Part shown: piece after piece, positions 1 to 64,000 of the stretch
Numbering within the stretch: position 1 is the first letter of the stretch
Layout of the letters: each line of letters starts with the position of its first letter
Source: Escherichia phage A221
Sequence record: ON862890.1
Length of the DNA stretch: 64,000 nt
Reading direction: 5' to 3' (one strand)
Translations under genes and position numbers: made by a program
The notes under the pieces: model-generated
What the model was told of the DNA's origin: nothing
Seen by the model: the letters and a program-made list of their open reading frames with translations, nothing else
The model's database searches: none

Positions 1-90
1 GCCGACGCCTGGCGTGATGATTACGAAGCAGGCAAGACCCCTCGCCAGTCTTGGGAAGATGAATGGGGTTGGGAAGAACAAGAAGGATAA
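1..90 (+). CDS. 3' end of upstream gene (partial, acidic Trp-rich C-terminus)
   Basis: Open frame from window edge to TAA at 88-90; start lies outside window. Confidence 0.35.
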   Translation, partial: ADAWRDDYEAGKTPRQSWEDEWGWEEQEG

Positions 91-150
91 CAGTTTCAAT
101 AACGGGGCGAGAGGTATTATTGCCCCGTCTACTTATCCGAGGGTTGTACC

Positions 151-375
151 ATGTACTTGAAAAAGATCGTGAAGAAGCCGAAAGCCGGTGTTGCCGAGGT
201 GTGCCTCATCGAGGTTTACGTTGATTCTTGTAACAATGAGCAGTGTTACTTCATGGTCGAGACGATGGTGTATGTTCCAGCCTCTCACCTGAACCGTGAT
301 TTCGTCACAACCGAAAATGTCGTCCGCTGGGAGATTGCAACGCAGTCCGATATCGACGAACACAACATTCTTTGA
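151..375 (+). CDS. hypothetical protein (74 aa)
   Basis: ORF track; GAGGG 7 nt upstream of ATG; preceded by GC hairpin 102-128. Confidence 0.4.
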   Translation: MYLKKIVKKPKAGVAEVCLIEVYVDSCNNEQCYFMVETMVYVPASHLNRDFVTTENVVRWEIATQSDIDEHNIL

Positions 376-392
376 AAGGAAGGATCTATATC

Positions 393-836
393 ATGTGTGA
401 TAAGAATTTCATTTTCATTAGTCCCGCCAAGAAACAGTTCTTCCGTAGCTCCGTTGGGGACAAGGTGGAAGGTTTCCGTAAATTCAAAGATTATCGCCTG
501 GCATGCGGTGATGTTGATTTTCAGAGCTTCGACAATGATCGCCAGGATTTGAACGATGAGGGTTGGACAGAAGTTCCATCCCCACAGTTTATCGATGTCA
601 AGCTGTACTACATGAAGGACAGTGGGAAGTATTATTCAGAGGGTGTGATCAAAATCAACCGTGGGGAGGCCGAGGCCGAACCTGCTAAGTCCTGGATGGA
701 GACTGTGGATAAAATCCGCTATCTGCTCGACTCAGGCAATTTGCCTGGTTTGGTTAAAGGTGCCCGGTACGAGGTCTTCGTGACCGGAGAAGGGCATCCA
801 GGTGGTTATCCACAACTGTTCCGCATTAACAACTGA
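393..836 (+). CDS. hypothetical protein (147 aa)
   Basis: Internal ATG of ORF 372-836 chosen because it carries the conserved AGGA-TCTATATC-ATG initiation motif. Confidence 0.5.
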   Translation: MCDKNFIFISPAKKQFFRSSVGDKVEGFRKFKDYRLACGDVDFQSFDNDRQDLNDEGWTEVPSPQFIDVKLYYMKDSGKYYSEGVIKINRGEAEAEPAKSWMETVDKIRYLLDSGNLPGLVKGARYEVFVTGEGHPGGYPQLFRINN

Positions 837-844
837 GGTCAAAC

Positions 845-1081
845 ATGATTATCAAAAAGATCGGCGCAAGTCCTCTCACTGGTACTATATTCCAGGGCAG
901 GTTGAACACCAAAACCAGCATGTGGGTTGGTGAGAAGACCGACGTGACAGATGACTGTGTGGCAGCTGTAGCCGAACACTTGCGTCACATCAAGAAAGAC
1001 TATTGCTTCCCAACGACGGATGGTAAGTTTCTGGTGCTGAGCGCCGAGGTTCACGACACCCTTCCTGATCGCTTCAAATAA
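845..1081 (+). CDS. hypothetical protein (78 aa)
   Basis: ORF track; GAGG upstream of ATG. Confidence 0.45.
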   Translation: MIIKKIGASPLTGTIFQGRLNTKTSMWVGEKTDVTDDCVAAVAEHLRHIKKDYCFPTTDGKFLVLSAEVHDTLPDRFK

Positions 1082-1101
1082 ATTTTAAATTTATTCAATA
1101 A

Positions 1102-1130
1102 ACGGGGTTTAATTCTTCAATAAACCCCGT
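1102..1130 (+). other. GC-rich hairpin (9-bp stem ACGGGGTTT/AAACCCCGT) overlapping promoter
   Basis: Inverted repeat read directly; no clear T-run so terminator function uncertain. Confidence 0.45.
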
Positions 1131-1135
1131 ATACT
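1107..1135 (+). promoter_or_regulatory. sigma70-like early promoter (GTTTAA-N17-TATACT)
   Basis: Matches the recurring TTTACT-N17-TATACT family; followed by conserved leader element. Confidence 0.4.
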
Positions 1136-1282
1136 TCATTCCATAAGCAGCACAACACTGACTTGAAATGAAGGAACTATCACCACTCTCGTTACAAAGT
1201 AACATTGCAGCAATTTGTTCTAAACCTTTGAACAGGGTATGTTAACCACATACCCTATCCCCTACAAATAGAGGACTTTATC

Positions 1283-1603
1283 ATGGCTAACAGCATCCCG
1301 ATTTTAGAAGCGGTCGTAAAAGAGAACCCTCGTGCGCGCAAACCACGTCGCCGCCTGACCACCAAGCTGGATCTTCTGAAACAGAAGTTCGGCGACCACA
1401 GTGTGTTCACTCGCATTCGAAATGCAATAAAGGAAGGGCGAACTGAGCTGGAGCTATATCGACCGAACGGTTCGACACGCGCGTATCAGACCACTGACGG
1501 CTTACTGGAACTGATCCGCCTGAGCGGGATGACGATCGAACCTCGTTCGTCAGGTACTCCTCTGTGCTCCCTGTACGTAATCGGCAATCTTGGGGCGCTG
1601 TGA
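1283..1603 (+). CDS. hypothetical protein (106 aa, basic N-terminus)
   Basis: ORF track; AGAGGAC-TTTATC-ATG initiation region. Confidence 0.5.
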   Translation: MANSIPILEAVVKENPRARKPRRRLTTKLDLLKQKFGDHSVFTRIRNAIKEGRTELELYRPNGSTRAYQTTDGLLELIRLSGMTIEPRSSGTPLCSLYVIGNLGAL

Positions 1604-1607
1604 TTCT

Positions 1608-2030
1608 ATGAAGAAGTATATCGTTCTCATTACGGGTTCCCGCTCAATCACCGAGCGGGATAAGGTATTCGCCAAGCTGGACGAACTCTTGGATCCTCGT
1701 GAGGTCTATACACTGATTGAGGGTGAAGCCTCTGGTGTAGACAAGATTTGCCGTGATTGGGCTGAAATCAATTATGTTCATATCACTCCTATGCCAATAC
1801 CTCCGAGCTATTATGAAAAGTATGGGAAAGGGATGGGCAACAAACGCAATCAGGACATGTTAGACAAGGCATTGGATCTCGTCAGACAGACCAAGCTGGA
1901 AGTGTATCCGATTGCGATGTGGGATGGTTCGTCCACTGGCACCCTGGACATGATCAACCGTTGCAAGAAAGCTGGCCTCCCTGTGGATATCACTCTAATG
2001 GGTAAGCCGAAGACCAAGCGCCTTTTGTAA
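1608..2030 (+). CDS. hypothetical protein (140 aa), possible Rossmann-like nucleotide-binding fold
   Basis: Internal ATG just after upstream stop; motifs ITGSRS and GEASGVD are suggestive only. Confidence 0.45.
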   Translation: MKKYIVLITGSRSITERDKVFAKLDELLDPREVYTLIEGEASGVDKICRDWAEINYVHITPMPIPPSYYEKYGKGMGNKRNQDMLDKALDLVRQTKLEVYPIAMWDGSSTGTLDMINRCKKAGLPVDITLMGKPKTKRLL

Positions 2031-2070
2031 CATACCATAAATAATTGAATACACACAGCGGAGATACATC

Positions 2071-2241
2071 ATGTTTGTCGTCATCAATCTGTTCTGTTAT
2101 ATCTTCACGGCGTACTTCTTGGGCGCGGTAGGGATCGAGACCTACAATGACCTGAAGGATGGGGAATACGCCAACCGAATGGTTTATGTCAAGAAGTTTG
2201 TTCGTAAGTTCTGGTCCAACTTCGTTTACAAACTACCATGA
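2071..2241 (+). CDS. small hydrophobic protein (56 aa)
   Basis: Translated by hand: MFVVINLFCYIFTAYFLGAVG...; GGAG 8 nt upstream; stop overlaps next ATG (ATGA). Confidence 0.35.
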   Translation: MFVVINLFCYIFTAYFLGAVGIETYNDLKDGEYANRMVYVKKFVRKFWSNFVYKLP

Positions 2242-3008
2242 TCCCTAAATACCCCCATCATCCATGGGGGTATTTTCTTATGAACGCACAGATCTATGAC
2301 GCCCTATCACAGGGCAACGCCTTTACCAATCCTCTCCCGTCCCTCAGCAGCGCCTCACAGGGGTTAATCACCAGTGGTAAGGCGACTACAGCGTCACTGG
2401 CTAACACCGGAAATGCGCAGATTCAGGAAGCGCTGACGGCAGGTGGGTTGACTACAGCCAAACTCAACGAATCTACAGCAATGTTCAACTCAGCCAACAA
2501 CAGCATCACTACTTTGAACAACTATGGCGACCAGTCAGTGAAAGAGGCATATTCCCGCATCGGTACATCTGTGTCGTATAAGTCCGCCCTGAAGTCTATA
2601 GGTCGAGAACCGAACAACTGTGATCTGATCAATAATGCATTTGGGGTTATTCAGAACCTCGGCAAACAGTGGATCAACACCATGCAAAGTGTTCTCACAA
2701 CTATCACAAACAAGATGAATGAGCTGGCTGAGTTGGTAGCTCAGGGCGTCGGTGCTGGTCTTGATGCTATTCAGGCACTGGCTGCTGAAGTTACTCAAGC
2801 CATCGACACCGCTGTCGCATCAGTAGCCTCTATTGCTCAGGACATCACGAACGGTATTGCAGCAGAGTTAGCCCATATCCAAGACATGGTTGGTAAGTGT
2901 CTTAACTTCTCTTTTGCCAACGTGATCTCAGAGTGGGCGAAAGATATCTGCGCCGGAGGTGTCATCAACAGCATTGGTTCCGATAATCTGAAGAACGCAC
3001 TGAAGTAA
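2238..3008 (+). CDS. hypothetical protein (256 aa, Ala/Ser/Thr/Asn-rich)
   Basis: ORF track; translationally coupled to upstream small ORF. Confidence 0.45.
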   Translation: MIPKYPHHPWGYFLMNAQIYDALSQGNAFTNPLPSLSSASQGLITSGKATTASLANTGNAQIQEALTAGGLTTAKLNESTAMFNSANNSITTLNNYGDQSVKEAYSRIGTSVSYKSALKSIGREPNNCDLINNAFGVIQNLGKQWINTMQSVLTTITNKMNELAELVAQGVGAGLDAIQALAAEVTQAIDTAVASVASIAQDITNGIAAELAHIQDMVGKCLNFSFANVISEWAKDICAGGVINSIGSDNLKNALK

Positions 3009-3416
3009 TCAGTGCTCCCGCGCCGGAAGAACTCCCACTGGTTCGATGCCATCCAACAGCAGGGAGTTCACACCCACATTACTCAGTCTGATCAAGATCG
3101 TTCCCCCTGGGTTAACTTCAAAGATACTCATCCCATTTCCAACCGCGTCGTTGTTAACGAACACGCCCTGAGTTGCGATTCGTACTGGTTTATCTGTGTC
3201 ATTCATGATCTTGAACGTCACGATTATATCCGATGTTGTACCCAGTCGTCCAACCATGCGTTGCTTCAGCTTGGCGTAGAATGATGGATTAAAGGTGATA
3301 ATGATGCTGTTGTTCTGAGAGTAATAAATACTTGCTGAAATGTATGGTATCTTCCCTTCATCGCCATGCCGCAGGAGAGGAATTGTGGTCTTCCAGTATG
3401 GCTTGAGGGTGCTCAT
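3009..3416 (-). CDS. hypothetical protein (135 aa)
   Basis: C-terminal 135 codons of minus ORF 3009-3824 look protein-like; start chosen at internal Met (alternative 3488); upstream part looks like antisense junk. Confidence 0.3.
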   Translation of the reverse strand: MSTLKPYWKTTIPLLRHGDEGKIPYISASIYYSQNNSIIITFNPSFYAKLKQRMVGRLGTTSDIIVTFKIMNDTDKPVRIATQGVFVNNDAVGNGMSIFEVNPGGTILIRLSNVGVNSLLLDGIEPVGVLPAREH

Positions 3417-3687
3417 GTTCTCATCAAAGCAACCTAAAGGTACGAGTTTCTGGAAGGGCTGGAACTCTTGCACGATGATGTCCAGCATACCCTTGTCACA
3501 AGTAGGAACGCTGGCCGACAACGTCACAGGTACAGTGCGCACTTCTGGGTTCCAGAATTCGGAAACAGAAATTATTGGCGTGACAAAGATGCGACAGCTC
3601 GTAAACAAGAGCATCGAGCATGCCAACAACAATCTACTGATCCCGCGCATCAGGGTCACAACATATCTCCACAGCAAAGGTGCTATT

Positions 3688-4200
3688 ATGTCCAACGTAC
3701 AATTCAAGAACGAAAACCCTAATTTCGCGGCGTCCGATAAGTGGCGTCTGACTATCGGAGACCTTATACTCCTAACCCGTAACATACACGACTTCAGTAT
3801 ACCAGGAGTGTACTCCGAAGGCATCGATGGTCCGTCTCCTGGTGACGTGTTGGTTTCTATACCTTCAGAGCGTTTAACCTATGACCCCGTAGTATTTACT
3901 TTCGTTATAGACGAGGACTGGAAATCATGGTTACAGATCCACCAATGGATTACCAGCAACGTCGGCAAGGATTTGCCTGTCAGCAAGGACATTACCATTG
4001 AATTGCTGGATAACCTCAACCGACCGATTGGCCTCACTCTCGTGCTGGAGGAAGCCCGCCCGACTGCTTTGGACAACGTACTGGTGGACGTAGACGCGGC
4101 TGTACCTCAGCTGGTGACGACAGTGACCTTCAAGTTCCAACAGCTGGTTCCACTATCTGGTGGGAAGGCGATTGATTCTAATCCGCAAAATGCGGTATAA
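3688..4200 (+). CDS. hypothetical protein (170 aa)
   Basis: Distal part of ORF 3340-4200 from internal Met (MSNVQFKNEN...); alternative start 3589. Confidence 0.4.
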   Translation: MSNVQFKNENPNFAASDKWRLTIGDLILLTRNIHDFSIPGVYSEGIDGPSPGDVLVSIPSERLTYDPVVFTFVIDEDWKSWLQIHQWITSNVGKDLPVSKDITIELLDNLNRPIGLTLVLEEARPTALDNVLVDVDAAVPQLVTTVTFKFQQLVPLSGGKAIDSNPQNAV

Positions 4201-4230
4201 TTCTATGACATTGACAAGCTGGGATATTTT

Positions 4231-4683
4231 ATGAAAGAACAACTACAGACAATGGCTACCGAGGACATCATGAACGAACTGGAGCCGCTGATCACAGTGG
4301 ACCCAGAAGACATGAACCTTGACCAGATCTCACTGAAAATCGGGCGCTCTTGGATGGCTGTGCAGCGGCATTATCTGCGCGAGGGGCGTTATCTTGAATT
4401 TCTCAACGGGCGCTTCCGCCAGATCGATCTCTATCTGCGCCGCTACTATGCAGGGGAGTTACCCCCTAACATCTACGCAGAGCGCCCCCTGAAGGTTCGC
4501 CCCCTGAAGTCTGACCTAGATACATGGGTCAAAGCGGACGATGACTATGTGGAGTTGTCTGTTCTGTTACAAGAACAAAAAGCAAAAGTCAAGTTCATAG
4601 AGACTTGTTTGGATCGCCTAAACAAACTGGGATACGAAGTGAAAAATGCTATTGAGTGGAGAAAATATATTGATGGTGTATAA
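4231..4683 (+). CDS. hypothetical protein (150 aa)
   Basis: ORF track. Confidence 0.5.
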   Translation: MKEQLQTMATEDIMNELEPLITVDPEDMNLDQISLKIGRSWMAVQRHYLREGRYLEFLNGRFRQIDLYLRRYYAGELPPNIYAERPLKVRPLKSDLDTWVKADDDYVELSVLLQEQKAKVKFIETCLDRLNKLGYEVKNAIEWRKYIDGV

Positions 4684-4698
4684 CGAGGATCACACATA

Positions 4699-5445
4699 AT
4701 GGCATCTCTCCAGGATCTACGCAAGCTGAATGACTTCGAAAACCGTCATTACACATTTCAGCAATACGAACTTCCTCATAAGGAACTGGAGTGTGTTACG
4801 ACGGAGAATGGTCGTCATTACGTTTCACCGTCTGGTGTAAAACTGACATCCGTCACGACTATGCTGGGGCGCACTGGAGATCATGAATGGCTTGAGTCTT
4901 GGAGGAAGAAGCTGGGCGCAGAGGCCGCTGACCTTGAGACCATGCGCTGTGCTGACCGAGGGGAGAAGCTGCACCTTGCGTGTGAACTGTATCTAAAGAA
5001 CCGCCCAATGAAAGAAGTGTTGGAAGCGGCTGGCGAATACATGTTCATGTTCAAGCAGCTGTTCCCTTACCTGAACAAGATGACAAAGATCTATGCTCAG
5101 GAGATCCCATTATATAGTGAGGTGCTTGGTCTTGCAGGTCGTGTAGACCTTATCGGGGTTTATGAGGGTAAACCTGCTGTCATCGACTTCAAGACATCGA
5201 ACACCATGAAGACGCGGGGCATGATCGAGGATTACAGTATCCAGCTGTGCTTATATTCGGTCATGTTCCAGCAGATGTTCGGCGTCAAGATCACCCGCCT
5301 CATCAACGTGATTGCCAACGAGTCTTCCCCTCTACCAACCGTCATTGAGTTCAACCGTGATGACATTCTGACAAAGATGTTTGAGCGTGTTCGTCTGTAT
5401 CATCGCATGGATAAAGAACAAAACGGAGTCTGGCCGGATCACTAA
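4699..5445 (+). CDS. PD-(D/E)xK-type nuclease (RecB/Cas4-like fold)
   Basis: GAGGA RBS; motif GRVDLIG...VIDFKTS resembles D...(I/V)DxK nuclease core. Confidence 0.5.
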   Translation: MASLQDLRKLNDFENRHYTFQQYELPHKELECVTTENGRHYVSPSGVKLTSVTTMLGRTGDHEWLESWRKKLGAEAADLETMRCADRGEKLHLACELYLKNRPMKEVLEAAGEYMFMFKQLFPYLNKMTKIYAQEIPLYSEVLGLAGRVDLIGVYEGKPAVIDFKTSNTMKTRGMIEDYSIQLCLYSVMFQQMFGVKITRLINVIANESSPLPTVIEFNRDDILTKMFERVRLYHRMDKEQNGVWPDH

Positions 5446-5473
5446 ATACCCCATAATCCTTGGGAGATTTTGT

Positions 5474-6982
5474 ATGGCAGACATTCAGATTGTTAAGGTT
5501 AACGAAGTCCGCATGCGTTGCATCGCAGATCTTTCTATCAGGGAAGAACTTAATGACTACTTCAAATTCGAAGACCCGAACTTCGTTCCCAACCCCTTCT
5601 CTAAATGGGACGGGGTTGTCCGCCTATTTACCAAGTCATCTGGTCTAATCGATATCGGTCTGCTGTTTGAGGTATTTAAGTTCTGTAAGAACAACGGATA
5701 CACCATTGAACTGGATCCGGCACTGAAGTACATTCAGGACATCCCAGATGAAGAAATCCGTGAATTCATCGACAGTCTGCATCCAAAGATCCGTACCGAA
5801 AATCACGAATATATCGATGCCGAGACTCGTGACTACCAGTATGACACCATCGCCAAGGCTATGCGTCAAACCAGATGCGTCTGTGAACTGGCTACGAGTG
5901 CCGGTAAGTCCTTTATTCTGTATGTCATGGCGCGGTACTACAGGCGGCGCAGAGAAGCTCTCGAAAGTCCTCTGAAGACGCTTATCGTGGTGCCGTCAAT
6001 CCACTTAGTCACTCAGCTGTACGACAACTTCGAAGAGTATGCGCATGGCAGTGATTGGAAGCCCGTTGTTAACACCCAGCTGATTTTTGAGGGCGCGACA
6101 AAGGAGATCAGCAAACCAATCGTCATCAGTACATGGCAAGGCATTCAAGATCAGCCGAAGGAATGGTTCCACCAGTTCGGTGATATCGTGGTGGATGAAG
6201 TGCACACCTCCAAGTCTGAGAAACTGTCTTACATCCTAAACAACTGCATCTATGCCGACCAGCGCCTGGGGGTTACAGGTACGCTGGCGAATACCAAAGT
6301 TGCCGGGCTTCAGGTGGTGGCTCACTTCGGGGCGTACCATAAGATCATCACGGCTCGCGATCTCATCAATCTCGGGTACGCCACTGACATCAAAGTGAAG
6401 ATGATTCAGCTGAAGCACACTCCGGCGGATGCTGTTGGTCTGGACGGGGATTATTCCAAGGAAATAGAATACCTCATTACACACCAGTCCCGCAACGAAC
6501 TGATCGCCAAGATGGCACTGAATCTGAAAGGAAACGTGGCCATCATGTTCGAGCGTATTGATGGTCACATGATGGTCGTGTATGATATGCTGAGCGCAGT
6601 CAAGCCCAACGTGTTTGTCATCAACGGGGAAGTGAAGATCGAAGACCGCCGCCGCATACAGAAAGCGATGGAGGATGGAGAGGACATCACCCTGTTGGCA
6701 TCATACGGGACAATGCAGCAGGGAGTGTCGATCAAGAAGCTACACCACCTTGTACTGGCACACCCGAGCAAGTCATATATCCGCGTCATACAGACATTGG
6801 GTCGTCTGATGCGTCAGCACTCCTCTAAGGACGTCGCGTGGATATGGGACTTAGTGGATGATGCATCGTACAACGCCAGCACGAACCACGCTCTTAGGCA
6901 CTCTCACGAGCGTTACAAGTTTTACCTGGCAGAGCGCCACCCTGTGGAATTCATGAAGGTGGCGCTGGGTAATCACGATTAA
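5474..6982 (+). CDS. uvsW: UvsW-type SF2 DNA helicase
   Basis: Internal ATG with GGGAG RBS; motifs WDGVVRLF, TSAGKS (Walker A), VVDEVH, KKLHHLVLAH, VWDLVDD match T4 UvsW. Confidence 0.85.
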   Translation: MADIQIVKVNEVRMRCIADLSIREELNDYFKFEDPNFVPNPFSKWDGVVRLFTKSSGLIDIGLLFEVFKFCKNNGYTIELDPALKYIQDIPDEEIREFIDSLHPKIRTENHEYIDAETRDYQYDTIAKAMRQTRCVCELATSAGKSFILYVMARYYRRRREALESPLKTLIVVPSIHLVTQLYDNFEEYAHGSDWKPVVNTQLIFEGATKEISKPIVISTWQGIQDQPKEWFHQFGDIVVDEVHTSKSEKLSYILNNCIYADQRLGVTGTLANTKVAGLQVVAHFGAYHKIITARDLINLGYATDIKVKMIQLKHTPADAVGLDGDYSKEIEYLITHQSRNELIAKMALNLKGNVAIMFERIDGHMMVVYDMLSAVKPNVFVINGEVKIEDRRRIQKAMEDGEDITLLASYGTMQQGVSIKKLHHLVLAHPSKSYIRVIQTLGRLMRQHSSKDVAWIWDLVDDASYNASTNHALRHSHERYKFYLAERHPVEFMKVALGNHD

Positions 6983-7350
6983 TCTTGATTCACATAGGCG
7001 GGGGTGGCCTCGCCTTCATCAGTTACTACACCGAACAATTTGTCCAGAGAAGCCAGACATTGTGAGTTCAGGTGTTCACTGATCGTATCCTTCAGCATTT
7101 GTTCGCTACCCAATTTGAATGGCAGAACCTTCGCTTCGATGCCGTTTTCAAACGTCACAACGCCAACATACAGACCAACTTTCAGGCCTGTCATCAAGCC
7201 AAGGGGGACAAATCGCGGCTCCGATGGTAAGTGCTTGTCTGACGCCAGCTGTGTCAGATAAACTGGGGTGCCTGTGATAAATTGACCTGTGGTGAGGTTG
7301 GCGTCTGGCTTACTACACCCGACTGCGTATAATCCTACGAACTGTTTCAT
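6979..7350 (-). CDS. hypothetical small protein (123 aa), possible lipoprotein
   Basis: Minus ORF more protein-like than overlapping plus ORF 7004-7261; N-terminal MKQFVGLYAVGC. Confidence 0.4.
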   Translation of the reverse strand: MKQFVGLYAVGCSKPDANLTTGQFITGTPVYLTQLASDKHLPSEPRFVPLGLMTGLKVGLYVGVVTFENGIEAKVLPFKLGSEQMLKDTISEHLNSQCLASLDKLFGVVTDEGEATPAYVNQD

Positions 7351-7541
7351 ATATTACTCTCGTGTGTTGGTTAACATGACATACATATTATTTCGCGTGC
7401 ATGTTTAGACCAAATAAATTATTTTTGCTGTTGAATAAAAACTGCTTTCTTGTTGAACAATGGCGTGGTATTATACGAGTTGTGAGCGTTAGCGAACAAC
7501 GAGTATTTGTTTTATGAGCGAAGCGAATAGGATTAATAAAG

Positions 7542-7598
7542 ATTATTATCTTTAATAAAGGTTATTATCTTTAATAAAGGTTATTATCTTTAATAAAG
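7542..7598. repeat. 3 tandem copies of a 19-bp unit GTTATTATCTTTAATAAAG with palindromic core CTTTAATAAAG
   Basis: Read directly; unit starts at 7543, 7562, 7581 in the 380-bp AT-rich region upstream of gp45. Confidence 0.8.
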
Positions 7599-7731
7599 TC
7601 CATAAATGCCGAAGGCATTTATTAATAACGCGTAGCGCAATTTGCCACTTGTTCTATAAGCAAAACACAGCGATACTAGATTGCGTCAAACATGACTTGA
7701 ACCCCCCACTATATTTTGAGGATACATACAA

Positions 7732-8400
7732 ATGCAAGAGATCACTCTCTCCGAACGTACACTTCAGTTGCTGGCCAACTTTGAGACCATCAACCCATCT
7801 ATCGTTCTGACACCGGGCAAGATGCTGCGCAGTATTAATGATTCTTCTACTGTGATCGCCGTGGCGCAGATCGAAGAAGACTTCCCGTTTGAGTTCCCGA
7901 TTCTGGACCTGACCAAACTTCTGGCCATCCAGCGCCTACCTTCCTTCAAAGGTGCCAAAGCCGAATTCCATCAGGACTACATCCTGTTGAAAGGCGAAAG
8001 TTCTCAGCTGCAATTCTGGCGTTCTGCTAAAGAACTCACTGTTGTTCCGGCTGACACCATTGAACTACCGTCTGTCGACTTTGAAGCGATCATCACTCCA
8101 GAGAAGATGAAAGAACTGACCCGCGCCTGTTCTACCCTCGGACACAAGACTGTGCGCCTGGTTGCTCAGGGTGGCAAAACTCGCCTGGTTGCAACCACCA
8201 CTACCCTGGACAACTCCAACAACTACACTGTTGAGCTGGGTGAAACCGCGCTGCCGGACTTCGTAATGCCGCTGGATGTTGCCAACCTGAAAATGATCGA
8301 AGGCAACTACACTCTGCGTGCATGTGCTGATCTACAGATGGTGAACTTCCAATCATCCGACGCGACGATCAATTACTTCGTCGGCGCACAGATTGAGTAA
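7732..8400 (+). CDS. 45: sliding clamp (gp45 family)
   Basis: 222 aa; N-terminal LLANFETINPSIVL and C-terminal ANLKMIEGNYTL resemble T4 gp45; sits before gp44/gp62. Confidence 0.85.
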   Translation: MQEITLSERTLQLLANFETINPSIVLTPGKMLRSINDSSTVIAVAQIEEDFPFEFPILDLTKLLAIQRLPSFKGAKAEFHQDYILLKGESSQLQFWRSAKELTVVPADTIELPSVDFEAIITPEKMKELTRACSTLGHKTVRLVAQGGKTRLVATTTTLDNSNNYTVELGETALPDFVMPLDVANLKMIEGNYTLRACADLQMVNFQSSDATINYFVGAQIE

Positions 8401-8481
8401 TCAATCTCCAGCCTGATGCTATAATGTGTGGGCGGGGGCGTTCCCCGCCTATTTGAAATGATTCTTCTACACGAGGCTGAA

Positions 8482-9471
8482 ATGTCTAATATCACAATTG
8501 TAAAAGACCAGTACGCTTGGGAAAACCGCTTCCGCCCTGACAACCTGGACGAGATTATCATCCCTCAAGACGTCCGCGCTAAAATCCATGGCTACATCAC
8601 CAGCGGTAACGGCAACATCCCGTCTATGCTGTTTTACTCCCCTCAGCCTGGTACTGGCAAGACCACTTCTGCTTTGGCCGTGTGTAATGAAATCGGTTGT
8701 AAGCAACCACTGATGATCAACGCATCCCTGGACAACAGCATTGACGTTATCCGTGACCGCGTGATTCAGTACTCTACTGGTGTGAGCGTATTCGGTGGCC
8801 GCAAAGTCGTTATCCTCGACGAAGTAGAGCGTCTGTCTATGGCGGCACAGGAGTCGCTGAAGGGTATTGTGGAGAAGGTCTCCAAGAACTGTTCATTCAT
8901 CCTGACCACCAACGCCAAGCAACGTGTGAACGAACCTCTGCGCTCTCGTTGCCGTGAAATCGACTTTATCTGGAATGAGACCGAGGCTGATGAGGTCAAA
9001 CTTCAGTTCATGCGCCGCTGTGCTGAAATCCTTCGCAGCGAAGGTGTTGAGTATGACCCTCCTGTGTTGGCTGCTATTGTCAAGCGCCATTTCCCTGATA
9101 ACCGCCGCATCATGGGTGTTCTACAGGATAACGTCACCACTTACGGCAAGATCGACGAACGTGCACTGGCTGTGTTAAAATCGGCCGATATGGGCATGTT
9201 GGTGAATATGTTGAAGGATAATGACTGGGCTGGGATGAAGCAGTGGGTGACCGACAACCAGAACTATATCACTGAAGACTTCTATTCCCGCTTCTTCCAG
9301 TTCTGTGTACCACAGGATAAAGAGAAGCAAATGTTGGTTCAGAATGAGTCTATCCCTGATCTGGTATGCGTGTGTGGTCAGTCTCAGATTGAACACCGTC
9401 AAGTCGGCGATGTCTGGCTGCATGCTGTGTTTTTCCTGACCAATGTCATGCTCAACATCAAGTGGAAGTGA
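8482..9471 (+). CDS. 44: clamp loader large subunit (gp44 family, AAA+)
   Basis: Internal ATG with GAGG RBS; Walker A PQPGTGKTT, Walker B VVILDEVE; follows gp45 as in T4. Confidence 0.85.
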   Translation: MSNITIVKDQYAWENRFRPDNLDEIIIPQDVRAKIHGYITSGNGNIPSMLFYSPQPGTGKTTSALAVCNEIGCKQPLMINASLDNSIDVIRDRVIQYSTGVSVFGGRKVVILDEVERLSMAAQESLKGIVEKVSKNCSFILTTNAKQRVNEPLRSRCREIDFIWNETEADEVKLQFMRRCAEILRSEGVEYDPPVLAAIVKRHFPDNRRIMGVLQDNVTTYGKIDERALAVLKSADMGMLVNMLKDNDWAGMKQWVTDNQNYITEDFYSRFFQFCVPQDKEKQMLVQNESIPDLVCVCGQSQIEHRQVGDVWLHAVFFLTNVMLNIKWK

Positions 9472-9475
9472 TATT

Positions 9476-9898
9476 ATGGCCGCCCTTGGATTGTTCGATT
9501 ACCTGGCTGCTCTGAACAGCAGCAAAGAAAACCTTTTGCGGTCTGATGACCCAGAAGTGTTGAAAGGATTCGACCCGTTTATGACGCGGCGTGGTTTAGC
9601 TCAGAGCAAAGACACTCTAGTGGCTGCGCAACAGATGAATAAGCTACATGCTATCACTCCATGGATGCAATGGTCATATGCCTTTTACACCATTCCGGCT
9701 CGGAAACGCTACGACAAATGGTCTAAGAAAGGTCCGATTGATCCTGACGTGAAGTTACTCTCAGAGTACTTCTACATCAGCATGGAGAAGGCATCGGAGT
9801 ACGTCCGTTTCTTGCCGAAGGAAGTCCTGGCCGAGATACGCGAGAAGATGAGACGCACTGAGCTGAACGCCAAAGCGAAACCGCGCAAGGCTAAATAG
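9476..9898 (+). CDS. 62: clamp loader small subunit (gp62 family)
   Basis: Start 5 nt after gp44 stop; motif PARKRYDKWSKK resembles T4 gp62 PRGKRYGKWAK; synteny. Confidence 0.65.
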   Translation: MAALGLFDYLAALNSSKENLLRSDDPEVLKGFDPFMTRRGLAQSKDTLVAAQQMNKLHAITPWMQWSYAFYTIPARKRYDKWSKKGPIDPDVKLLSEYFYISMEKASEYVRFLPKEVLAEIREKMRRTELNAKAKPRKAK

Positions 9899-9927
9899 TT
9901 CAAACTATTGTAAAAGGGGAATGAGTC

Positions 9928-10392
9928 ATGGCGCGTAATACGCTAGACATATTGAATATTTCAGCAGTCAACGATGAGGCCAGCATCGTTGATTGTATGG
10001 TTGAAGTTCAATTGAACCAAGATCGGCCAGGTATATTCCTGGGGATCAAGGAAACACTGAGTCGAATTGGGGTAAACACGCGCCAAGAGCCGAATACTCT
10101 GTATCAGACTTGCCATATTCTTCATAAGTGTGGCAAGTATTATATCGTCCACTTTAAGCATCTATTTATGCTGGACGGGCATTACAACGGATTTAACCGC
10201 GAAGATGTCCTGAGGATGAACCGAATCATCAAACTGCTGGAGCAGTGGAACATGGTGAAGGTCATTCATCCTGAACAGGTCACCGAAGCAGCCGATATGT
10301 CTCGCATTAAAGTGGTTAAACACGATCAGGTTCCTGAATGGAAACTGGTTCCAAAATACATCATCCGGCCTACGAAGGCAAAAAGCGAATAA
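9928..10392 (+). CDS. regA: RegA translational repressor
   Basis: LYQTCHILHKCGKYYIVHFKHL and C-terminal EWKLVPKYIIRP match T4 RegA; AAGGGG RBS; alternative start at 9997. Confidence 0.8.
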   Translation: MARNTLDILNISAVNDEASIVDCMVEVQLNQDRPGIFLGIKETLSRIGVNTRQEPNTLYQTCHILHKCGKYYIVHFKHLFMLDGHYNGFNREDVLRMNRIIKLLEQWNMVKVIHPEQVTEAADMSRIKVVKHDQVPEWKLVPKYIIRPTKAKSE

Positions 10393-10408
10393 CTGGAGTC
10401 GCTAAATC

Positions 10409-11281
10409 ATGACAACTACATTTTCCAAGAACGTGAATCTGAATCTGGCTTTCGGTAATGCAAAGGGCGACGTCACATCGCCCGACTTTGGTAAGATCCG
10501 CAATCAGGCGAAACTGGTGCTGGAAGAAACCCGTGAACTGCTGGAAGCGGCGTATTTCGACCACGAGGTGAAAATTGAGTTCACTGCATCTCCGCGAGTC
10601 CTGAAAGAACCCGTTGTTGTCGACATCAAAGACATTATGCGCCAGATCATGGATGCCCAGGGCGACATCACAACAGTCAACGACGGTGTGGCTCATATTG
10701 CTGGTTTCGACGGTGACGAATGTCTACAGCGCGTGTATGCCTCTAACATGAGCAAGTTCATCCGTAATGAAGGTGAAGTTGTGCCAGCACTGGATTACTA
10801 CTACAACAAAGGATTCCCACGCGAAAGTCTGCGCATCGAAGGGGAATTCCCTCAGGTGTGCATCAAAGTGGTAGACACCATCACTGTCGACGGCAAAGAG
10901 TACCCGGCTGGCAAGTTCCTGAAGAACATGGCAACCTTCAAAGAGCCTGACTTCTCTGATATGTTGACCGTCGAGCCTAAGCGCCAGATCACCGAAATCA
11001 TTCTGACGGGCACGGCCATTCCAGGCCAGCTCGGATGCAACGAACACGCTGGTGTTGCCTTCGCTCCGTTCGATTTTATTGACGAGATCATGGGATACAC
11101 CAAGATGGGCTTTCAGGCGTTCTCTGGCGAAACAGTCGAGAGCTACATTCCCGTGTTTGTTTTCAATGAAGACAACTTCCCAACTCTGCCGTTGATCTGG
11201 GGTGAATGGAAAGCCAACGTCCGTATCTATGTGGCCAGCCCAGTGCAATCATCTATCACCCAACTGACCCGTATCGATTAA
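10409..11281 (+). CDS. hypothetical protein (290 aa); weak all-alpha NTP-pyrophosphohydrolase-like N-terminal motifs
   Basis: ORF track; LEETRELLEA and DAQGDI are suggestive only. Confidence 0.5.
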   Translation: MTTTFSKNVNLNLAFGNAKGDVTSPDFGKIRNQAKLVLEETRELLEAAYFDHEVKIEFTASPRVLKEPVVVDIKDIMRQIMDAQGDITTVNDGVAHIAGFDGDECLQRVYASNMSKFIRNEGEVVPALDYYYNKGFPRESLRIEGEFPQVCIKVVDTITVDGKEYPAGKFLKNMATFKEPDFSDMLTVEPKRQITEIILTGTAIPGQLGCNEHAGVAFAPFDFIDEIMGYTKMGFQAFSGETVESYIPVFVFNEDNFPTLPLIWGEWKANVRIYVASPVQSSITQLTRID

Positions 11282-11349
11282 GATATACAGTTATTCACTA
11301 AACAACAGAGGCTATAATGGCCTCTGTTTTCGTATTCTAAGAGGATACC

Positions 11350-12570
11350 ATGAAAGATAAAGCCCTAGACGTCCCGTACTGCGGTGTCCGTGAAGAAAAG
11401 ATAAAGTCGGCCAAACCGGTTCTCAGTCCGACCCATACCAGCCTGTCTTACGAATGGATGCGCGATCGTTATCAGATCCACGTCAAGAAGGACGTCCAGC
11501 GCCTTCCTGCTCCTTGGACTGATAATCCCATATTACGGCAGGTCAAGTTCTGTAACGTCCGGAGAGAGCACGACAGGCAGTCTCTCAACCTGATCAACAA
11601 CATCGTCAACAACGATGCTCTGGGTATGGCCGACAAGATGTTCAACTGCGTGATGTTTCGCATGTTCAACCTCTGGGATCCAATCCAGGCTATCGGCGGC
11701 GCGATGACGATCAAAGAATTCGCCGAGATCAACCTCGATGCAACCCGCGAACGACTTCAGAAGTTCGAGGCCGACGGCGGTAAGGTATTCACCAATGCCT
11801 TCAACACGGGCGGCCTGAAGCAATGCCTGGCTTTCCCTGAGCTGGTTGTCAACCACAAGGAGCAGCGCTTCGGTGGGATGATGGTGAATCTGATCTGTAA
11901 AGATGGTTCAACCCAGAACATGGATTATAAAGAAGCCAAGGCGATAGCCGAAGCAGAACCGGACTTCTACACCATCGAAGGTTGGGAACCGTACATGCCA
12001 ATGCGTGTCATCCGCTCCCTGAAGGCATTCGTCAACAAGTATCCAAATTACTTCCATGACCTGCTGCGCCTTGGTACTCCTTTGGAAGTATACCAGCGCA
12101 TGTATGACGACATCGAAGGGCTTGGTCCATTCCTGGCCTATCAGATCTGGGTAGACTTCACTTACATTCCTGAATATCCTTTCAGTGAGAACCACTTCAC
12201 GGTTGCTGGACCAGGCTGTCGCGCAGGGATCGACCTGATGTTCCAGGACAAAGATGGCATGACGCATGAAGAATGCATCTTCTGGTTGCGGGACAATCAG
12301 GACGCGGTTTATGGCCCTCTTGGGTATAACAGGGAAGAATTTTGGTCTGCGGAAGAGCCTTGGGATCAGTGTATGAATGTGATGAGCATCGAGAATATGG
12401 CATGTGAATTGTCGAAATATACTCGTTGTGTAGAGGCCATACAGCAAGGTAAAAAACCGCGCGGGAAGGTTGGATATGACGGCGGTGGGGAATACAAAAA
12501 GCGCTGTGATGAAGTCGTGCTCAAACGTGGTTCCGTCAATTTGCTGGACCGTTTGAAGAAACCTGAATAA
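11350..12570 (+). CDS. hypothetical protein (406 aa)
   Basis: ORF track; AAGAGGA RBS; no family recognised. Confidence 0.55.
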   Translation: MKDKALDVPYCGVREEKIKSAKPVLSPTHTSLSYEWMRDRYQIHVKKDVQRLPAPWTDNPILRQVKFCNVRREHDRQSLNLINNIVNNDALGMADKMFNCVMFRMFNLWDPIQAIGGAMTIKEFAEINLDATRERLQKFEADGGKVFTNAFNTGGLKQCLAFPELVVNHKEQRFGGMMVNLICKDGSTQNMDYKEAKAIAEAEPDFYTIEGWEPYMPMRVIRSLKAFVNKYPNYFHDLLRLGTPLEVYQRMYDDIEGLGPFLAYQIWVDFTYIPEYPFSENHFTVAGPGCRAGIDLMFQDKDGMTHEECIFWLRDNQDAVYGPLGYNREEFWSAEEPWDQCMNVMSIENMACELSKYTRCVEAIQQGKKPRGKVGYDGGGEYKKRCDEVVLKRGSVNLLDRLKKPE

Positions 12571-12684
12571 AGATTCCCTTTACTTCGTTCTTCAATAACT
12601 CAATCCAGCGTATATTGACCTCACTTAAACGAAGCGCCCTGGCAAACGGGGCGCACATTTGAACTGAAACAGGAAGATTACATC

Positions 12685-14703
12685 ATGTCAGATTTTAAGC
12701 CCTTCGCAGTAGCTGTCAACAATAACGTGCTGGCCATGTCAGCAACTGGTCTGTTCATGACCAACATCGATAAAGATGCTCTGTGGGATCTGTATCTGTC
12801 TTCTTTCCCTGCTGGCACTAACCCGCTTTATCGTGAGCGTACCGAGCACGACTGCACCTGCTGTAAACAATTCATCCGTAACATCGGCGGTGTGGTCACC
12901 ATCGACTCCGACCTGAACGTGATCTCTATTTGGGATAACATTCAGCTGGGTAACGAATACGACGTTGTCGCTGCGGCGCTGTCAGCGTATGTTAAGCAGC
13001 ACGCAATCGTCGACGTGTACTTCAACGACACCAAGAAAGTTGGTGTTGAGTCGAATCACGAAATGAAAGACGGTATTGTCCGCACCTACAACCACTTCCA
13101 CACCGACCTGCTGGGCAGCTATGTTCTGCGGGCAGATACCATCGCTTCTAAGAAGGGTGAAATCCGCCAGGCGATTGAAGTGTTTGAGCGCGGCCTGCGT
13201 GAACTGTCTCTGGAATCGGCTGAAATCGTTCTTGAATTGATTGACCAGAATTCTCTGTATCGCGGTGAAGAGCACAAAGAGGCAGTGCAGGCGTTCGTGG
13301 TGAACAAGACCCTGTACGAACAAACTGCAGAAGAGAAACGCGCTCTGTGGGCTTGGCGCACTGGCTACCGTGCAAACGGTCATACCCCTCACGGCATTCG
13401 TAATACCGTGATTGGCTCTCTGCTGGTAGACCTCAATGAAGGCCGGGATCTGGAAACCGCCGTGAAGTCCTTTGAAGCCAAAGTCGCTCCGACGAACTAC
13501 AAGCGCCCAACCGCGCTGGTCACGAAGTCGATGATTGAAAACGCGCAGAAAGAAGTCGAAGCGCTGGGTCTGACTGATTCACTGGGTCGCCGTTATGCCG
13601 TGTATGACGATCTGACCATCAACAACGTTCTGTTCGCCGATCTGGCAGCTCAGAAGAAGATGGACCCGTTTGCTCAGCTGGCGTCTGAAGTGAAGACTCC
13701 GACCAAGTCCCTGGACAAGGTTGAAGAGATCACGATCGACGACTTCCTGACCAACGTGTTGCCAAAGGCGCATTCCCTGGAAGTACTGGTTGAAAACTCT
13801 CACATTGGCAACCTGATGTCCCTGATCGCTCCGGCTACCGCAGGCGCTCCTAACCTGTTCAAGTGGAACAACGGCTTCAGCTGGTCTTACAATGGCGAAG
13901 TGGCCGACTCTATCAAAGAGCGCGTAAAGACCGCAGGCGGCAATGTCGACAGTTTCCTCCGTGTGTCACTGGCTTGGCATAACAACGACGACCTGGATCT
14001 GAGCATGAACGATCCTCTTCACAACCACGTGTATTATCACAACCGTCGTTCGACAACTGGCGCAACTCTGGACATCGACATGAACGGTATGGACGGCATT
14101 GATCCAAACCGCCGTCCGGTGGAGAACATCTTCTTCAGCGATGAACGCAAGCTGCGTGATGGTCTGTACGAGTTCTATGTCACTAACTTCAGCCAGCGTG
14201 AAACCTGTGATATGGGATTCGAAATCGAAGTTGAATACAAAGGCCAGACCAAGCGTTTTTCGCATCCTGGCCTGAAGCACAAAGATCGCACTCTGGCTGT
14301 TGTGATTGATGTCCGCGCTGGACAAGTGGTAGACATCCGTTCTACCCTGAAAGACGACGCTCGCTCTCAGGAAATCTGGGGCATCAAGACCTCCGTCTTC
14401 CAGAAGGTACAGCTGGTTCTGAACTCACCAAACCATTGGGACGGCGAGCAGACTGGCAACAAGCACGTGTTCTTCATCCTGGAAGGTTGTGCTAACCCTG
14501 TCGGCACCCGTGGTTTCTATAACGAATATCTGAAGCCGGAACTTGATAAACACCGCAAGGTTTTTGAAATGTTAGGTGGTAAGATTAAAGTACAGCCAAG
14601 CACTGAGCAGCTGTCCGGTCTGGGCTTCTCTACCACCCAACGCAACCACGTGTTCGTGAAGGTGAGCGGCTCGTTCAACCGCACTGTGAAAGTTGTGTTC
14701 TAA
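12685..14703 (+). CDS. hypothetical large protein (672 aa)
   Basis: ORF track; AGGAAGATTACATC-ATG initiation motif; no polymerase, ligase or ATPase motifs seen. Confidence 0.6.
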   Translation: MSDFKPFAVAVNNNVLAMSATGLFMTNIDKDALWDLYLSSFPAGTNPLYRERTEHDCTCCKQFIRNIGGVVTIDSDLNVISIWDNIQLGNEYDVVAAALSAYVKQHAIVDVYFNDTKKVGVESNHEMKDGIVRTYNHFHTDLLGSYVLRADTIASKKGEIRQAIEVFERGLRELSLESAEIVLELIDQNSLYRGEEHKEAVQAFVVNKTLYEQTAEEKRALWAWRTGYRANGHTPHGIRNTVIGSLLVDLNEGRDLETAVKSFEAKVAPTNYKRPTALVTKSMIENAQKEVEALGLTDSLGRRYAVYDDLTINNVLFADLAAQKKMDPFAQLASEVKTPTKSLDKVEEITIDDFLTNVLPKAHSLEVLVENSHIGNLMSLIAPATAGAPNLFKWNNGFSWSYNGEVADSIKERVKTAGGNVDSFLRVSLAWHNNDDLDLSMNDPLHNHVYYHNRRSTTGATLDIDMNGMDGIDPNRRPVENIFFSDERKLRDGLYEFYVTNFSQRETCDMGFEIEVEYKGQTKRFSHPGLKHKDRTLAVVIDVRAGQVVDIRSTLKDDARSQEIWGIKTSVFQKVQLVLNSPNHWDGEQTGNKHVFFILEGCANPVGTRGFYNEYLKPELDKHRKVFEMLGGKIKVQPSTEQLSGLGFSTTQRNHVFVKVSGSFNRTVKVVF

Positions 14704-14747
14704 ACCTGATTTGAAATTGTAACCCATTCATCATTGAGGATAGTAAA

Positions 14748-15119
14748 ATGTTTGATAAAGCAACCCGTATGAAACTGCGCTTCGAGTCTAACAAAGGTCT
14801 GCTGTCTGTTGAGCAGGTCTGGGACCTGAGCCTGACTGCCCTGAACGAAATGGCGAAAGGTCTGAGCCGTCAGGTGAAAGCAGCAGAAACCGATGAAGAA
14901 GATTTCATTGGCACCAAAAGCAACGTTGACTCCGAACTGCAGCTGCGCTTCGACGTTGTCAAGCACATCATCGGCGTTAAGCTGAAAGAACGTGACGACA
15001 GCAGAGACGCGGCAGAGCGTAAGGCGAACAACCAGATTATCCTGGAGCTGATCCAGCGTAAGAAACAGCAAGAGCTGGAAAGCAAATCTGTTGAAGAACT
15101 GGAAGCGCTGCTGAAATAA
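14748..15119 (+). CDS. hypothetical charged protein (123 aa), codon-optimised
   Basis: GAGGA RBS; codon usage typical of highly expressed genes. Confidence 0.5.
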   Translation: MFDKATRMKLRFESNKGLLSVEQVWDLSLTALNEMAKGLSRQVKAAETDEEDFIGTKSNVDSELQLRFDVVKHIIGVKLKERDDSRDAAERKANNQIILELIQRKKQQELESKSVEELEALLK

Positions 15120-15141
15120 CCCTGTTGGCCTCGGCCTGAGC

Positions 15142-15168
15142 AACCCCGCCATGTGCGGGGTTTCTTTT
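15142..15168 (+). terminator. rho-independent terminator
   Basis: Stem AACCCCGC/GCGGGGTT followed by TTTCTTTT. Confidence 0.55.
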
Positions 15169-15179
15169 GGACAAAGAAT

Positions 15180-15590
15180 ATGAAACCTGTTATATGTGAT
15201 TACTGCGGCCTCCCAGCCGAATTCGTCGGTGGTGATGTTCTCTACCCTCATCGCCCTGACCTCCGCAATCTGAAGTTCTGGGTGTGCACTCCATGTGATG
15301 CCCGTGTCGGTTGCCATACCCATGGCGACGGCAGACAACCTTTGGGAAGGATGGCGAATGCCGCTCTCCGTGCTGCTAAGCAGGAAGCCCATAGATCGTT
15401 TGACCCATTGTGGAAAAGCGGAGAGAGGAGCAGGAGCGACGCTTATAGTTGGCTGGCGCATAAGCTGGGGATAAAGAAGCGTGAGTGTCATATTGGCTTG
15501 TTCGATATCGACATGTGCCGTAAAGTAGTTGTTGTCTGTCAACAATACGAGGCACATATCAATGTCAAAGGAAATACAAGAAGCGTTTGA
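15180..15590 (+). CDS. zinc-ribbon protein (137 aa)
   Basis: CDYCG...CTPCDARVGCH four-Cys motif; start chosen after terminator. Confidence 0.5.
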   Translation: MKPVICDYCGLPAEFVGGDVLYPHRPDLRNLKFWVCTPCDARVGCHTHGDGRQPLGRMANAALRAAKQEAHRSFDPLWKSGERSRSDAYSWLAHKLGIKKRECHIGLFDIDMCRKVVVVCQQYEAHINVKGNTRSV

Positions 15591-15867
15591 GAATCTAACT
15601 CAGGCGCTCACCAACTGCAACCGTCTCAACTATTGCAACGACCCATTGCAAAAGCTGAAGTCCCTGGTAGAATCAGAACTGGCTAAACTGGCCGAATACA
15701 ACGCCATCCAAGAAGACGTGGCGTTCATGTCGGACACGGTCGTAGACACCCTTCCGCGCGAAGTGTACAATGTCTTGGGCCGCATCACAAAGGTGGGTTT
15801 CCGTGAACCACAAGACGCCAAACCCACCCCCGAAATTCTTACATCCATCGTTGACTCGTTTAAGTGA
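15562..15867 (+). CDS. hypothetical protein (101 aa)
   Basis: Internal ATG with GAGG RBS; overlaps upstream gene by 29 nt. Confidence 0.4.
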   Translation: MSKEIQEAFENLTQALTNCNRLNYCNDPLQKLKSLVESELAKLAEYNAIQEDVAFMSDTVVDTLPREVYNVLGRITKVGFREPQDAKPTPEILTSIVDSFK

Positions 15868-15873
15868 GACGCC

Positions 15874-16107
15874 ATGTCTAAAGAGATTATCTTTACCGGG
15901 GCGGCGCTTGACACCATGTATGCCCTGTACAATCGTGGTCCACTGAGCATTGGCGATATCCCGTCTAAGTCAGGTCTGGACTTCCTGTTACGACATAAGC
16001 TGGTTGTGGCTGTGGTGGTCAGGGGTGAAACGCAATACGCCGGGTCGATGGCCATGGCTTCCCACTACAAACGTCAGACATGGAAGGGTGCTTCCTCCAA
16101 ATCCTGA
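15874..16107 (+). CDS. hypothetical protein (77 aa)
   Basis: ORF track. Confidence 0.4.
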   Translation: MSKEIIFTGAALDTMYALYNRGPLSIGDIPSKSGLDFLLRHKLVVAVVVRGETQYAGSMAMASHYKRQTWKGASSKS

Positions 16108-16261
16108 GTTTGTCAAAACCTTTTCAATATCAATAACGTCCAGTGTAAATGCTGGGCGTTTCAATTAACTCTTCGCAGTATAATATGCCATGACTAACAA
16201 ACAGAGGCCTGGCCCATGTCCGTGAAATACCTGGTGTTACTGAAGTGAAGGTCGACTAACC

Positions 16262-16432
16262 ATGACAGAACCATTCAAGAAAGCTGGTCTAGACACCATC
16301 GACCTCAGCTTTAAACCGAGCGAAACGCTGATGAGTCAGATTGAACTCAATCGCGACTTCCTTGAATATATGCTGGTCAAGCCGGAAGGTGAGGCCGAAG
16401 ACAACCCTGAAGAAGGCAATAACGATGATTGA
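16262..16432 (+). CDS. small acidic protein (56 aa)
   Basis: Translated by hand (MTEPFKKAGLDTIDLSF...EEGNNDD); stop overlaps vWA start. Confidence 0.3.
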   Translation: MTEPFKKAGLDTIDLSFKPSETLMSQIELNRDFLEYMLVKPEGEAEDNPEEGNNDD

Positions 16433-18626
16433 ATCATTAGAATTTAAGAATGCGGTTGCGACTGCTGCCCCGTCCAACCATGTAATCGTTGTAGACATTT
16501 CTGGCTCTATGTACCGTGCACTCCCTGAAGTCCGTAAGCATCTGAAGGAGAACCTGCCTTCCCTGGTGAAACCGGAAGACACTGTGAGTGTTCTATACTT
16601 CTCATCTCGTGGCGACTTTGGCACTGTGTTCGCTGGTCGCCAGGTTAGTGCTGCGTCTGACCTGAGCGAGCTGAACAAACTGATCGACCGCTTCCTACAA
16701 CCATCTGGCTGTACTGGTTTTGTTGAGCCGTTGAAACTGGCGATGGACACTGCTCGTGGCCTGAAGAAGCCTGGCTATGTCAACAACCTGGCGTTCATGA
16801 CTGACGGGTATGACAACTGCTGGCGTACCAACGAAATTCTACTGGTTGCTGAGACCCTGCCATTTGCTTTCGATAACATTACATTTATCGAATATGGCTG
16901 GTACTGTAACCGCGAACTGCTGGCGCAGATGGCCGAACGCTCTGGTGCTACTCACGTGTTTGCCGAAGGTCAGACCGAATACCAGACCGAGCTGGAAAAC
17001 GTGCTGAAGTCATCAGTGCCGAAGGTGGTTGTTGATGTGCCTCTGTTATACACCCATGCTATCTATGTTGAAAACGGCGTAGCAACTGTTCTGGCGGTAC
17101 AGCCGGATGAAGACCATCCTATCGGCCACGTGAGCATCCCTGAGAGCGTCACCAAGCTGTGGGTTGTAAACCCTAACATGATCGACCAGATGGATAGCCT
17201 GACGGACATCCAGGCGGCATACGTGCTGGCGTTCTACGGCGTACACATCATGGACGCGGACCTGGTGTGGGCTGCACTGAAGAAAACGGGTGACGTTCGC
17301 TTCATCAAACAGTACAGCAACTGCTTCACCAAGCAGGACTACTCCAACATCAAGAACGATCTGGTTCAGGCGATTGTTGACGACCAGCTGCGCGGCGTTG
17401 ACGGTATTGACTATGACCTGGTTCCAGCTGAAGATGCGACCACCGTCGTTGATGTGCTGACGTACCTGGCTGAAGCTGGTGTGCCTGTTGCTACCAAGCA
17501 TCCGATGTTCTCCTATAAGAGCATCGGGCGCGGTACTGTGCAGAAAACCGACGACACCGAAGACAAGCTGGCAGAACAGATCGCGAATGCTCAGTCCAAA
17601 GAAGAGCGTAAAGCCCTGGCTCTCAAGCTGGCAGAGCACGAAGAGTGGAACCCGACGTTCGAACCTACCAACGACCTGGGTGTTGTGCCAATCAGCGATT
17701 TGGTCTATAACTCCGAGCGCCCGAACATCAGTGTGCGTACAATTCAACACGGTACTGTGGCTGTGCCTGAATTCGCACAGAAGAAGTTTGGCCTGCCTGA
17801 AGAACTGGATACTTTCCAGTGGCGCAACTACACCATCGTCAAAGACGGTATCATTAACGTGAAGACTCTGCCGTTCAAGGCTGATATCGAAGTTGTACAG
17901 AAGCTGATCGAAATGGGTGTCCACGTGTTTGGTGGTCCGGAAGTGTTCATCCTGAACCTGGAAAGCGTACCGCTGGTCAACCGCGCCATGGTCAAAAACA
18001 TCAGTGCTGCTCAGTTCTTTGCGGATAATGTCCGTCTGGAAGCCCTGAAAGGCAAGCAGAAGGTGCTGAAGTTCTATCGAGACGCCCTGGTTGGTAAGGG
18101 CAACGCCAAAGGCCTGGCAGTACAGTACGGCGCTGAGGCGGCCGAGTTCCTGTCCTCCTACGGCATCCGCGATTACGGCTTCTCACCGAAGACTGAGACC
18201 AAAGAGTCTACCGACTTCTACATGAGCCGTGAGCTGAACGTGAAGATCGCTGGCGCTTCTTCTCTACCGTCTATCGCAGCGGTACAGAAGAAGATTGCCG
18301 AGAACAAGAAACTCAATGCTGGTGACTTGTTCATCGCCAATGCGCTGAAGGAGTACGAAGCATTCGTGAAGTCTCCTATGATCACTGCCGTGCCTGAAGC
18401 CTTACAGAAACAGCTGATCGAAAACTGGATCGACGCTGCTGCCAAGGCGGCCATCACCGAAGTCCGTGCCCTGAACAAGACACTGTCTAAAGTGGTGTAT
18501 GGTATCGTTGCTGGCCACGGCTGGTTCACCGACCTCGACCTGGAAGAGTCCACCATGGAAGTTGAAGTGGATGGCGTGAAGTACAAGGTCACTGCCGAAC
18601 TGACAGAGAAAGAAATCAAAATCTAA
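16425..18626 (+). CDS. large protein with N-terminal von Willebrand factor A (vWA) domain (734 aa)
   Basis: MIDAS-like VVDISGSM and downstream FMTDGYDN; about 500 aa C-terminal region unassigned; start at internal ATG. Confidence 0.7.
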   Translation: MIESLEFKNAVATAAPSNHVIVVDISGSMYRALPEVRKHLKENLPSLVKPEDTVSVLYFSSRGDFGTVFAGRQVSAASDLSELNKLIDRFLQPSGCTGFVEPLKLAMDTARGLKKPGYVNNLAFMTDGYDNCWRTNEILLVAETLPFAFDNITFIEYGWYCNRELLAQMAERSGATHVFAEGQTEYQTELENVLKSSVPKVVVDVPLLYTHAIYVENGVATVLAVQPDEDHPIGHVSIPESVTKLWVVNPNMIDQMDSLTDIQAAYVLAFYGVHIMDADLVWAALKKTGDVRFIKQYSNCFTKQDYSNIKNDLVQAIVDDQLRGVDGIDYDLVPAEDATTVVDVLTYLAEAGVPVATKHPMFSYKSIGRGTVQKTDDTEDKLAEQIANAQSKEERKALALKLAEHEEWNPTFEPTNDLGVVPISDLVYNSERPNISVRTIQHGTVAVPEFAQKKFGLPEELDTFQWRNYTIVKDGIINVKTLPFKADIEVVQKLIEMGVHVFGGPEVFILNLESVPLVNRAMVKNISAAQFFADNVRLEALKGKQKVLKFYRDALVGKGNAKGLAVQYGAEAAEFLSSYGIRDYGFSPKTETKESTDFYMSRELNVKIAGASSLPSIAAVQKKIAENKKLNAGDLFIANALKEYEAFVKSPMITAVPEALQKQLIENWIDAAAKAAITEVRALNKTLSKVVYGIVAGHGWFTDLDLEESTMEVEVDGVKYKVTAELTEKEIKI

Positions 18627-18632
18627 TCCAAC

Positions 18633-18657
18633 GGGCGGGGCAACCCGCCTTTCTTTG
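18633..18657 (+). terminator. rho-independent terminator
   Basis: Stem GGCGGG/CCCGCC, loop GCAA, then TTTCTTT. Confidence 0.5.
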
Positions 18658-18668
18658 GGAGAAGTAGC

Positions 18669-18992
18669 ATGAGCAGTAAACCAACATATGTTGAAGTCAT
18701 GCGTCATCTGGCTCAGTACGCCACCGACAATCTGAATATGGATCTGTGGCGTGACGATGACAAGCGCAAATTGCTGGACGACGTGGCATCTCAGAACGAG
18801 GACGCCCTGGACAAGCTGGCTGGCCTCCGTACCAAGAAAGACCTCGGTGGTGACGAACTGGATGCCATCGAAATCGTAATGGAACTAGAAGAAGAGTTTC
18901 AGGTCGAAATCGACGACGGGTGGCTAGGTAGTAAAGGCGATGACCCGACCATGGGTGAACTCGCTGAACTCGTGGTTGCCCTGCGCAAATAA
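18669..18992 (+). CDS. acyl-carrier-protein-like protein with Glu in place of the phosphopantetheine-attachment Ser
   Basis: DLGGDELDAIEIVMELEEEFQVEID parallels ACP [24 protein letters not shown]; GGGAG RBS. Confidence 0.55.
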   Translation: MSSKPTYVEVMRHLAQYATDNLNMDLWRDDDKRKLLDDVASQNEDALDKLAGLRTKKDLGGDELDAIEIVMELEEEFQVEIDDGWLGSKGDDPTMGELAELVVALRK

Positions 18993-18998
18993 CAGAAG

Positions 18999-19029
18999 TC
19001 CCCAACAAACGTTGGGGATTTTTACTTTT
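18999..19029 (+). terminator. rho-independent terminator
   Basis: Stem TCCCCAAC/GTTGGGGA followed by TTTTTACTTTT. Confidence 0.65.
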
Positions 19030-19034
19030 AGGGG

Positions 19035-19063
19035 TTTACTTCCTCTAAGGAATGTCCTATTAT
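19035..19063 (+). promoter_or_regulatory. sigma70-like early promoter (TTTACT-N17-TATTAT)
   Basis: Exact 17-bp spacing; directly downstream of terminator. Confidence 0.45.
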
Positions 19064-19114
19064 TCAATAACTGGCGAACGATGGGTTCACCGGGTTGAAA
19101 GGTAAGATTATATC

Positions 19115-19354
19115 ATGAAGAACAAAATGGTCGAAACTTCAGTAGAGATTGATCGCAATTGGGGATTGCTCCGCGCTAAAGGGTTCCGTCGTGTGTATGC
19201 GACCAAAGAAGTCTACGCACAGCGCCGTGACGTTATCATCAGCAAGAAAGGCAAAGAGTGGGTTGCTGAAGAAGTTGATGTCGAGACAGGCATCGTAGGA
19301 AAGGTAAAGGCCAAGGCCGTGATCCTCTTCGCTCTTCTGAAGCACATCAGTTAA
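19115..19354 (+). CDS. hypothetical protein (79 aa)
   Basis: TTGAAAGGTAAGATTATATC-ATG initiation motif. Confidence 0.45.
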   Translation: MKNKMVETSVEIDRNWGLLRAKGFRRVYATKEVYAQRRDVIISKKGKEWVAEEVDVETGIVGKVKAKAVILFALLKHIS

Positions 19355-19413
19355 TTCTATAACTTTGGGCGGGGTATGATTACCCCGTCTATTTGAAACC
19401 AAGAGACTATATC

Positions 19414-19788
19414 ATGAAAAAGTTAATCCTCGCTGTTGCCCTGCTGGGCGCTTCCTTTGCTGCTGTTTCCGCCCCTCCTGTCATCACCGGAGTGTCTACC
19501 AACGGTGTTTATGCTTTCAAGGCGTATGGCCAAGACCTCGTTCTGTATAAGAACGGGAAGATGATTGAGCGCTGCGTATCAGACGACGTGAATCGTGGGA
19601 TCGACAATCAGGGTAGCCCATACGTCCTGGACATCTATTCCTGCTCCAACGGGACGAAGTCCTTTGGCGTCAAGACCTTTGGCAACGTCGCCGACGGTGG
19701 CTGGGGCTTCATGTTCGAAACCCGCAACCACCACCCGGTCAAGACCATGCAAGAAGAGTTCTTGATCTCTGTCGGGGGTACGTTATGA
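19414..19788 (+). CDS. secreted protein (signal peptide)
   Basis: N-terminal MKKLILAVALLGASFAAVSA; conserved AGAGACTATATC-ATG motif. Confidence 0.5.
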   Translation: MKKLILAVALLGASFAAVSAPPVITGVSTNGVYAFKAYGQDLVLYKNGKMIERCVSDDVNRGIDNQGSPYVLDIYSCSNGTKSFGVKTFGNVADGGWGFMFETRNHHPVKTMQEEFLISVGGTL

Positions 19789-20072
19789 CACCATCAGAGA
19801 GAAGTTCTATCAAGGAGATGATCAGAGACAAGGCGTGTGTTGGTCATACTCAGTCAGAGAACATCTTGCGCCTGATGGTAATAAAGAACGATATCGATAA
19901 CAGCCGATTCCAATCAGCGCTCTACGGGCTTCTCGAGTTCGTTCTCCGCCAGGCTGATCTTGGTCCTGTCGGTACTCTTGATGATCTAATCAAGCTGTTG
20001 AACACGGGCGGGGAAACTTTCGACACCGCTCGTATCCTGATTGACGGTGGACCTGAAGAAGACGAGGTATAA
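19785..20072 (+). CDS. hypothetical protein (95 aa)
   Basis: ORF track; start overlaps upstream stop. Confidence 0.4.
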   Translation: MTPSERSSIKEMIRDKACVGHTQSENILRLMVIKNDIDNSRFQSALYGLLEFVLRQADLGPVGTLDDLIKLLNTGGETFDTARILIDGGPEEDEV

Positions 20073-20073
20073 T

Positions 20074-20232
20074 TTGGATAAAGAATTGGTTTGGGAAATT
20101 GTGAAGGGTGTCCTAGTAATAATCGCGGTGGTTTTCATCTTGGGTGGGAACTTCTTCTATTGGTTATTCCGATCCGACCAGAAACGTCGCGAACGCAAGG
20201 AGAAAGAGAGAAAGGATCGATGGATGCGCTAA
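20074..20232 (+). CDS. small single-pass membrane protein (about 52 aa), possible TTG start
   Basis: GAGGT 5 nt upstream of TTG; hydrophobic IVKGVLVIIAVVFILGG then basic tail; start uncertain. Confidence 0.3.
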   Translation: MDKELVWEIVKGVLVIIAVVFILGGNFFYWLFRSDQKRRERKEKERKDRWMR

Positions 20233-20264
20233 CTAAGGGATAACCCTATATCCCGAGGTGTGTC

Positions 20265-20714
20265 ATGTTCCTTACATCTTTTATTGACTGGTTGAACATC
20301 ATTAACGGCCTGAGGATTCCTGTTGGGAACCTCGGGCTTTCTCGTTCTTCTATGCCGCAAATCGATGCCGACAAACAAGAAGATTTTCACAAATATCTTG
20401 AAGACAACGGCGTGTCCATAGATGCTGTGCAAGTGCCCATCAAAATGCTTCGTCTCACCCAGAACGAAATCAACAAGATGAAGGTCTGGAAGATCATGAA
20501 GAACATCAGAAATAAGAAACCTATGGGTCGAGTTTGGGTGTCTTCTGACAATTACGTTGTTGACGGTTCTCACCGATTTGTCGCTGCGTTGAACATGGAC
20601 GGCAAACAGCGCATGAAGGTCTACAAAGTTGATTTGCCAGCGATGGAATTTGTTAAACTCGCTAAACAGTTTCAGGGTGTGCGATACAGAACGGTCTCAG
20701 ATTCGAGATACTAA
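20265..20714 (+). CDS. hypothetical protein, possible ParB-like nuclease domain
   Basis: GAGGTG RBS; motif VVDGSHRFVAAL resembles ParB/Srx DGxHR; weak. Confidence 0.45.
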   Translation: MFLTSFIDWLNIINGLRIPVGNLGLSRSSMPQIDADKQEDFHKYLEDNGVSIDAVQVPIKMLRLTQNEINKMKVWKIMKNIRNKKPMGRVWVSSDNYVVDGSHRFVAALNMDGKQRMKVYKVDLPAMEFVKLAKQFQGVRYRTVSDSRY

Positions 20715-20715
20715 T

Positions 20716-21549
20716 ATGGACGTCTATTCAGAACTTATCGAAATAGGAGCGAAACGTCATTTCGTAAACAAATATCTTTCGCTCATTTCTTCTTTTAGTC
20801 ATTACCAAGGCGTCGGGGAGAAGCATCACATATTACCTGTGGCATTGTTCCCCGAATATGCCACGGAATACGAAAACATCGTCAAACTGCCTCATAGGGT
20901 TCATTATATTGCCCATGTGTGTCTTGCTCTTGCGTTACCAGGTTCATGTATGGTAAATGCGATTATGATTTTGAAGCGGTTAGATAGTAGAGTCAACTCA
21001 CACCTGTTTGCGAAAATGCGCAAGAGATTCGCCGAAAGGCTTTCTGTGGTGAATGCAGGGGAAAATAATCCCATGTATGGCAAGAAGAGATCCCAGAAGG
21101 CAAAGAAAAAGACCTCGGAGTCTCTTAGAAATTTTTATAAATCTAAAAGAAAAGAAGATCCAGATTTAAAAGAATTTTTCTCGGAAAGGAATTCTAAAAT
21201 AAAACGGGGAAAAGATCACCATTCTTATGGGAATAAATTGACCAATAATCTTACTCCAGAACAAGAACGATGTAGAATAGAATCGGTCACCAAGACTTCC
21301 CGTGAAACCATGCCCTGGGAGAAGCCAAGATGGAAACCAGAAAGGGACAAATGGTGGTGTTGGGCTGCACATATACACTATCACATATTGAAAGGTAAGA
21401 CGAGAGGGGAAGCCCTGAAACAAGTATTCGGTTCCAATGACGCAGAAATTTGGGCACAGGTTCGGCCAATTATTCTACGGTTGGATAACGGTTGGGACCC
21501 TTTAACTTGCGAAAAATGGGTTAATCGTTATGGGGTGGAATACCAGTAA
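20716..21549 (+). CDS. HNH-family homing endonuclease with NUMOD-like repeats
   Basis: HHILPVALFPEY...LPHRVHYIAH HNH core; ENNPMYGKK and HHSYGNK repeats; AT-rich segment around 21100-21260. Confidence 0.65.
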   Translation: MDVYSELIEIGAKRHFVNKYLSLISSFSHYQGVGEKHHILPVALFPEYATEYENIVKLPHRVHYIAHVCLALALPGSCMVNAIMILKRLDSRVNSHLFAKMRKRFAERLSVVNAGENNPMYGKKRSQKAKKKTSESLRNFYKSKRKEDPDLKEFFSERNSKIKRGKDHHSYGNKLTNNLTPEQERCRIESVTKTSRETMPWEKPRWKPERDKWWCWAAHIHYHILKGKTRGEALKQVFGSNDAEIWAQVRPIILRLDNGWDPLTCEKWVNRYGVEYQ

Positions 21550-21643
21550 ACCACCCGTTTCTGAATACGATAGTTTATTGAATCCCTTTACTCATCATGG
21601 TGAGCCGCCTATCATTTCATCCAATGAAATAAGGAGAATCACC

Positions 21644-22330
21644 ATGAAACGTTTAATCCTCGGGGTTGTGCTGGCTGGTCTGGCATTACCCGCCGCTACC
21701 AAGCTGAACTCCACAGGTGATAAACTGTGGTCCGACCTTTCCTATTGTGCTGGGTTCTCCCAGGCGGTTGCCATCGACAAGTCTGGTTCCATAGAGAACT
21801 TCGCTGAACTCTGGAACACAGGCAACGTCTCCACCGCTGTCGTCAATGCCGGAATTGAGTTCAACCGTTACAAACAGGGAGCCTATAACCTCAAGGGCTA
21901 CCTCAATGACGAAGAATTTAACCGTGGAGGCATGGAGGCTGGCGATTTGATCATGACTGGGCGTATGGGCACCCAAGGCCGAATGACAGTCAGACAGTGC
22001 CGTTCGCTCCCTTCTCCGGCATTACAGAAGGGGGTGCAGATAGGCCGCCGCCACCTGAACCTTATCAACGATGGCAACCAGTGCGTCAAAGTATTCGAAT
22101 ACAGCGCTACGCAGACCTCTGATCGCGTCCTGAAGAAGGAATGGCGCACCCGCGCTCTTGGTCTCAGGGCATGGTTGGTGGAGAACGATTATTACTTTGA
22201 AGACAGGGTTCAGAACGGTCTGAAAGACCTGGCCACGAATCTGAGCGTGAACCTTGATGATCCTCGCATGTCGCGCGAACTCCAGCAGACTCGTGTTGAC
22301 TGCGACAATATGATGAAGGAGAACGAGTGA
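21644..22330 (+). CDS. secreted protein (signal peptide)
   Basis: Internal ATG with AAGGAG RBS; MKRLILGVVLAGLALPAA. Confidence 0.5.
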   Translation: MKRLILGVVLAGLALPAATKLNSTGDKLWSDLSYCAGFSQAVAIDKSGSIENFAELWNTGNVSTAVVNAGIEFNRYKQGAYNLKGYLNDEEFNRGGMEAGDLIMTGRMGTQGRMTVRQCRSLPSPALQKGVQIGRRHLNLINDGNQCVKVFEYSATQTSDRVLKKEWRTRALGLRAWLVENDYYFEDRVQNGLKDLATNLSVNLDDPRMSRELQQTRVDCDNMMKENE

Positions 22331-22656
22331 TGAAATGTAAAATCCTGCTCTTGTTGGTACTGATAGCCGGGTGTGTAAATGCCGCGCCACCGTCTAAACT
22401 GAACACATGTGTGGCATGGATGGAGACGTATCAGCAGTTCCACCCAGATGACAAAGACACATCTATCCTCCTGTCCGACTTCGAGGGGGAGCTGAAGCGC
22501 CTTGATCTGTTCAGTGTTGATCAGATAGAGAATGCGCTGGATCTTCCCATGATGCTGACTGCGGCTGATAACAGTCCACAAACGAAGAAAGACCTGATGT
22601 ATTGCCGGGGAATTGCCCAGGACTTTGTCGGATTTCAAAATAAAGTTTCGGGTTAA
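22330..22656 (+). CDS. putative lipoprotein
   Basis: MKCKILLLLVLIAGC lipobox-like; start overlaps upstream stop. Confidence 0.5.
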   Translation: MKCKILLLLVLIAGCVNAAPPSKLNTCVAWMETYQQFHPDDKDTSILLSDFEGELKRLDLFSVDQIENALDLPMMLTAADNSPQTKKDLMYCRGIAQDFVGFQNKVSG

Positions 22657-22692
22657 AATTTAGCCCTACATTGTGAACTGAAGGAATACACT

Positions 22693-23562
22693 GTGATGCT
22701 CCTGACCAAAACAATCGCTGCGGCGATTATCGAAAAGAATAAGGCTTTTGCCCCCAACGCAGCCAAAGTTATGTTGGTACACGAAGACGCTCGCGTGATC
22801 TTCGCCGAGAAGTTCGAGATGGGCGCGAAGTTCTGGTATGCCGACAACTTACGTGAGAGCAAACTTCAGGGTATCATCCACAAACTGACTCTGGTCGCCA
22901 AGCGTAATGACCAGGGTGACTGGGTCGGCGTTTCTGACTTCAGTACGAAGATCACCCCAAAGGCTCCGCTTTCTCGTCAAGAGCGCATTCTACAAGCCCA
23001 GGAAAAGCTGCGTGCGGCTCGGAGTACTCCAAAGGCGAAACCAGATGCAAGCCCTGTCATCAAGCCAGCGGTTGTTCCTAAGTCCAAATACCTCCCTCCC
23101 GTGAGTCAAAAGGCTGTGGAGCAATTGGTTGAGAAGCGCAAGGGTGACGTTGTGATGAAGTCTGACTCTTCAGTGGAGCCGTTCAAGCCGGATCCAGCAG
23201 AAGTACAGGCACTAGCAGAAAAGGTAAAGAATTCACAATTCATTTCCCTGCGTGAACTTGAACCGCCTACTCGCCGTCGTGTCGCCAACGAGCTGTTTGT
23301 GTCGTTCAGGTCGGATGGCAAGATCGTCCTGTGCAAAGCCCTGCGCGATGCAATCCCTTGGACAACTCTGAACATGATGGTCACTCGCGACTTCAAGCGT
23401 TTTGGTATCATGCAAGGCAAGGACTACAACGTCAACCAGAGCGGGACTTATGTTAATCGCGCCATGTGCGACAAATTGACCTTCCCAGAAGACACCGGAA
23501 CGATCCGTGTCGTTCTGAATTGGGATGACAATCTGAACATGTATGTTGGCGATTTCCAATAA
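22693..23562 (+). CDS. hypothetical protein (289 aa)
   Basis: ORF track; GTG/ATG start region with AAGGAA upstream. Confidence 0.5.
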   Translation: MMLLTKTIAAAIIEKNKAFAPNAAKVMLVHEDARVIFAEKFEMGAKFWYADNLRESKLQGIIHKLTLVAKRNDQGDWVGVSDFSTKITPKAPLSRQERILQAQEKLRAARSTPKAKPDASPVIKPAVVPKSKYLPPVSQKAVEQLVEKRKGDVVMKSDSSVEPFKPDPAEVQALAEKVKNSQFISLRELEPPTRRRVANELFVSFRSDGKIVLCKALRDAIPWTTLNMMVTRDFKRFGIMQGKDYNVNQSGTYVNRAMCDKLTFPEDTGTIRVVLNWDDNLNMYVGDFQ

Positions 23563-23618
23563 TCAATAACCTCGGGCGGCTTATCATAAAGCTGCCCTTT
23601 CATTTGAGTGACTATATC

Positions 23619-24281
23619 ATGGAAAAACTTTATTCTATTATCGTCGGTCCTGATCCTGACGGATTATTCTTCGCCCCGTTGTCTTATATTGCCCACGCCC
23701 GTATCGGTAGCTATTACGCATATTGCACACGTGGCCACGACGGTTCCAATATCCTCCATTATAGCCGCCTGAACGATTTCCTGGCACTTCAACCAGAAGA
23801 TGTTGTGCTGGCGCGTCGCGTGTTCATCGACTTCAACGCGATGCACAACAACGAAATCGACGCTCGCTATCATGCCATGCGTTCTATGGAAGGGGGAGAC
23901 TGCATTTATCGTATCGACCATTTTAGTGAGTTTACCGAATGTATTGATTGGTTTATCTCTGATAAAGTGATGGGTGAAAGAATCGTCACAACTCCGTGGG
24001 CGCATGCGGAACAACTTCGTGTGTCTACCGATGCGTACAAAGAAGTCGAAAATCTGTGCAACAAGTTCCGCATCTCGGTGGCCTGTAATCAAGACCTGGG
24101 CGAAGAGATACAATGGACAGCTGAGTCTCCTCATTTCAGTGGCCTGGTGATGACGGCCGAAACCCGTTCCCGTGCTGTTGTCCAGTTAGTACTCTGGGCG
24201 TTCTACCAGCGCACCCCGTTCTCATACATGGGGCAGAAAGAGATTGATGAACTCCTGAAGTCTCATGCGGTGGAGGTGTAA
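23619..24281 (+). CDS. hypothetical protein (220 aa)
   Basis: Internal ATG carrying GTGACTATATC-ATG motif. Confidence 0.5.
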   Translation: MEKLYSIIVGPDPDGLFFAPLSYIAHARIGSYYAYCTRGHDGSNILHYSRLNDFLALQPEDVVLARRVFIDFNAMHNNEIDARYHAMRSMEGGDCIYRIDHFSEFTECIDWFISDKVMGERIVTTPWAHAEQLRVSTDAYKEVENLCNKFRISVACNQDLGEEIQWTAESPHFSGLVMTAETRSRAVVQLVLWAFYQRTPFSYMGQKEIDELLKSHAVEV

Positions 24282-24282
24282 T

Positions 24283-24723
24283 ATGGCTGGCGTATGGTGT
24301 GATGTCTTGCTGGTTCGTTACAGCGTAAATGGGGGTGCCCAAGTTCGTTCCGCCTTCTATCCAGTACCGTTCTCCTCTGGTGGCCTTACAGCTCAGAGGG
24401 TGTTAAGTATCGAAGCAGAACTGAACGCGAAGACATATATCGGCGATACACAAGTGTTGGGATACGATCTTCTGAACGAAATGTTGATCGATGAAGATAA
24501 GGTAGAAACCATTATTGTTAGCCGTCAAGAAATGGAGGTCTTGATGAAACTGGAAGGCACCGAAAAGACTGAAGTTCAAACGGTGTCTGTGCCTGTCGCA
24601 CCAACACAGGAACACCTTGATGCCATTGCTGGATTATTCACGCATGGATTTTGTGATGATCGCATGGCTCGTGGTATCTATGCCGCCGCACTGGGCGTTG
24701 AGAAACAAACGGAGCAAATATGA
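24283..24723 (+). CDS. hypothetical protein (146 aa)
   Basis: GGAGG RBS; starts 2 nt after upstream stop. Confidence 0.45.
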   Translation: MAGVWCDVLLVRYSVNGGAQVRSAFYPVPFSSGGLTAQRVLSIEAELNAKTYIGDTQVLGYDLLNEMLIDEDKVETIIVSRQEMEVLMKLEGTEKTEVQTVSVPVAPTQEHLDAIAGLFTHGFCDDRMARGIYAAALGVEKQTEQI

Positions 24724-24848
24724 GCACAAAGACTGTAATCGTGGTGAAAGGCTATTAATTCCGCTTTATTCAATAAAATTTGTTAGTTAAACTGTAGTCC
24801 TCTTGTAGTGAACATGAAAGTAAACATTAACCCAACGGAGAAATCCAG

Positions 24849-25127
24849 ATGAATCGTACTGAATTTGTTGCCCACATTGCTTCGACCCAGAATATCACCA
24901 AAGGCGAAGCGGAGAAAGTAGTGGCATCCTTTATCGACGGTGTTAAAACTGCAGTTGCTGCAGGCGCATCTGTACAGCTGGTCGGCTTCGGTGCGTTCGA
25001 AGTGAAACACCAAGAAGCGCGTGAAGGCCGCAACCCTCTGAACGGCCAGACCATTCAGATTGCGGCGAAAAACGTTGTGAAATTCAAAGTGGGCGAAGGT
25101 CTGAAGAACGCTGCCAACGGCAAGTAA
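24849..25127 (+). CDS. HU/IHF-family DNA-binding protein
   Basis: 92 aa; VQLVGFGAFEV...REGRNPLNGQTIQIAAKNVVKFKVG is a typical HU arm signature. Confidence 0.8.
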   Translation: MNRTEFVAHIASTQNITKGEAEKVVASFIDGVKTAVAAGASVQLVGFGAFEVKHQEAREGRNPLNGQTIQIAAKNVVKFKVGEGLKNAANGK

Positions 25128-25169
25128 TTCTATCTGACGCGCGGCCAGGCTCTGCAATCAGGGCATGGC

Positions 25170-25200
25170 AAAAGAGAAAGCCGGAGCATTGTACTCCGGC
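25170..25200 (+). terminator. rho-independent terminator
   Basis: Stem GCCGGAG/CTCCGGC followed by TTTTTCGTT. Confidence 0.65.
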
Positions 25201-25255
25201 TTTTTCGTTCTTGGGGATCGGGTAAACTATAGGCGAATCCCATAGGAGGAAGAAA

Positions 25256-26974
25256 GTGACAGCATTCAACCAATATACCAAGGCGCTTGACGGCGTCGGA
25301 CCAGTCAGCATAGACCGCATCAAGTCTCTTGCCACTGAGTTCTTCCCGTATGACACCGCCAACCCCGGCCAGATGGAATGCATCGTTGAAGCCATTGATG
25401 CCCTTGTGAATAAGAAATTCAAACACGTGATCATCGAGGCTCCGACTGGTGTAGGTAAATCCCTCATCGGCACTACCATCCATAATGTGCTTCGCCATTT
25501 GGTTCTTGAGCACAACCCGTATGGTCAGTTCCGCACGTCTATCACGACGCCGACCAAAGGTTTACAGGATCAGTATGCAGCAGAGAAAGCCGTGGCGATA
25601 GATATCCTGAAGGGCAAGAAGAACTACCGTTGCCACATCAGTCCCGACCTATACTACAACGCCATTCAGTGCCGTATGGCATGCCGTGATGGCCACTGTA
25701 GTAAGAATCGTTGCCCATATGTTCAGGCGCGTCGACAGTGGACCGACGTCTCCTCCCTGCGCTGCACCAACGCCGCCATGATGGTGGAGATGTGCACGAC
25801 GATCTGTATGAAGCCGGAAAACCGCGCCGATATGCTGATCCTTGACGAGTGTCATAAGATGCCCTCTACGCTGCTAGAGCATACTATCATGGAATACAAC
25901 ATAAAGGCTGTGGAAGGGTTGCTTACGATCCCCGAGGGAGTGCCTATCGTGGAGACCATCAAGGATATCATCATCCGCACAGAGAACTATGAATTGGGCA
26001 AGCTGTATTCCCTGTCTGGTGAGATGCATGCGATATTTGATGAACTGCACGGCAAGGTTGAAGCCCTGTTGGAAACTCTTGAGGAACTGGTAGAGGACGA
26101 GCGCCTGACTGAAGCCCAGGTGATGAAGCTGTCTGATATTATTGATACTCTTCACAACCTCAGCGACTACTGTGGTATCATGGGGCAGACCAACGCCAGC
26201 ACTTTCATCGTACAGGAGAAGGACAAGGGTATGATTCAGTTCAAGCCTGTCATCGCCTCTGATGTATCCCAGTTCGGCCTGTTCCGCAAGGGTGACTACC
26301 ACGTCCACATGTCGGCTACCATTTGTGGGATTGACTCGTACGCCCGGTCACTGGGTATCCGCGAGGGTGAGTACCACAAGATACAGATCGGCAACCCTAT
26401 CCCGATTGAGAACCGGAAAGTCAACTACATGCCCATCATGAAGATGACAGCGAACATGGGTGACTACGAGATGAAGAAGCTGGCTGAATACGTGGATGAA
26501 ATTATCGCGTTCCACCCTGGGCAGTCTGGCATCATTCACACAGTCAGTTATGACCGCGCCCTGGCTCTACAAAAGTTCAGTAAGTACCGGAATATGATTC
26601 ACGTTCCTCGTACTCGTAAGGCTCTGATGGACATCATGGAACACGCGTTCAGGACGAAGACACCTTGTGTCATCGCCAGTCCGGCCATGGAAGAGGGGTA
26701 TGACTTCAAAGGCGATTATAGTCGATTTCAGATCTTGATCAAGGTGCCATATGATTACCTTGGTGATCCTCTGGTGGCCCACGTCAACAGTGTGGACCCA
26801 TCGGCGTACTTCAGGATGGCGGTACTGCGTATCGTTCAGATGTGTGGGCGTTCGGTCAGGGGTGTGAATGACTGGGCTGCGACGTACATCCTTGATTCTT
26901 CTTTTGAATCACTGATGATGCGCAACCCAGAGTTCTTCCCCGCTTGGTTCACTGATGCCGTGTTTGAGGTTTAG
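25256..26974 (+). CDS. XPD/DinG-like SF2 DNA helicase with Cys-rich insert
   Basis: GTG start with AGGAGGA RBS; Walker A APTGVGKS, DECH box LILDECH, Cys cluster between them. Confidence 0.65.
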   Translation: MTAFNQYTKALDGVGPVSIDRIKSLATEFFPYDTANPGQMECIVEAIDALVNKKFKHVIIEAPTGVGKSLIGTTIHNVLRHLVLEHNPYGQFRTSITTPTKGLQDQYAAEKAVAIDILKGKKNYRCHISPDLYYNAIQCRMACRDGHCSKNRCPYVQARRQWTDVSSLRCTNAAMMVEMCTTICMKPENRADMLILDECHKMPSTLLEHTIMEYNIKAVEGLLTIPEGVPIVETIKDIIIRTENYELGKLYSLSGEMHAIFDELHGKVEALLETLEELVEDERLTEAQVMKLSDIIDTLHNLSDYCGIMGQTNASTFIVQEKDKGMIQFKPVIASDVSQFGLFRKGDYHVHMSATICGIDSYARSLGIREGEYHKIQIGNPIPIENRKVNYMPIMKMTANMGDYEMKKLAEYVDEIIAFHPGQSGIIHTVSYDRALALQKFSKYRNMIHVPRTRKALMDIMEHAFRTKTPCVIASPAMEEGYDFKGDYSRFQILIKVPYDYLGDPLVAHVNSVDPSAYFRMAVLRIVQMCGRSVRGVNDWAATYILDSSFESLMMRNPEFFPAWFTDAVFEV

Positions 26975-27738
26975 TAACCCGCAACGAAGGACAGATGGCA
27001 CTTGACATTCGGTTCCAACGACGTCACAGAAACCGTCATATTGTCCGTATCTTGGCTGAAGTCAATGGTGGCGAGAGGTTTGGTCTGAATATGGTTGTAG
27101 ACACTGTAGATCAGATCCTCGCCACGATACCCTACCTTCCCGTCGGTGTCTTGCCAATGACCCAGTGTCTCATCGTAGACATGCACTCTGAACTCGATCA
27201 TATGGAAGAGTGCCTTGGGGATGTCCTTGAGTACGCTGGTGCCAACCACGGGAATTTCTATGCTGGAATCATTGGAGTTCCCTTCATAGACCGAAGCCCA
27301 TGCAAAGGTAGGATCACCCCCAGCAACAGGGGTTCGCTTCCAGTATTGGAATTCTGGGTTGCCCGAAGCGTTCTTCTGAAGTAGAATGACCTCACCACCT
27401 TTGAAGTTCGAGGTATCGATGTCGCCTCGCTGAAGTTCATCTGCTGGAGATCCAATAAATTTCCAGCCTTCGCGATCCAGTAAAGACTTATAATAGTCGG
27501 TGAACACGTTGCTGTCTTCTGCATCGTTGATGGCATCTTTGAGACCTTGGCCTGTCACCATCTCGTTGAGCTTCAACCACATGTTCTTGACAGCAGAAGC
27601 TGCTGCGACTTGTCCAGCAGTCCCACCTGCAGCATAATCATAGATGATATCTTCTGACTTGATAGCATCATAGATAGAGAGGAGCAATTGCTCAATCTGC
27701 GGGGCGGTGAGACTGAAACGATATGCGCGGGGTGCCAT
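26971..27738 (-). CDS. hypothetical late protein (255 aa)
   Basis: Start at internal Met with AGAGGAA RBS; exact TATAAATA 35 nt upstream on minus strand. Confidence 0.5.
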   Translation of the reverse strand: MAPRAYRFSLTAPQIEQLLLSIYDAIKSEDIIYDYAAGGTAGQVAAASAVKNMWLKLNEMVTGQGLKDAINDAEDSNVFTDYYKSLLDREGWKFIGSPADELQRGDIDTSNFKGGEVILLQKNASGNPEFQYWKRTPVAGGDPTFAWASVYEGNSNDSSIEIPVVGTSVLKDIPKALFHMIEFRVHVYDETLGHWQDTDGKVGYRGEDLIYSVYNHIQTKPLATIDFSQDTDNMTVSVTSLEPNVKCHLSFVAGY

Positions 27739-27773
27739 AGTTTCATTCCTCTTTCTATAAAACCAGTTTGGGA

Positions 27774-27781
27774 TATTTATA
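27774..27781 (-). promoter_or_regulatory. T4-type late promoter core TATAAATA
   Basis: Exact octamer on minus strand upstream of minus gene 26971-27738. Confidence 0.45.
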
Positions 27782-27783
27782 TC

Positions 27784-28311
27784 ATGATAGAAATTTATTC
27801 TGACGGGGGTTCTAACCCGAAGACCAACCAGGCCGCAGGATGGGCATTTGTCATCAGGCCAATAACGGGTATGCAATGGAAGGTGTTCTTCGGTCATCTA
27901 CCTCCCCCGTCCACTAACAATATCGCCGAGTTGTTGGGTGTGACCAACGCATTGAAGCTACTGTGGGCATTCTCAGGAAAGGGTGAGCGCAGAATACCAA
28001 AGGCAACAATTTGGTCTGACAGCCAATATGCTATCAAGAGCGTCACCGAATGGCGAGCGAAGTGGGAGTATCAGGGTTTCCCAGAAAAGAACGTTGAACT
28101 CATCAAAGATCTGTTCAGAATCTATGATCTCGTTTGTTCAATTTGTGATGTTGAACTAAAATGGGTTAAGGGTCATGCGGGGCACGAAGGCAACGAACTT
28201 GCCGATGACTGGGCCACAGCAGCCAAAAACGACAGCAACTTCCTGATTGAGAATGACAAGATCTCGGTGAAGAAGGTTGTTGGATCTTTTGATGAATTTA
28301 TCGGTATCTGA
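27784..28311 (+). CDS. rnhA: ribonuclease HI (bacterial RnhA type)
   Basis: IEIYSDGG, TNNIAEL, WSDSQYAI, KWVKGHAGHEGNELAD match RNase HI catalytic motifs; TATATC-ATG start motif. Confidence 0.8.
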   Translation: MIEIYSDGGSNPKTNQAAGWAFVIRPITGMQWKVFFGHLPPPSTNNIAELLGVTNALKLLWAFSGKGERRIPKATIWSDSQYAIKSVTEWRAKWEYQGFPEKNVELIKDLFRIYDLVCSICDVELKWVKGHAGHEGNELADDWATAAKNDSNFLIENDKISVKKVVGSFDEFIGI

Positions 28312-28322
28312 GGGATTTCATA

Positions 28323-29114
28323 ATGGGAATGAACTTCGTGGACAGAGGGGAGAATGTCGTCAAATATTTCACAGACGAAGATAACGAGCGTGTCATCAGT
28401 ATCCTTCGTGATTGGATCCCTGCTCGTAAGAAGGCTCTGGCTGAAGGCACCAGGCTTCCAAAGATCCCCAACTATGTTGCTCTACAGGTCCAGCGCATCA
28501 TCACCAAGATGAGCACCCGCTACAACTATCGCGACTATCCCTTCCGTGAAGACATGGTCTCTGAAGCAATAGTCAACATCTTGCGCTACCTCCACACATT
28601 TGACGTCGAACACATTGGAAAGAAAGGGAAGATCAACTTCTTCTCTTGGGTGACAATGTGTGCTGATCGATCATTCGCTCGTAAACTGAATATCGAAGAA
28701 GAGCACACGTACATTAAATTGCGCTCATTTGAAGAGGCGGGTGGGTTCGCAGGCCTGGCAGACGATCCCGACTTCCAACAAGAGGTCTTTGTTGATGCTA
28801 CAGGAATTGGCATGGACTTCCGTGAACGTATCGGCAACTTTGAGAACAAAAAGGACGCTCAAAGGCAGAAGGAGCGAGAGAAGGTGGAGGCAGCTCGTCT
28901 CGCAGAATCGAATAAAAAGATTGCGAAAGGCATACTTCAATACATGGCGCAGGCTAAGAATACGGTAACAGCGCAGGCCGAAGACAATTCAGATCAAGAC
29001 TTCGGCAAAACCCAATTCAATCTGGAAGATGATATCTGTGCGATGGAACCAGATTGGGAAGCCCTCAAACAAAGATTAGAAGAACGGGAGAAAAAGAACA
29101 ATGGCGATTGCTAA
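28323..29114 (+). CDS. candidate late-transcription sigma factor (gp55-like)
   Basis: Position immediately upstream of gp47/gp46 as in T4; weak resemblance only. Confidence 0.4.
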   Translation: MGMNFVDRGENVVKYFTDEDNERVISILRDWIPARKKALAEGTRLPKIPNYVALQVQRIITKMSTRYNYRDYPFREDMVSEAIVNILRYLHTFDVEHIGKKGKINFFSWVTMCADRSFARKLNIEEEHTYIKLRSFEEAGGFAGLADDPDFQQEVFVDATGIGMDFRERIGNFENKKDAQRQKEREKVEAARLAESNKKIAKGILQYMAQAKNTVTAQAEDNSDQDFGKTQFNLEDDICAMEPDWEALKQRLEEREKKNNGDC

Positions 29115-30216
29115 AATTGGCGATCTGCATATCGGGAGCCGTAATGGTTCTCGATACGTTCGCGACTTCATCAAGAACTATCTCATCAATTATTTCATTC
29201 CTGAACTTGCCGACTCTGATATCAAAGAGGTCTGGCAGTTCGGTGATACGTTTGATGTCCGCAAATTCATGTACGGGCGCGACAAAGACTGGCTGAAGGA
29301 TGAACTCACCCCTGCGTTGAAAGCGGCTGGTATCAAGTGGAATGGCATCGTGGGCAACCATGACATCACCCTGGAAGAGTCCAACCGCATCAACTGGCCA
29401 TCCTACCTGAACGAACTCGACCCGGATGTGTACTGCTATTACAGCGAACCGACCGAAGTGATGATCGAGGGTGTCAAGACTCTGCTGCTGCCTTGGATCA
29501 ACAAGGAGAACTATGATGCGTCTATTAAAGCGATACAAGATACAGACGCCGAGTACTGTTTTGCGCATCTGGAGCTGGCGGGGTTCAAAATGTATCAGTC
29601 TTCTACTTGTGATCACGGTCAGATCGACGTTGCTCTGCTTTCCAAGTTTACCAGGGTCGACACGGGGCATTTCCATACCCGTTCGATGGAAGGTAACATT
29701 CAATATATTGGGACTCCATATCACCTGAACTGGGAAGACTACAAAGACGGCACCAACCGTGGCTTCTATGTGGACGACATGCGTGGTGGTGAGATCTTTA
29801 TCCCGAACGCCGAGCACCAGACGCTGTTCCGCTATGTGGAATATGATTACACCAAGTTGTCCTCTGATGAAGAAGGTAATTGGATCGACCCGGAATGGTT
29901 GAACACAGGCTTGGGTATTGAAGGGCAAATTGTTAAGGTTATTGTACAGAACCGTGACAATGCTAAGCATTATGAAAAGTTCTGTGATGCGATGAAGCGA
30001 TGCAAGTGTATTGACTACAACTTCATCGACCGGACGATTACTGTTGCTGCCGAGAAGGTTGAGGTCACCGAAGAGATGGTGGCGACCGATGCGGTGGAAG
30101 TCCTGAAGAAGGATATCCGCGCAGGGAACAACATTCAGCGCCCCGACAACGTCTGTAAACTAGCAGAGCACTTCTATAATGCTGCCCAACAACGCCTGAA
30201 CAAACTGGATGCATAA
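29101..30216 (+). CDS. 47: recombination/repair nuclease subunit (gp47, Mre11/SbcD-like)
   Basis: Phosphoesterase motifs GDLHIG, GDTFDVRK, IVGNHD, GHFH, YIGTP. Confidence 0.8.
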   Translation: MAIAKIGDLHIGSRNGSRYVRDFIKNYLINYFIPELADSDIKEVWQFGDTFDVRKFMYGRDKDWLKDELTPALKAAGIKWNGIVGNHDITLEESNRINWPSYLNELDPDVYCYYSEPTEVMIEGVKTLLLPWINKENYDASIKAIQDTDAEYCFAHLELAGFKMYQSSTCDHGQIDVALLSKFTRVDTGHFHTRSMEGNIQYIGTPYHLNWEDYKDGTNRGFYVDDMRGGEIFIPNAEHQTLFRYVEYDYTKLSSDEEGNWIDPEWLNTGLGIEGQIVKVIVQNRDNAKHYEKFCDAMKRCKCIDYNFIDRTITVAAEKVEVTEEMVATDAVEVLKKDIRAGNNIQRPDNVCKLAEHFYNAAQQRLNKLDA

Positions 30217-32554
30217 CATGACTCAGAGCACAGATATCTTGACCAAATTTGGTAATCTTTTGAAGGAAGCCGACGCCCCGGTCGAGGTTGAAGTCCCATT
30301 TGAAGTGCGTAACGTTGTTACACACAAACTGACCTTCCGTAAAGGCCGCGCCAAGAACTTCCGCTCCATCGGCAATCAGTTCATGGAGATTGATTATCAG
30401 CGCAACCCGGCCACCCTTGTCACGTCTGATGACAACGGCGCGGGTAAATCCACGATGCTGGTATGGCTGCTGTTTTTCGTACTGTACAACGACACATACA
30501 GCAAGAAGGAGAAGAAGGCAGGCCTGGTTAACTCACAGAGCCGCAAGGAATGTGTGGGTGAGGTAGAGTTTGCCTGCCGTGGTAGCGAATGGAAGGTTCG
30601 CCGTGGCATTAAACCTGACTTTGTTGAAGTCTACCAGATGGTGGACGGCAAGTGGTTGCAGATCGATAACGAAGCAGCCAAAGCCGACATGAACAAGTAC
30701 ATCGTGAATCTCATCGGTGTAGACCAGAAGATGTTTGAGAACTCTCTGGTGCTGGGTAAAGAGAAGTTCATTCCGTTCACGGAGATGTACACAGCCGACC
30801 GCCGCGCGATGGTGGAGACTATCTGGGACTTGGGCTTCTTCAGCCTGATGAACGAAGATGTCAAGGCCGCCATCAAAAGGACAAATGCAACTCTGGACTC
30901 TATATCTAACGAATGCGCACTGAAGGTTGTTGACCACACCAACAAGAAGACGCAGCTTCAGCAGATCGAGCAATCCAACGCCCTGATCCAACAGCAGTCG
31001 GCCGATATCCTTGTACAGCAACAGGAAGCCCTGAATTCCTTGGATGCCGACATCGCCGCCCAGAATGAAGAGCGCACCCGCCTCACGGCTGTGGAGTTTG
31101 AAGCCACCCAGGAAATGAAGACGGTGGAAAGCCGCCTGCATGATGAATCCATGGTAGAGATCGAGGCTGTCAAGAAAGACTTTGATACCAAGATCCAGGC
31201 GGTGAAGGACGCCGCGCAGGACAAGGCTGACGATTATGAGCGCATCGAAGTGTCTACTGCGGAGCATGATCTTCAGGTCTTGCGTGACCGCGCCTTTACA
31301 GTGGCCGAACGCAAGAACACCCTGCTCACCGAGCGCAACACAAACCTGGACGCCCTGAACGCTGCTATCCAGCGCCGTCAACAGGGTGAGAACTTCCGTA
31401 TCAAGTTCCAGACCGAAATGGATGGCCACCAGTCGGCTATCAAGCGCTTCCACGACATGGGGACTTGCCCAACATGTACCCAACTGGTGTCCGACGATAC
31501 CAAGGCGCGTATTGAAAGCGAGTACAATCCTCAGATCCAGGAACTACAGTCGAAGTTAGATCAACTGGACAAAGTTACCGCCGATATCAATGTCCTGATC
31601 GATGATCACAAGGCTCAGGACGATAAGTTGGTTGCTGACATTGCTGTGTTGGACGCTGAACTGGACGCCATGCGCAAGCAGGCCGACGAAATCGTTGACA
31701 ATATCAAGCAGCTACGCCGTGATATTCAAGGGTTCCATGATGCTGCCACGATTGAGTGTAATTCGCTGAACCGTGAATGCCAACAGAAGATCCTTGACAT
31801 CCGTAAGGCACTGAACGTTCGTTTTGAAGACATCACTGCTTCACTGCAACAGACGCGAGAGAATGCCGTCAGCGGGATTAAAGCCGTCGATGATAAGATC
31901 GCCGAGCTGAAAGCCCGTCGTGCTCCTCTCGTGGCGTCTATTGCCGATCTGGAGCGTAAACTGGCTGTACAGCCAACACCTACCACCGACCTAGAGAACT
32001 CTATCGCTGCGTTGGAGGGTGAACTGGAGGATCTATACCAGCGCCGCGAGGATGCCGACCAGGAACTCCAGGACTTACAGCACCTGCTGTTCTTCTTGAA
32101 AGATGACCAGACCAAGGCGCGTATCATCGCCCTGTATCTGCCATTCCTCAATAGCAAGATCAACGAGTATCTTGAAGCCCTCAACATGTTCTTGGACATC
32201 GTTGTTGACGATACCTTTGAGATCACCATGAGCGCAGCAGGCCGCAAAGGACAGAGTATCTTCTCCCTGTCTACTGGCCAGCGCAGTCGTCTGAACCTGG
32301 CTGTGACATTAGCTCTGCGCGATGTAGCTAACCTCAAGGCGTCTGTACAATGTAACCTGTTCGTGCTGGACGAGATCCTTGAGAACATGAGCGAGCGCGG
32401 GGTGCAGGAATCGGTTGAGATGTTGAAGCATAAGTTCGGCGGGAACAACCTGTTTGTCATCAGCCAGCGTGAGCAGGAGTTCCAGGAATACTTCCAACAC
32501 AATATTCGCTATGGCCTGCGCAACGGCCTGACCGAAGTTATCAAGAAGGATTGA
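30209..32554 (+). CDS. 46: recombination/repair ATPase subunit (gp46, Rad50/SbcC-like)
   Basis: Walker A DDNGAGKSTM, long coiled coil, CPTC hook, signature LSTGQRSRL, Walker B LFVLDE; start ambiguous (30209 or 30218). Confidence 0.8.
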   Translation: MHNMTQSTDILTKFGNLLKEADAPVEVEVPFEVRNVVTHKLTFRKGRAKNFRSIGNQFMEIDYQRNPATLVTSDDNGAGKSTMLVWLLFFVLYNDTYSKKEKKAGLVNSQSRKECVGEVEFACRGSEWKVRRGIKPDFVEVYQMVDGKWLQIDNEAAKADMNKYIVNLIGVDQKMFENSLVLGKEKFIPFTEMYTADRRAMVETIWDLGFFSLMNEDVKAAIKRTNATLDSISNECALKVVDHTNKKTQLQQIEQSNALIQQQSADILVQQQEALNSLDADIAAQNEERTRLTAVEFEATQEMKTVESRLHDESMVEIEAVKKDFDTKIQAVKDAAQDKADDYERIEVSTAEHDLQVLRDRAFTVAERKNTLLTERNTNLDALNAAIQRRQQGENFRIKFQTEMDGHQSAIKRFHDMGTCPTCTQLVSDDTKARIESEYNPQIQELQSKLDQLDKVTADINVLIDDHKAQDDKLVADIAVLDAELDAMRKQADEIVDNIKQLRRDIQGFHDAATIECNSLNRECQQKILDIRKALNVRFEDITASLQQTRENAVSGIKAVDDKIAELKARRAPLVASIADLERKLAVQPTPTTDLENSIAALEGELEDLYQRREDADQELQDLQHLLFFLKDDQTKARIIALYLPFLNSKINEYLEALNMFLDIVVDDTFEITMSAAGRKGQSIFSLSTGQRSRLNLAVTLALRDVANLKASVQCNLFVLDEILENMSERGVQESVEMLKHKFGGNNLFVISQREQEFQEYFQHNIRYGLRNGLTEVIKKD

Positions 32555-32556
32555 TC

Positions 32557-32721
32557 ATGAACTACGAACAAATTAAACTCGCAATCCTGGTCTTTGCATG
32601 CATCATTGACATCGTTGCGTTTTCTCGTGAAGTCGAAAGGAAAAACTACCTGAAAGCACTGGGGTATCTCGGGTTCTCTGTCTGCTTCTGTTATCTACTT
32701 GCAGGTCAAATCCTGAAATGA
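32557..32721 (+). CDS. small membrane protein (54 aa)
   Basis: Translated by hand: MNYEQIKLAILVFACIIDIVAF...; stop overlaps next ATG. Confidence 0.35.
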   Translation: MNYEQIKLAILVFACIIDIVAFSREVERKNYLKALGYLGFSVCFCYLLAGQILK

Positions 32722-33047
32722 AAGTCGTCCACTTCAAGAAGGAGCCATATGACGTCTACATTGGTCGGCCTGGTAAATGGGGAAACCCGTTTGAGGTCAA
32801 AGACCATGGACGAGGCGTCTGTATCGAACTGTTTGAGGACGACCTGTATGTGCGCCTGATTGAAGGGGATATCACTGAGGATGAACTCCTTGATCTTGAC
32901 GGGAAGGTATTGGGGTGCTGGTGTAAGCCGCGCCCCTGCCACGGAGATGTTTACGTCAAAGTCATTGGTCGTATTAAACTATTCCGCAAGCTGGGTAAAT
33001 CCTTTACTGAACATCTGAGACAAACGTATGTCAGAAAACAAAGATGA
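32718..33047 (+). CDS. hypothetical protein (109 aa) with GRP..WGNPF...CWC.P..CH motif
   Basis: ORF track; motif recurs in phage proteins of unknown function. Confidence 0.45.
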   Translation: MKVVHFKKEPYDVYIGRPGKWGNPFEVKDHGRGVCIELFEDDLYVRLIEGDITEDELLDLDGKVLGCWCKPRPCHGDVYVKVIGRIKLFRKLGKSFTEHLRQTYVRKQR

Positions 33048-33312
33048 AATTCAGGAATCCTGTGACATTGCTGTGGAGATATGGAATCACAGGAATCCTC
33101 ATTACCAAGTGACCGTCACTCCGAATCGTTATCTTGAGCAGGGTGGTCTGATTGTGGTTGATGCTGTACTCGCTTTCAACAAGTACCAAGATATGCAGAT
33201 CCTGGACGGCAACTTTACCGTCGCGACCAAGACGGCATGGGATGACCCTCTACAGTTCGTCTATGGCTGGCTGGAGTGTATCGAGGAATCCTACCACCTC
33301 ATCTACGAATGA
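33028..33312 (+). CDS. hypothetical protein (94 aa)
   Basis: ORF track; weak RBS. Confidence 0.35.
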   Translation: MSENKDEIQESCDIAVEIWNHRNPHYQVTVTPNRYLEQGGLIVVDAVLAFNKYQDMQILDGNFTVATKTAWDDPLQFVYGWLECIEESYHLIYE

Positions 33313-33317
33313 GGCTG

Positions 33318-33351
33318 AAGGGCACTAAATACCACGTGCCCTTTATCTTTT
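33318..33351 (+). terminator. rho-independent terminator
   Basis: Stem AAGGGCAC/GTGCCCTT followed by TATCTTTT. Confidence 0.55.
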
Positions 33352-33409
33352 AACCCCTGTCAGGAGGCTCAAGCGAGCTGCAAGTCGACAAAACATAAGG
33401 AACGCCATC

Positions 33410-34024
33410 ATGACGATGACAACGTTGAAGGCCATGGCCTTGTCCGTGACCTTTACCATTGCCAGCGGGAATGTGCACGCTTCCCAAAGTACCACCCAAT
33501 GTGATTATAATTTCTCCGAGCAACAACTTAATACGATGGCAACCGCCTATCACGTAGGCAAGACACAAGATCTTGGCTACACTCTGGCCGCCATATCTTG
33601 GCGTGAGAGCCGCGCTGGCGAAGATGTAGTGTCAATGCGATACGGCCTCAAGGCGGCCAACATGGGAGCCTTTCAGAACAAGGTGAAGACAGTTGGTGAT
33701 CGCGAAGGTTGTAAGAATCGCAAGTGCTATGCCAATGTCGCTATAAAGTTGCTGACCGACCAAGAATATGCCGCGCAAGCCGCCCTCGATGAGATGCAGT
33801 TCTGGCTGACCTATCACAATCAGAATATCCGCAAATCCCTCTCCTCTTACAATGCTGGCTTCGCCCGTAATCCTGCATCGAACGCTTATGCTGCCGACGT
33901 CGTGAAGAAAGCTAAATATCTTCAGAAATGTGTGTCCTTCGAAGGCCGGACCATCTCCGAGGTAGATCCTCAGGTGATCGCCATGAACAAGCACACAATA
34001 GAGAAACTGAAGAGGACAAGATAA
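33410..34024 (+). CDS. secreted protein, possible transglycosylase-like
   Basis: Signal peptide MTMTTLKAMALSVTFTIASGNVHA; ISWRESRAG motif is weak evidence. Confidence 0.5.
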   Translation: MTMTTLKAMALSVTFTIASGNVHASQSTTQCDYNFSEQQLNTMATAYHVGKTQDLGYTLAAISWRESRAGEDVVSMRYGLKAANMGAFQNKVKTVGDREGCKNRKCYANVAIKLLTDQEYAAQAALDEMQFWLTYHNQNIRKSLSSYNAGFARNPASNAYAADVVKKAKYLQKCVSFEGRTISEVDPQVIAMNKHTIEKLKRTR

Positions 34025-34662
34025 TGAACATCACTCCATCTCAGGCCGGATATGAACATATCTTGGTCTTCATTGCTCTACAGGGTGCGAAGGAAGGCAT
34101 CATCGTATCCGAGTACTCAGGTACGGTTCGCCTTGCTGATTATGTCGCACCGGAGGCATTTATCAAGAAGTGTATTGACGCATGGTGCCTCTATGCCCTC
34201 AGCACATACCCTGCTCCTCCTGAGGGTGAGCTGTTGTTTACTGTGCCGACTCCGGCTGTTGGCGATACAGACGCGATCTTTGCCGATATGCTGACCAAGG
34301 GGTATCTGGTGTATGACATCACCCACGATGTCTATTCCTTTACCTCACTGAACACCGTGTTTGGATTCACTATCACATCTGAAGCCAACATCCCTGACTG
34401 GGGCATCTTGGCTTGGGGTGTTGACGGCCTGGGTGCAACCTACGCATCGTCTGACGTCGGTGCGGTTCTGATTGATGAGGGTGTCACCATGGAGCAGTAC
34501 CTTGCCCAGTTCCCTCAGCACAATATCACAGGCAGCGACATCATTTTGGTCCAGCCTGGCGCTATCGCTCTCCCCCGTTTGGTGGATGGATGGAAGCCTC
34601 AGCTGAAGGACATCATCGCAGGTATTCGATCCCACATTCCGGTTGTGAATCTGACGCCGTAA
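34024..34662 (+). CDS. hypothetical protein (212 aa)
   Basis: Internal ATG overlapping upstream stop (ATAATG). Confidence 0.45.
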   Translation: MNITPSQAGYEHILVFIALQGAKEGIIVSEYSGTVRLADYVAPEAFIKKCIDAWCLYALSTYPAPPEGELLFTVPTPAVGDTDAIFADMLTKGYLVYDITHDVYSFTSLNTVFGFTITSEANIPDWGILAWGVDGLGATYASSDVGAVLIDEGVTMEQYLAQFPQHNITGSDIILVQPGAIALPRLVDGWKPQLKDIIAGIRSHIPVVNLTP

Positions 34663-34675
34663 AAATAATTCAATA

Positions 34676-34700
34676 AAAGGGGCTTTCGCCCCTTTACTTC
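34676..34700 (+). terminator. rho-independent terminator
   Basis: Stem AAAGGGGC/GCCCCTTT, loop TTTC; T-run overlaps next promoter. Confidence 0.6.
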
Positions 34701-34721
34701 TTCAATATCCTTCCCTATACT
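34693..34721 (+). promoter_or_regulatory. sigma70-like early promoter (TTTACT-N17-TATACT)
   Basis: Exact 17-bp spacing; conserved leader follows. Confidence 0.5.
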
Positions 34722-34769
34722 TCATTCCATAAGCAGTACGACACCGACTTGAATAGCAGGAACTATATC

Positions 34770-35045
34770 ATGAAAATTATCCTCGACGCATATATCCGCC
34801 ACGGTCAGAAATACCTGATGGCCAAGGTTTACGACGGCGAAGAATTGATCCACGCCCAGACCGCCCCAGCTGCCCAGCTGCGCGAAATCATGTCACGCGA
34901 CTTCCCTGGCGTTGAAATGGTAGAGCCTGCCAACCAGGCTGAAGTAGACAAAGAGTGGGAGCGCGAATGGAGTCCAGCGGCTATCGCTCGGGCTGAAAAG
35001 AATTGGTCTAACCGCGAAAACGCAAACCGCCCTTTCCGCCGTTAA
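34770..35045 (+). CDS. hypothetical protein (91 aa)
   Basis: CAGGAACTATATC-ATG motif. Confidence 0.5.
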   Translation: MKIILDAYIRHGQKYLMAKVYDGEELIHAQTAPAAQLREIMSRDFPGVEMVEPANQAEVDKEWEREWSPAAIARAEKNWSNRENANRPFRR

Positions 35046-35067
35046 TTTGAACCGAAGGAACTATATC

Positions 35068-35403
35068 ATGACACAACTCAAGAACTTCACCGCCGATGAC
35101 ATGTTTGCCTTCCAGGGTGCTGAGCACTTTGCTGACGGCTCCGTACCTCGCATCTACTACTTCTCCGACGAAGAAATGGAAGATTTCTTCTCCCTGATGG
35201 AAAAGGACTACGAACCAGACGACTTCGTTTATATCATCCATCACGCTGAAGGACTGACATTGGGTTGGACGGCCAACAACGAACCAGAAGAAGTAAACTT
35301 TCCTGAAGGTATCATGTCAGAGCGCGTCGAATATCTACTGGAAGCTCTGGACCCCCACACCCTCCCGCTCTGGGCGATGTCTGTAGCCCAAGTTCAAAAA
35401 TAA
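35068..35403 (+). CDS. hypothetical acidic protein (111 aa)
   Basis: AAGGAACTATATC-ATG motif. Confidence 0.5.
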   Translation: MTQLKNFTADDMFAFQGAEHFADGSVPRIYYFSDEEMEDFFSLMEKDYEPDDFVYIIHHAEGLTLGWTANNEPEEVNFPEGIMSERVEYLLEALDPHTLPLWAMSVAQVQK

Positions 35404-35478
35404 GATAAGGGGGCTGACGCTCCCTTTTGGTTTCGCTAATTAGAAGAAACCGCCGTTAATTCAGTCAGGAGATATAAA

Positions 35479-38199
35479 ATGTCAAAGCTAAGTTTCCTCC
35501 AGTTCATGCAGGAAAGAGATCAGTTGGACGAAGCGTTCAACTCCGCTCCGTATGAGCTGACCATGGGCAAGAAGAACGCAGGCGATGTGTTCTTCACCTT
35601 CATCGACGAAGATGAAAAGGAATACCGTATTCAGTTCTATACCCCTCAGGGGCTGGGTAAGAGTGTTCGTCAGGTTTTCATCGGCCAGAAGCGCGGCTCC
35701 GTCTATCCTGACGCCATCGCTCGCTTCAAGAACCCAATGCGCGTTATCGCTTCCATGATCGAAGCGACCAAACAATTCATGGCGACTCCTCTGGGTAAGA
35801 CCATCGATGGCTTTGCTGTCAACTTCTCTAAGAAAGCGCTGGATCGCGGTATGACCCTGATTCCTAAGATCATCCGCCAGTCCGGCCTGAAACAGAAACT
35901 GAATGTCATGGACCTGACCTACGCGCCTGTCCCCGACCGTGGTTATGTGTGGCTGGTCCGCAAGGGTAAAGATCCGGCGCAGGTATTTGACGGTCCGAAG
36001 ATGCAGGGTATCACCTGGGACGACCCAGACAAGGTCGGTGACGTTCCGGTTCAGAACAATACTCCGGATGTGGGTGTGTCATCTTCTGTTGATAATTCCA
36101 ACGGATGGAAATTAACTTCAAACGGGGATCAGCCCATGTTGTTATGGGCTGGTAAGGAGAGAGGCCGCATGAACACGGCAAATATCGCTCCCCACTACAA
36201 TGAGCCGGGCGTGTATGTTGGCGCATACATGAATGAGAAACCTGTGCGTGGGCAAAGTGCTGATTTCATTGCTCGTCAGTTGAAATTACCGCAAGTCCCT
36301 ATCAATATCCTGAATGATTTCACCATGGCGTCTACAAAATTTTGGAAAGGTTCTCAAAACAGTTCAGACAGAAATAACCCAGCCAACATTATCGGTTCTG
36401 GAACTGCTGTTATTGATGCCAAACGACTTGGTGCTCGAGAAGTAAACGTGGAACGATTCAAAAACGGTGTTCGCATGCGTTCTCAAAACGGTGACGTCGA
36501 CATCAGTATTTCCGACCCAGACTTTTCAAATGCAGCAAGTGCGACTGATGCTGCCACTGCCTCTGTTGTGGTCAAAAACGGGCGTTACGAAGGTGCCATC
36601 AATTCAAAGCGCAAGATTGCCCGCATCTCGAACGAGCAGGGTACTGAATGGGATATCATCGGTGTCAACGGGGAAACCCTTGTCTCTATCAAGTTGAACA
36701 AAGTGTCTAAATCCGCATCGGATTCGACCGAGGGTGCAACCAGTGTTGATCAATTACGTGACAGCGGTTTCATCGCTCGTGTTCTGGGTATCATTGATAC
36801 CAACGTTGGGCTGGACACTTCTATTCTTCCTGGTGAAAACATCCGTCGTGTGGGCGCTGGTCGTTACACGACAGCAGGCGGGTTGGTTATCGTTGTCAAC
36901 TTCACAAACGTCCTCGCTGGTTTCGTTCAATACTCAGTTTTCAGCGAAATTGCTGAAGAGGAGAGCGTGGCCAAAGGTAGCGCCCGTGACGTCGCCAATG
37001 CGGTAATTGCGTCCATCTTTGAGGTTGCCAAGACCCAGTACACTGGCAAATGGGAAATTAGCGCAGTGCCAACAAGCGCTCCATATCCTATCAAAGCCAT
37101 TCGCCGTTCTCGGGGCTGGGGTTATGTGGAAACCGCAAACTGGACTCTGACAGTGTCCGACGCTGTCCTGAATCGTGTGAAGCCAGGGAAAACTGCTCTA
37201 CTGGAACTCATCAAAGAACCTCCGCGTGGCAAGCACCCGCTGGAAATCATCCCAGAGAAGGGCGACAAGACCCTGATGCTGAAAGATCGTATTACCGGGG
37301 CCATCTATGGTTCTATCGACCTGAATGCCCAAGGCGCTGATCTGGTCAACTCTGGAACCCTGAAGATACCAAGCAACGCCATGGTGTTTGGTGAGACTGT
37401 CAACGGTATGTCCATCACTTGGTCTGGCGTCAATTTCCCGAAAACTGGGAAGTATGATGGTGCTGTATTGACCACGAATGTGACCTATTACTACGACAAA
37501 GGCAAAGTGGCGATCACGCCTATTGTATCCAATAAAGGTCGTACCCTGAACAATCCGAAGACATATGAACTTACTTTGAAGAAAGATATTGTTCAGGCCG
37601 TGATCGATGAAATTTCTTCTAAAATGGAAATGATATCTCGGAATATACAAACTCTGAAAAGCACGTCGTATAATCCGAAACAAGTATTTTTGGACGACAT
37701 TTCTGTTGACAACAACGGTTCAGTCCTTTGGCGCGGGTACGACATGGCGGATCGCCGCACTAATGAATTTATGTTGGGTATCCTGTCCAAAGAAACCGAG
37801 AGACTGGAGAAAGAGTCGAGTACTGCGAAGAAGACTGGTGCCGACCTTGCGGCATACGCCGACTCCATCCGCGACAACGCACCAAAAGGCCGCGACCTGG
37901 ATTGGCAGATCTATGCAAGCCGTGATGGTCAGACTCTGAACGTGGACTGGGATATCACCTTCCGCCGCAACACAACTGAAGGGGCATATCGCGAGTTCAA
38001 ATCTCAGATTGACCGCGCCAACCAGTACCTGCAGACTCTGTACCGGGATGCGAAGTCCAAGGGTTACAACCCGACTGAACCAAACCTGATGACTCTGGAT
38101 AGCGCCCAGCAGTCTGACCAGTGGGCACGAGACTACGGGGAAGGCGCATACAGCGAGTACGAGCAGTCCCTGGGTGGCAACATGCAGATTAAGATCTGA
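35479..38199 (+). CDS. large hypothetical protein (906 aa)
   Basis: AGGAG RBS; long uninterrupted ORF; no family recognised. Confidence 0.6.
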   Translation: MSKLSFLQFMQERDQLDEAFNSAPYELTMGKKNAGDVFFTFIDEDEKEYRIQFYTPQGLGKSVRQVFIGQKRGSVYPDAIARFKNPMRVIASMIEATKQFMATPLGKTIDGFAVNFSKKALDRGMTLIPKIIRQSGLKQKLNVMDLTYAPVPDRGYVWLVRKGKDPAQVFDGPKMQGITWDDPDKVGDVPVQNNTPDVGVSSSVDNSNGWKLTSNGDQPMLLWAGKERGRMNTANIAPHYNEPGVYVGAYMNEKPVRGQSADFIARQLKLPQVPINILNDFTMASTKFWKGSQNSSDRNNPANIIGSGTAVIDAKRLGAREVNVERFKNGVRMRSQNGDVDISISDPDFSNAASATDAATASVVVKNGRYEGAINSKRKIARISNEQGTEWDIIGVNGETLVSIKLNKVSKSASDSTEGATSVDQLRDSGFIARVLGIIDTNVGLDTSILPGENIRRVGAGRYTTAGGLVIVVNFTNVLAGFVQYSVFSEIAEEESVAKGSARDVANAVIASIFEVAKTQYTGKWEISAVPTSAPYPIKAIRRSRGWGYVETANWTLTVSDAVLNRVKPGKTALLELIKEPPRGKHPLEIIPEKGDKTLMLKDRITGAIYGSIDLNAQGADLVNSGTLKIPSNAMVFGETVNGMSITWSGVNFPKTGKYDGAVLTTNVTYYYDKGKVAITPIVSNKGRTLNNPKTYELTLKKDIVQAVIDEISSKMEMISRNIQTLKSTSYNPKQVFLDDISVDNNGSVLWRGYDMADRRTNEFMLGILSKETERLEKESSTAKKTGADLAAYADSIRDNAPKGRDLDWQIYASRDGQTLNVDWDITFRRNTTEGAYREFKSQIDRANQYLQTLYRDAKSKGYNPTEPNLMTLDSAQQSDQWARDYGEGAYSEYEQSLGGNMQIKI

Positions 38200-38223
38200 T
38201 CATCGAAAGCCCCTTCGGGGGCT

Positions 38224-38231
38224 TATAAATA
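38224..38231 (+). promoter_or_regulatory. T4-type late promoter core TATAAATA
   Basis: Only exact plus-strand TATAAATA found; 24 nt upstream of ATG 38255; preceded by UUCG-loop hairpin. Confidence 0.45.
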
Positions 38232-38254
38232 ACTGAAATCCCGAGGAGATTAAG

Positions 38255-38560
38255 ATGAAACCGTTTATCGAATATTTTAAAGAACAAGCCGCTAAACCTC
38301 AGACCCATGCTGGTGTCCAGGGTAAGACCGTATCCATCACCAAGCAAGCTGACGGCACTCAGTGGTGCTCCGGTGCTACCGTGACCCAGATCACCCCTGA
38401 CAATCAGGCGGATGTCTACAACCTGGAGTTAACCAACGGCAACACTATCAAGGTGAAACTGACCCCAGACCAGACTCACGGTATCTCCCAAGGTCAGGAA
38501 GTCGTTGCTGTCCATGACGGTTTCGAATTCTTCTTTGGCAAGTCTGCCGACAAAGACTAA
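38255..38560 (+). CDS. hypothetical late protein (101 aa)
   Basis: GAGGAG RBS; late promoter upstream; strong terminator downstream. Confidence 0.5.
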   Translation: MKPFIEYFKEQAAKPQTHAGVQGKTVSITKQADGTQWCSGATVTQITPDNQADVYNLELTNGNTIKVKLTPDQTHGISQGQEVVAVHDGFEFFFGKSADKD

Positions 38561-38600
38561 GTGAAACCATCAAGATGACTCTGGTCAAACAGTGATTACA

Positions 38601-38632
38601 ATCCCCCTAAATACAGGGGGATTTCTTTTTCT
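38601..38632 (+). terminator. rho-independent terminator
   Basis: Stem ATCCCCCT/AGGGGGAT followed by TTCTTTTTCT. Confidence 0.7.
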
Positions 38633-38645
38633 GAGGAAACAAATC

Positions 38646-38999
38646 ATGGTTAACGCGAGTATTTTCATCAACCGTGGACTGCTTGCTATAGCCCACTCTC
38701 ATGCCTTACACTTCGTTACAACGTCCTATGCCAAGCACAAGGCACTCGGGGAGTTCTACGGGGAACTGGAGGGCTTGCTGGACACGTTTACCGAAGCATA
38801 CATCGGTGCGGGTGGTCAGTATGTTCCATCATTCGAGAATATTAAATTGTACAACCCAGACCCTATCTCCTATATTAACAGTGTGGTGATAGACGTCGAT
38901 GGCATCTACAAGCAGTGTGACTCCCACCTTCAGAGCACTCTTGACGATATCAAGACACTGTGTTATCAGACGATCTACAAACTGAAGCAGCTGTCGTAA
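38646..38999 (+). CDS. hypothetical protein (117 aa)
   Basis: Start after terminator with GAGGAA RBS. Confidence 0.4.
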   Translation: MVNASIFINRGLLAIAHSHALHFVTTSYAKHKALGEFYGELEGLLDTFTEAYIGAGGQYVPSFENIKLYNPDPISYINSVVIDVDGIYKQCDSHLQSTLDDIKTLCYQTIYKLKQLS

Positions 39000-39242
39000 G
39001 TCAATACGAAATAAAGGCATATAATTTGCTCATTATTCACCGAAAGGAAAGGACAATGAGCAAAATCTTTATCCCGTCACATGCGCAGCTACATGAATCT
39101 CTTGGACAACTTCGCCCACTTCGAGCACAACACGGCTGGTAAACAAATATTTTGTATAGAGGGCTTGTCGACCACTGTGTATAGCTCAAAGTCGTGATGT
39201 AGACTATACTGTGACCGAAGTGTTCCAGAGGCAGAAGATCTA

Positions 39243-40301
39243 ATGAAATTTCTTGATGAACAATTCATAAATTACGTTGCTCCCAGACTCGATAAATTCA
39301 AGTGGGAGCGCGTTGGTGCTGTCGCAAACTTCCGTTGTCCCCTGTGTGGAGATTCTCTCAAAAGTGCTAATAAGCGACGCGGTTATTTTTTCTTCGATCG
39401 AGATAATGACTGCTTCCGGTTTAAATGTCACAATTGCCATAACATGAATGGCTGGTCATTTGAGTTCTGGCTGAAGAAGTTCGACGAACGCCTCTCAACA
39501 GAGTACAACATGGAGAAGTTCCGTCTGCTGGGTGATACGTCGGGCAGACCACTTCCTTCCCTGAAGCCGTTGCCAAAGCTGACACAGACCGCCCGTATTG
39601 GCTCAGTGGCGGCGAAACGCGACGAGAGCCTCCTCGGCAATATGCTACGGCTTGATCTGCTACCGCCTGACCATAAGGCTCGACAGTACGTACAGTGGCG
39701 TGGACTGCCGGAGAGCGCTTTGTCCCTCCTGTATTACACACAGCACTTCCGCCAGGATCTACTCCAGTTCGAAACGAACCCTGAGAAGCAGCTGAAAATT
39801 CCCGATGACGAGCGCCTGGTAATCCCATTCTGGACTCAGGATGGTCGCATGAAGATCGTTCAGGGGCGTGCATTCGACAAGAATGCGACACTGCGCTACG
39901 CAACAGTCAAGCCCAAGGATGAAGACACTAAGGTGTATGGTGAAGACCGGGTGAACATTCACAAGACCAAGCTGGTTGTGGAAGGTCCGATTGACAGCCT
40001 GTTCCTACCCAACTGTCTTGCATCGGCCGACGCTGATCTACTGAGCGTGAAGGGTGACATTTATATCCCTGATAATCAGTACCGGAACCCGCAGGTGTGT
40101 GACAGTATTCAGAAGATGATAGATAAAGGTGTCAAAGTTGTACTGTTCCCACCAGACGTTCCTTGGAAGGATATCAACGACATGGTCATGCCATCAAAGG
40201 GCAACATGTCCATACAAGACCTCCTGAAACTGATCGCCAAGAACGTTTACCAAGGTATGGCTGCATCATTACAATTCGCTGAACTGAGGAAAGTGCGATG
40301 A
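39243..40301 (+). CDS. 61: DNA primase (gp61 family, zinc ribbon + TOPRIM)
   Basis: N-terminal CPLCGDSLKSANKRRGYFFF...CHNCHN and TOPRIM-like VVEGPIDSLF. Confidence 0.75.
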   Translation: MKFLDEQFINYVAPRLDKFKWERVGAVANFRCPLCGDSLKSANKRRGYFFFDRDNDCFRFKCHNCHNMNGWSFEFWLKKFDERLSTEYNMEKFRLLGDTSGRPLPSLKPLPKLTQTARIGSVAAKRDESLLGNMLRLDLLPPDHKARQYVQWRGLPESALSLLYYTQHFRQDLLQFETNPEKQLKIPDDERLVIPFWTQDGRMKIVQGRAFDKNATLRYATVKPKDEDTKVYGEDRVNIHKTKLVVEGPIDSLFLPNCLASADADLLSVKGDIYIPDNQYRNPQVCDSIQKMIDKGVKVVLFPPDVPWKDINDMVMPSKGNMSIQDLLKLIAKNVYQGMAASLQFAELRKVR

Positions 40302-40504
40302 CGTTAGAAGAACTGAACAAACTGGACGACGGAGAGATCGTGCGGGGGTACTTGAAATCTCGTGAGGGGTATGTCTTATCTGGGGAAGAATCTCCGAGTT
40401 TCATCCACGGCTGGAAGAATGGTCAGGCGGACTTCCATGGGGTTCCCATCAGTGATGAGCAAGCCGAATTGGCTCACGAGTTTGTAAGATTTCGCCCGAA
40501 CTAA
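40298..40504 (+). CDS. hypothetical protein (68 aa)
   Basis: GAGGAA RBS; start overlaps primase stop. Confidence 0.4.
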   Translation: MTLEELNKLDDGEIVRGYLKSREGYVLSGEESPSFIHGWKNGQADFHGVPISDEQAELAHEFVRFRPN

Positions 40505-40532
40505 AACTTTTTACTTCACATTACTTCCCTCC

Positions 40533-40556
40533 AGGCCTCATTCGACGAGGCCTTTT
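40533..40556 (+). terminator. rho-independent terminator
   Basis: Stem AGGCCTC/GAGGCCT followed by TTTT. Confidence 0.55.
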
Positions 40557-40569
40557 AAAATACTTCAAA

Positions 40570-40589
40570 AATAATTTTTAAAAATTATT
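40570..40589. repeat. perfect 20-bp AT palindrome AATAATTTTTAAAAATTATT
   Basis: Self-complementary, between terminator and promoter. Confidence 0.8.
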
Positions 40590-40598
40590 GAAAAAGAC

Positions 40599-40627
40599 TT
40601 TACTCTTCAATAATGATGCACTATTAT
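40599..40627 (+). promoter_or_regulatory. sigma70-like early promoter (TTTACT-N17-TATTAT)
   Basis: Exact 17-bp spacing, upstream of a codon-optimised gene. Confidence 0.5.
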
Positions 40628-40700
40628 AGTTCACATAGGGCGGCAACACACCGCCGAATGAAAAGTGAAACGCACCAACTACATTATGAGGAATTACATC

Positions 40701-41189
40701 ATGGCTACTACCAAAACTCTGATCACCAACGGCACCATCTCTTTCGAACTGAACACCGAAGTTGCTAAAGTTGAAATGTTCCGCATCGCTCAGGCGGCTG
40801 GCTTCACTGGTGGCAAAACTTCCTTCATGAACCTGCTGAACGGTAAAGTGAAATCGACTAACGGCTTCACCCTGGTAGAGCAGGTTGTGGTTGACAAAGC
40901 TGTGGTTGCTAAGACTGCTGACAAAGTTGGTATGCTGAAAAACCTGGGTCACGACATCCACATTGTCGAAGCAAGCACCGAAACTTACGGCACCATCGTA
41001 GTCGGTAAAGGTCGCATCCAGCTGAACCCGCTGAACAACGGTTCCTTCTCTGTGATGGTCTTCCCTAAGAAGGGGTATGACAACACCGACATCGTGAAAG
41101 CTGTTGGCGGCGAAGCAAAAGCTCAGTACGTCAAAATGGGTAAACTGAGCACCGACGCAGTTGAAGCTCTGGTGAGCAAACTGGCCTAA
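40701..41189 (+). CDS. abundant small protein of unknown function (162 aa)
   Basis: GAGGAATTACATC-ATG motif; codon choice typical of highly expressed genes. Confidence 0.6.
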   Translation: MATTKTLITNGTISFELNTEVAKVEMFRIAQAAGFTGGKTSFMNLLNGKVKSTNGFTLVEQVVVDKAVVAKTADKVGMLKNLGHDIHIVEASTETYGTIVVGKGRIQLNPLNNGSFSVMVFPKKGYDNTDIVKAVGGEAKAQYVKMGKLSTDAVEALVSKLA

Positions 41190-41338
41190 TCCATACGTGT
41201 AACATAGGGGAGGCAACTCCCCCTATCAGGTCTTGGGAGGAGATCACAGTCATTCAATCCTCTTTAGGCGCTCTCTGGGTTGCTGACACATTCAGAACAA
41301 AGTCTCCCCCAGCTCCTCGAGTAGTTCACTTTCACTTT

Positions 41339-41369
41339 AAATACCTCTGCATTCATTGTGGAGGTATTT
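41339..41369 (+). promoter_or_regulatory. hairpin sequestering the endolysin Shine-Dalgarno
   Basis: 9-bp stem AAATACCTC/GAGGTATTT; GGAGG at 41360-41364 lies largely in the 3' arm. Confidence 0.45.
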
Positions 41370-41373
41370 TCTT

Positions 41374-42168
41374 ATGGCCATTCTAAAACTTGGCAACCGT
41401 GGCACTGAAGTGAAGGCACTTCAGGATAGCCTCAACAAAATCGGCTTCACCCTCGTCGCTGATGGTGTCTTTGGCAAGGCAACAGAGAACGCCGTCAAGA
41501 CTGTTCAGGCGGGCGCGGGGCTTGTCATTGATGGTATCGTGGGTCCAAAGACCTCCTATGCTATTCGCAACGCCGGAGACGCCCATCAGGATCATCTAAC
41601 TGAGTCAGACCTGATTGATGCTGCTAACGATCTGGGTGTTGACCTTGCCTCTGTCAAGGCGGTGAATCAGGTTGAGTCGCGCGGCACGGGCTTCACCAAG
41701 TCAGGTAAGATCAAGACATTATTTGAGCGCCACATCATGTATAAGAAGCTGATGGCGAAGTTCGGACAGGCTCGGGCGAATGCCATGGGGCATATGTACC
41801 CGACGTTGGTCAACCCTTCTGCAGGCGGGTACACGGGCGGCGACGCGGAGTTGGATCGACTTCATGCGGCCATCAACATCGATGAGGATTGTGCGTACGA
41901 GAGCGCCTCTTACGGTCTCTTCCAGATCATGGGATTCAACTGCCAGGTCTGTGGATATGCCAACGCCAAGGAGATGTTCAACGACTTCCTGACAGGAGAA
42001 CGTGCTCATTTGATGGCATTCGTGAAGTTCATCAAGGCTGACGCCAAGCTCTGGCAGGCTCTGAAGGACAAGAACTGGGCTGAGTTTGCGCGGCGCTATA
42101 ATGGTCCGGCGTATGCCAAGAACCAGTACGACAAGAAGCTCACAGCAGCATACAAGAGTTTCAGTTAA
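41374..42168 (+). CDS. endolysin: N-terminal peptidoglycan-binding domain + C-terminal muramidase/transglycosylase-like domain
   Basis: LKLGNRGTEVKALQDSLNKIGF...DGVFGKATENAVKTVQ, then SYGLFQIMGFN. Confidence 0.75.
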   Translation: MAILKLGNRGTEVKALQDSLNKIGFTLVADGVFGKATENAVKTVQAGAGLVIDGIVGPKTSYAIRNAGDAHQDHLTESDLIDAANDLGVDLASVKAVNQVESRGTGFTKSGKIKTLFERHIMYKKLMAKFGQARANAMGHMYPTLVNPSAGGYTGGDAELDRLHAAINIDEDCAYESASYGLFQIMGFNCQVCGYANAKEMFNDFLTGERAHLMAFVKFIKADAKLWQALKDKNWAEFARRYNGPAYAKNQYDKKLTAAYKSFS

Positions 42169-42171
42169 CTC

Positions 42172-42197
42172 AAAGGCCGGAAACGGCCTTTTCTTTA
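42172..42197 (+). terminator. rho-independent terminator
   Basis: Stem AAGGCCG/CGGCCTT, loop GAAA, then TTCTTT. Confidence 0.65.
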
Positions 42198-42270
42198 TCC
42201 AATCCTCAGGTATGCTGGGGTTGTCACCTTAATTAGAGGTGATGACACCCTGAGATATAGGAAGGTTCCC

Positions 42271-43113
42271 ATGCAATCTGCCACCAAAGTTGTAAGTAAG
42301 AAGCCAGCGGGCAAGACCAAGTCAGCACGTAAGAAAGAGACAATCCAGAAAGAAGATGAATGGATGAAGTTCTCTAAAGGTGACTTCAGAATCGCTCCGT
42401 TCAATGGCCTCTCAGAAAATCAGAACCTCGCGTATCAATCTGCTCTTGAAGAAAACCTCACCATCGCAATCGGTCCGGCAGGCACAGGTAAATCGTATTG
42501 TGGTGCCTCAGCCGCCGCCAAGCTCCTGATCGATAAAGTGGTCAGTAAGATCGTCATCACGCGCTCTCCGCTGCCAACAGGCCAGACTGCAGGCTTCCGC
42601 CCTGGCGACACATACGAAAAACTGATGCCATATCTGATGCCCCTGATTCAGACACTGAAGAAGGTGCTGAAGACTGACACAGGCAGCGACGGTTTCTTCA
42701 ACTATCTGTGGGAGAAGCGGATCATTGAGATCCAGGATCTGGAGACCATCAAGGGAATGACCTTCGACGACACCTTCCTGATCATTGAAGAAGCGCAGGA
42801 ATGTGATATGGAGCAGCTGAAGAACCTACTGACCCGCGCATCCGACTCGACTTACATCTTCGTCAACGGTGACATCAAACAGTCCAACAAGCGCCTGCGC
42901 GACAGCGCCCTTGAAAAGTACGTCAGTTCCTTCCGCGACTTCAACGCCAAGCTGGAGACCGGAACCCTGAAGATCGATGGTGTTGGCGTCGGTGATGAGT
43001 ACCCTGAATGGGTTCAGCCGTTCAGTATCATCGAGTTCGACAAGTCTGACCGCAACGGGCGCGGCGACTTCACCCGCCTGATGCTGGAAGTCAACGATCT
43101 GTACGACATTTAA
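42271..43113 (+). CDS. phoH: PhoH-like ATPase
   Basis: Walker A GPAGTGKS; overall PhoH-family layout; AGGAAGG RBS. Confidence 0.8.
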   Translation: MQSATKVVSKKPAGKTKSARKKETIQKEDEWMKFSKGDFRIAPFNGLSENQNLAYQSALEENLTIAIGPAGTGKSYCGASAAAKLLIDKVVSKIVITRSPLPTGQTAGFRPGDTYEKLMPYLMPLIQTLKKVLKTDTGSDGFFNYLWEKRIIEIQDLETIKGMTFDDTFLIIEEAQECDMEQLKNLLTRASDSTYIFVNGDIKQSNKRLRDSALEKYVSSFRDFNAKLETGTLKIDGVGVGDEYPEWVQPFSIIEFDKSDRNGRGDFTRLMLEVNDLYDI

Positions 43114-43196
43114 GTAACTCGCCAACCCTCCCCGCCGCCTTCAATCTACGAGGGCGGCGTATAATAAAACCTGCGTAAACAAACCCGAGGAACACC

Positions 43197-45479
43197 ATGA
43201 TTAACGTTATAAAACGTGACGGATCTTCTGTCCCATTTGATATTGAGAAACTACACGCAGTCGTAGACCGCGCCTGTGATGGCCTGTCTGGTGTGTCAAT
43301 GTCAGAGGTGATCGCTGCATCGAAGATTCAGTTCACCGACAACATGAGAACAGATCGCATTCAGGATATCCTCATCCAGGCTGCGGCTTCACTGATCTCT
43401 GTAGACAAACCCAATTACCAGTATGTGGCTGCTCGTCTGAAGTCGTATGATCTGCGCAAGGCTGTCTATGGCCAGTACAAGCCGCCTCACCTGCTGGATA
43501 TCTTCGTCAAGAACATCAAACAGCGCGTGTATGATCGTGAGTTCCTTGATCTCTACACGACCGAAGAGTTCAACGAGCTGAACGATGTCATCAACCACAA
43601 ACGCGATAAGAACTTCACGTGGGCGGCCATGGGCCAGCTGACAGAGAAGTATCTGCTGCGCGACCGTTCCAAGAAAGACAGCAAGATCTACTACGAAACC
43701 CCTCAGGTCATGTACATGGGCATCTCCATGGCGTTGTTCTCTAACTGGGACAAAGACAGCCGCCTGGAGATGGTGAAAAAGTTCTATGAATATGCCAGCA
43801 CAGGCAAGTTCAGTCTTCCCACCCCGATTATGGCAGGTGTTCGTACTCCTACCCGTCAGTTTAGTTCCTGTGTGTTAATCAAGACTGATGACACCCTGAA
43901 CTCTATCAACGCAACAGCCAAGACCATCGTTGACTATGTGTCCAAACGTGCGGGTATCGGCTTCGACGTCGGGGCAATCCGTGGGATTGGTAGTCCTATT
44001 CGCGGTGGAGAGATGGTTCACACAGGCCTGATCCCGTTCATCAAGTATCTCACTGGGGCACTCAAATCGTGCTCTCAGGGCGGCATTCGTGGTGGTGCAG
44101 CAACAGCGTACATCCCTCTGTGGCATTACCAGTTCGATGACGTCGTTGTTCTGAAGAACAACCGTGGTACTGAAGAAAACCGCGAACGCCGTATCGACTA
44201 TGGCATTCAGATCAACCGCGTGATGTTTGAGCGCCTTGTTGCCAAGCAGCCTCTGTATCTGTTCGACCCGAAAGACAACCGCGAAATGTATGAAGCATAC
44301 TTCGCTGACGTTGACAAGTTCCGTACTCTGTATGAGAACATGATCAAGGCCGCTGATGCTGGTTTGGTTCGTGCTAAAAAGTTGCAGGCAGAAGAGGTGT
44401 TCCAGATGCTGTTGGACCAGCGTTCAGACACAGGCCGCATCTACATCGCGTTTGTCGATCACATGAATGAATATAGTCCATTCAACCTAGACACGATTTA
44501 TTCTTCAAATCTTTGTTTAGAAATCGCCCTACCGACCCGTGAGTTTGAGCAGTACAACGATGAAAACGGGCGCGTGGCTCTGTGCACCCTGGCTTCCTTC
44601 AACCTGACGGCGTTCGAAGATCCTACGGAAATGGAAGACGTGGCGTTCGTGTTGGTGTCTGCGCTGGACATGCTGTTGGAATATCAGGACTATCCAGCGA
44701 TTCAGGCTCGTAAAGCTGTTGAAGACTATCGTCCTCTGGGTGTTGGTATCGTGAACGTGGCTCACTTCTTGGCCAAGAACTTCACGGGCTATGGCTCACC
44801 AGCTGGTCTTGAAATGCTGGATGCGTGGATGGCACACCTGCACTTCTATCTGGTCAAGGCGTCCAACCGTCTGGCTATGAAGTTCGGGGCGTGTAAACGC
44901 AGAACCATCCATAATAATGGGCAGGTCACCGCCGACCTTCAGCCGCTTCCACTTGATATCCTACCAAATGGCAAGAAGCCAGAAGGGATGGCATACGGGC
45001 TGGATTGGGATGGGTTGAAGGATAATCTGAAGACCTATGGTATCCGCAACGCCACCCTGCTGGCAGTAGCCCCTACCGAAAGCTCCTCACAGGTCCTCAA
45101 CGCAACGAACGGCATTGAGCCACCGAAGGGCTTGGTGAGCATCAAGGGTAGCAAGGACGGCACTTATAAGCAGGTCGTCCCGGACGTTGAGACCCTTGGA
45201 CCGATGTATGACCTCAAGTGGGACCTGGACTGTATTGAGTACCTGAAGACCGCTGCTGTCATCCAGCGCTGGGTTGACCAGTCCATCAGTACCAACACGT
45301 GGTATGACCCAGAGAAGTACCCTGACAGCAAGATCCCTCGCGCCAAGATGATGCAAGATATCCTGTCGTTCTATATGTGGGGTGGCAAGACTCTGTATTA
45401 CAACACAAACAAGGACGCCAAGGAAGACGAAGAGCTGAAGCAGGCTGAGGAAACTCAGTGCGATAGTTGTGTTGTATAA
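43197..45479 (+). CDS. nrdA: ribonucleotide reductase class Ia large subunit
   Basis: N-terminal VIKRDGS ATP-cone; PTPIMAGVRT, SCVLI; 760 aa. Confidence 0.9.
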   Translation: MINVIKRDGSSVPFDIEKLHAVVDRACDGLSGVSMSEVIAASKIQFTDNMRTDRIQDILIQAAASLISVDKPNYQYVAARLKSYDLRKAVYGQYKPPHLLDIFVKNIKQRVYDREFLDLYTTEEFNELNDVINHKRDKNFTWAAMGQLTEKYLLRDRSKKDSKIYYETPQVMYMGISMALFSNWDKDSRLEMVKKFYEYASTGKFSLPTPIMAGVRTPTRQFSSCVLIKTDDTLNSINATAKTIVDYVSKRAGIGFDVGAIRGIGSPIRGGEMVHTGLIPFIKYLTGALKSCSQGGIRGGAATAYIPLWHYQFDDVVVLKNNRGTEENRERRIDYGIQINRVMFERLVAKQPLYLFDPKDNREMYEAYFADVDKFRTLYENMIKAADAGLVRAKKLQAEEVFQMLLDQRSDTGRIYIAFVDHMNEYSPFNLDTIYSSNLCLEIALPTREFEQYNDENGRVALCTLASFNLTAFEDPTEMEDVAFVLVSALDMLLEYQDYPAIQARKAVEDYRPLGVGIVNVAHFLAKNFTGYGSPAGLEMLDAWMAHLHFYLVKASNRLAMKFGACKRRTIHNNGQVTADLQPLPLDILPNGKKPEGMAYGLDWDGLKDNLKTYGIRNATLLAVAPTESSSQVLNATNGIEPPKGLVSIKGSKDGTYKQVVPDVETLGPMYDLKWDLDCIEYLKTAAVIQRWVDQSISTNTWYDPEKYPDSKIPRAKMMQDILSFYMWGGKTLYYNTNKDAKEDEELKQAEETQCDSCVV

Positions 45480-45549
45480 ATTGGTCTAAACATACTACCG
45501 TTATATCATCAGGGGTGAGAGATCACCCCTTATTAATCAGGAAAGAAAC

Positions 45550-46653
45550 ATGAGCGAACAGAAACAATTCTCCGTATTCGACCCAAGCTCGGACAACACT
45601 GGTCTACCGTTCTTCGGTGACCCAGTGAGCATTCAGCGTTACGATGTCGTGGCCTGGCCATTCGTACAGAAGTGGTATGAGAAAGGTCTCAGTCAGTTCT
45701 GGCGTCCTGAAGAGGTGGACATCACCAAGGACAAGGCAGACTTTGCTACCCTGAACGAAGCCGAGAAGCATGTCTACTTCAGCAACCTGAAGCGCCAGAC
45801 CATGCTGGACTCTATCCAGGGTGCGGCTCCGTTCGAGGCGTTTGGTCCATGGGCGTCTACCCCTGAAATGCAGTTTGCTGTCCTTGAATGGACGCGCCAG
45901 GAAGCCATTCACTCTTTATCGTACACCCACATTTTGCGCAACACTGTGAACGATCCAGGTATCGTGTTTGACCACGTACTGGATGTTGCAGAGATCGTGG
46001 ACTGTGCTCACCAGATCAGTGTGTACTACGATGACATGGTACAGTACAGTGGCATGCGTATGGCTGGACGCATCTTCACCCGAGAAGATCTGATGAATGC
46101 CAAACGCGCATTCTGGCGTGCTCTGTTTGCTGCCAACACACTGGAAGGCATCCGCTTCTACGTGTCCTTTGCATGCTCTTGGGCATTCACACAGTTTCAG
46201 AAGAAGATGGAAGGCAATGCCAAAATCATTCGACAGATCGCCCGTGATGAGCAGGATCACCTGATCCTGACCCAGACGCTGCTAAACCGCCTGCCTGGTA
46301 TGGACCCCGACTTTGCAATCATCCGTGAGGAACTGCGTGGTGAGATGACCCAGATGTTCCTGGACGTGGTCCATCAGGAGAAGGAGTGGGCGAACTACCT
46401 ATTCAAAGACGGTTCCATCCTGGGGCTGAACGCCAAGATCCTTCATCAGATGGTAGACTGGCTGGCAACCCACCGGATGGGCGCTATCGGGCATCCATAT
46501 CCCGGTGAACCTCGCAAGGAGAACCCAGTCCCATGGATTAATGACTGGCTAGATAATAAGGCAATGCAGTACGCGTTGCAGGAAGCGGAAGCTCCTGATT
46601 ATCTGATGGGTGTACTGACTGGTTCGGTATCCGATGGCCTCAAATTCGCTTAA
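45550..46653 (+). CDS. nrdB: ribonucleotide reductase class Ia small subunit
   Basis: 367 aa directly after nrdA; ferritin-like layout. Confidence 0.85.
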   Translation: MSEQKQFSVFDPSSDNTGLPFFGDPVSIQRYDVVAWPFVQKWYEKGLSQFWRPEEVDITKDKADFATLNEAEKHVYFSNLKRQTMLDSIQGAAPFEAFGPWASTPEMQFAVLEWTRQEAIHSLSYTHILRNTVNDPGIVFDHVLDVAEIVDCAHQISVYYDDMVQYSGMRMAGRIFTREDLMNAKRAFWRALFAANTLEGIRFYVSFACSWAFTQFQKKMEGNAKIIRQIARDEQDHLILTQTLLNRLPGMDPDFAIIREELRGEMTQMFLDVVHQEKEWANYLFKDGSILGLNAKILHQMVDWLATHRMGAIGHPYPGEPRKENPVPWINDWLDNKAMQYALQEAEAPDYLMGVLTGSVSDGLKFA

Positions 46654-46662
46654 AGGTGAGAA

Positions 46663-46887
46663 ATGATTACGATCTATTCCAAACAAGGTTGCGCTCAGTG
46701 TGTAACAGCCGAAAATCTGTGCAAAATGAAAGGGCTGGAACACAAGATCCTCAAGCTGGACAAAGATTACCGGCTGGAAGAACTTCAGCAGTTGACGGGT
46801 AAGCCGCGCGTGTCGATGCCTGTAATCGTCCTCGCTGACCAGACCGTGACCGACGTTAATGGACTCGCCGCCAGCATTAAACGCTGA
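46663..46887 (+). CDS. nrdH: NrdH-like glutaredoxin
   Basis: MITIYSKQGCAQC (CxQC redox motif); 74 aa; adjacent to nrdAB. Confidence 0.7.
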   Translation: MITIYSKQGCAQCVTAENLCKMKGLEHKILKLDKDYRLEELQQLTGKPRVSMPVIVLADQTVTDVNGLAASIKR

Positions 46888-46893
46888 CAAGCC

Positions 46894-46920
46894 AAAGCCC
46901 CTCATTGAGGGGCTTTACTT
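46894..46920 (+). terminator. rho-independent terminator
   Basis: 10-bp stem AAAGCCCCTC/GAGGGGCTTT, 3-nt loop; T-run overlaps next promoter. Confidence 0.65.
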
Positions 46921-46942
46921 CTATAATCCCTGCGCTTATACT
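46914..46942 (+). promoter_or_regulatory. sigma70-like early promoter (TTTACT-N17-TATACT)
   Basis: Exact 17-bp spacing. Confidence 0.5.
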
Positions 46943-46992
46943 TCCCAGTAATTCATTGGCATTCGCCACAAATTGAAAGCGGGAACTATATC

Positions 46993-47454
46993 ATGACAAA
47001 CAAAGTACTCACCAACCCACTGCACAACTTCGGTTACATTCAACTCCCTCTGGTGATCGACACCCTGTACGCCGACGACAAAGAAGAGATCTGCTGGTCA
47101 CCCACCGCACTGATTGAACGCGAAATCTTCAAGTCTGTTGTTGATGTCATGTTCCGTATCGGTCGCAATGGACCTCTGGTCTACCTCGGCAAGGTGACTG
47201 AGTTGAAGACAAGCCACAACGAACGCTTCCTTCGTATCGATACAACGGGGTGCTCTCATCAGGACTTCAACACATTGCGCAATTATGTTCTGGTCAACCG
47301 CCCGGTCAGTCAACACCGCCCGTATCTGACTTCAATGCACATCGACAATTTCATCACCGACGTGCACCTCCGCGCCGAAACCCTCCATGAAGAGGAAACA
47401 GGCCGAGCTATCGACACAGTCTTAAATATGGTTGTGATCACCCTGGCGGAGTAG
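46993..47454 (+). CDS. hypothetical protein (153 aa)
   Basis: CGGGAACTATATC-ATG motif. Confidence 0.5.
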   Translation: MTNKVLTNPLHNFGYIQLPLVIDTLYADDKEEICWSPTALIEREIFKSVVDVMFRIGRNGPLVYLGKVTELKTSHNERFLRIDTTGCSHQDFNTLRNYVLVNRPVSQHRPYLTSMHIDNFITDVHLRAETLHEEETGRAIDTVLNMVVITLAE

Positions 47455-47459
47455 TCCTC

Positions 47460-47810
47460 ATGCAAGATTACAAAGAGTTGAGAATGCAGCTGGCAGTCCC
47501 CATACCAGACAAAGGTTTATACCAAAACCTGCATCATCTGATGTCTGAAGGGCATATGCTGCCTTTGCGGTCTGAGGATGGATCTCAGATCGGTTATGCC
47601 ACCAGTTGCGTAGTCTACGACAAACCAGGAGACGAAGAGCGCGGACAGGTCAGTGTGGGTTCCAGATTTGTGTTGAACAAGAAGCTGGAGGGATCAGTGG
47701 TTGACGTCAGGCCGATGATTATCCTCTACCAATTCAACGGTAAAGAGATGTTCAGGTTATTGAGCCACTTCATGTTAGTCGTGGCTCAGGCATTCAGGAC
47801 GAAATTCTAA
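47460..47810 (+). CDS. hypothetical protein (116 aa)
   Basis: GGAG RBS; stop overlaps convergent gp25 stop. Confidence 0.45.
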   Translation: MQDYKELRMQLAVPIPDKGLYQNLHHLMSEGHMLPLRSEDGSQIGYATSCVVYDKPGDEERGQVSVGSRFVLNKKLEGSVVDVRPMIILYQFNGKEMFRLLSHFMLVVAQAFRTKF

Positions 47811-48187
47811 TTCGTCCTTTTCAACCACACGGTGTCTGTTATTGGATCTGGATTGTTGACCACATAGAATGTGATGGTCACGCCCAGAGAATGGTAATCC
47901 TCTGACAGACTCACCGTGACTTCTTCTACCTCTGCTCTGGGTTCATACAGGGCGATGGCGTCCTCTACTTTGTTCTTCACATCTACCTGGATAGTCGGTG
48001 TCGTGTTTTCACCCAGCAGCCCATAAAGCCCCGCGCCGATCCCAGGATAAGTGGGCCAGTCCCCGACTGAAGACATGACGATATTCCGCACGGATTGTAA
48101 GACAGCATACACACCTGATTTCATGGTGACATCTTTGGTCACTGGATGCATGCCGAACTTCAGATCGACATCTTTATACTCTTTCAT
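47807..48187 (-). CDS. 25: baseplate wedge protein (gp25/GPW family)
   Basis: 126 aa; ALYEPRAEVEEV and NNPDP resemble T4 gp25; GAGAGGA RBS. Confidence 0.7.
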   Translation of the reverse strand: MKEYKDVDLKFGMHPVTKDVTMKSGVYAVLQSVRNIVMSSVGDWPTYPGIGAGLYGLLGENTTPTIQVDVKNKVEDAIALYEPRAEVEEVTVSLSEDYHSLGVTITFYVVNNPDPITDTVWLKRTN

Positions 48188-48260
48188 TTCGCGATCCTCT
48201 CAGGATGCCTATAAGGAGCAGAGAGACGTGCTGCCCCTCTGCCACTAAACTTATACCAAC

Positions 48261-49871
48261 TTACTCTTTGGTGCCGAAATTACCACCATTGTCTTTTAAT
48301 TCTGCCTTGATGTCAATCTCACCCGGACCCGTAGGGGATGCAGGGGTTGCACCTGACAGAGAAGAAGCGCGACCAGCACCTTCGGCATATATGATGTTAC
48401 CATTGATCGTCTGAGCGACAGTCAGTTTGTCAGCGATTATCTCAGTCGTTAGAATCTTAGGAACCTTCAATGTCCCGCCGACCTCCAGAGTCTCGCAGAT
48501 AATGCGTAGAATATTCTGCGCTTGCATTTCCGCTAGGTCACTGAATTTCATCAGCGCTGTGCCCGCAACCACGTTGGAGTAATTGTTGGAATGCAAATGA
48601 TAGACCTCACCTGTCTTGCGCTGAACTTCAGTTCCTTTGACCGTCAGGTTGTGGTCCCCGCCGACATAATAACGCTTGTTGAACATCGTCAGGTCATAGT
48701 GGTCTTTGACGGACTTGTTGACCACATCACCATCCGGCAACATTTGCTTGTAAGACCCAGACTTATGCATCCAATGAAGACGTTCACCACCAGGGGTGTC
48801 ATCCACTTCCATAATATGCCCAGCTCGGGACACCATGACGTTATTGTACGGGTATTTAGAGCCACCCGCAGCCGGAACCATGGTTTCTCCAGTGTTGTCA
48901 ATATCCTGTACTCGTCCAGTAGGAGCCGGAGTCGGTTGTTCCTTTGGAGTACGATCTGGGATAGGTTCTGACCATTTACCATTCTGCTGCGCAGGCACGG
49001 CTGTGGCTGTGTTAGCAGGACCAGGCCAACGATATCCCAAGACCGAAGAACGTCTGAAACGACTAACCTTCACTGAATCGGATTGGTTGCCACCAATACA
49101 CCAGACATAGTTTGCATCGAACTTCTGCACAAACGCTACGTGTCCAAATGTAGGGTTGTTACCACGCCGGAAGACTACGATAGCGCCATATTGTGGTGCT
49201 GACAGTGGAGTGCCCCATGTAAGGTAAGATCGGGCAAGAGCGGAGCGTGTAGACGTGTATCCAGCCTGTATCATAACCCAACCCACGAACGCCGCACACC
49301 ACGACACTTCATCTTCAGAAGCACCAAGGGAGGTTGTCTTGTGATATTCTATAATGCGCGGGTTGTTGTTGAACTTTCCGGCATACTCCTTGATACCTAA
49401 TTCGCCACGAGCGATTGTCATCCACTTCTCTGGATCATACCCGCCAACAGGTGGTTGTGGATCTGGTTGTGGTTCGTCTTCTTGTTTCACAGGAACGTCA
49501 GTGACAGCGTTGTACGCCTGACGTTCTACAGATTGAACGACCTGCCCGAGAGCCAGTGGGTTTGTGTCGGCACCATCAGTAGGACTTGAACCAGTCCAAG
49601 TCCAGGTGATGCGTAAATTCTGGTATGCTTCGTCAAGGGCGAACCCCATAACCTCAGTGCCAGGAATGATACCCGTTGGAGACCAACCTAAACCAGCAGA
49701 GGAGGCATTTGAAGCAGGCATCAGTACCTTCGCCCATGGGAGTTTGTCTGTAGGCAGGAGGACGGGATCGTCGGTGTGTACGCCATATATGCGAACAGCA
49801 ACTCGCCCGTTTTGGTCTGGATCGTTGACATCTTCAACGGTGCCGTAAAACCATCTCATATTGTCTAACAT
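48261..49871 (-). CDS. baseplate central spike (gp5-like) with CHAP peptidoglycan hydrolase domain
   Basis: N-terminal RWFYGTVEDVNDP...GRVAVRIYGVH; CHAP Cys (SWCAAFVGW) and His (FGHVAFV); C-terminal repeat region. Confidence 0.7.
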   Translation of the reverse strand: MLDNMRWFYGTVEDVNDPDQNGRVAVRIYGVHTDDPVLLPTDKLPWAKVLMPASNASSAGLGWSPTGIIPGTEVMGFALDEAYQNLRITWTWTGSSPTDGADTNPLALGQVVQSVERQAYNAVTDVPVKQEDEPQPDPQPPVGGYDPEKWMTIARGELGIKEYAGKFNNNPRIIEYHKTTSLGASEDEVSWCAAFVGWVMIQAGYTSTRSALARSYLTWGTPLSAPQYGAIVVFRRGNNPTFGHVAFVQKFDANYVWCIGGNQSDSVKVSRFRRSSVLGYRWPGPANTATAVPAQQNGKWSEPIPDRTPKEQPTPAPTGRVQDIDNTGETMVPAAGGSKYPYNNVMVSRAGHIMEVDDTPGGERLHWMHKSGSYKQMLPDGDVVNKSVKDHYDLTMFNKRYYVGGDHNLTVKGTEVQRKTGEVYHLHSNNYSNVVAGTALMKFSDLAEMQAQNILRIICETLEVGGTLKVPKILTTEIIADKLTVAQTINGNIIYAEGAGRASSLSGATPASPTGPGEIDIKAELKDNGGNFGTKE

Positions 49872-49905
49872 ATTGAATTCCGGTTGTCAAACAAGGATTT
49901 GAAGG

Positions 49906-49913
49906 TATTTATG
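49906..49913 (-). promoter_or_regulatory. late-promoter-like element CATAAATA (one mismatch to TATAAATA)
   Basis: 34 nt upstream of gp5-like start, same spacing as the exact minus-strand sites. Confidence 0.3.
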
Positions 49914-50210
49914 CGCAGCTGATTTTGCCTTATATACTATAGGAAGCTCTGCTTCCGTTCATTTTATTTGTTTTATTCGATCCTATTCGCTTCGCTCATC
50001 AAACCGCCCTATGCGGGCAGCACCATTCCAATGCCATGGAGGCATAAGGGCGAGTCAATAACTGTACACCCCAGAACACTCCTTGAAAAATGGTATTTTA
50101 CTGACAATCTGATTCAAAACAGACAAACACCAACAAATGACTCGGGAACAAGCCCATTATAGCAATTTCAGGTAAAGAGAGTGCGTGTTAACCGATTTTA
50201 CAGTTAAGCC

Positions 50211-50240
50211 AATAAAAATCCCGCCGAAGCGGGATTACTG
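50211..50240 (-). terminator. rho-independent terminator (minus strand)
   Basis: Stem AATCCCGC/GCGGGATT, loop TTCG, then TTTTTATT on minus strand. Confidence 0.65.
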
Positions 50241-50383
50241 TTTCTTAGACAACCTGACCTTGAGGGCTTCGGTTAACAAGTCAAGATGCCATGGCATCGA
50301 CTCGTTGATTTCAAATATGCTATAGCCGTGTAACTTCAATTCATCACACATCACGAAGTAGGATAATAAATCAGTTTCAAACA

Positions 50384-51190
50384 TTAAATGAAAATTTCAT
50401 TAATACTATTGAATTCGATTTTGTGCTCCTTACCACATTTCGGACACTTGATCGAACTCTTGTAGTGGATGCGCGGTATTTTGTGGAAGAAGTTCTTCGT
50501 AATGCTGTCAATAACATCTGATTCGATGTTATCCTTCACCCATTCAACAAACGCTTCTTTCACACGGCGGCGCTCAGTAGCCTCTTCCGGAGTGATTCCG
50601 ATTTCTTCAGGATTCTCAACCTTCCACACCTGACCGTCATCATCGTACAGACAGTCGATAAAGGTGGCCAGCATCATCTCAACGCTTGCAGCATCAGACA
50701 GTGCCGTAGCGTCCGAGAAGGAAGGTTGGCGCATCTTGAGGTGATATCCACCTGGCAGGTCAAACGTCTCCCGGAAGCCGTCCTGAGCAATGCATTTGAC
50801 GTTGTTCAACGGGATAGGTAGAGTCAGTTCCTGCTCACAGGGAACCATCTGGTGCTTTTCTTGACCATCTCCCAGATCGATCATTTCTTCAATCTGATTA
50901 TTGCACTTATAACGAATCTTCATCAATTCACCGATGGAGATCATGCGCATGCGGATGAACACTTCCTCAACAACGCCGATTGGCAGTTTACTGAAAGGTG
51001 CGCCTGCATTTACACACTCGCTAAAGAGACTCTCCATCATGGCCGCGCGTTCTTCAATCGGCGTTTGCGGATCTGACACCTGAAGTAATAAAGTTTGTTG
51101 CCCCGCAGTAAAGGCGCGATATTTGATCACAGTAGGCCAAAAGTCGCTTTTATATGTCTTTTCTGTTCTGGGCAATGATGGTAAATTCAT
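50384..51190 (-). CDS. hypothetical protein (268 aa) with C-terminal zinc ribbon, possibly baseplate-associated
   Basis: Start at internal Met with GGAGAT RBS; C-terminal CPKCGKEH; context only. Confidence 0.45.
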   Translation of the reverse strand: MNLPSLPRTEKTYKSDFWPTVIKYRAFTAGQQTLLLQVSDPQTPIEERAAMMESLFSECVNAGAPFSKLPIGVVEEVFIRMRMISIGELMKIRYKCNNQIEEMIDLGDGQEKHQMVPCEQELTLPIPLNNVKCIAQDGFRETFDLPGGYHLKMRQPSFSDATALSDAASVEMMLATFIDCLYDDDGQVWKVENPEEIGITPEEATERRRVKEAFVEWVKDNIESDVIDSITKNFFHKIPRIHYKSSIKCPKCGKEHKIEFNSINEIFI

Positions 51191-51239
51191 AATGTATCTC
51201 CACGGTATATTGTAAGAGTAATTATAACGAGGAATGAAA

Positions 51240-51764
51240 ATGCGCGGATTTTGTTTTAGTGAAATAGGCAAAGAACTGTCTATACAATATCCCGATCCCA
51301 ACACAGACTTCTTTATCTTCCTGACCGATTATGCCAAGAAAGAGAATATCCTCCATGTGGCAATGAAACACGAAGATTATAAGTTCTGCCGGCTGGGTGT
51401 CAAAGACCTGCTGCGTTATGGTCTACAAGTGGTCATCGTAGACCCATACTACAGCCCTATCGACGATGAAGAAGTTCTGCCCGTATATGTTCACCGCAAC
51501 ATCAATACATTGGAAAAGCATTATCCAGATTGTATTGTCATCGGCGAACTCATCTCGTATTATCATCGTGTGCGAAAGCTGGAACAGATTAAAAGTTATT
51601 TTCAAGAGGGTGTTGGTCAATATAAGATGAATGCCCTTAGTAGTGGATGGATGGTGCTGTCTTCAGCAGGCAGTGCTGACTATATTAAGATGCGTGTCTA
51701 CCAATACGTTGTGGAGCGCGATTATGAACTGGAGAAAAGTAATGCAAAACGAAAAACCCGTTGA
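51240..51764 (+). CDS. hypothetical protein (174 aa)
   Basis: Second ATG chosen for 6-nt spacing from GAGGA. Confidence 0.45.
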   Translation: MRGFCFSEIGKELSIQYPDPNTDFFIFLTDYAKKENILHVAMKHEDYKFCRLGVKDLLRYGLQVVIVDPYYSPIDDEEVLPVYVHRNINTLEKHYPDCIVIGELISYYHRVRKLEQIKSYFQEGVGQYKMNALSSGWMVLSSAGSADYIKMRVYQYVVERDYELEKSNAKRKTR

Positions 51765-52233
51765 ACGTGCTCCGATTGAGGAAGTACAACAACACGTCCT
51801 GGACCTTATGAAACACACAGTTTCTGATGCCGAAGGTAAAGTGCCGGATGAGTTCATCGGTGCGTTCGATCAGGTGGCTTTCGATACCGAGGGAGTTCCT
51901 TTGATCCAGACGATCGCTGGTATGGTTTTGTTTGAACCGAAAGCAGTAGAAAATGGCGTAATCGTCTACTCAGCCAACATTGGTGTGGACGGTGAGTCCC
52001 TGTCTCTCGAAGTTAGCAACATTGCTAAGTACCTGATCAAGTGTGGTTATGATCTGCAGGTTGTGACAGCCCACTATATCGATCCTCAGGGGCAGATCTC
52101 CTACGGTGATGAAGCGCGCAAAGTGAAACGCCACATCGACACTACCGTGATCCTGCAGAGTATCCAACAGATGCAGAAGAACCTGGACCACCCTGGTCTG
52201 ATCCTGCCTGACAGCAAAATCATCACTCGTTAA
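51742..52233 (+). CDS. hypothetical protein (163 aa)
   Basis: Internal ATG with GGAGAAAAG RBS. Confidence 0.45.
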   Translation: MQNEKPVERAPIEEVQQHVLDLMKHTVSDAEGKVPDEFIGAFDQVAFDTEGVPLIQTIAGMVLFEPKAVENGVIVYSANIGVDGESLSLEVSNIAKYLIKCGYDLQVVTAHYIDPQGQISYGDEARKVKRHIDTTVILQSIQQMQKNLDHPGLILPDSKIITR

Positions 52234-52239
52234 CCCAGC

Positions 52240-52284
52240 GTAAATAGCCCATACACCAATGAAACTTTGTTATGGGCTATTTAC
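52240..52284. other. perfect 14-bp inverted repeat GTAAATAGCCCATA/TATGGGCTATTTAC with 17-nt spacer
   Basis: Right arm ends 1 nt before ATG 52285. Confidence 0.8.
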
Positions 52285-52875
52285 ATGAAATATTGCGGAA
52301 TCGACTACTCCTATGGTTGTCCATCCCTGTGCTTCTGGGATGATAAAGACCCTCTTGATTTTGATCATCTGCGCTTCTACGCATATTATACTGTGGAGAA
52401 GTACTGCACTCAGATTCGTCAGAACATCCTTATCATGAAGCAACCGAAGTGGGAGACCCCAGAAGAACGCTTCTATAACATCTGTAAATGGGCTGAGGCT
52501 GTCCTGTTGACTGAGAAGCCGGATGCGATCACTCTTGAAGGGTATGCTATGGGCAACTCTAAGAACTCCAACAACATATGCCAGACCGCAGAGAACACCT
52601 CACTGTTGAAGCAAGCCCTGCGCCGTAACAATTTCGACTTCCAGATCGTGACGCCATCCCATGTGAAGAAGATGTTCACCGACAAGGGCAACGCCGATAA
52701 ACACGCCATGATCGCTCACTTCGAGTCACTGTTCAATGTTAGCATGCGCGGTATAATGGATATGTTGGAAGTTAAGGATCCTAAGCCAATCGATGACCTC
52801 GTGGATTCGTTTGCAATAATGGCTTGTGGCTCTTACTTCATTGAGAATAATCCAGACTTCAACAGAGGTGTATAA
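52285..52875 (+). CDS. possible RuvC-like Holliday-junction resolvase
   Basis: N-terminal MKYCGIDYSYG, later TLEGYAMGNS and DSFAIMACGS resemble RuvC-fold acidic motifs; weak. Confidence 0.4.
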   Translation: MKYCGIDYSYGCPSLCFWDDKDPLDFDHLRFYAYYTVEKYCTQIRQNILIMKQPKWETPEERFYNICKWAEAVLLTEKPDAITLEGYAMGNSKNSNNICQTAENTSLLKQALRRNNFDFQIVTPSHVKKMFTDKGNADKHAMIAHFESLFNVSMRGIMDMLEVKDPKPIDDLVDSFAIMACGSYFIENNPDFNRGV

Positions 52876-53186
52876 TGGTCGATTACTGGTTGTTGGCGAA
52901 CTTCCTGACGTTCGCTTTGTTGTTAGTGGTTGTCTTGGTCTGGGTGAAGTCGTTCTTCACTCTGGTTCATGCGTATGTGTACCAGATCAACTTCTACACA
53001 CTGTCCCCACATCGTGACACGAACGTTCGTGCCGATCAACAGGCCGAGGCTATCCTCTCATATCAGTTCATCCACATGCGCGATAAAATGATCAAGCGTG
53101 TAGTGTTTTCTACAGTGATGTTGCTGGTTATCATTATGGTACGTTTCGTGCTGACAACCGTGGGGGTGTTCCATGCCGCTGTATGA
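52875..53186 (+). CDS. membrane protein (103 aa)
   Basis: Hydrophobic N-terminal and C-terminal helices. Confidence 0.45.
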   Translation: MVDYWLLANFLTFALLLVVVLVWVKSFFTLVHAYVYQINFYTLSPHRDTNVRADQQAEAILSYQFIHMRDKMIKRVVFSTVMLLVIIMVRFVLTTVGVFHAAV

Positions 53187-53418
53187 TTATCAATGCAAGG
53201 GCTGTGGTAACGCGATGACACTGCGTAAATCTATTGCAGATCGCCACGAGCCTGAATCCAACCCCTGTACTGAGTGCGGAGGGGAGATTAAAATGATCGT
53301 GGGTGCTCCCAAGATTGTCTCTGGGGTGAAGGGACCGCAATCAGCTCCAGACGGCTTCAAGGACGTCTTGCGTACGATAAAGAAGGGTTCGGGTAAGGGG
53401 AACACAATCGATGTCTGA
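53173..53418 (+). CDS. zinc-ribbon protein (FmdB-like)
   Basis: MPLYDYQCKGCG...CTECGG. Confidence 0.5.
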   Translation: MPLYDYQCKGCGNAMTLRKSIADRHEPESNPCTECGGEIKMIVGAPKIVSGVKGPQSAPDGFKDVLRTIKKGSGKGNTIDV

Positions 53419-53656
53419 CGAAAAACAGCCAGCGCTTGTGATGACACCAGAATTATTTTCTGAAATCGTCCTACTACGCGCTGCCCAAACCAAGGATAGT
53501 ATCCTTGAGACTCTGGCAGCTGTCTGTGAAGAGAACGACATAGACGAGACCAAAGTCAAAAAGATGATTACAGCACCATTGTTGTCACGACTGACAGCTG
53601 AGTGCTCCGATGCGCGCCTGATCAAAGACGCGCTAAAGTCCAAGAAATTAGTGTAG
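53411..53656 (+). CDS. hypothetical protein (81 aa)
   Basis: ORF track. Confidence 0.4.
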   Translation: MSDEKQPALVMTPELFSEIVLLRAAQTKDSILETLAAVCEENDIDETKVKKMITAPLLSRLTAECSDARLIKDALKSKKLV

Positions 53657-53663
53657 GTCTATT

Positions 53664-53903
53664 ATGAGCAAAGAATCAATTTACAGCGCAATGAAAGCCT
53701 CCGAGTTCCTTCCTGGCTCTATGCGCTGGCGTGTGGGTAGCCTGAACGAGCATGCCGACCAGACGGATCGTATTCGTTACGTTACCCCTGATGGTCGCTC
53801 ATATGTCGTTGAGTATCACACGCACGACGAAGGCAAGAAGACGTTTTCGGACGTGTTCGACATTATTGAAATTGACCCAGCAAATCAAGTGCTTAAAGGT
53901 TAA
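53664..53903 (+). CDS. hypothetical protein (79 aa)
   Basis: ORF track. Confidence 0.4.
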   Translation: MSKESIYSAMKASEFLPGSMRWRVGSLNEHADQTDRIRYVTPDGRSYVVEYHTHDEGKKTFSDVFDIIEIDPANQVLKG

Positions 53904-54002
53904 TTCAATGTAAGATCGGGGTATAATTACCCCGCTTTGTAGCAAACTGAAAATACATGTAACAGAATAGCCCTGAGGGGCGGAAACAGAGGAAATTAAG
54001 AA

Positions 54003-55019
54003 ATGGGTAATTTATTCGATCGTCTGAAAGCGTCCCGTGGCCAGCAAACTGAAGCTATGCAGGCGCGTCTTGCACAGCAAGGCCAGAAGTCCGGTTTCCA
54101 GAAGGATCCTCGCATCTGGAAATGGACTTGGAACAAAGATGGTATCTCCGAGAACATCATCCGCTTCCTGCCAGTCCCGCTGGTAGACCTCAAGGCACAG
54201 GAAGAAGGGACGATCGATAAAGATCAGATCCTCACCCCTTGTGCCATGATCATGAAACATCAGTTCCAGGGACCTGGTGGTTGGTACATTGAGAACTCAC
54301 CTCAGACGTTCGGCAACGACGATCCGGTGCGCGACCATGACCGTCCGCTGTGGGCGCAGCAGAAAGAAACGAACGACGAAAAGCTGAAGGACATCCTGAA
54401 GAAACGTCTACCCGACACCAAATACTACGCTAACATCCTGGTGATCAAAGATGTCAACGTACCGGAAAACAACGGCAAGGTCTTCCTGCTGGAATTTGGT
54501 AACGCCATCAAGAAAATCCTGGATCAGGCGCAGAATCCTAAGTTCCCAACCGACCCTAAATTCGATCCGTTCGATCTGTGGGAAGGTGCCAACCTGAACC
54601 TGAAGCTCTTTGGCGAGCAGAAGAAGTTTGGGAACTGGGAAGGTCTGGTGGCAAACTTCAGTAAGGTGGTGTGGGAGAACCCTGCCCCGCTGAGTGATGA
54701 CGAAGCGTATATGGAAGACGTCTGGTCTCGCGAGCACAGCCTGTTTGAATTCTTCAATCCGGCTAACTTCAAAGACTACGACTCCCTGGAAAAGCGCCTG
54801 CGCAAAGTTCTGGCAATCCCTGATGACCAGCCTCTGGTTGAAGGTGGTGCAGCCACGATGGCTCATGCTCCTAGCACCCAGACTACACATCAGCCAACTG
54901 CTCAAGACAGCCTGAAACAGCAACAGGCCGCGCCGTCGCAGGCTCAGGCTCAGGCTCAACCAGATGCCAGAAACACGGCTTCCATTGACGACTTCGAGCG
55001 GTATCTCAAGTCTAACTGA
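54003..55019 (+). CDS. 32: single-stranded DNA-binding protein (gp32 family)
   Basis: IRFLP, WYIE, YYANILVIKD...PENNGKVF, WEGANLNLK match T4 gp32; AGAGGA RBS. Confidence 0.8.
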   Translation: MGNLFDRLKASRGQQTEAMQARLAQQGQKSGFQKDPRIWKWTWNKDGISENIIRFLPVPLVDLKAQEEGTIDKDQILTPCAMIMKHQFQGPGGWYIENSPQTFGNDDPVRDHDRPLWAQQKETNDEKLKDILKKRLPDTKYYANILVIKDVNVPENNGKVFLLEFGNAIKKILDQAQNPKFPTDPKFDPFDLWEGANLNLKLFGEQKKFGNWEGLVANFSKVVWENPAPLSDDEAYMEDVWSREHSLFEFFNPANFKDYDSLEKRLRKVLAIPDDQPLVEGGAATMAHAPSTQTTHQPTAQDSLKQQQAAPSQAQAQAQPDARNTASIDDFERYLKSN

Positions 55020-55024
55020 TCAAC

Positions 55025-55052
55025 AAGCCATCTTCGGATGGCTTTTTATTTT
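55025..55052 (+). terminator. rho-independent terminator
   Basis: Stem AAGCCATC/GATGGCTT, loop TTCG, then TTTTTATTTT. Confidence 0.7.
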
Positions 55053-55990
55053 CCCAACACGTCTTGCAATATTCCCAACAGGCTTGTCTTCTCCGCCGCC
55101 GTCAGGTTATCGTTACCCATGATGTCACGAGAGATACCTACCGAGATGCGCTCGAAGTCCTGTATGCTTATCCCAGCCAGGTTGTTTACAAGTTGGTCAA
55201 GCTGTTTGTAAGCCAGGAGAGCCTCTCCTGTGAAGTTCCCTTCTTTCACCTTGCGATAAAGCTGTCCAGCTTTTGAGGCCGCAGTTTCCCAGTCACCACT
55301 GGTAAGAGCGTCAGCAATGCCGAGAGGAAGAAAATCGCTGGAAAGGCTGCGTGTTTCATATTCTGTCTCCGAAAGCACTTTGTTGTAAGAGAAAGAAATG
55401 TTGTACTGGTTGAACTGGTCTGTGGCACCTTTATCCAGCTCAATAGAACTGAAATTTATTGGGTGAGCCTCGACGATGTAGACGCGGTGGACCACTTGAT
55501 CTTCGGTGTCAAGCTGTTCAATGCATATGTCAGTCACGAAGTCTTCGTAATATCCCATTTTGGTGGTGTGTGGATCAAAGATCAGACTCTTCCACTTGTC
55601 CATCACAGACTTCTCATAATAGTCATTGGCTAATAAGAATGACAAGTCGAGGTCGACGTTGGACTTGTTGTTCGGCATCTTGATGTGATTACCGTTGTTT
55701 GTCATTGGAGTGGTGTCGATACCAACTCCTGGCAATGAGGCAACCATACACATCATCTGAAGGGAACGGGACGTCTGGTTTGTCCCTCCAAAGAAAGCGT
55801 TTACAATACGGGCTGACTGCTTAAACAAGTCACCGAAAGATGAATTGGTTCTATACGCCTTTCCGTCATTAGCCAGAGTGGCATTGGAGTCAAAGATCCC
55901 TGGTGGTAGAGGGATGGTCACTCTGAAGCGGTTCTTGCGCGACAAGCCCCGCTGTAATATCTGTGTGATAAAATTGCGATAGTCTTCCAC
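55046..55990 (-). CDS. late structural protein, possibly tail-tube/baseplate (gp48/gp54-like)
   Basis: GTG start with GGAG RBS; exact TATAAATA 34 nt upstream on minus strand; weak N-terminal resemblance to tail-tube family. Confidence 0.45.
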   Translation of the reverse strand: MEDYRNFITQILQRGLSRKNRFRVTIPLPPGIFDSNATLANDGKAYRTNSSFGDLFKQSARIVNAFFGGTNQTSRSLQMMCMVASLPGVGIDTTPMTNNGNHIKMPNNKSNVDLDLSFLLANDYYEKSVMDKWKSLIFDPHTTKMGYYEDFVTDICIEQLDTEDQVVHRVYIVEAHPINFSSIELDKGATDQFNQYNISFSYNKVLSETEYETRSLSSDFLPLGIADALTSGDWETAASKAGQLYRKVKEGNFTGEALLAYKQLDQLVNNLAGISIQDFERISVGISRDIMGNDNLTAAEKTSLLGILQDVLGK

Positions 55991-56024
55991 GGTGAGGACT
56001 CCACTTAAATAAAATAACTGTTAT

Positions 56025-56032
56025 TATTTATA
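56025..56032 (-). promoter_or_regulatory. T4-type late promoter core TATAAATA
   Basis: Exact octamer on minus strand upstream of minus gene 55046-55990. Confidence 0.45.
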
Positions 56033-56043
56033 GGAGTTGACAA

Positions 56044-56748
56044 ATGGCAAAGAATGCAGCTGGCGAAGAAGATCCGTTGCTGTTTCCGGCCGAGATGGAC
56101 GCCCCCGAGCTGGTCAAGCGTTACATCCGCAAGTACCGTCAACACTTCGGTCCAGAGGCGAAGCGTAACATCCGCCGTTCGCATGTGTGGTTCATGGAGC
56201 GTGTGTCTAAGGACGCCAACCTGAGTCCCAACCATATGAAACAGGCGTTTGCTGATCACAAACGTCCGGTACAAGGTGTGCGGTATATAGTCGGGCGTAT
56301 GTTCTATTTCAAATATGATGCTCTGACGAAGAATGAACTACCCTACTGGGATATGTACCCTCTGGTGTTCTTCTTCAACTTTGTCAAGGGTGATGGTATC
56401 ACCTTTGGAGAGAAGGGTGTGACATACCTCTGGGGGCTCAACATGCACTACCTGCCACCGAAGCTCAGGCTGTTGGTGTTTGAGGATCTGATCAAGTTGC
56501 GTAACGAACGGGCATACCGCTCAAAGACGCGTCTGAAGCTCACCTGGGAAGCCCTGAAGCGCTTCGCCAACCATCCGCTGTACAATCACTGTGTGAAGCT
56601 GTACCGCGCCGATCAGTTCCGTTCACAGCTTTACGAGATTGAGCCACAGTACTGGGAGATCGTTCTCTTCATGCGCACTGCCCGCTTCCAGAAACAGAGC
56701 CAGATGTCTGTGTGGAAAGATGCACGTCGTATGCATAAGAAGAAATAG
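56044..56748 (+). CDS. hypothetical basic protein (234 aa)
   Basis: AGGAG RBS. Confidence 0.5.
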   Translation: MAKNAAGEEDPLLFPAEMDAPELVKRYIRKYRQHFGPEAKRNIRRSHVWFMERVSKDANLSPNHMKQAFADHKRPVQGVRYIVGRMFYFKYDALTKNELPYWDMYPLVFFFNFVKGDGITFGEKGVTYLWGLNMHYLPPKLRLLVFEDLIKLRNERAYRSKTRLKLTWEALKRFANHPLYNHCVKLYRADQFRSQLYEIEPQYWEIVLFMRTARFQKQSQMSVWKDARRMHKKK

Positions 56749-56810
56749 TTCTATAACCCGTTCCGAGGGATAATTCGTGAACAGGTAATCCTAAATGATG
56801 AGGCTATAAC

Positions 56811-57560
56811 ATGTCACAAATTTATCGTATGTTCGGGTTAGAGTTTACCCCAGCTCGCCTTGATATGAAACTCCCAAATTTTGAAAAGAGTGGATTCGAA
56901 GTCGGTTGTGTTCTGGGTTTCGATCGAAACGGCAGATCCGTTCGTGAACAAAATATTTTCGATGTTCTGGGTGTGAAACCGGACAGTGAAACAGCAATCC
57001 GCTTCGAAGAGGACATCCGTTTTGGTCATTCCGACCTGTACGATTATGTCCGTGATGTGATCGCTGGTTATGAACACGCTAAAGCACACATGAAGATGGC
57101 CACCGATGCATGCCTGAAACTGGCGCATTGTCTATACTTCTTTGGTCGCAAGCGTCAGAATCTCGATATGGTATTCCCATCAGAACTGCTTGAACGCTTC
57201 TCTGAAACCGAATTTCTACTGAAGCAAGCCGACGGAGTTGCTGTCAAATCTAGTGAAGTATTCAAATACCCGATAAATCTGGTTTCTGGACATCTGCTGG
57301 TAGGGCGTGATCAGGTCGACCTGGCGATTCATCCGGATATGGAGTATGATCAGAACTCCTGTCGTGCCATCCACAACTACGTAGGTGTCATTCTAGAAAA
57401 CTTGTACTCAGCCATGGAAGAAGTGATGGCAGCAGAACAACAGGAAGAAGTGATTCGTCGTATCCGCGAAGATATCGAAGGGAAGGTGAAACAGGATGTT
57501 CTAGGGGAATATCCACCAGAGTATTTCCCTGAAGTTCCAAACTTCTACTTGTCCAAATAA
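56811..57560 (+). CDS. hypothetical protein (249 aa)
   Basis: ORF track. Confidence 0.5.
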   Translation: MSQIYRMFGLEFTPARLDMKLPNFEKSGFEVGCVLGFDRNGRSVREQNIFDVLGVKPDSETAIRFEEDIRFGHSDLYDYVRDVIAGYEHAKAHMKMATDACLKLAHCLYFFGRKRQNLDMVFPSELLERFSETEFLLKQADGVAVKSSEVFKYPINLVSGHLLVGRDQVDLAIHPDMEYDQNSCRAIHNYVGVILENLYSAMEEVMAAEQQEEVIRRIREDIEGKVKQDVLGEYPPEYFPEVPNFYLSK

Positions 57561-57574
57561 CTCCACTGTGAGAG

Positions 57575-57856
57575 GTGTGTATGAAACGTTATCTGAAGCT
57601 GACGACTGTCCTTGAGTCGATCATAGAGTATTTCATCATGCAACACCTCCGCGCCGACAACATGCATTTAGACGGTTGCCTGACGTATGACCACAAGATC
57701 ATTGTCCATTCTGTTGAAGTGGTGGATGATGATCTGATGATTGCAAATGTAGAACACTGTCTGTTTGATGAGTCGGTTGATGCGTACTGTCAACCACGGT
57801 TCGCAAAAGTCGAGCTAACAAATTGTTGGCCGCCGGAAATGGTTTTTCTATATTGA
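57575..57856 (+). CDS. hypothetical protein (93 aa)
   Basis: GAGAGG RBS. Confidence 0.4.
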   Translation: MCMKRYLKLTTVLESIIEYFIMQHLRADNMHLDGCLTYDHKIIVHSVEVVDDDLMIANVEHCLFDESVDAYCQPRFAKVELTNCWPPEMVFLY

Positions 57857-57948
57857 CGTAGAAAGTTAATATTCACGCAAGTTCGCGCTCCGCTTGGTCG
57901 CGCACCTTATAACACTAAGGTGTTAACTTTCTTTTCAATAAAAAGTAG

Positions 57949-57977
57949 TTTACATCTATGAAAATGCAGTATATTAT
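57949..57977 (+). promoter_or_regulatory. sigma70-like early promoter (GTTTACA-N17-TATTAT)
   Basis: Strong match to the recurring promoter family, upstream of a codon-optimised gene. Confidence 0.5.
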
Positions 57978-58045
57978 GTTCTCACTACACAGTCAGAACA
58001 ACAATATGCCGCGGATACGGTCTTAATAACGAAAGGGTTTTTATT

Positions 58046-58882
58046 ATGTCATATATTCTTCATGTGGAATCTGGAACCAAAATTGAAATTGAAGGCAAAG
58101 ACGTTGCTGCTATTCAGGCTGAAATCAAAGAAGCAGGTCTGATCATCGGAAACGTTACCCTGCGCCGTATGGTTGAAGGTGTTCTTCAGGCTGCCAACGG
58201 CTTCGAACTGATTGAAGGTCTGAGCGCCGAAGAGAAGGAAGAAACCCAGCAGGCTCTGGCGCAAGCCCAAGAGCAAGCCCAAGCTGAAGTATCCCTGAAA
58301 GTCGCTGAAACCGTTGATACTGAAGCACCGATCTCTGCCGATGCATGTGTAGCCCCAGTGTCCGACGCCCCGGTAGACGCGGTTGAAGATGCCGTCAACG
58401 CGGCGCTGGAAGAAGGCAATCAGCCGTCCGACGCGAAAATCGGTTCCTTGGCGTCTTCGATGCTGAAAGAAGCATCGAAGGGTAAGACCCTGACCCCGCA
58501 GGCAGCGCTGGTAGAGCGTAAACGCCGTCACACCAAACGTGAGGAAATGGTTGACTTGGCTCGCGCTTCTAATCACGGTCCGGTCTTGGCGGCGATTGAA
58601 GCTGGTGTTGTCCCCGGCGTGTTCCTGAGCTACGTGAACCCAGACATGCGTTGGTTCCAGTTCCCGGTCACCGAACTGGCTAACCCTGAAAACCTTCATG
58701 CTCGCACCAATACGTATGTCGACGTTGCGCCTATCGTTTCCGGTGGCTGGGGCTTCAGTCTGTACGTGAACGGCAAGTCCTTCACCAAACGTCAGAAGAT
58801 CAAAGAGTCTGATGCTGAGTCTCTGGTTAAGGCGATCAATGAATGGCTTCCACAGGCTCTGGCTGAAGCGAAAGCTGTGTAA
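58046..58882 (+). CDS. abundant early protein of unknown function (278 aa)
   Basis: Promoter upstream; codon-optimised; Ala/Glu-rich N-terminal half. Confidence 0.55.
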   Translation: MSYILHVESGTKIEIEGKDVAAIQAEIKEAGLIIGNVTLRRMVEGVLQAANGFELIEGLSAEEKEETQQALAQAQEQAQAEVSLKVAETVDTEAPISADACVAPVSDAPVDAVEDAVNAALEEGNQPSDAKIGSLASSMLKEASKGKTLTPQAALVERKRRHTKREEMVDLARASNHGPVLAAIEAGVVPGVFLSYVNPDMRWFQFPVTELANPENLHARTNTYVDVAPIVSGGWGFSLYVNGKSFTKRQKIKESDAESLVKAINEWLPQALAEAKAV

Positions 58883-58957
58883 ATTTAAGTTCAGAAACTG
58901 TTCAATAGATGAAGGGGTTGCTATAATAGCAGCTCCTTTTGTTTATCGGAGCAGTTT

Positions 58958-59617
58958 ATGTCCTACTCCCTGAAGGGGCTGATGAAGCGCCCCGTCCACA
59001 CATTCTTTAAACCACCCGTCGTAAAGGGGATCTACCCAGCACGAGGGCAAATCTACTACGTCAAAGGCTCCAATGGTAGCGGTAAATCCACTGTGCCGTC
59101 TCAGCTGGCGGAGAGGGATCCTCAGGCGTATGTCGTGACCCATAACGGCAAGGTAATGCTGACTGTCTGTCCTTCGTTCAACGTGGTCTGTATCGGTAAA
59201 TATGACAAGTCGAAGTCCAAGGGGGTTGATTCCCTGAAGGACACTGAGCAGATGTTGTTCGCGTTGTCTATTGCTGACCAACCAGAATACTTGAAATATG
59301 ATGTGATTTTCGAAGGTATCATTCCATCAACATTATTGAGTTCTTGGATCCCCCGCCTGACACGCCCACCACGTGAATTGGTTGTGCTCTTTATGGACAC
59401 TCCCCTTGAAACGTGTATCTCCCGCGTTAAATCACGTAACGGTGGTGTGGACTTCAATGAAGGTCTGGTGGTCGAGAAGTGGGAGAGAGTTCATGACCAT
59501 CGTCAACGACATAAAGACTTGTTCCCTACGGTAGCTGCGGGTATGATGAAGTCTCACGGCCTAACGGTAGACCAGGCTGTGATGGCATTCCTCTGTCGTG
59601 ATTTTGGGAGTATCTGA
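58958..59617 (+). CDS. P-loop kinase (nucleotide or modified-base kinase)
   Basis: Walker A GSNGSGKST; GGAG RBS; stop overlaps next start. Confidence 0.6.
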   Translation: MSYSLKGLMKRPVHTFFKPPVVKGIYPARGQIYYVKGSNGSGKSTVPSQLAERDPQAYVVTHNGKVMLTVCPSFNVVCIGKYDKSKSKGVDSLKDTEQMLFALSIADQPEYLKYDVIFEGIIPSTLLSSWIPRLTRPPRELVVLFMDTPLETCISRVKSRNGGVDFNEGLVVEKWERVHDHRQRHKDLFPTVAAGMMKSHGLTVDQAVMAFLCRDFGSI

Positions 59618-60663
59618 TGGAAATCAAAGCAATTAACAACAATGACATGCTGAAGCAGGCTGTCTTGGCTATCCGTGAATTCGGGATCGAATCTGATCCT
59701 GGTAATGCTGAAATAAATACTGATAGCACCCGCTTCCTTGATGGCGTGACCATAACCGTCGCCGACATCCGTGACCGCTGGCTATCCGTTGAAGGTCGTA
59801 ACTCATCGGCTATCGCTGCCATCGGCGAGACCTTCTGGGTTCTGTCCGGGCGCGATGACGTTCGCTTCCTGTCCCGCGTGTTGCCCCGCGCCGCCAACTT
59901 TTCCGACAACGGCCACACATGGCGAGCCGCTTATGGTCCGCGTCTGTACGCCCATGGCCAGCTGGATAGCGTTATCAACCGCCTGCGCAAGAACCCAAAC
60001 ACTCGCCAGGCGTACCTCACCATCTATGACCCGGCTCTAGATTCGGATGCTGGTCTGGCGAAGTTCAGCGAGAGCGGCGAAGCGAAGACCAAGGACATGG
60101 TGTGTAACTTGGCTCTGTTGTTCGCCATCGTTGAAGGTCGTCTGAACCTGACGGTCATCAATCGCTCACAGGATGTTCTTTGGGGGATGAGTTCAATTAA
60201 CTTCATTGAGTTCTCTATTCTTCAGGAAGTGATTGCTCGGGTGCTGGATGTTGATGTCGGTCAGTACAAGCTATTCTCTAATAATCTTCATTACTACAAC
60301 AATGAAGTCAGCCAGAAGCAGCTGGGCAAGATCACGAAGGACACCAAAGTAGAAGCTGGGTTCATCAACTCCATGATTCACTTCACGAACGTGACCAACC
60401 AGAACCATATCCGCAATCTGTTCACTGGTGTGCTTCATCACTGTGATATCGGCAGCCCGTGGGAAACTGTGGTCGCCCACCTGAAGGAATATGATGCTGA
60501 TCGTGGCCTGATTGTACAGATGGCGTACTGTCTGCACTGCAAACTGAACGAAAAGCTCATTAACCTGGACCTGATTCAGGATCATGGCTTGAACATCGCG
60601 CTCACCCATTCCCCGGTTGACCGCAAGATCGTTGATCCTAAGTTCCTGGAAGGTGTAGTATGA
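59617..60663 (+). CDS. thymidylate-synthase-family pyrimidine C5 methylase/hydroxymethylase
   Basis: NPNTRQAYLTIYDP; catalytic Cys in DMVCNLALLF; NRSQDVLWGMSSINF aligns to ThyA QRSCDVFLGLPFNIA with Asn retained; 348 aa. Confidence 0.75.
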   Translation: MEIKAINNNDMLKQAVLAIREFGIESDPGNAEINTDSTRFLDGVTITVADIRDRWLSVEGRNSSAIAAIGETFWVLSGRDDVRFLSRVLPRAANFSDNGHTWRAAYGPRLYAHGQLDSVINRLRKNPNTRQAYLTIYDPALDSDAGLAKFSESGEAKTKDMVCNLALLFAIVEGRLNLTVINRSQDVLWGMSSINFIEFSILQEVIARVLDVDVGQYKLFSNNLHYYNNEVSQKQLGKITKDTKVEAGFINSMIHFTNVTNQNHIRNLFTGVLHHCDIGSPWETVVAHLKEYDADRGLIVQMAYCLHCKLNEKLINLDLIQDHGLNIALTHSPVDRKIVDPKFLEGVV

Positions 60664-61229
60664 TGTACCCAAATCTTGAATTCTTTACGGGGCGCAAACG
60701 CTCCGGTAAGGACTTCTGTTTGGAGTCCCTCATCAGCTATCACCAACTACAGGGTGATATGGACATACAGCGCCTTTCTTTCTCTGATGAACTGCGCCGT
60801 GTAGCCAACTACATCTACCCATGGCTCCCAGCGGAGGTAGAGGATGCCGTGAAGGACGTTCCTTACGTGCACCCTGATAACCCCAAGGGCTTAACTCCAC
60901 GGCAGATCTGGCTTCATCTAGGCAGCGATACGGGCTTGCGTTACGTACAACCCGATCTGTTCCTGGCATTCTTCAAGCGCTTCCAGCTTCCTCTGGTAGA
61001 GCAGAACCCCCACGTCCATTATATCGTGAGCGATCTGCGTACCCCTCAGGAATATGAATGGGCGCTGAGTACGAAATGTCCTATCACCCGTATTTCAAAG
61101 GCCGACCGTGCTGGTATCATAGAGGATGATATAGAGGCTTTCATTGACCAAATGAAAGTGGACTACGAATTCCTCAATCCATTTGATGGTTGGGAACCGT
61201 TCGTTAAATTCTACGGAGAACGTAAATGA
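60660..61229 (+). CDS. deoxynucleoside monophosphate kinase (gp1-like)
   Basis: N-terminal FFTGRKRSGKD matches T4 gp1 LSGVKRSGKD P-loop. Confidence 0.6.
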   Translation: MMYPNLEFFTGRKRSGKDFCLESLISYHQLQGDMDIQRLSFSDELRRVANYIYPWLPAEVEDAVKDVPYVHPDNPKGLTPRQIWLHLGSDTGLRYVQPDLFLAFFKRFQLPLVEQNPHVHYIVSDLRTPQEYEWALSTKCPITRISKADRAGIIEDDIEAFIDQMKVDYEFLNPFDGWEPFVKFYGERK

Positions 61230-61780
61230 TCACAGCAGGGCATATCAAAAGCCTGCTCGAACTCCAAAAGGCCACCAACGTGGCCTACTTTGGGGAAGAG
61301 TGGAAGAATGTATGGAGTCAGAACGCAGTCATCAACTCTATCTATCGTGAGTGGGCAGAGTTCCTTGATGAAACCACCCGTGACTGGAAGGTCTATGGCA
61401 ACGACATCGGGTTTGACCATACGAACGCAGTTTATGAACTGGTGGACGTGGTACACTTCATGTTGTGCTTCATCCTTGTGGACCGCACCAAAGGTGAGAT
61501 CGAAGAAGAATTTGAAGTCCTTAGTAATCGCGAATTCACCCCATCTGCTTTGGGTGTTGTAGGGCATCGCAATGTTACGTACCGCCTTGGGCAATTCATG
61601 AACGATCCTTGCGTTGAGACTCTCATGTTCTTCCTGTCGTCTGCGTGTTCTTATATGGAGATCGACATTGAGACTTACATACTGGCACACAAACGCAAGA
61701 ACGATCGCAATCGCCTGCGTGCTGCTGGTGGCGCGGATTACGATAAGTCCGCAGAAACCCCTCTGACCCTGGAGTTCTAA
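61226..61780 (+). CDS. all-alpha dNTP pyrophosphatase (gp56-like)
   Basis: ELVDVVHFMLCF matches T4 gp56 ELVDIFHFVLNMF. Confidence 0.6.
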   Translation: MITAGHIKSLLELQKATNVAYFGEEWKNVWSQNAVINSIYREWAEFLDETTRDWKVYGNDIGFDHTNAVYELVDVVHFMLCFILVDRTKGEIEEEFEVLSNREFTPSALGVVGHRNVTYRLGQFMNDPCVETLMFFLSSACSYMEIDIETYILAHKRKNDRNRLRAAGGADYDKSAETPLTLEF

Positions 61781-62322
61781 TGTTTACAGTCGTCGTTTCA
61801 TATCATGCAGACAACGCGGCGAACGCATCCGCTAATTTCGCCGAGCACATCATCGGCGGCGGTCATAATGTATTCCTTACTGAATACACCAGGCCTGTTA
61901 AACCAGGCGACGGTCTTTCGGCGACTGTTACGCATAAGATCGCCAGCGAGCAACCAGAGTCTCTGTTCAGGATGATCGAAGAGTATGCCGGTGGTGGCAT
62001 CAAGATACCAGATGAACTGGTAGACGTCTATTTTGAAGGCTCGATCTATTACATCCACGCTATGCCAAAGGATGTAACCATTGAACAGATGATGTATATC
62101 CTGAATATAGCACTGAACACTGCGTGCATCAACCGCACGAACTACAACAATCTGCGCAATATGTACCTAACCGACCGGCATAATGACGCATCGTCACTTG
62201 TTGAGACAATGTCCCTGAAGAGCATCCAAGAGGCGGTTAACATTTTGTCCCAGAAGGTTATGGGTGTAGAATTATTAACGACGATCAACAATAAAGAGGA
62301 AGTGAAATGGCCAGTTCATTAA
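61780..62322 (+). CDS. hypothetical protein (180 aa)
   Basis: ORF track; ATG overlaps upstream stop. Confidence 0.45.
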   Translation: MFTVVVSYHADNAANASANFAEHIIGGGHNVFLTEYTRPVKPGDGLSATVTHKIASEQPESLFRMIEEYAGGGIKIPDELVDVYFEGSIYYIHAMPKDVTIEQMMYILNIALNTACINRTNYNNLRNMYLTDRHNDASSLVETMSLKSIQEAVNILSQKVMGVELLTTINNKEEVKWPVH

Positions 62323-63392
62323 TGGACCGCATGCTGAAGGTTGCTAAGAAACACGATGACCAGGCTTCAGTGCTGTCCAAATCCGACGCTCTGGAACCGT
62401 CTATCATCTGTTCTACTGGTATTCCCCTGATCGATATCGCATGGTCTGGGCGTATTGACGGCGGTCTGATCTCCGGTATCAAGATGATGGTGGGTGATTC
62501 CCGTACCTTCAAAACGATGTTCGGTCTGGTAGACGTCAAGGCGTACATGGACAAGTTCCCTGATGCTATCTGCGTCTTTGCGGACTCAGAAAAGGGTGCC
62601 AACGCCGATTACTGGACCTCTATGGGCATTGACATGGACCGCGTCCTGTACGTACCGATCGACAACGTTGAACAGACCAAGATCCGCTTGCTGCAGATCC
62701 TACAGGAAGTCAAGAAAGGTGACCATGTTATAATCTTCATCGACTCTATCAGCCAACTTCCCTCCACCAAGGAAGTTGAAGATGCGATCAAAGGGAACGA
62801 CACTCAAGACATGACCCGCGCCCGTGCCCTTAACAGCTTCTGGCGTGTCATGACTCCCGAAATCAACAGCAAAAATCTCGTGTGTGTTTGGATCAACTCC
62901 TATTACGATGAGATCGGCAACCAATATGCCGAGCCTAACATCAAAGGCGGCAAACAGGGCTTCTTATCCTCCAACTTGATCTGGTTTATCACCCGTTCTC
63001 AGGTGAAGGAAGACAAAGATCTGCTGGGTTGGAACTTCAACATAAGCATCATGAAAGGTCGCCATGTCAAAGAGAAAGCCAAGCTCCCTGTGACGGTACT
63101 GTACAACGGTGGTATTGATCGCTGGAGCGGCCTGCTTGAGATCGCTCGTGCTCTGGGTTATGTTGATATGCCGTCTTCCGGTTGGTATGTGCGTACAGCC
63201 AAGGGTGGTTTCGATCCTGAGAAGGAAAAGAAATATCAGAAGCGTCAGATGGATGATGATTTCTGGTATCCGCTGCTGGAGAATGTCAACTTCGCCGATG
63301 ACGTGAAGAAAATGTTCGGTGTTTCTAACGGTACTGTTATGCCTGCTAACATGCTGGAGCAAATGGACCATGTTATCAACACAAGCGAATAA
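62307..63392 (+). CDS. uvsX: UvsX recombinase (RecA-like)
   Basis: KTMFGLVDVKAYMDKFPDAICVFADSE, IIFIDSISQL, DMTRARALNSFWRVMTPEINSKN match T4 UvsX. Confidence 0.9.
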   Translation: MASSLMDRMLKVAKKHDDQASVLSKSDALEPSIICSTGIPLIDIAWSGRIDGGLISGIKMMVGDSRTFKTMFGLVDVKAYMDKFPDAICVFADSEKGANADYWTSMGIDMDRVLYVPIDNVEQTKIRLLQILQEVKKGDHVIIFIDSISQLPSTKEVEDAIKGNDTQDMTRARALNSFWRVMTPEINSKNLVCVWINSYYDEIGNQYAEPNIKGGKQGFLSSNLIWFITRSQVKEDKDLLGWNFNISIMKGRHVKEKAKLPVTVLYNGGIDRWSGLLEIARALGYVDMPSSGWYVRTAKGGFDPEKEKKYQKRQMDDDFWYPLLENVNFADDVKKMFGVSNGTVMPANMLEQMDHVINTSE

Positions 63393-63699
63393 CAGTGGAG
63401 GGGGAGGAGACTCCCCCAATAACTACACAATCATCGACCCTGGTGCTGATCAGCTGGCGATCATCAAGATCACTTCTGGCAAATTCCGTGGTGTTCAATT
63501 CCGGTTCGGCAAGGTGGCCATCAACGAAGTGGACTGCGAACCCCGCCTGTCTTTCGTGACTGATATATTGAAGAAACCATTGCGTCTGATGTTTGTGAAT
63601 TTGAAAGAAAATGACTTGTTCACTGAGGTGTCAGGGGATATCCTTGTAGACCTCATGCAGCGTAATGCTCAGGAATATAATAAATTTTTGGTGGGGTAA
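63319..63699 (+). CDS. small protein with hydrophobic N-terminus (start uncertain)
   Basis: Only in-frame ATG lies 74 nt inside uvsX; a GGAGGGGGAGGAG run at 63397-63410 has no canonical start after it. Confidence 0.3.
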   Translation: MFLTVLLCLLTCWSKWTMLSTQANNSGGGGDSPNNYTIIDPGADQLAIIKITSGKFRGVQFRFGKVAINEVDCEPRLSFVTDILKKPLRLMFVNLKENDLFTEVSGDILVDLMQRNAQEYNKFLVG

Positions 63700-63706
63700 G
63701 TGGCCA

Positions 63707-64000
63707 ATGTTACTCGAATCTGTCGTGCTTTCACAGTTGATTTACAATGAAGATTACCAAAGAAAGATCCTGCCGTACCTGAAAGCCGATTATTTTGACA
63801 ACGAAGGCGAAAAGGTCATCTTTGGTCTGATTGACAGTTATACCTCAGAGTACAATGCCCGCCCGTCTGTCGAAGCACTATCTATAATTCTTGAACGGAC
63901 AAAGCTGAACGAATATGTGTTTGACCAGGCGGTATCTGCCCTGGAGAACATCAACGACAACACCTTCAATGAAGAGTGGCTGGCGAAGGAAACCGAGGCT
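63707..64000 (+). CDS. 41: replicative DNA helicase (gp41 family), 5' partial
   Basis: N-terminal LSQLIYNEDYQRKILPYLKADYFD and EWLAKETEA match T4 gp41; runs off window end. Confidence 0.75.
   Translation, partial: MLLESVVLSQLIYNEDYQRKILPYLKADYFDNEGEKVIFGLIDSYTSEYNARPSVEALSIILERTKLNEYVFDQAVSALENINDNTFNEEWLAKETEA

Follow-up and report, generated by a model that had tools for sequence, protein, structure and literature searches.

Intron-less homing is known for the seg and mob genes of bacteriophage T4 (PMC2988022). The mob genes, and the F-Lim genes of the Ackermannviridae phage LIMEstone1, are sporadically distributed among relatives and are passed on by recombination-dependent homing (PMC2988022, PMC3296691). 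With 14 homing endonuclease genes in LIMEstone1, free-standing HNH types included (PMC3296691), the Ackermannviridae are a known host family for these elements. The HNH homing endonucleases of phages studied so far are mostly nicking enzymes, and free-standing phage homing endonucleases often cut hundreds of base pairs away from their own genes (PMC2988022).

Here, we describe a homing endonuclease gene (HEG; the plus-strand ORF at 20716–21549) in the window, by which we mean the entire 64-kb stretch of Escherichia phage A221 DNA that was analyzed. The window belongs to a ViI-like (Ackermannviridae), Agtrevirus-like (Aglimvirinae) E. coli phage; it is 97–98% identical to the E. coli phages PC3, PH4, RPN242, YX22, ZQ1, and AV101, and ~92% identical to Agtrevirus Ag3 and P46FS4. 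The nearest known copies of the HEG, with 99.3–100% amino acid identity, reside in the Kuttervirus phages GG32, Se-B, PS5_70, STP55, BRM 13312/13314, PMBT18, pSC20, and STP07. There, the locus (between the ParB-like gene and the i-spanin gene) and the junctions are as in the window, while the genomic background is Cvivirinae rather than Aglimvirinae. The identical protein is already deposited under the name ‘homing endonuclease’ in the RefSeq record of GG32 (YP_009283925.1) and in Se-B; we are therefore dealing with a known element in a new genomic background. The literature that we searched contains no experimental characterization of the Kuttervirus copies.

Like T4 MobA and MobE and LIMEstone1 F-LimI to F-LimXI, the HEG is intergenic and intron-less and encodes an N-terminal HNH domain with a separate DNA-binding region at the C terminus. 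The sites nicked by MobA and MobE lie in other genes (gene 39 and nrdB), whereas the presumed target of the HEG product is the end of the adjacent ParB-like gene. The protein also resembles I-HmuI, I-TevIII, and I-TevI in its ‘beads on a string’ order of a small nuclease, NUMOD-type repeats, and a C-terminal helical DNA-binding domain; unlike I-HmuI and I-TevIII, it is not intron-encoded, and the catalytic domain of I-TevI is of the GIY-YIG rather than the HNH type. None of the 113 records matching the HEG (tblastn, E ≤ 1e-5) is a T4-type phage. Paralogues that are ~36–39% identical occur at other loci elsewhere in the Ackermannviridae, and tblastn detected no paralogue within the 64-kb window.

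An intact free-standing gene between a ParB-like gene and the spanin genes

The initial annotation had placed an ORF at the coordinates of the HEG; these are exact, and the 277-residue frame is intact (Table 1). The gene sits between the ParB-like gene and the i-spanin gene, in neither an intron nor an intein, and its ATG begins 1 nt past the TAA of the upstream 149-residue gene (TAATATG). Among the PHROGs families, phrog_655 ‘homing endonuclease’ matches the protein over its full length (E = 3.1e-49) and phrog_12434 ‘HNH endonuclease’ matches it at E = 2.2e-14; an NCBIfam search returned nothing useful. The downstream i-spanin gene is undisturbed by the insertion. Its PHROG match covers the long ORF only from residue 39 onward, and we therefore place its true start at 21644.

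Table 1 Features of the HEG locus (window coordinates).
Feature	Coordinates	Strand	Basis or remarks
ParB/sulfiredoxin-fold gene	20265–20714	+	149 aa; conserved in Ackermannviridae; HEG cassette in its last codons
Tract 100% identical to Salmonella Kuttervirus PS5	20655–21582	+	928 bp; transferred segment, with adjoining flank conserved in any case
Left junction: recoded replacement 3′ end of the ParB-like gene	20697–20715	+	TCAGATTCGAGATACTAA = SDSRY-stop, plus 1 nt
Free-standing HEG	20716–21549	+	Intact ORF, 277 aa plus stop
HNH catalytic core, residues 35–73	20818–20934	+	E35, H37, H38, N54, H63, H67; predicted beta-beta-alpha unit
NUMOD3 DNA-binding repeat 1, holding NPMYGKK	21037–21111	+	Pfam PF07460, residues 108–132
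AT-rich segment: Lys/Asn/Ser-rich linker and second NUMOD3-like repeat	21100–21260	+	GC 0.304, GC3 0.24
Degenerate second NUMOD3-like repeat, SKIKRGKDHHSYGNKLT	21193–21243	+	Pfam below cutoff; alignment with homologues
C-terminal helical domain, residues 195–277, presumed sequence-specific DNA-binding module	21298–21546	+	
Right junction: 15-nt remnant of the original 3′ end of the ParB-like gene	21550–21564	+	ACCACCCGTTTCTGA, versus GACACCCGTTTCTGA in empty sites
i-spanin, downstream host gene	21644–22330	+	phrog_4260, residues 39–266; annotated i-spanin in PS5 and ChubbyThor
o-spanin	22327–22656	+	phrog_3843 Rz-like spanin match

Domain architecture of the HEG product

An HNH core had been claimed, and both conserved residues and profile matches support this. 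The core EKHHILPVALFPEYATEYENIVKLPHRVHYIAH comprises residues 35–67 (nt 20818–20916). The histidines H37, H38, H63, and H67 do not vary across 70 homologues, which are representatives taken from a library of 1.84 billion proteins, and conservation of E35 and N54 reaches 90% or more; a set of 11 homologues shares the motif E35-x-H37-H38-I-x-P...N54...H63...H67 without exception. The spacing of the motif residues is 16/9/4, which we take to be that of colicin-type HNH motifs; the corresponding HNH residues of colicin E9 are H102, H103, N118, H127, and H131. In the AlphaFold2 (AF2) model, the motif residues map to strands at residues 35–38 and 55–58 and to a helix at residues 60–73 (pLDDT 81–91); whole-model fold searches with the AF2 structure gave nothing significant. 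When the 70-sequence profile was searched against the PDB, the best match for the HNH region was the McrA HNH domain (E = 0.0025), followed by weaker matches to Cas8f-HNH, a group II intron maturase, and pyocin AP41 (E = 0.04–0.3). The seven PDB profile matches comprise HNH nucleases and the I-TevI DNA-binding domain only. A phmmer search of the PDB with the single HEG protein returned ACBD6 as its sole match, which we rejected as spurious.

No Pfam HNH model matches the HEG protein, be it scanned at full length or as separate N- and C-terminal domains. Ten distant homologues likewise yielded no Pfam HNH family above cutoff, one of them matching HNH_5 below cutoff (E = 0.0047). From the motif and the profile evidence, we accept the N-terminal domain as a predicted HNH domain. 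The domain (nt 20716–20970) represents a subtype without Cys zinc ligands that is widespread, with 1,692 representatives of 50%-identity clusters at E ≤ 1e-3, matched mostly via the HNH and NUMOD3 parts. Pfam HNH models miss this Cys-less subtype, and public names are therefore often ‘NUMOD3 motif family protein’ or ‘hypothetical protein’.

The initial annotation had also named two NUMOD-like repeats, NPMYGKK and HSYGNK, of which the first stands and the second shows only weak NUMOD3 likeness. The first repeat, with NPMYGKK at nt 21067–21087, scores above the Pfam cutoff (E = 6.8e-9, 36 bits vs a cutoff of 20.4), and the profile search of the PDB returned the I-TevI DNA-binding domain 1I3J for the NUMOD3 region (E = 8.7e-5). 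Scanned alone, the second repeat, with HSYGNK at nt 21220–21237, matches NUMOD3 below cutoff (E = 0.21, 12 bits); it lines up with clear NUMOD3 repeats of homologues, with conservation of G165 and G172 at 90% or more. Across three HEG lineages, conservation within the protein is highest in the C-terminal domain. A modular architecture can thus be predicted, in which an N-terminal HNH nuclease is joined through one or two NUMOD3 minor-groove/linker repeats to a helical DNA-binding domain at the C terminus.

Sporadic presence and a recoded insertion site

The locus was found in 276 phage records, 19 of which contain HEG DNA (16 of these at 80% or more of its length), leaving the HEG missing from ~93% of the related genomes that have the locus. 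All eight of the closest genomes (97–98% identical) lack it, and in each the empty site is preserved intact where the upstream gene has its last codons; a 4.6-kb query comprising the HEG and its surroundings is covered to 81% by these genomes, and the uncovered piece is exactly the HEG ORF. Kuttervirus genomes Se-H, Se-J, and Se-N are also devoid of the HEG. The comparison of relatives for presence or absence thus revealed a sporadic distribution.

The insertion point lies directly past the RTV codons of the RTVSD tail of the ParB-like protein. The empty site of YX22 and fGh-Ecl02 reads ...AGAACGGTC AGCGACACCCGTTTCTGA ATACGATAG..., with AGCGACACCCGTTTCTGA encoding SDTRF-stop in the HEG-less relatives; in P46FS4, the site is likewise undivided and its tail has diverged (TCTGACGCTCGCTTCTGA). 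The filled site of the window reads ...AGAACGGTC TCAGATTCGAGATACTAA T [ATG...TAA] ACCACCCGTTTCTGA ATACGATAG.... We defined the remnant at the right junction by alignment with YX22, fGh-Ecl02, and P46FS4; ChubbyThor and KpS110 retain shorter remnants. From the base-level alignment of filled and empty sites, it follows that the cassette brings its own recoded gene end, SDSRY-stop, which is common to the HEG-bearing Kuttervirus and Taipeivirus genomes. The replacement 3′ end leaves the host ORF at full length. A 31-mer of the empty site is intact in other contigs of Ackermannviridae size in IMG/VR, where scans for filled and empty junctions returned just a handful of isolate-like contigs; conservation of this 31-mer would permit the HEG to spread between subfamilies.

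A short tract probably imported from a Kuttervirus-like donor

Horizontal acquisition, which the initial annotation had read from base composition, is borne out on stronger evidence: the 928-bp tract that is identical to Kuttervirus stands between divergent flanks. The same tract is 100% identical in Kuttervirus STP55 and BRM 13312, and the HEG itself is 99.7–100% identical at the nucleotide level in 12 Salmonella Kuttervirus records, while the Kuttervirus flanking genes outside the stretch from the ParB-like gene to the spanin genes are ~70–77% identical to the window, with values of 67–82% for the more distant DNA. The first sites that distinguish donor from recipient lie at 20567–20654 on the left and at 21583 on the right. 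On the right, the window has returned to the alleles of its own lineage by 21583; on the left, the switch falls between 20567 and 20697, and the left end of the transferred tract is not placeable exactly because donor and recipient are identical over 20655–20696. Besides the HEG itself, the import therefore comprises no more than ~130 bp to its left and 33 bp to its right. So short a tract argues for a break made near the insertion point.

Klebsiella Taipeivirus KpS110 and Agtrevirus ChubbyThor have HEG orthologues (75% and 69% amino acid identity, respectively) at this site, with junctions of the same kind. The insertion point, with remnants of the old gene end, is common to all three lineages (window/Kuttervirus, KpS110, and ChubbyThor). 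Among these lineages, pN is 0.15–0.21 vs a saturated pS of 0.78–0.88; the low pN and the conserved C-terminal domain fit what may be a maintained, target-specific enzyme.

Escherichia phage CBA120 carries a derivative of the HEG with an in-frame deletion of 558 nt, encoding 91 residues and lacking the HNH and NUMOD3 parts. It lies at 3027–3302 of the CBA120 locus sequence, corresponds to 20716–20825 joined to 21386–21549 of the window, and is 99.7% identical over the retained parts; it is only partly annotated, as the hypothetical orf136. The deletion ends adjoin a ATCACATATT direct repeat of the intact HEG. The CBA120 relic is the decay stage of a homing cycle.

Homing and its alternatives

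The proposal of a free-standing homing endonuclease is upheld by the HNH motif, the NUMOD3 repeat, the phrog_655 match, sporadic presence at a single locus, and the empty site. We consider it highly probable that the HEG is a free-standing, intron-less homing endonuclease gene that recently homed in from a Kuttervirus-like phage, and the reading of the window copy as a recent homing event of a textbook element of this kind is well supported. In such a scheme, an HEG-bearing Kuttervirus-like phage and an HEG-less Agtrevirus-like ancestor would have co-infected one enterobacterial cell. The enzyme would nick or cut the empty allele at or near ...CAGAACGGTC/AGCGACACCCGTTTCTGAATACG... (GGTC/AGCGACACCCGTTTCTGAATACG), and recombinational repair off the HEG-bearing genome would copy ~0.85 kb plus no more than ~130 bp of left and 33 bp of right flank. 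The filled allele would then be immune because its target site is split and recoded. The DNA of Ackermannviridae contains modified thymidines. Expression of the HEG is probably low and translationally coupled to the upstream gene, as suggested by the TAATATG junction and a weak Shine-Dalgarno sequence. As such enzymes often cut at a distance, we infer the position of the target at the insertion point from the very short donor-type tract.

Could the protein instead serve the phage, as a domesticated HNH/NUMOD3 protein that acts in marker exclusion of co-infecting phages or in DNA processing? Phage homing endonuclease genes are documented to cause marker exclusion and to give flanking markers a selective advantage (Goodrich-Blair and Shub 1996, and SegG, as cited in PMC3296691 and PMC2988022); the HEG is under purifying selection, and its target locus is conserved across subfamilies. 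Against this, the HEG is dispensable, being absent at the locus from ~93% of related genomes and from every one of the closest, and terminase and replication genes are not adjacent to it. A role in phage competition would, moreover, follow from homing itself and not amount to a separate function. We thus regard domestication as unlikely. Slightly less likely still is that the gene arrived by homing, looks intact, and is a relic that cuts no more and awaits decay. Decay does occur at the locus, as the CBA120 deletion attests, and the 100% identity between the window and the 12 Salmonella phages speaks to recency and is uninformative about selection on this particular copy. Yet every residue of the catalytic motif is kept, purifying selection across the three lineages is strong (pN/pS ~0.2, with pS saturated), and an entry into an Agtrevirus-like background as recent as this implies activity shortly before.

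If the HEG did recently home in as proposed, the value of the locus is mainly one of annotation and of a clean natural example; it opens no new question. Three stages of a homing cycle are on view at one site: the empty site, a fresh invasion with a very short co-conversion tract, and the CBA120 relic. That a selfish gene has crossed between subfamilies of Salmonella and E. coli phages implies that these phages co-infect the same cells. For therapeutic and biocontrol phages of the Ackermannviridae, the HEG flags a mobile nuclease gene. Its product is a candidate site-specific enzyme, with a target of ~30 bp that can be guessed from the empty site.

Base composition of the HEG and its AT-rich segment

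The AT-rich stretch that had been pointed out at about 21100–21260 is real, at 30% GC, with just 0.27% of the 161-bp windows of the 64 kb as low. It encodes AKKKTSESLRNFYKSKRKEDPDLKEFFSERNSKIKRGKDHHSYGNKLTNNLTPE, the NUMOD3 linker. As a sign of transfer, the stretch was only partly the right place to look: the whole HEG is low in GC and Kuttervirus-like, and the segment is not a separately acquired piece. The GC content of the entire gene is 0.414 vs 0.492 for the window, within the lowest 0.6% of 834-bp windows, and its GC3 is 0.41 vs 0.54–0.63 in the adjoining genes; the gene is close to the Kuttervirus PS5 and GG32 flanks (0.433–0.435) and unlike the flanks in the window (0.497). With the codon usage of the neighbors, the segment peptide would be encoded at a GC of 0.443 and the whole HEG at 0.502. 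The amino acids therefore account for part of the dip in the segment, and A/T-ending codons for the rest.

It is very improbable that the segment is a separate, later insertion that made the gene a mosaic, or a hidden regulatory element such as an internal late promoter: its GC of 0.30 and GC3 of 0.24 are far under those of the rest of the HEG, and TATAAATC at 21136 agrees with 7 of the 8 positions of the T4 late-promoter consensus, but this NUMOD3 repeat/linker region is in frame and colinear in all orthologues and in distant homologues, is also AT-rich in GG32 and KpS110, and contains the one occurrence of TATAAATC in the window, where 1.0 is expected by chance. The internal late promoter was rejected on the chance-level TATAAATC and on a sigma-70 promoter scan that found none within the segment.

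Other lowest-GC stretches of the window lie at 7351–7731 and 49872–50383 (GC down to 0.27–0.32). Both were rejected as further homing endonuclease genes, being intergenic and without mobile genes; they are gaps between divergent or convergent genes and probably regulatory.

A ParB/sulfiredoxin-fold gene with a possible history of exchange of its own

The neighboring gene had been called a possible ParB-like nuclease gene, and ParB-like is right at the level of the fold. The AF2 model of the protein (pLDDT 83, pTM 0.77) retrieved ParB-N, sulfiredoxin (Srx), and Noc structures from the PDB with Foldseek (best E = 9.4e-4, probability 1.0), and each of the top 39 matches is a ParB-N, Srx, Noc, SbnI, or serine kinase structure. 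D100-G-S-H-R104 is invariant (DGxHR motif), and R142, T143, S145, and D146 of the tail are invariant or at least 90% conserved. UniRef names the protein ‘ParB/Sulfiredoxin domain-containing’. The PHROG ParB-like match is weak (5e-4), Pfam gave no match, ParBc included, and a sequence profile search of the PDB found nothing, so that PDB matches came from the fold search alone. Proteins of the ParB/Srx fold include CTPases, kinases, sulfiredoxin, and some nucleases, and nuclease activity is one candidate among these.

The ParB/Srx genes of the window, YX22, and fGh-Ecl02 are 95–98% identical to the Kuttervirus alleles of PS5, GG32, and CBA120, and just 78–80% identical to those of Agtrevirus P46FS4 and ChubbyThor; for the surrounding genome, the relationship is reversed. 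The exchanged tract extends from ~20229 to the HEG insertion point. In these alignments, the Kuttervirus-type gene in the clade of the window points to what would be an older module exchange ending at or near the HEG site. A tentative suggestion, which we hold to be rather less probable than not, is that recombination recurs at the HEG site as a hotspot and so moves the ParB/Srx gene between Ackermannviridae subfamilies. If endonuclease breaks did cause the exchange, the HEG would be shaping core-gene mosaicism across phages of different host genera.

Upstream of the ParB/Srx gene, a 50-bp stretch at ~19368–19417 marks a second variable slot. In relatives, this stretch flanks an extra gene on both sides, the gene being a 168-residue ORF (fGh-Ecl02, CBA120, and ChubbyThor) or denV, a pyrimidine-dimer glycosylase gene (P46FS4, PS5, and GG32); in the window and in YX22, the stretch occurs just once and the extra gene is missing. 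Further upstream (16341–18992) are ORFs of 761 and 107 residues, for which the annotations in relatives are von Willebrand factor A (VWA)-domain protein and acyl carrier protein, a pair that is unusual in a lytic phage and is kept across the Ackermannviridae.

Follow-up and report, generated by a model that had tools for sequence, protein, structure and literature searches.

The 64,000-nucleotide stretch of Escherichia phage A221 analyzed here (ON862890.1; "the window") is ∼98–99% identical to Escherichia phage PC3, and the source phage is a member of the Ackermannviridae (Aglimvirinae). Between a clamp, clamp-loader and regA block on one side and the genes for RNase HI, gp55, gp47, and gp46 on the other lies an open reading frame with a GTG start (table 1). 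This frame is a real gene. Residues 19–572 of its product match positions 3–579 of the 579-position profile phrog_2488, that is, over the full length of the profile (E = 8e-260, 864.5 bits), and the equivalent CDS of PC3, AV101, CBA120, and others goes by the name "ATP-dependent helicase" or "DNA helicase"; more than 170 genomes already bear a helicase annotation for it. The gene is conserved, already annotated, and present throughout the Ackermannviridae. A terminator-like hairpin (stem-loop at 25177–25203) separates it from an upstream HU-like gene, and a promoter scan found no sigma-70-like site directly 5' of the helicase gene.

Table 1. Features of the helicase gene and its upstream region; coordinates are positions in the window.
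Feature	Residues	Coordinates	Strand	Basis
Terminator-like hairpin AAAGCCGGAG..CTCCGGCTTT, then T-rich run		25177..25215	.	Terminator scan and sequence
Shine-Dalgarno AGGAGG, 6 nt 5' of GTG		25244..25249	+	Read directly from sequence
Helicase CDS, 572 aa, GTG start, stop included		25256..26974	+	ORF list; phrog_2488; annotated relatives
Motif I / Walker A, PTGVGKS	63–69	25442..25462	+	Translation; aligned to DinG APTGVGKT
Motif Ia, TPTKGLQDQY	98–107	25547..25576	+	Aligned to DinG STANVALQDQ (hhalign)
Compact Fe-S-type module	∼120–166	25613..25753	+	Cys conservation, alignments
C126; C139; C148; C153	126; 139; 148; 153	25631–25633; 25670–25672; 25697–25699; 25712–25714	+	Invariant
Clade-specific C143	143	25682–25684	+	Alignment blocks
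Motif II / Walker B, DECH	197–200	25844..25855	+	Translation, conservation
Arch-type insertion (approximate boundaries)	∼205–340	25868..26275	+	AF2 secondary structure; alignments
Motif III, SATICG	353–358	26312..26329	+	Aligned to DinG SATL, XPD SGTL
Second RecA-like motor domain, Helicase_C_2	465–565	26648..26950	+	Pfam PF13307
Motif V, SPAMEEGYDF	475–484	Within second RecA-like domain	+	Sequence, conservation
Motif VI, QMCGRSVRG	528–536	26837..26863	+	Sequence, conservation

By computation, the protein contains two RecA-like motor domains and all of the catalytic motifs (I, Ia, II, III, V, and VI), whose key residues are invariant in 67 aligned sequences. These include P63, G65, G67, and K68 of the Walker A motif, L103, Q104, and Q106 of motif Ia, T355, C357, and G358 of motif III, and Q528, G531, R532, R535, and G536 of motif VI. 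In the DECH box D197, E198, and H200 are invariant, and C199 is found in 110 of 119 homologs. Motifs II and III are separated within HD1 by an Arch-type insertion, as is characteristic of the XPD/DinG family; AF2 models it as long helices (residues 217–241, 255–279, and 286–311) and a beta hairpin (316–331), and it pairs with the arch region of DinG and XPD in hhalign, hmmsearch, and fold matches. The protein stops right after motif VI and is devoid of extra partner-binding domains according to AF2 and hhalign.

We are all but certain that the protein is an XPD/DinG-family (Rad3-like) superfamily-2 DNA helicase because sequence, profile, and fold evidence agree. The second motor domain matches Pfam Helicase_C_2 (PF13307, 4.8e-12, 46.7 bits; cut-off, 25.3), further Pfam matches are to ResIII and DEAD, and the best partial matches in NCBIfam are DinG and YoaA. 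A family-profile search of the PDB placed Escherichia coli DinG first (6.8e-19), followed by F. magna DinG, TaXPD, Rad3, human XPD, FANCJ, and CHL1, and hhalign paired the protein with E. coli DinG at a probability of 99.2 over 511 columns. The overall fold of the AF2 model (pLDDT 90.9, pTM 0.89) is nearest to solved XPD/DinG structures, the top Foldseek match being DinG (6fws, 1.7e-27) and the best matches comprising DinG, XPD, and CasDinG. An earlier note, made from the DNA letters alone, had called the product an XPD/DinG-like helicase, and Pfam, NCBIfam, the PDB profile search, hhalign, and Foldseek all concur. Helicases of this family require their Fe-S domain to unwind DNA, and the characterized members all have 5'–3' polarity (PMC3378879; PMC11981726). 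By homology, we predict that the phage enzyme moves 5'→3' along single-stranded DNA, consuming ATP. Our search of the full-text literature found no characterization of a phage XPD/DinG-like helicase and no experiment on the phrog_2488-type clade; a 2025 review of DinG-like proteins deals with bacteria only.

The closest characterized members of the family are not orthologs by the scores of their models. The protein reaches 66.5 bits with the model for DinG proper (NF008729, equivalog cut-off 598), 55.8 bits with YoaA (NF053712, cut-off 680), 23.3 bits with Rad3/XPD proper (TIGR00604, cut-off 246.95, in the C-terminal part only), and 11.7 bits with Csf4 (TIGR03117, E = 0.053, cut-off 400), and it is also far under the cut-off of the equivalog model for DnaQ-DinG orthologs. 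Because these scores fall so far short, the functions of the DinG, YoaA, Rad3, and Csf4 orthologs transfer only loosely. The protein instead forms part of a separate clade, phrog_2488, most of whose members are viral, and its homologs include proteins of phiW-14, the Ackermannviridae, archaeal viruses, and Deinococcota chromosomes.

Cysteine makes up 2.4% of the protein (14 residues), compared with 1.17% in 21 further long ORFs that the window contains, and 9 of the 14 fall in residues 126–199, which bears out the earlier description of a Walker A motif and a DECH box separated by a Cys-rich region. This clustering exceeds chance, both for at least 9 of 14 Cys in any 74-residue window (permutation test, P = 0.0002) and for the five Cys within 28 residues at positions 126, 139, 143, 148, and 153 (P = 0.024). 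Conservation is far stronger evidence than this clustering. All 119 homologs, down to ∼35% identity, have Cys at the positions of C126, C139, C148, and C153, and the set is retained in halovirus, Rhizobium phage, and methanogen virus homologs. Among 81 rows comprising 80 cellular loci and the query, the same four positions are Cys in 81, 78, 67, and 81 rows, respectively. In the YerA41 homolog the module is missing altogether. A lack of conservation among homologs had been named beforehand as grounds for abandoning the XPD/DinG interpretation, which stands because the four Cys prove to be conserved.

The four-Cys domain interrupts HD1 after motif Ia and before motif II, the position of the Fe-S domain in the XPD/DinG family. 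The cluster ligands of DinG, the subject of a 2009 paper by Ren et al., are taken here to be C120, C194, C199, and C205. In the hhalign pairing Cys stand at these DinG positions, with C126, C148, and C153 aligned to C120, C199, and C205 and C143 opposite C194; a CPY..R motif flanking the Cys is common to both proteins, and R159 aligns with R211, a DNA-contact residue of DinG (PMC6300356). The published ligands of YoaA, C108/C168/C173/C179 (PMC9826845), have the same C-terminal spacing as those of DinG. The second ligand of the phage protein is ambiguous: C139, though invariant, is aligned with no DinG ligand by hhalign, whereas C143 pairs with C194 yet occurs in only 42 of 119 homologs. Comparison with the four-Cys signature, as the earlier note proposed, succeeds at C126, C148, and C153 but departs from DinG at the second position, where C139 and not C143 is invariant. 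The spacing is C-x12-C-x8-C-x4-C, and the span of 28 residues, against 86 in E. coli DinG, is the shortest among the Fe-S modules compared. Reviews name the CCCC motif at this site as what ligates the 4Fe-4S cluster in DinG-like proteins (PMC11981726; PMC3378879), and we consider it highly probable that the phage site is likewise an Fe-S binding site. By homology, C126, C139, C148, and C153 would hold a [4Fe-4S] cluster, C143 would be a fifth Cys, particular to the clade and a single helical turn away from C139, and the cluster would shape the wedge or pore that splits duplex DNA.

Vibrio phage D533, whose helicase is 45% identical, shows the same arrangement, helicase-x-x-RNase HI-gp55-gp47-gp46, and the helicase adjoins replication genes in other phages too. 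A partnership with RNase HI was considered and rejected: the arrangement is not found in the Aeromonas phiA8-29, Acinetobacter nACB2, Rhizobium, halovirus, and YerA41 contexts, and it is probably inherited gene order. phiW-14 and the Ackermannviridae are presumably phages with hypermodified thymidine. A link between the helicase and this modification found no support: the gene lies tens of kb from the thymidylate-synthase-like cluster in CBA120 and the family is also found in archaeal viruses and Deinococcota chromosomes.

Besides the DinG-like helicase, CBA120 and PC3 have two annotated helicases, gp41 and a UvsW-like protein. A tblastn search with T4 Dda against the CBA120 and PC3 genomes and the window found no Dda, the best match (E = 0.47) falling on an unrelated P-loop. 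The remark in the earlier note that such a helicase is not part of the classic T4 replication set is true, but it is no anomaly in a phage of the Ackermannviridae, where the gene is family-wide. Gene context suggests that the enzyme is an accessory helicase of the T4-like replication and recombination machinery, whose targets for clearing or remodeling may be D-loops, R-loops, forks, or bound proteins. Because gp41 and a UvsW-like protein are present and Dda is absent, the DinG-like helicase would probably fill the 5'–3' accessory niche held by Dda in T4. Failure to find Dda supports functional replacement only as negative evidence, and we give a Dda-like role, as read from gene context, about an even chance. 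The explanation as a whole, an XPD/DinG helicase with a compact Cys4 module, a predicted Fe-S cluster, and an accessory role in replication and recombination, appears probable to us. A bolder and doubtful reading is that the clade is both a minimal XPD-family Fe-S helicase, with a module of ∼45 residues, and a dedicated 5'–3' Dda replacement in a large group of viruses with T4-like replisomes, removing R-loops, D-loops, or protein blocks from the phage genome, possibly with the nearby cellular-type RNase HI; replication of the phage would in that case rely on the Fe-S assembly machinery and redox state of the host. The virus groups covered by this reading are the Ackermannviridae, related Vibrio and Rhizobium phages, phiW-14, and haloarchaeal and methanogen viruses.

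Other explanations differ from the accessory Fe-S helicase in the chemistry of the protein or in the process that it serves. The four Cys could bind zinc or staple the fold, leaving an XPD/DinG-like helicase whose metal chemistry, if any, is not redox-active; their span is much shorter than that of E. coli DinG, and the C-x11-C-x8-C-x2-C pattern of Deinococcota superficially resembles a zinc knuckle. The module is nevertheless at the exact position of the Fe-S domain, three of its Cys align with DinG cluster ligands within shared CPY..R flanks, and CCCC at this site has been described as a 4Fe-4S ligand set, so that we regard zinc or a structural staple as unlikely. It is barely conceivable that the protein is degenerate and catalytically dead, kept for structure or scaffolding. 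Loss of helicase activity has been proposed for DinG-like groups such as sDinG and some ExoDinG (PMC11981726), and the YerA41 homolog is without the entire Cys module, but K68, D197, E198, H200, T355, Q528, R532, and R535 are invariant in 67 diverse homologs.

Action mainly in host conflict instead of phage DNA replication or recombination, whether by stripping or outpacing host defenses or host DNA-bound proteins or in the way of the DinG effector of type IV CRISPR systems, is suggested by the best PADLOC model ("typeIV_DinG; CAS-IV-A; associated", 2.8e-51, nearly full length) and by the CasDinG and Hna structures among the fold matches. This too is improbable, slightly more so than zinc: neither cas genes nor a CRISPR array were seen in annotated relatives, canonical Csf4 models match weakly (TIGR03117 as above; PDLC01729, 1.3e-06), CasDinG is missing from the sequence-profile PDB matches, plasmids, where type IV systems usually reside, gave one partial match, from a halophile, and the gene is embedded among replication genes in several phage lineages. 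The PADLOC IV-A match is accordingly read as family-level similarity, and a CRISPR type IV function was rejected. Only one gene lies between the helicase and the downstream gene for gp55, the late sigma factor, and an HU-like gene adjoins the helicase; with the good fold matches to XPD structures in TFIIH, this would fit a part in opening DNA for gp55-dependent late transcription or for excision-repair-like damage verification, as for XPD in TFIIH. We consider this very unlikely, as the protein ends after motif VI without partner-binding domains, scores 23 bits with Rad3 (TIGR00604) against a cut-off of 247, and is matched better by bacterial DinG and YoaA than by XPD, and proximity to gp55 reflects a conserved T4-like order that is lost in other lineages.

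If the accessory Fe-S helicase interpretation is correct, an Fe-S-dependent helicase sits in the replication module of the therapeutically used Ackermannviridae, whose hosts include Salmonella, E. coli O157, Klebsiella, Shigella, and Dickeya. Phage DNA metabolism would then be tied to the supply of Fe-S clusters by the host and to oxidative stress, and T4-type replisomes would swap accessory helicases, with Dda replaced by a DinG-like enzyme. The 572-residue, soluble-looking protein would also provide a small model of the minimal Fe-S/Arch pore that splits DNA in the XPD/FANCJ/RTEL1 family. None of this would upset current understanding: the family, fold, and likely chemistry are familiar, and a helicase annotation of the gene already exists.

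Among known systems, E. coli DinG (PDB 6FWR/6FWS) is the top match by both sequence and Foldseek. DinG and its paralog YoaA share with the phage helicase the SF2 core, the Helicase_C_2-type second motor domain, and the Arch insertion; all have the signature C..CPY/F..R in a Cys4 module that separates motif Ia from motif II. The phage protein is shorter than DinG (572 against 716 residues; ∼16–21% identity), lacks the ∼70-residue helical insert of DinG between the first and second Cys, and has its second ligand, C139, shifted relative to C194; being phage-encoded, it falls outside the SOS or HolC context of DinG and YoaA. XPD (Rad3; T. acidophilum, S. acidocaldarius, and human) differs from it in Cys spacing, and the phage helicase has no TFIIH-interaction regions. 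CasDinG (Csf4) has a vestigial Fe-S domain without Cys ligands (PMC10450177), and in sDinG the Fe-S domain is absent (PMC11981726); unlike both, the phage helicase keeps four invariant Cys, and it has no cas context. T4 Dda (SF1B, 5'–3'), as a non-replicative helicase of a T4-type replication and recombination system, may be a functional analog by inference only, but it belongs to another superfamily, has no homology to the phage protein, and has no Fe-S module. The nearest cellular relatives found are chromosomal DinG-like proteins of the Trueperaceae and Deinococcales (27–31% identity), of which we know of no characterization. They have the same short architecture and compact Cys4 module, but are ∼510 residues long, carry DEAH rather than DECH and C-x11-C-x8-C-x2-C spacing, and are encoded among housekeeping genes rather than in a phage replication module.

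Computation places the 572-aa phage protein in the XPD/DinG helicase family, on which profile, hhalign and fold matches agree. The earlier note's proposal of an XPD/DinG-like helicase with an Fe-S-type Cys domain is supported. Pfam matches are Helicase_C_2 (PF13307, 4.8e-12), ResIII and DEAD, and the NCBIfam partial matches are led by DinG (66.5 bits) and then YoaA (55.8 bits), with Rad3 and Csf4 much weaker and all four scores far under the curated cut-offs. Among solved structures, a profile from an alignment of 67 homologs has E. coli DinG as its best named match (6.8e-19), with further matches to F. magna DinG, T. acidophilum XPD, yeast Rad3, human XPD, S. acidocaldarius XPD, FANCJ and CHL1; hhalign against E. 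coli DinG (MG1655 sequence) gives a probability of 99.2 over 511 columns. AlphaFold2 gives a confident model (pLDDT 90.9, pTM 0.89), and Foldseek against the PDB ranks DinG first (1.7e-27), the top matches being DinG, XPD and CasDinG. All motor motifs are present, including Walker A (PTGVGKS, residues 63-69) and DECH (residues 197-200), and residues K68, D197/E198/H200, T355 and Q528/R532/R535 are invariant in the 67 homologs. In both the model and hhalign, an insertion made of helices, around residues 205-340, matches the Arch domain.

The many Cys residues noticed earlier between Walker A and DECH stand out statistically. The protein has 14 Cys (2.4%; the figure for 21 further long ORFs in the window is 1.17%), with nine within residues 126-199 (permutation P 0.0002) and five inside 28 residues (permutation P 0.024). 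Their conservation, on which the earlier note had staked its proposal, survived examination: C126, C139, C148 and C153 (C-x12-C-x8-C-x4-C) are invariant in 119/119 full-length homologs, whose identities reach as low as about 35%, and are kept in Halorubrum virus HRTV-15, Rhizobium phage RHph_TM3_3_6, methanogen virus vir080 and Vibrio phage D533. C143 is found in only 42/119, essentially an Ackermannviridae-like clade. Hhalign pairs C126, C143, C148 and C153 with DinG C120, C194, C199 and C205, which we take to be the cluster ligands, leaving the family-invariant C139 with no DinG ligand partner. The nearly invariant R159 pairs with DinG R211, an Fe-S-domain residue that touches DNA (PMC6300356), and the YoaA ligands (C108/C168/C173/C179; PMC9826845) have the same C-terminal spacing as those of DinG. 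C139 and C143, in that order, lie one helical turn apart in the A221 protein, and from sequence either may be the second ligand.

We infer that this module binds an Fe-S cluster. The tight Cys spacing would also suit a Zn-binding or purely structural Cys4 site, which is possible, but the position of the module and the alignment favor Fe-S. Outside the module, C357 at motif III SATICG (118/119) and C199 in DECH (110/119) co-occur in the viral clade (C/C in 108/118), and Deinococcota homologs have A/L at these positions in 76/80. Packing or redox-sensitive pairing of the two, between motif II and motif III, could explain this, as could shared ancestry alone.

Homologs were found by tblastn in 497 phage records, carried by Ackermannviridae of both subfamilies together with Tedavirus and Acinetobacter members, Vibrio and Rhizobium phages, haloarchaeal Hafunaviridae, one methanogen virus and, partially, Lak megaphages; Delftia phage phiW-14 is among the protein matches. 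A plasmid search was essentially negative. A scan of species-representative genomes gave 258 relatives, many on Trueperaceae/Deinococcales chromosomes (27-31% identity, about 510 aa), with a Cys module even tighter than that of the phage helicase (C-x11-C-x8-C-x2-C). Judged by their sequences, the neighbors of these homologs look like housekeeping genes (PEP carboxylase, LipA/LipB, Lrp-type regulator), and the homologs apparently form an uncharacterised cellular branch. Taken together, the phage records and Deinococcota chromosomes indicate a mostly viral clade with a cellular branch. In Yersinia phage YerA41 the homolog is 481 aa long and misses the whole Cys insert, making it a viral counterpart of bacterial "sDinG"/vestigial-FeS forms; it adjoins genes for topoisomerase III and for subunits of the phage RNA polymerase. 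A 2025 review defined ten subgroups of bacterial DinG-like proteins and did not discuss phage-encoded members (PMC11981726).

Features of the window and of homolog-bearing loci
Feature	Position	Strand	Remark
PD-(D/E)XK exonuclease	4699-5445		precedes UvsW-like helicase
UvsW-like SF2 helicase	5381-6982		Pfam UvsW_N
672-aa protein	12685-14703		no Pfam match
761-aa protein	16341-18626		N-terminal VWA domain
NUMOD3-motif ORF	20629-21549		low-GC segment (dip to 0.448 at 20001-22000)
HU-like gene	24849-25127		upstream of helicase
GC-rich hairpin	25177-25215		10-bp stem (AAAGCCGGAG/CTCCGGCTTT), T-rich runs both sides; between HU-like gene and helicase
Shine-Dalgarno AGGAGG	25244-25249	+	6 nt before GTG; read in sequence
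Helicase CDS, 572 aa, GTG start	25256..26974	+	single long ORF at exactly these ends (ORF list)
C139 and C143	25670-25684		
C199	25850-25852		
C357	26324-26326		
Convergent gene, phrog_3833	26971-27738	-	no Pfam match; "virion structural protein" in some records
RNase HI, cellular type	27784-28311		PF00075, 4.6e-25
906-aa phrog_3867 protein	35479-38199		no Pfam match
Trueperaceae homolog match	about 8001-9530		in cellular loci L016-L094, e.g. L028, L051
YerA41 homolog	3989-5434		in locus L013

The phage belongs to the Ackermannviridae (Aglimvirinae), and the window is collinear in blocks with Escherichia phage PC3 at about 97-99% identity (99.3% nucleotide identity for the helicase gene). The gene is an uncharacterised member of a well-known helicase kind and has a helicase annotation already: the same CDS is labeled "ATP-dependent helicase" or "DNA helicase" in related records, and the phrog_2488 "DNA helicase" profile matches the protein end to end (E 8e-260). 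The hairpin upstream looks like a bidirectional intrinsic terminator, in which case the helicase would be the first gene of a separate transcription unit; the 40 nt after the hairpin yielded no sigma-70-like promoter. The gene order runs from the UvsW-like helicase through clamp, clamp loader and regA (order taken from PC3 and CBA120 annotation) to the HU-like gene and the studied helicase, followed by the convergent phrog_3833 gene, RNase HI, gp55, gp47 and gp46. At its 3' end the phrog_3833 gene has a 4-nt overlap with the helicase stop codon; its longest ORF runs to 27897, which would take it into the start of the RNase H gene. Vibrio phage D533 (45% protein identity) has the same order, including the RNase HI linkage; Rhizobium, Aeromonas and Acinetobacter phages have the homolog beside replication genes and not beside RNase H.

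Elsewhere in the window, the NUMOD3 motif is typical of homing endonucleases, and PC3 megablast gave no match for 20697-21552; this ORF is probably a mobile endonuclease insertion. Stretches 15546-16409, 34774-35043 and 36048-36361 also had no PC3 megablast match, and in PC3 the clamp and clamp-loader genes are separated by an additional ORF of about 650 bp. The 761-, 906- and 672-aa ORFs are large, conserved and inside the replication-gene region.

The Fe-S domain is required for unwinding in related enzymes (PMC3378879; PMC11981726), and we infer that the phage enzyme would serve the replication/recombination system as an Fe-S-dependent accessory helicase with 5'-3' polarity. A role in defense or counter-defense like that of CasDinG would accord with one matching PADLOC "IV-A associated" profile (2.8e-51), but canonical Csf4 models score weakly and the annotated genomes of relatives show no cas context. 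Nearness to gp55 is the sole basis for a TFIIH-like role in transcription or repair, and the reading as a dead helicase is contradicted by the motif conservation.

The helicases of T4 are gp41, Dda and UvsW. The earlier remark that such an enzyme falls outside the T4 set is correct in that sense, but the present genome is not T4-like on this point and the gene is family-wide in Ackermannviridae. The RNase H is of the cellular RNase HI type, whereas T4 rnh is a FEN-like enzyme. Whole-genome annotation of CBA120 and PC3 has as its only helicases gp41 (with gp59), the UvsW-like protein and the studied protein; with gp41 lying outside the window, these three make up the phage's helicase set. T4 Dda in tblastn against both genomes and the window found nothing better than E 0.47. 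It is plausible that the phage helicase replaces Dda, filling the niche that this 5'-3' accessory helicase holds in T4, and this role is notable together with a compact Fe-S module whose Cys span is 28 residues, compared with 86 in DinG.

What the first reader, a model, noticed from the sequence alone, without database searches (positions are those of the whole stretch)
34676..34721. Repeated terminator-promoter cassettes with promoter family TTTACT-N17-TAT(A/T)(C/A)T
At 1102-1135, 19035-19063, 34676-34721, 40533-40627, 46894-46942 and 57949-57977 a GC hairpin is followed at once by TTTACT, often TTTACTtCTTCAATA, then a -10-like hexamer at exactly 17 bp. This looks like modular early transcription units, each insulated by a terminator whose T-run overlaps the next promoter's -35.
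Basis: seen in the sequence. Interest (0 to 1): 0.45.

Follow-up and report, generated by a model that had tools for sequence, protein, structure and literature searches.

The report
Terminator-promoter cassettes in an Ackermannviridae phage
The repeated hairpin-plus-TTTACT sequences are real, family-wide conserved regulatory cassettes of a ViI-like (Ackermannviridae) phage that look like the "PeSL" early promoter/terminator modules of T4-type phages, so they are a useful but largely expected find.

Summary
The window is an Agtrevirus-like Ackermannviridae phage, 97-99% identical to fGh-Ecl02, YX22 and AV101. The motif is real. TTTACT-N17-TATWMT occurs 4 times, all on the + strand, against 0.02 expected. 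Two looser copies are 57949 (TTTACA) and 1108 (TTTAAT, spacer 16). In the complete genome of the closest relative the family has 7 members: all intergenic, all on the gene strand, none before structural genes. Across four genera both hexamers and the spacer length are kept while spacer sequence drifts, and hairpin stems are kept by compensatory changes.

The stated anatomy holds only in part. The hairpin abuts or overlaps the -35 at 34693 and 46914 only. It lies 11 nt upstream at 19035 and 45 nt upstream at 40599, encloses the -35 at 1108, and is absent at 57949.

Best reading: sigma70-type early promoters with the T4 early consensus (TTTACW-N17-TAYWAT), placed behind leaky intrinsic terminators. 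Each carries a conserved 5'UTR and start region. This matches PeSL cassettes. Three gene gains or losses between close relatives have junctions inside cassette repeats. No transcript data exist. Some orthologous sites already carry in silico annotations in Ag3 and LIMEstone1.

A second, possibly newer class also appeared: TTCAATA-N13-TATAAT promoters embedded in hairpins.

The parts
34676..34695 (+). Cassette C: GC hairpin (AAAGGGGC-TTTC-GCCCCTTT), 14 nt after the stop codon of the upstream gene. Its last 3 nt are the first 3 nt of the -35.
   Evidence: Fold -13.5 kcal/mol, z -4.2. The stem is invariant and the loop is free to vary (TTTC, AAAC, TTTT, AAAA, TTCG) across relatives and genera.
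34693..34721 (+). Cassette C promoter: -35 TTTACT (34693-34698), 17-bp spacer containing TTCAATA, -10 TATACT (34716-34721). Predicted start about 34728-34730.
   Evidence: The orthologues in CBA120, 0507-KN2-1 and Ds23CZ keep TTTACT and TATA(C/A)T.
34722..34772 (+). Cassette C conserved 5'UTR (CATAAGCAGTACGAC...) and start region CTTGAATAGCAGGAACTATATCATG (34748-34772).
   Evidence: 87% identical to 1127-1180 (family D9). The 109-nt cassette is 80-99% identical in 272 phage records, about 2 copies per genome. Invariant blocks are shown.
34770..35045 (+). Small gene (91 aa, phrog_5704, unknown function) bounded by two copies of the start-region repeat. It is precisely absent in YX22, AV101 and fGh-Ecl02.
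   Evidence: (16 exact / 27 imperfect nt flanking repeat).
35046..35070 (+). Second copy of the start-region repeat (TTTGAACCGAAGGAACTATATCATG). It is the right-hand partner of the deletion junction.
   Evidence: (family D1).
46894..46942 (+). Cassette E: hairpin 46894-46916 (AAGCCCCTC-ATT-GAGGGGCTT), -35 TTTACT 46914-46919, -10 TATACT 46937-46942. Gene start at 46993.
   Evidence: Fold -16.6 kcal/mol, z -4.15. In four genera the hexamers are invariant and the spacer is 17 bp with diverged sequence. The stem changes in a compensatory way to GCCCCC-AAAA-GGGGGC in 0507-KN2-1. Listed as terminator Torf088 in the Ag3 paper.
18994..19063 (+). Cassette B: hairpin 18994-19023, T-rich linker containing a first TTTACT (19021), -35 TTTACT 19035-19040, -10 TATTAT 19058-19063. 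Gene start at 19115.
   Evidence: Fold -18.5 kcal/mol, z -4.0. Hyperplastic spot: CECAV050 has an extra ORF here flanked by two such cassettes (26 exact / 74 imperfect nt repeat). Ag3 has a different ORF flanked by TTTACT promoters.
40533..40655 (+). Cassette D: terminator-like hairpin 40533-40553 plus TTTT, A+T-rich palindromic stretch 40554-40598, -35 TTTACT 40599-40604, -10 TATTAT 40622-40627, 5'UTR hairpin 40639-40655. Gene start at 40701.
   Evidence: z -3.2 and -2.7. Conserved in four genera, with variable loops in the UTR hairpin. The same -10 is annotated 'putative middle promoter' in LIMEstone1. Ag3 Porf100 uses another register.
1102..1180 (+). Cassette A (degraded): hairpin 1102-1130 enclosing -35-like TTTAAT (1108-1113) and a 16-bp spacer, -10 TATACT 1130-1135, then the paralogous 5'UTR up to GGAACTAT. 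The gene it served is destroyed by two microhomology deletions.
   Evidence: z -5.3, no T-run; CECAV050 and Ag3 keep TTTACT and a 282-nt gene.
57949..57977 (+). Site F: -35 TTTACA 57949-57954 and -10 TATTAT 57972-57977 (or TATATT 57970-57975), with TTCAATAA 9 nt upstream. No GC hairpin. Gene start at 58046.
   Evidence: z -1.8. TTTACA is conserved in four genera and the -10 register shifts by 1-2 nt. Annotated as an early promoter in Ag3 (Porf069) and LIMEstone1 (GTTTAC/TATTAT).
12579..12616 (+). Related site: TTTACT (12579) lies too far from the -10 (26 bp). However, TTCAATA (12591-12597)-N13-TATATT (12611-12616) fits the second promoter class. 5'UTR hairpin at 12634-12654; gene start at 12685.
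   Evidence: (z -3.9).
19358..19416 (+). Hairpin with a -10-like loop (GGCGGGGTATGATTACCCCG) plus TTTGAAA and the start region. In relatives two copies of this 49-nt unit flank a 510-bp ADP-ribosyltransferase-like gene that the window lacks.
   Evidence: z -4.4; 20 exact nt repeat; phrog_832, E 2.9e-14.

Best explanation
These are composite regulatory cassettes of a ViI-like (Ackermannviridae, Agtrevirus-type) phage.

Anatomy of a full cassette, in order:
- an A+T-rich lead-in, often containing TTCAATAA;
- a GGGG...CCCC hairpin just after the stop codon of the upstream gene;
- a sigma70-type promoter: -35 TTTAC(T/A), 17-bp spacer (16 in some copies), -10 TATACT, TATTAT or TATAAT;
- a conserved 5'UTR of about 40-65 nt;
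- a conserved translation start region, TTGAA-N-AGGAACTATATC-ATG.

Proposed mechanism (inferred):
1. RNA polymerase arriving from upstream makes the hairpin and partly terminates at the short U-run UUUACUUCUU.
2. On the DNA the same TTT is the start of the -35.
3. Unmodified host sigma70 holoenzyme re-initiates about 7 nt after the -10 and transcribes a small gene of unknown function plus the replication and nucleotide-metabolism genes behind it.

Because the cassettes are repeated, the phage's own recombination system can delete, insert or swap the small genes between two copies without disturbing their neighbours. This is the role proposed for PeSL elements of T4-type phages.

Shown here: the motif, its enrichment, its strand and location bias, cross-genus conservation with compensatory stem changes, and three indels whose junctions lie in cassette repeats.

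Inferred, not shown: promoter activity, its timing, termination efficiency, and the recombination mechanism.
For: Enrichment. There are 4 exact hits against 0.02 expected. In the complete genome of fGh-Ecl02 there are 7 hits against 0.37 expected. All 7 are on one strand, all lie in gaps between annotated CDS, none is upstream of a structural gene.

Conservation. At the orthologues of 34693, 40599, 46914 and 57949 in Kuttervirus CBA120, Taipeivirus 0507-KN2-1 and Limestonevirus Ds23CZ, TTTAC(T/A) is kept. So are the -10 and the 16-17 bp spacing, while spacer bases differ.

Hairpins. Five hairpins fold with z -3.2 to -5.3. Stems are kept while loops vary. One stem is replaced in a compensatory way (GCCCCTC/GAGGGGC to GCCCCC/GGGGGC).

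Match to known consensus. The pattern equals the TTTACW-N17-TAYWAT reported for T4/PST PeSL promoters. PeSLs are described as a stem-loop just upstream of the promoter, with an A+T-rich lead-in and with the SD and ATG at the 3' end (PMC4122927).

Recombination. Of about 17 indels or replacements against five relatives, only three have flanking direct repeats of 16-26 exact nt (27-74 imperfect). All three repeats are cassette sequence and all three bound small accessory genes. PeSL crossovers were mapped between the -10, the SD and the ATG (PMC2839356). The junction at 34773/35044 lies in that same zone.

Distribution. The 109-nt cassette is present about twice per genome in 272 Ackermannviridae records at 80-99% identity.

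Separate late class. A distinct late-type motif, (C/A/T)TAAATA(C/A), sits before structural genes. The TTTACT class is therefore not the late class.
Against: No transcript 5' or 3' ends exist for any Ackermannviridae phage in the searched literature.

The U-tract after the two abutting hairpins is only UUU followed by ACUUCUU. The terminator scan did not list them on the + strand.

Hairpin position is not uniform. It abuts the -35 at 2 sites, lies 11 and 45 nt upstream at 2 sites, encloses the -35 at 1 site and is absent at 1 site. The 1102 hairpin lacks a T-run and is unlikely to terminate.

Only 7 such promoters exist in about 153 kb, and none serves the leftward early genes (rIIA, rIIB, DNA polymerase, topoisomerase). 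This cannot be the only early promoter type.

LIMEstone1's depositors called the orthologue of 40599 'middle'.

Phage DNA of this family carries hypermodified thymidine; a 5-hmdU DNA kinase is encoded at 11350-12570. This could alter recognition of T-rich hexamers.

Only 3 of about 17 indels involve cassettes.
Confidence: 0.68

Rival explanations
1. The TTTACT sites are not immediate-early sigma70 promoters. They are delayed or middle promoters that need a phage-made factor, or they are switched off by one. The conserved TTCAATA in or next to them would be the factor's binding site.
For: The LIMEstone1 record labels the orthologue of 40599 a 'putative middle promoter'. TTCAATA, or TTCTATA, lies within or beside every class member, inside the spacer in most. 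The same word at a fixed distance (N13) from a -10 defines a second promoter-like class without a -35. The start of the 5'UTR (CATAAGCAGnACnAC) is invariant across genera and paralogues, which would suit an operator.
Against: The -35 and -10 hexamers at the optimal 17-bp spacing are good sigma70 elements by themselves and equal the T4 early consensus (PMC4122927). The TTCAATA position relative to the hexamers varies: about 9 nt upstream of the -35, inside the spacer, or right after the -10. It is lost in the CBA120 and 0507-KN2-1 orthologues of 46914. MotA and AsiA homologues are reported absent from these phages (PMC3184105).
Confidence: 0.15
2. The hairpins are not terminators. They are RNA 3'-end or 5'-end stabilisers, processing signals, or protein or recombination targets on DNA. 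Their adjacency to promoters would only reflect packing of signals into short intergenic gaps.
For: U-tracts are short and the + strand terminator scan misses the two abutting hairpins. Hairpin placement relative to the promoter is variable, and at 1102 the hairpin has no T-run. Hairpins also occur inside 5'UTRs at 40639-40655 and 12634-12654. The PeSL authors themselves speculated that GGGG...CCCC stems might be protein targets (PMC2839356).
Against: The hairpins sit 10-30 nt after stop codons. They are followed by T-rich sequence at 4 of 5 sites. Stems are conserved with free loops and one compensatory replacement. The Ag3 and LIMEstone1 papers independently scored the same hairpins as Rho-independent terminators.
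Confidence: 0.14
3. The repeats are neutral remnants of duplicated sequence, or selfish mobile DNA, without regulatory function.
For: Two cassettes (1108 and 34693) are clear paralogues, 84-88% identical over about 80 nt. Cassette A in the window has lost its gene.
Against: Non-paralogous members share only the hexamers and the spacing, not the spacer sequence. All members are strand-correct and intergenic. The cassette is conserved at 80-99% across genera, which is higher than the 75-77% seen for the NrdB-glutaredoxin region.
Confidence: 0.03

Closest known systems
PeSL (promoter-early stem-loop) cassettes of T4-type phages (Arbiol, Comeau & Krisch 2010, PMC2839356; Comeau et al. 2014, PMC4122927)
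   Same: Same part order: A+T-rich lead-in, GGGG...CCCC stem-loop just upstream of a sigma70-like promoter, then the SD and ATG of a small ORF of unknown function. Same promoter consensus as the T4/PST set (TTTACW-N17-TAYWAT). Both occur next to genes that differ between close relatives. Here one deletion junction lies in the shared ribosome-site/start-codon segment; PeSL crossovers were mapped between the -10, the SD and the ATG. Degraded copies occur in both.
   Different: The host family is different: Ackermannviridae, not the T4-like myoviruses (named Tquatrovirinae in PMC4122927). There are far fewer copies, 7 per genome. Hairpin position is less regular. The 5'UTR is long and very strongly conserved. 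Only 3 of about 17 indels are cassette-bounded. Mini-circles were not and cannot be tested here. No paper in the searched library links PeSLs to this family.
T4 early promoters (host sigma70, -35 GTTTAC, -10 TATAAT-like, A-rich upstream region)
   Same: -35 TTTAC(T/A), preceded by G in 4 of 7 copies. 17-bp spacer, TAnnnT -10, A+T-rich upstream DNA, and location ahead of small non-structural genes.
   Different: The -10 is mostly TATACT or TATTAT. No activity data exist. An Alt/Mod-like ADP-ribosyltransferase gene (phrog_832) is present in close relatives but absent from this window.
In silico promoter and terminator annotations in related genomes (Ag3 Table S2, PMC3121705; LIMEstone1 GenBank HE600015, PMC3296691)
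   Same: Ag3 Porf069 and the LIMEstone1 'early promoter' are the orthologues of 57949. Ag3 Torf088 is the 46894 hairpin. Ag3 Porf138 is a TTTACT-N16-TATAAT site. The LIMEstone1 'middle promoter' shares the -10 of 40599.
   Different: Those lists treat the sites singly and partly in other registers or classes. They do not recognise a TTTACT family, the composite cassette, its 5'UTR and start-region repeat, or its link to gene gain and loss. The CBA120 authors state they could not find early promoters by informatics (PMC3184105).
T4 middle (MotA/AsiA-dependent) promoters. Relevant only to the second class found in passing.
   Same: A conserved box about 12-13 bp upstream of a sigma70 -10, occupying roughly -32 to -25, with no conserved -35 hexamer.
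   Different: The box sequence is TTCAATA(A), not TGCTTtA. No MotA or AsiA homologue is reported in these phages. The -10 often sits in the loop of a terminator-like hairpin.

Membership tests
PeSL cassette (T4-type phages) | Stem-loop located just upstream of the cassette's own promoter | tested here: met
   The hairpin abuts or overlaps the -35 at 34693 and 46914. It lies 11 nt upstream at 19035 and 45 nt upstream at 40599. The feature is not met at 57949, and at 1102 the hairpin encloses the -35.
PeSL cassette (T4-type phages) | Sigma70-like early promoter, -35 / N17 / -10 (TTTACW-N17-TAYWAT in T4/PST) | tested here: met
   consensus taken from PMC4122927.
PeSL cassette (T4-type phages) | A+T-rich region upstream of the promoter | tested here: met
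   aaaataattcaataaaa precedes the 34676 hairpin. A 45-nt A+T stretch lies at 40554-40598. ttttcaataaaaagtag precedes 57949.
PeSL cassette (T4-type phages) | Shine-Dalgarno sequence and start codon of the downstream ORF form the conserved 3' end of the element | tested here: met
   The repeat family TTGAA-N-AGGAACTATATCATG occurs at 371, 19392, 34748, 35046 and 46981. ACTATATCATG occurs 5 times on + and 0 times on -.
PeSL cassette (T4-type phages) | Sits next to ORFs that differ between close relatives; recombination between two copies removes or inserts the ORF between them | tested here: met
   Three events have junctions inside cassette repeats: 34773/35044, 19368/19417 and 18994/19068. All other indels have at most 8 nt of microhomology.
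PeSL cassette (T4-type phages) | Excised mini-circles detectable by inverse PCR in infected cells | not testable with these tools
   Needs an experiment (method in PMC2839356).
PeSL cassette (T4-type phages) | Described range: T4-like myoviruses | tested here: not met
   The window is Ackermannviridae/Aglimvirinae. No paper was found that links PeSLs to this family.
Sigma70-dependent (T4-type early) promoter | Two hexamers matching the consensus at 17 +/- 1 bp, on the strand of the downstream gene, in non-coding DNA | tested here: met
   (9 of 12 matches to TTGACA/TATAAT).
Sigma70-dependent (T4-type early) promoter | Initiation by unmodified host holoenzyme right after infection | not testable with these tools
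   No transcript data found.
Intrinsic (Rho-independent) terminator | Stable GC-rich stem-loop downstream of a stop codon | tested here: met
   (z -3.2 to -5.3 at five sites); positions.
Intrinsic (Rho-independent) terminator | U-rich tract directly after the stem | tested here: inconclusive
   The tails are TTTACTTCTT (34693, 46914), TTTTTACTTTT (19020) and TTTTAAAA (40554); there is none at 1131. The scan did not call 34676 or 46894 on the + strand.
T4 middle (MotA-type) promoter | MotA box TGCTTtA centred near -30 in place of a -35 | tested here: not met
   The class has a good -35 at 17 bp and no TGCTT. LIMEstone1's 'middle' label rests on a bare CTT.

The most novel reading that the evidence does not exclude
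The TTTACT cassettes may be one half of a two-tier system that has not been described for this family.

The word TTCAATA(A) is strongly over-represented in intergenic DNA. In fGh-Ecl02 it occurs 19 times on + and 12 times on -, against my own uniform-composition estimate of about 2 per strand, which no tool computed. At a fixed 13-bp distance from a TAT(A/T)AT hexamer it defines a second promoter-like class. There are 11 hits at N13 against 0-2 at every other spacing from 8 to 19, and 0.27 in shuffles.

This class has four features:
- It has no conserved -35 hexamer.
- It serves genes on both strands.
- It is conserved across genera.
- Its -10 very often lies in the loop of a terminator-like hairpin, or just after one. 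Upstream transcripts would then form the hairpin and stop, while transcripts started inside it would lack the 5' arm and read on.

The geometry, a box at about -32 to -25, is that of T4 MotA-dependent middle promoters. The box is different, however, and no MotA or AsiA is known in these phages.

The same word lies inside the spacer of most TTTACT promoters. One unknown phage DNA-binding factor could therefore activate the embedded class and at the same time shut off the TTTACT class. That would give an early-to-middle switch by a new sigma-appropriation-like or repressor/activator mechanism.
Probability: 0.12. Interest if true: 0.75.

Novelty: new member of a known kind. Interest (0 to 1): 0.4.

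Why it matters
Early and middle transcription signals of Ackermannviridae are essentially uncharted, although these ViI-like phages are widely used for biocontrol and detection. The CBA120 authors could not find early promoters by informatics. A 2024 family review does not contain the words promoter or transcription.

A conserved, testable promoter family with predicted start sites gives a direct handle on the early programme. It also identifies which small unknown genes are expressed first.

Showing that PeSL-like cassettes exist outside the T4-like phages would extend that model of modular gene shuffling. Here the cassettes bound natural gain and loss of accessory genes, among them an RNA-polymerase ADP-ribosyltransferase-like gene. 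The cassettes also mark safe insertion points for engineering these phages.

Tried and rejected
- Rfam scan of the whole window: no family reached its threshold. The conserved 5'UTR is not a known RNA.
- The 672-aa protein behind the 12579 site is annotated in one relative as a 'putative DNA-directed RNA polymerase', which would have changed the promoter picture. It has no Pfam hit and no PDB sequence hit. It sits next to a 5-hmdU DNA kinase, so the idea was dropped.
- Pfam and PHROGs on the first genes behind each promoter gave only families of unknown function. No MotA-, AsiA- or regulator-like protein was found among them.
- Literature searches for Ackermannviridae transcription start sites, transcriptomes or PeSLs found nothing usable.
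- An exact-pattern scan of IMG/VR for the 34693-type cassette returned only 11 loci. Nine lie on 152-161 kb contigs and two on short fragments (5.9 and 9.6 kb). A distant BLAST returned only Ackermannviridae plus one spurious Vibrio phage hit. There is thus no sign that the cassette moves between phage families.
- I considered that TTTACT is conserved only as the terminator's U-tract. This is rejected because at 40599 and 57949 it is conserved with no hairpin next to it and stays 17 bp from the -10.
- I considered that most indels would be cassette-mediated. This is rejected. Most are homing-endonuclease insertions (for example 20697-21551, NUMOD3), intragenic deletions or replacements with at most 8 nt of microhomology.
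- My greedy ORF model mislabelled some promoter sites as coding. These were corrected against the deposited CDS tables.
Full report
IDENTITY OF THE WINDOW. A 4-kb piece around the finding matches 277 phage records. The best matches are Escherichia, Salmonella and Enterobacter phages of the family Ackermannviridae at 96-99% identity, and Shigella phage Ag3 at 93.6%. Annotated relatives show that the + strand carries a long run of replication, recombination and nucleotide-metabolism genes. These include gp45/44/62, RegA, UvsW, helicases, an HU-like protein, RNase H, the gp55 late sigma factor, gp46/47, primase, NrdAB, glutaredoxin, PhoH, endolysin, gp32, thymidylate synthase and UvsX. Small genes of unknown function are interspersed among them. 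A few baseplate and tail genes lie on the - strand. G+C content is about 49%.

CHECK OF THE OBSERVATION. The exact pattern TTTACT-N17-TAT[AT][AC]T occurs four times (19035, 34693, 40599, 46914). All four are on the + strand, against 0.02 expected. A relaxed pattern gives 7 hits on + and 1 on -, against 1-2 expected.

Two listed sites deviate. Site 57949 is TTTACA-N17-TATTAT. Site 1108 is TTTAAT with a 16-bp spacer in the window, and TTTACT in relatives.

Five of the six sites have a stable hairpin, with z from -3.2 to -5.3. Site 57949 does not, with z of -1.8. The hairpin touches the -35 only at 34693 and 46914, where the stem's last TTT is the TTT of TTTACT. At 19035 it ends 11 nt upstream. 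At 40599 it ends 45 nt upstream, with an A+T-rich stretch between. At 1102 it encloses the -35 and spacer and has no T-run.

The motif and its enrichment are therefore confirmed. The uniform 'hairpin at once, exactly 17 bp' anatomy is only partly right.

GENOME-WIDE PICTURE. I read the full 153-kb genome of the closest relative, fGh-Ecl02, which is 99.1% identical to window 45900-47800 (genome). TTTAC[AT]-N16/17-TA[TC][AT][ACT]T occurs 7 times against 0.37 expected. All 7 are on the strand of the downstream gene and all lie in gaps between deposited CDS. None is in the structural-gene blocks, and six fall in the stretch equivalent to the window.

Structural genes are instead preceded by a different, strongly over-represented word, CTAAATAC or ATAAATAC or TATAAATA. 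This is a T4-late-like element.

CONSERVATION. At the orthologous gaps in Kuttervirus CBA120, Taipeivirus 0507-KN2-1 and Limestonevirus Ds23CZ, all four sites examined keep TTTAC(T/A), a TATA(C/A)T, TATTAT or TATA(T/G)T -10, and a 16-17 bp spacer. The spacer letters diverge. After glutaredoxin, for example, the spacer is TCTATAATCCCTGCGCT in the window, TTTGAAACCTTTCCGCC in CBA120 and TTTGAAAAAGCCAGACC in 0507-KN2-1.

Hairpin stems are invariant while loops change freely. One stem is rebuilt in a compensatory way, from GCCCCTC/GAGGGGC to GCCCCC/GGGGGC.

The 109-nt unit 34664-34772 is found in 272 records, essentially all of them Ackermannviridae. It occurs about twice per genome at 80-99% identity. 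That is higher than the 75-77% seen for the NrdB-glutaredoxin region against the same genera.

An alignment of both paralogues across genera shows invariant blocks: ATTCAAT, TTTAnTTnTTCAATA, TATAnTTC, CATAAGCAGnACnAC, TGAA and GGAA. The CATAAGCAG block is the predicted start of the mRNA. That start region is itself a repeat family. ACTATATCATG occurs 5 times on + and 0 times on -.

WHAT IT RESEMBLES. Comeau, Arbiol and Krisch describe PeSLs in T4-type phages. These consist of an A+T-rich lead-in, a stem-loop (often GGGG...CCCC) just upstream of a sigma70-like early promoter, and then the SD and ATG of a small ORF. The promoter consensus for the T4/PST pair is TTTACW-N17-TAYWAT. PeSLs lie next to indels between close relatives, and crossovers were mapped between the -10, the SD and the ATG (PMC4122927; PMC2839356). 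Every sequence-level feature is met here. See the membership table.

GENE GAIN AND LOSS. I compared the window with five relatives by local BLAST. About 17 distinct indels or replacements were found. Only three have long flanking direct repeats, and all three repeats are cassette sequence.

(i) The 91-aa gene at 34770-35045 is precisely absent in YX22, AV101 and fGh-Ecl02. The junction lies inside the repeated AGGAACTATATCATGA, so the next gene is fused to the upstream promoter and UTR. Ds23CZ has the same arrangement, with the cassette feeding straight into an ATGACA start, although no junction analysis was run for it.

(ii) At 18994-19095, CECAV050 carries an extra small ORF between two TTTACT-N17-TATTAT cassettes (26 exact, 74 imperfect nt repeat). 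Ag3 carries a different ORF at the same spot, also between two TTTACT promoters.

(iii) At 19368-19417, relatives carry a 510-bp gene between two copies of a 49-nt hairpin-plus-start-region unit. Its product matches phrog_832, RNA polymerase ADP-ribosylase, at E 2.9e-14. The window lacks this gene.

The other events have at most 8 nt of microhomology. They include homing-endonuclease insertions (20697-21551 is unique to the window and carries a NUMOD3 motif), intragenic deletions and divergent replacements. The recombination role is therefore real but accounts for a minority of the plasticity.

Cassette A at 1102 is a degraded copy. Its gene has been destroyed by two microhomology deletions.

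PRIOR ANNOTATION. The Ag3 paper lists eight sigma70-like promoters and forty terminators. Porf069 is the orthologue of 57949. Torf088 is the 46894 hairpin. Porf138 is a TTTACT-N16-TATAAT site. Porf100 covers the 40599 region in another register.

The LIMEstone1 GenBank record marks the 57949 orthologue as 'putative early promoter' (GTTTAC / TATTAT). It marks the 40599 orthologue as 'putative middle promoter', with the same -10 but a bare CTT upstream. At the 34693 orthologue it marks an unrelated 'middle promoter'. At 46914 it marks only a terminator.

The CBA120 paper says early promoters could not be identified by informatics and that MotA and AsiA are absent. A 2024 family review does not contain the words promoter or transcription. 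No paper links PeSLs to this family, and no transcriptome was found. Parts of the finding are thus already in databases as single predictions. The family, the composite cassette and its link to gene shuffling are not.

MECHANISM AND ITS LIMITS. The most likely reading, at confidence 0.68, is a leaky intrinsic terminator followed by a host-sigma70 early promoter of the T4 type. It launches a conserved leader and a small accessory gene, and doubles as a portable homology patch.

The weak points are these. The U-tract is short, and the scan did not flag the two abutting hairpins on the + strand. Hairpin placement is irregular. There are only 7 copies, and none serves the leftward early genes. Timing is unknown. 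The family's thymidine hypermodification may matter; a 5-hmdU kinase is encoded at 11350-12570. The rivals are a factor-dependent or middle class (0.15), hairpins that are not terminators (0.14) and neutral repeats (0.03).

A SECOND CLASS FOUND ON THE WAY. TTCAATAA occurs 9 times on + and 3 times on - in the window, and 19 times on + and 12 times on - in fGh-Ecl02. My own uniform-composition estimate, which no tool computed, is about 1 and about 2 per strand respectively.

Measured from TTCAATA, -10-like hexamers pile up at exactly 13 bp. There are 8 such cases against 0.05 expected. With mild degeneracy there are 11 at N13 and 0-2 at every other spacing from 8 to 19, with 0.27 in shuffles.

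These sites lie on both strands, co-oriented with the genes. They have no conserved -35 hexamer and no TGn. Usually the -10 is in the loop of a GC hairpin followed by a T-run, or directly after the stem. Window examples are 95-120, 43140-43165 (upstream of NrdA), 56749-56774, 58901-58927 (N14) and 12591-12616. Two are conserved across genera with compensatory stem changes.

The box occupies about -32 to -25, where the MotA box sits in T4 middle promoters. The same word lies inside the spacer of most TTTACT promoters. This suggests, but does not show, a factor-dependent middle class and an early-to-middle switch. It is stated as the novel case at 0.12.

VERDICT. This is a real and conserved regulatory cassette family. 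Its anatomy is partly as described. It is best filed as a new member of the PeSL / T4-early-promoter kind in a family where this had not been described. Interest is moderate (0.4). It rests on comparative evidence only, and some of its parts already exist as single predictions in Ag3 and LIMEstone1.

Noticed in passing
window 95-120, 12591-12616, 43140-43165, 56749-56774, 58901-58927; degenerate copies at 11297, 19358, 23565, 53907: A second promoter-like class: TTCAATA (or TTC[AT]AT[ACG]) exactly 13 bp upstream of TAT(A/T)AT. It has no conserved -35, and the -10 usually sits in the loop of, or right after, a GC hairpin with a T-run. The spacing profile is very sharp: 11 hits at N13 against 0-2 at other spacings in the relative's genome. 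The class is conserved across genera.
   Followed up: partly
window 33325, 38607, 2245, 5442 (+); about 49913 and about 56030 (-): CTAAATAC, ATAAATAC and TATAAATA. This is the most over-represented 8-mer family in the relative's genome and lies about 30-45 nt upstream of structural genes. It is probably the gp55-type late promoter. At 33316-33345 and 38600-38623 it lies in a hairpin loop. At 38212-38236 a hairpin is followed at once by TATAAATA.
   Followed up: partly
window 7533-7598: Three head-to-tail copies of a 19-bp unit (TTAATAAAGGTTATTATCT) in the 381-bp divergent gap upstream of the sliding-clamp gene. It could be an iteron-like or regulator-binding array.
   Followed up: no
window 371-395, 19392-19416, 23607-23626, 34748-34772, 35046-35070, 46981-47000: A conserved translation start region, TTGAA-N(5-10)-(A)GGAACTATATC-ATG, shared by unrelated small genes. 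ACTATATCATG occurs 5 times on + and 0 times on -. The meaning of the TTGAA and TATATC parts is unknown; RegA/RegB-type control is one possibility.
   Followed up: partly
window 34722-34747 and 1136-1161: The predicted first 15-25 nt of the transcript (CATAAGCAG(T/C)AC(G/A)AC) are invariant in both paralogous cassettes and in four genera. This is more conserved than nearby coding DNA and is unexplained.
   Followed up: partly
window 19368-19417 (empty site); L013:29952-30458 in fGh-Ecl02: Close relatives carry here a 168-aa protein matching phrog_832, RNA polymerase ADP-ribosylase (E 2.9e-14), flanked by 49-nt direct repeats. The window lacks it. There is no Pfam hit.
   Followed up: partly
window 20697-21551: An 856-bp insertion unique to the window relative to five relatives. 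It carries an ORF with a NUMOD3 motif and is probably a homing endonuclease.
   Followed up: partly
window 1180-1209 and 39069-39081: Two gene remnants. The gene behind cassette A lost its start codon and about 215 bp through two microhomology deletions. A 612-nt gene intact in all relatives has a 414-bp internal deletion in the window.
   Followed up: yes
window 51376-51403 (- strand): A near-perfect sigma70 consensus (TTGACA-N16-TATAAT) inside a + strand gene. It points toward the baseplate hub gene about 185 nt away.
   Followed up: no
window 11350-12570 and 24849-25127: A 5-hmdU DNA kinase (PF18723, E 3e-81) marks the thymidine-hypermodification pathway. An HU-like DNA-binding protein (PF00216) is annotated 'transcription factor 1' in YX22. 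It recalls SPO1 TF1, which to my knowledge binds hmU DNA at early promoters.
   Followed up: no
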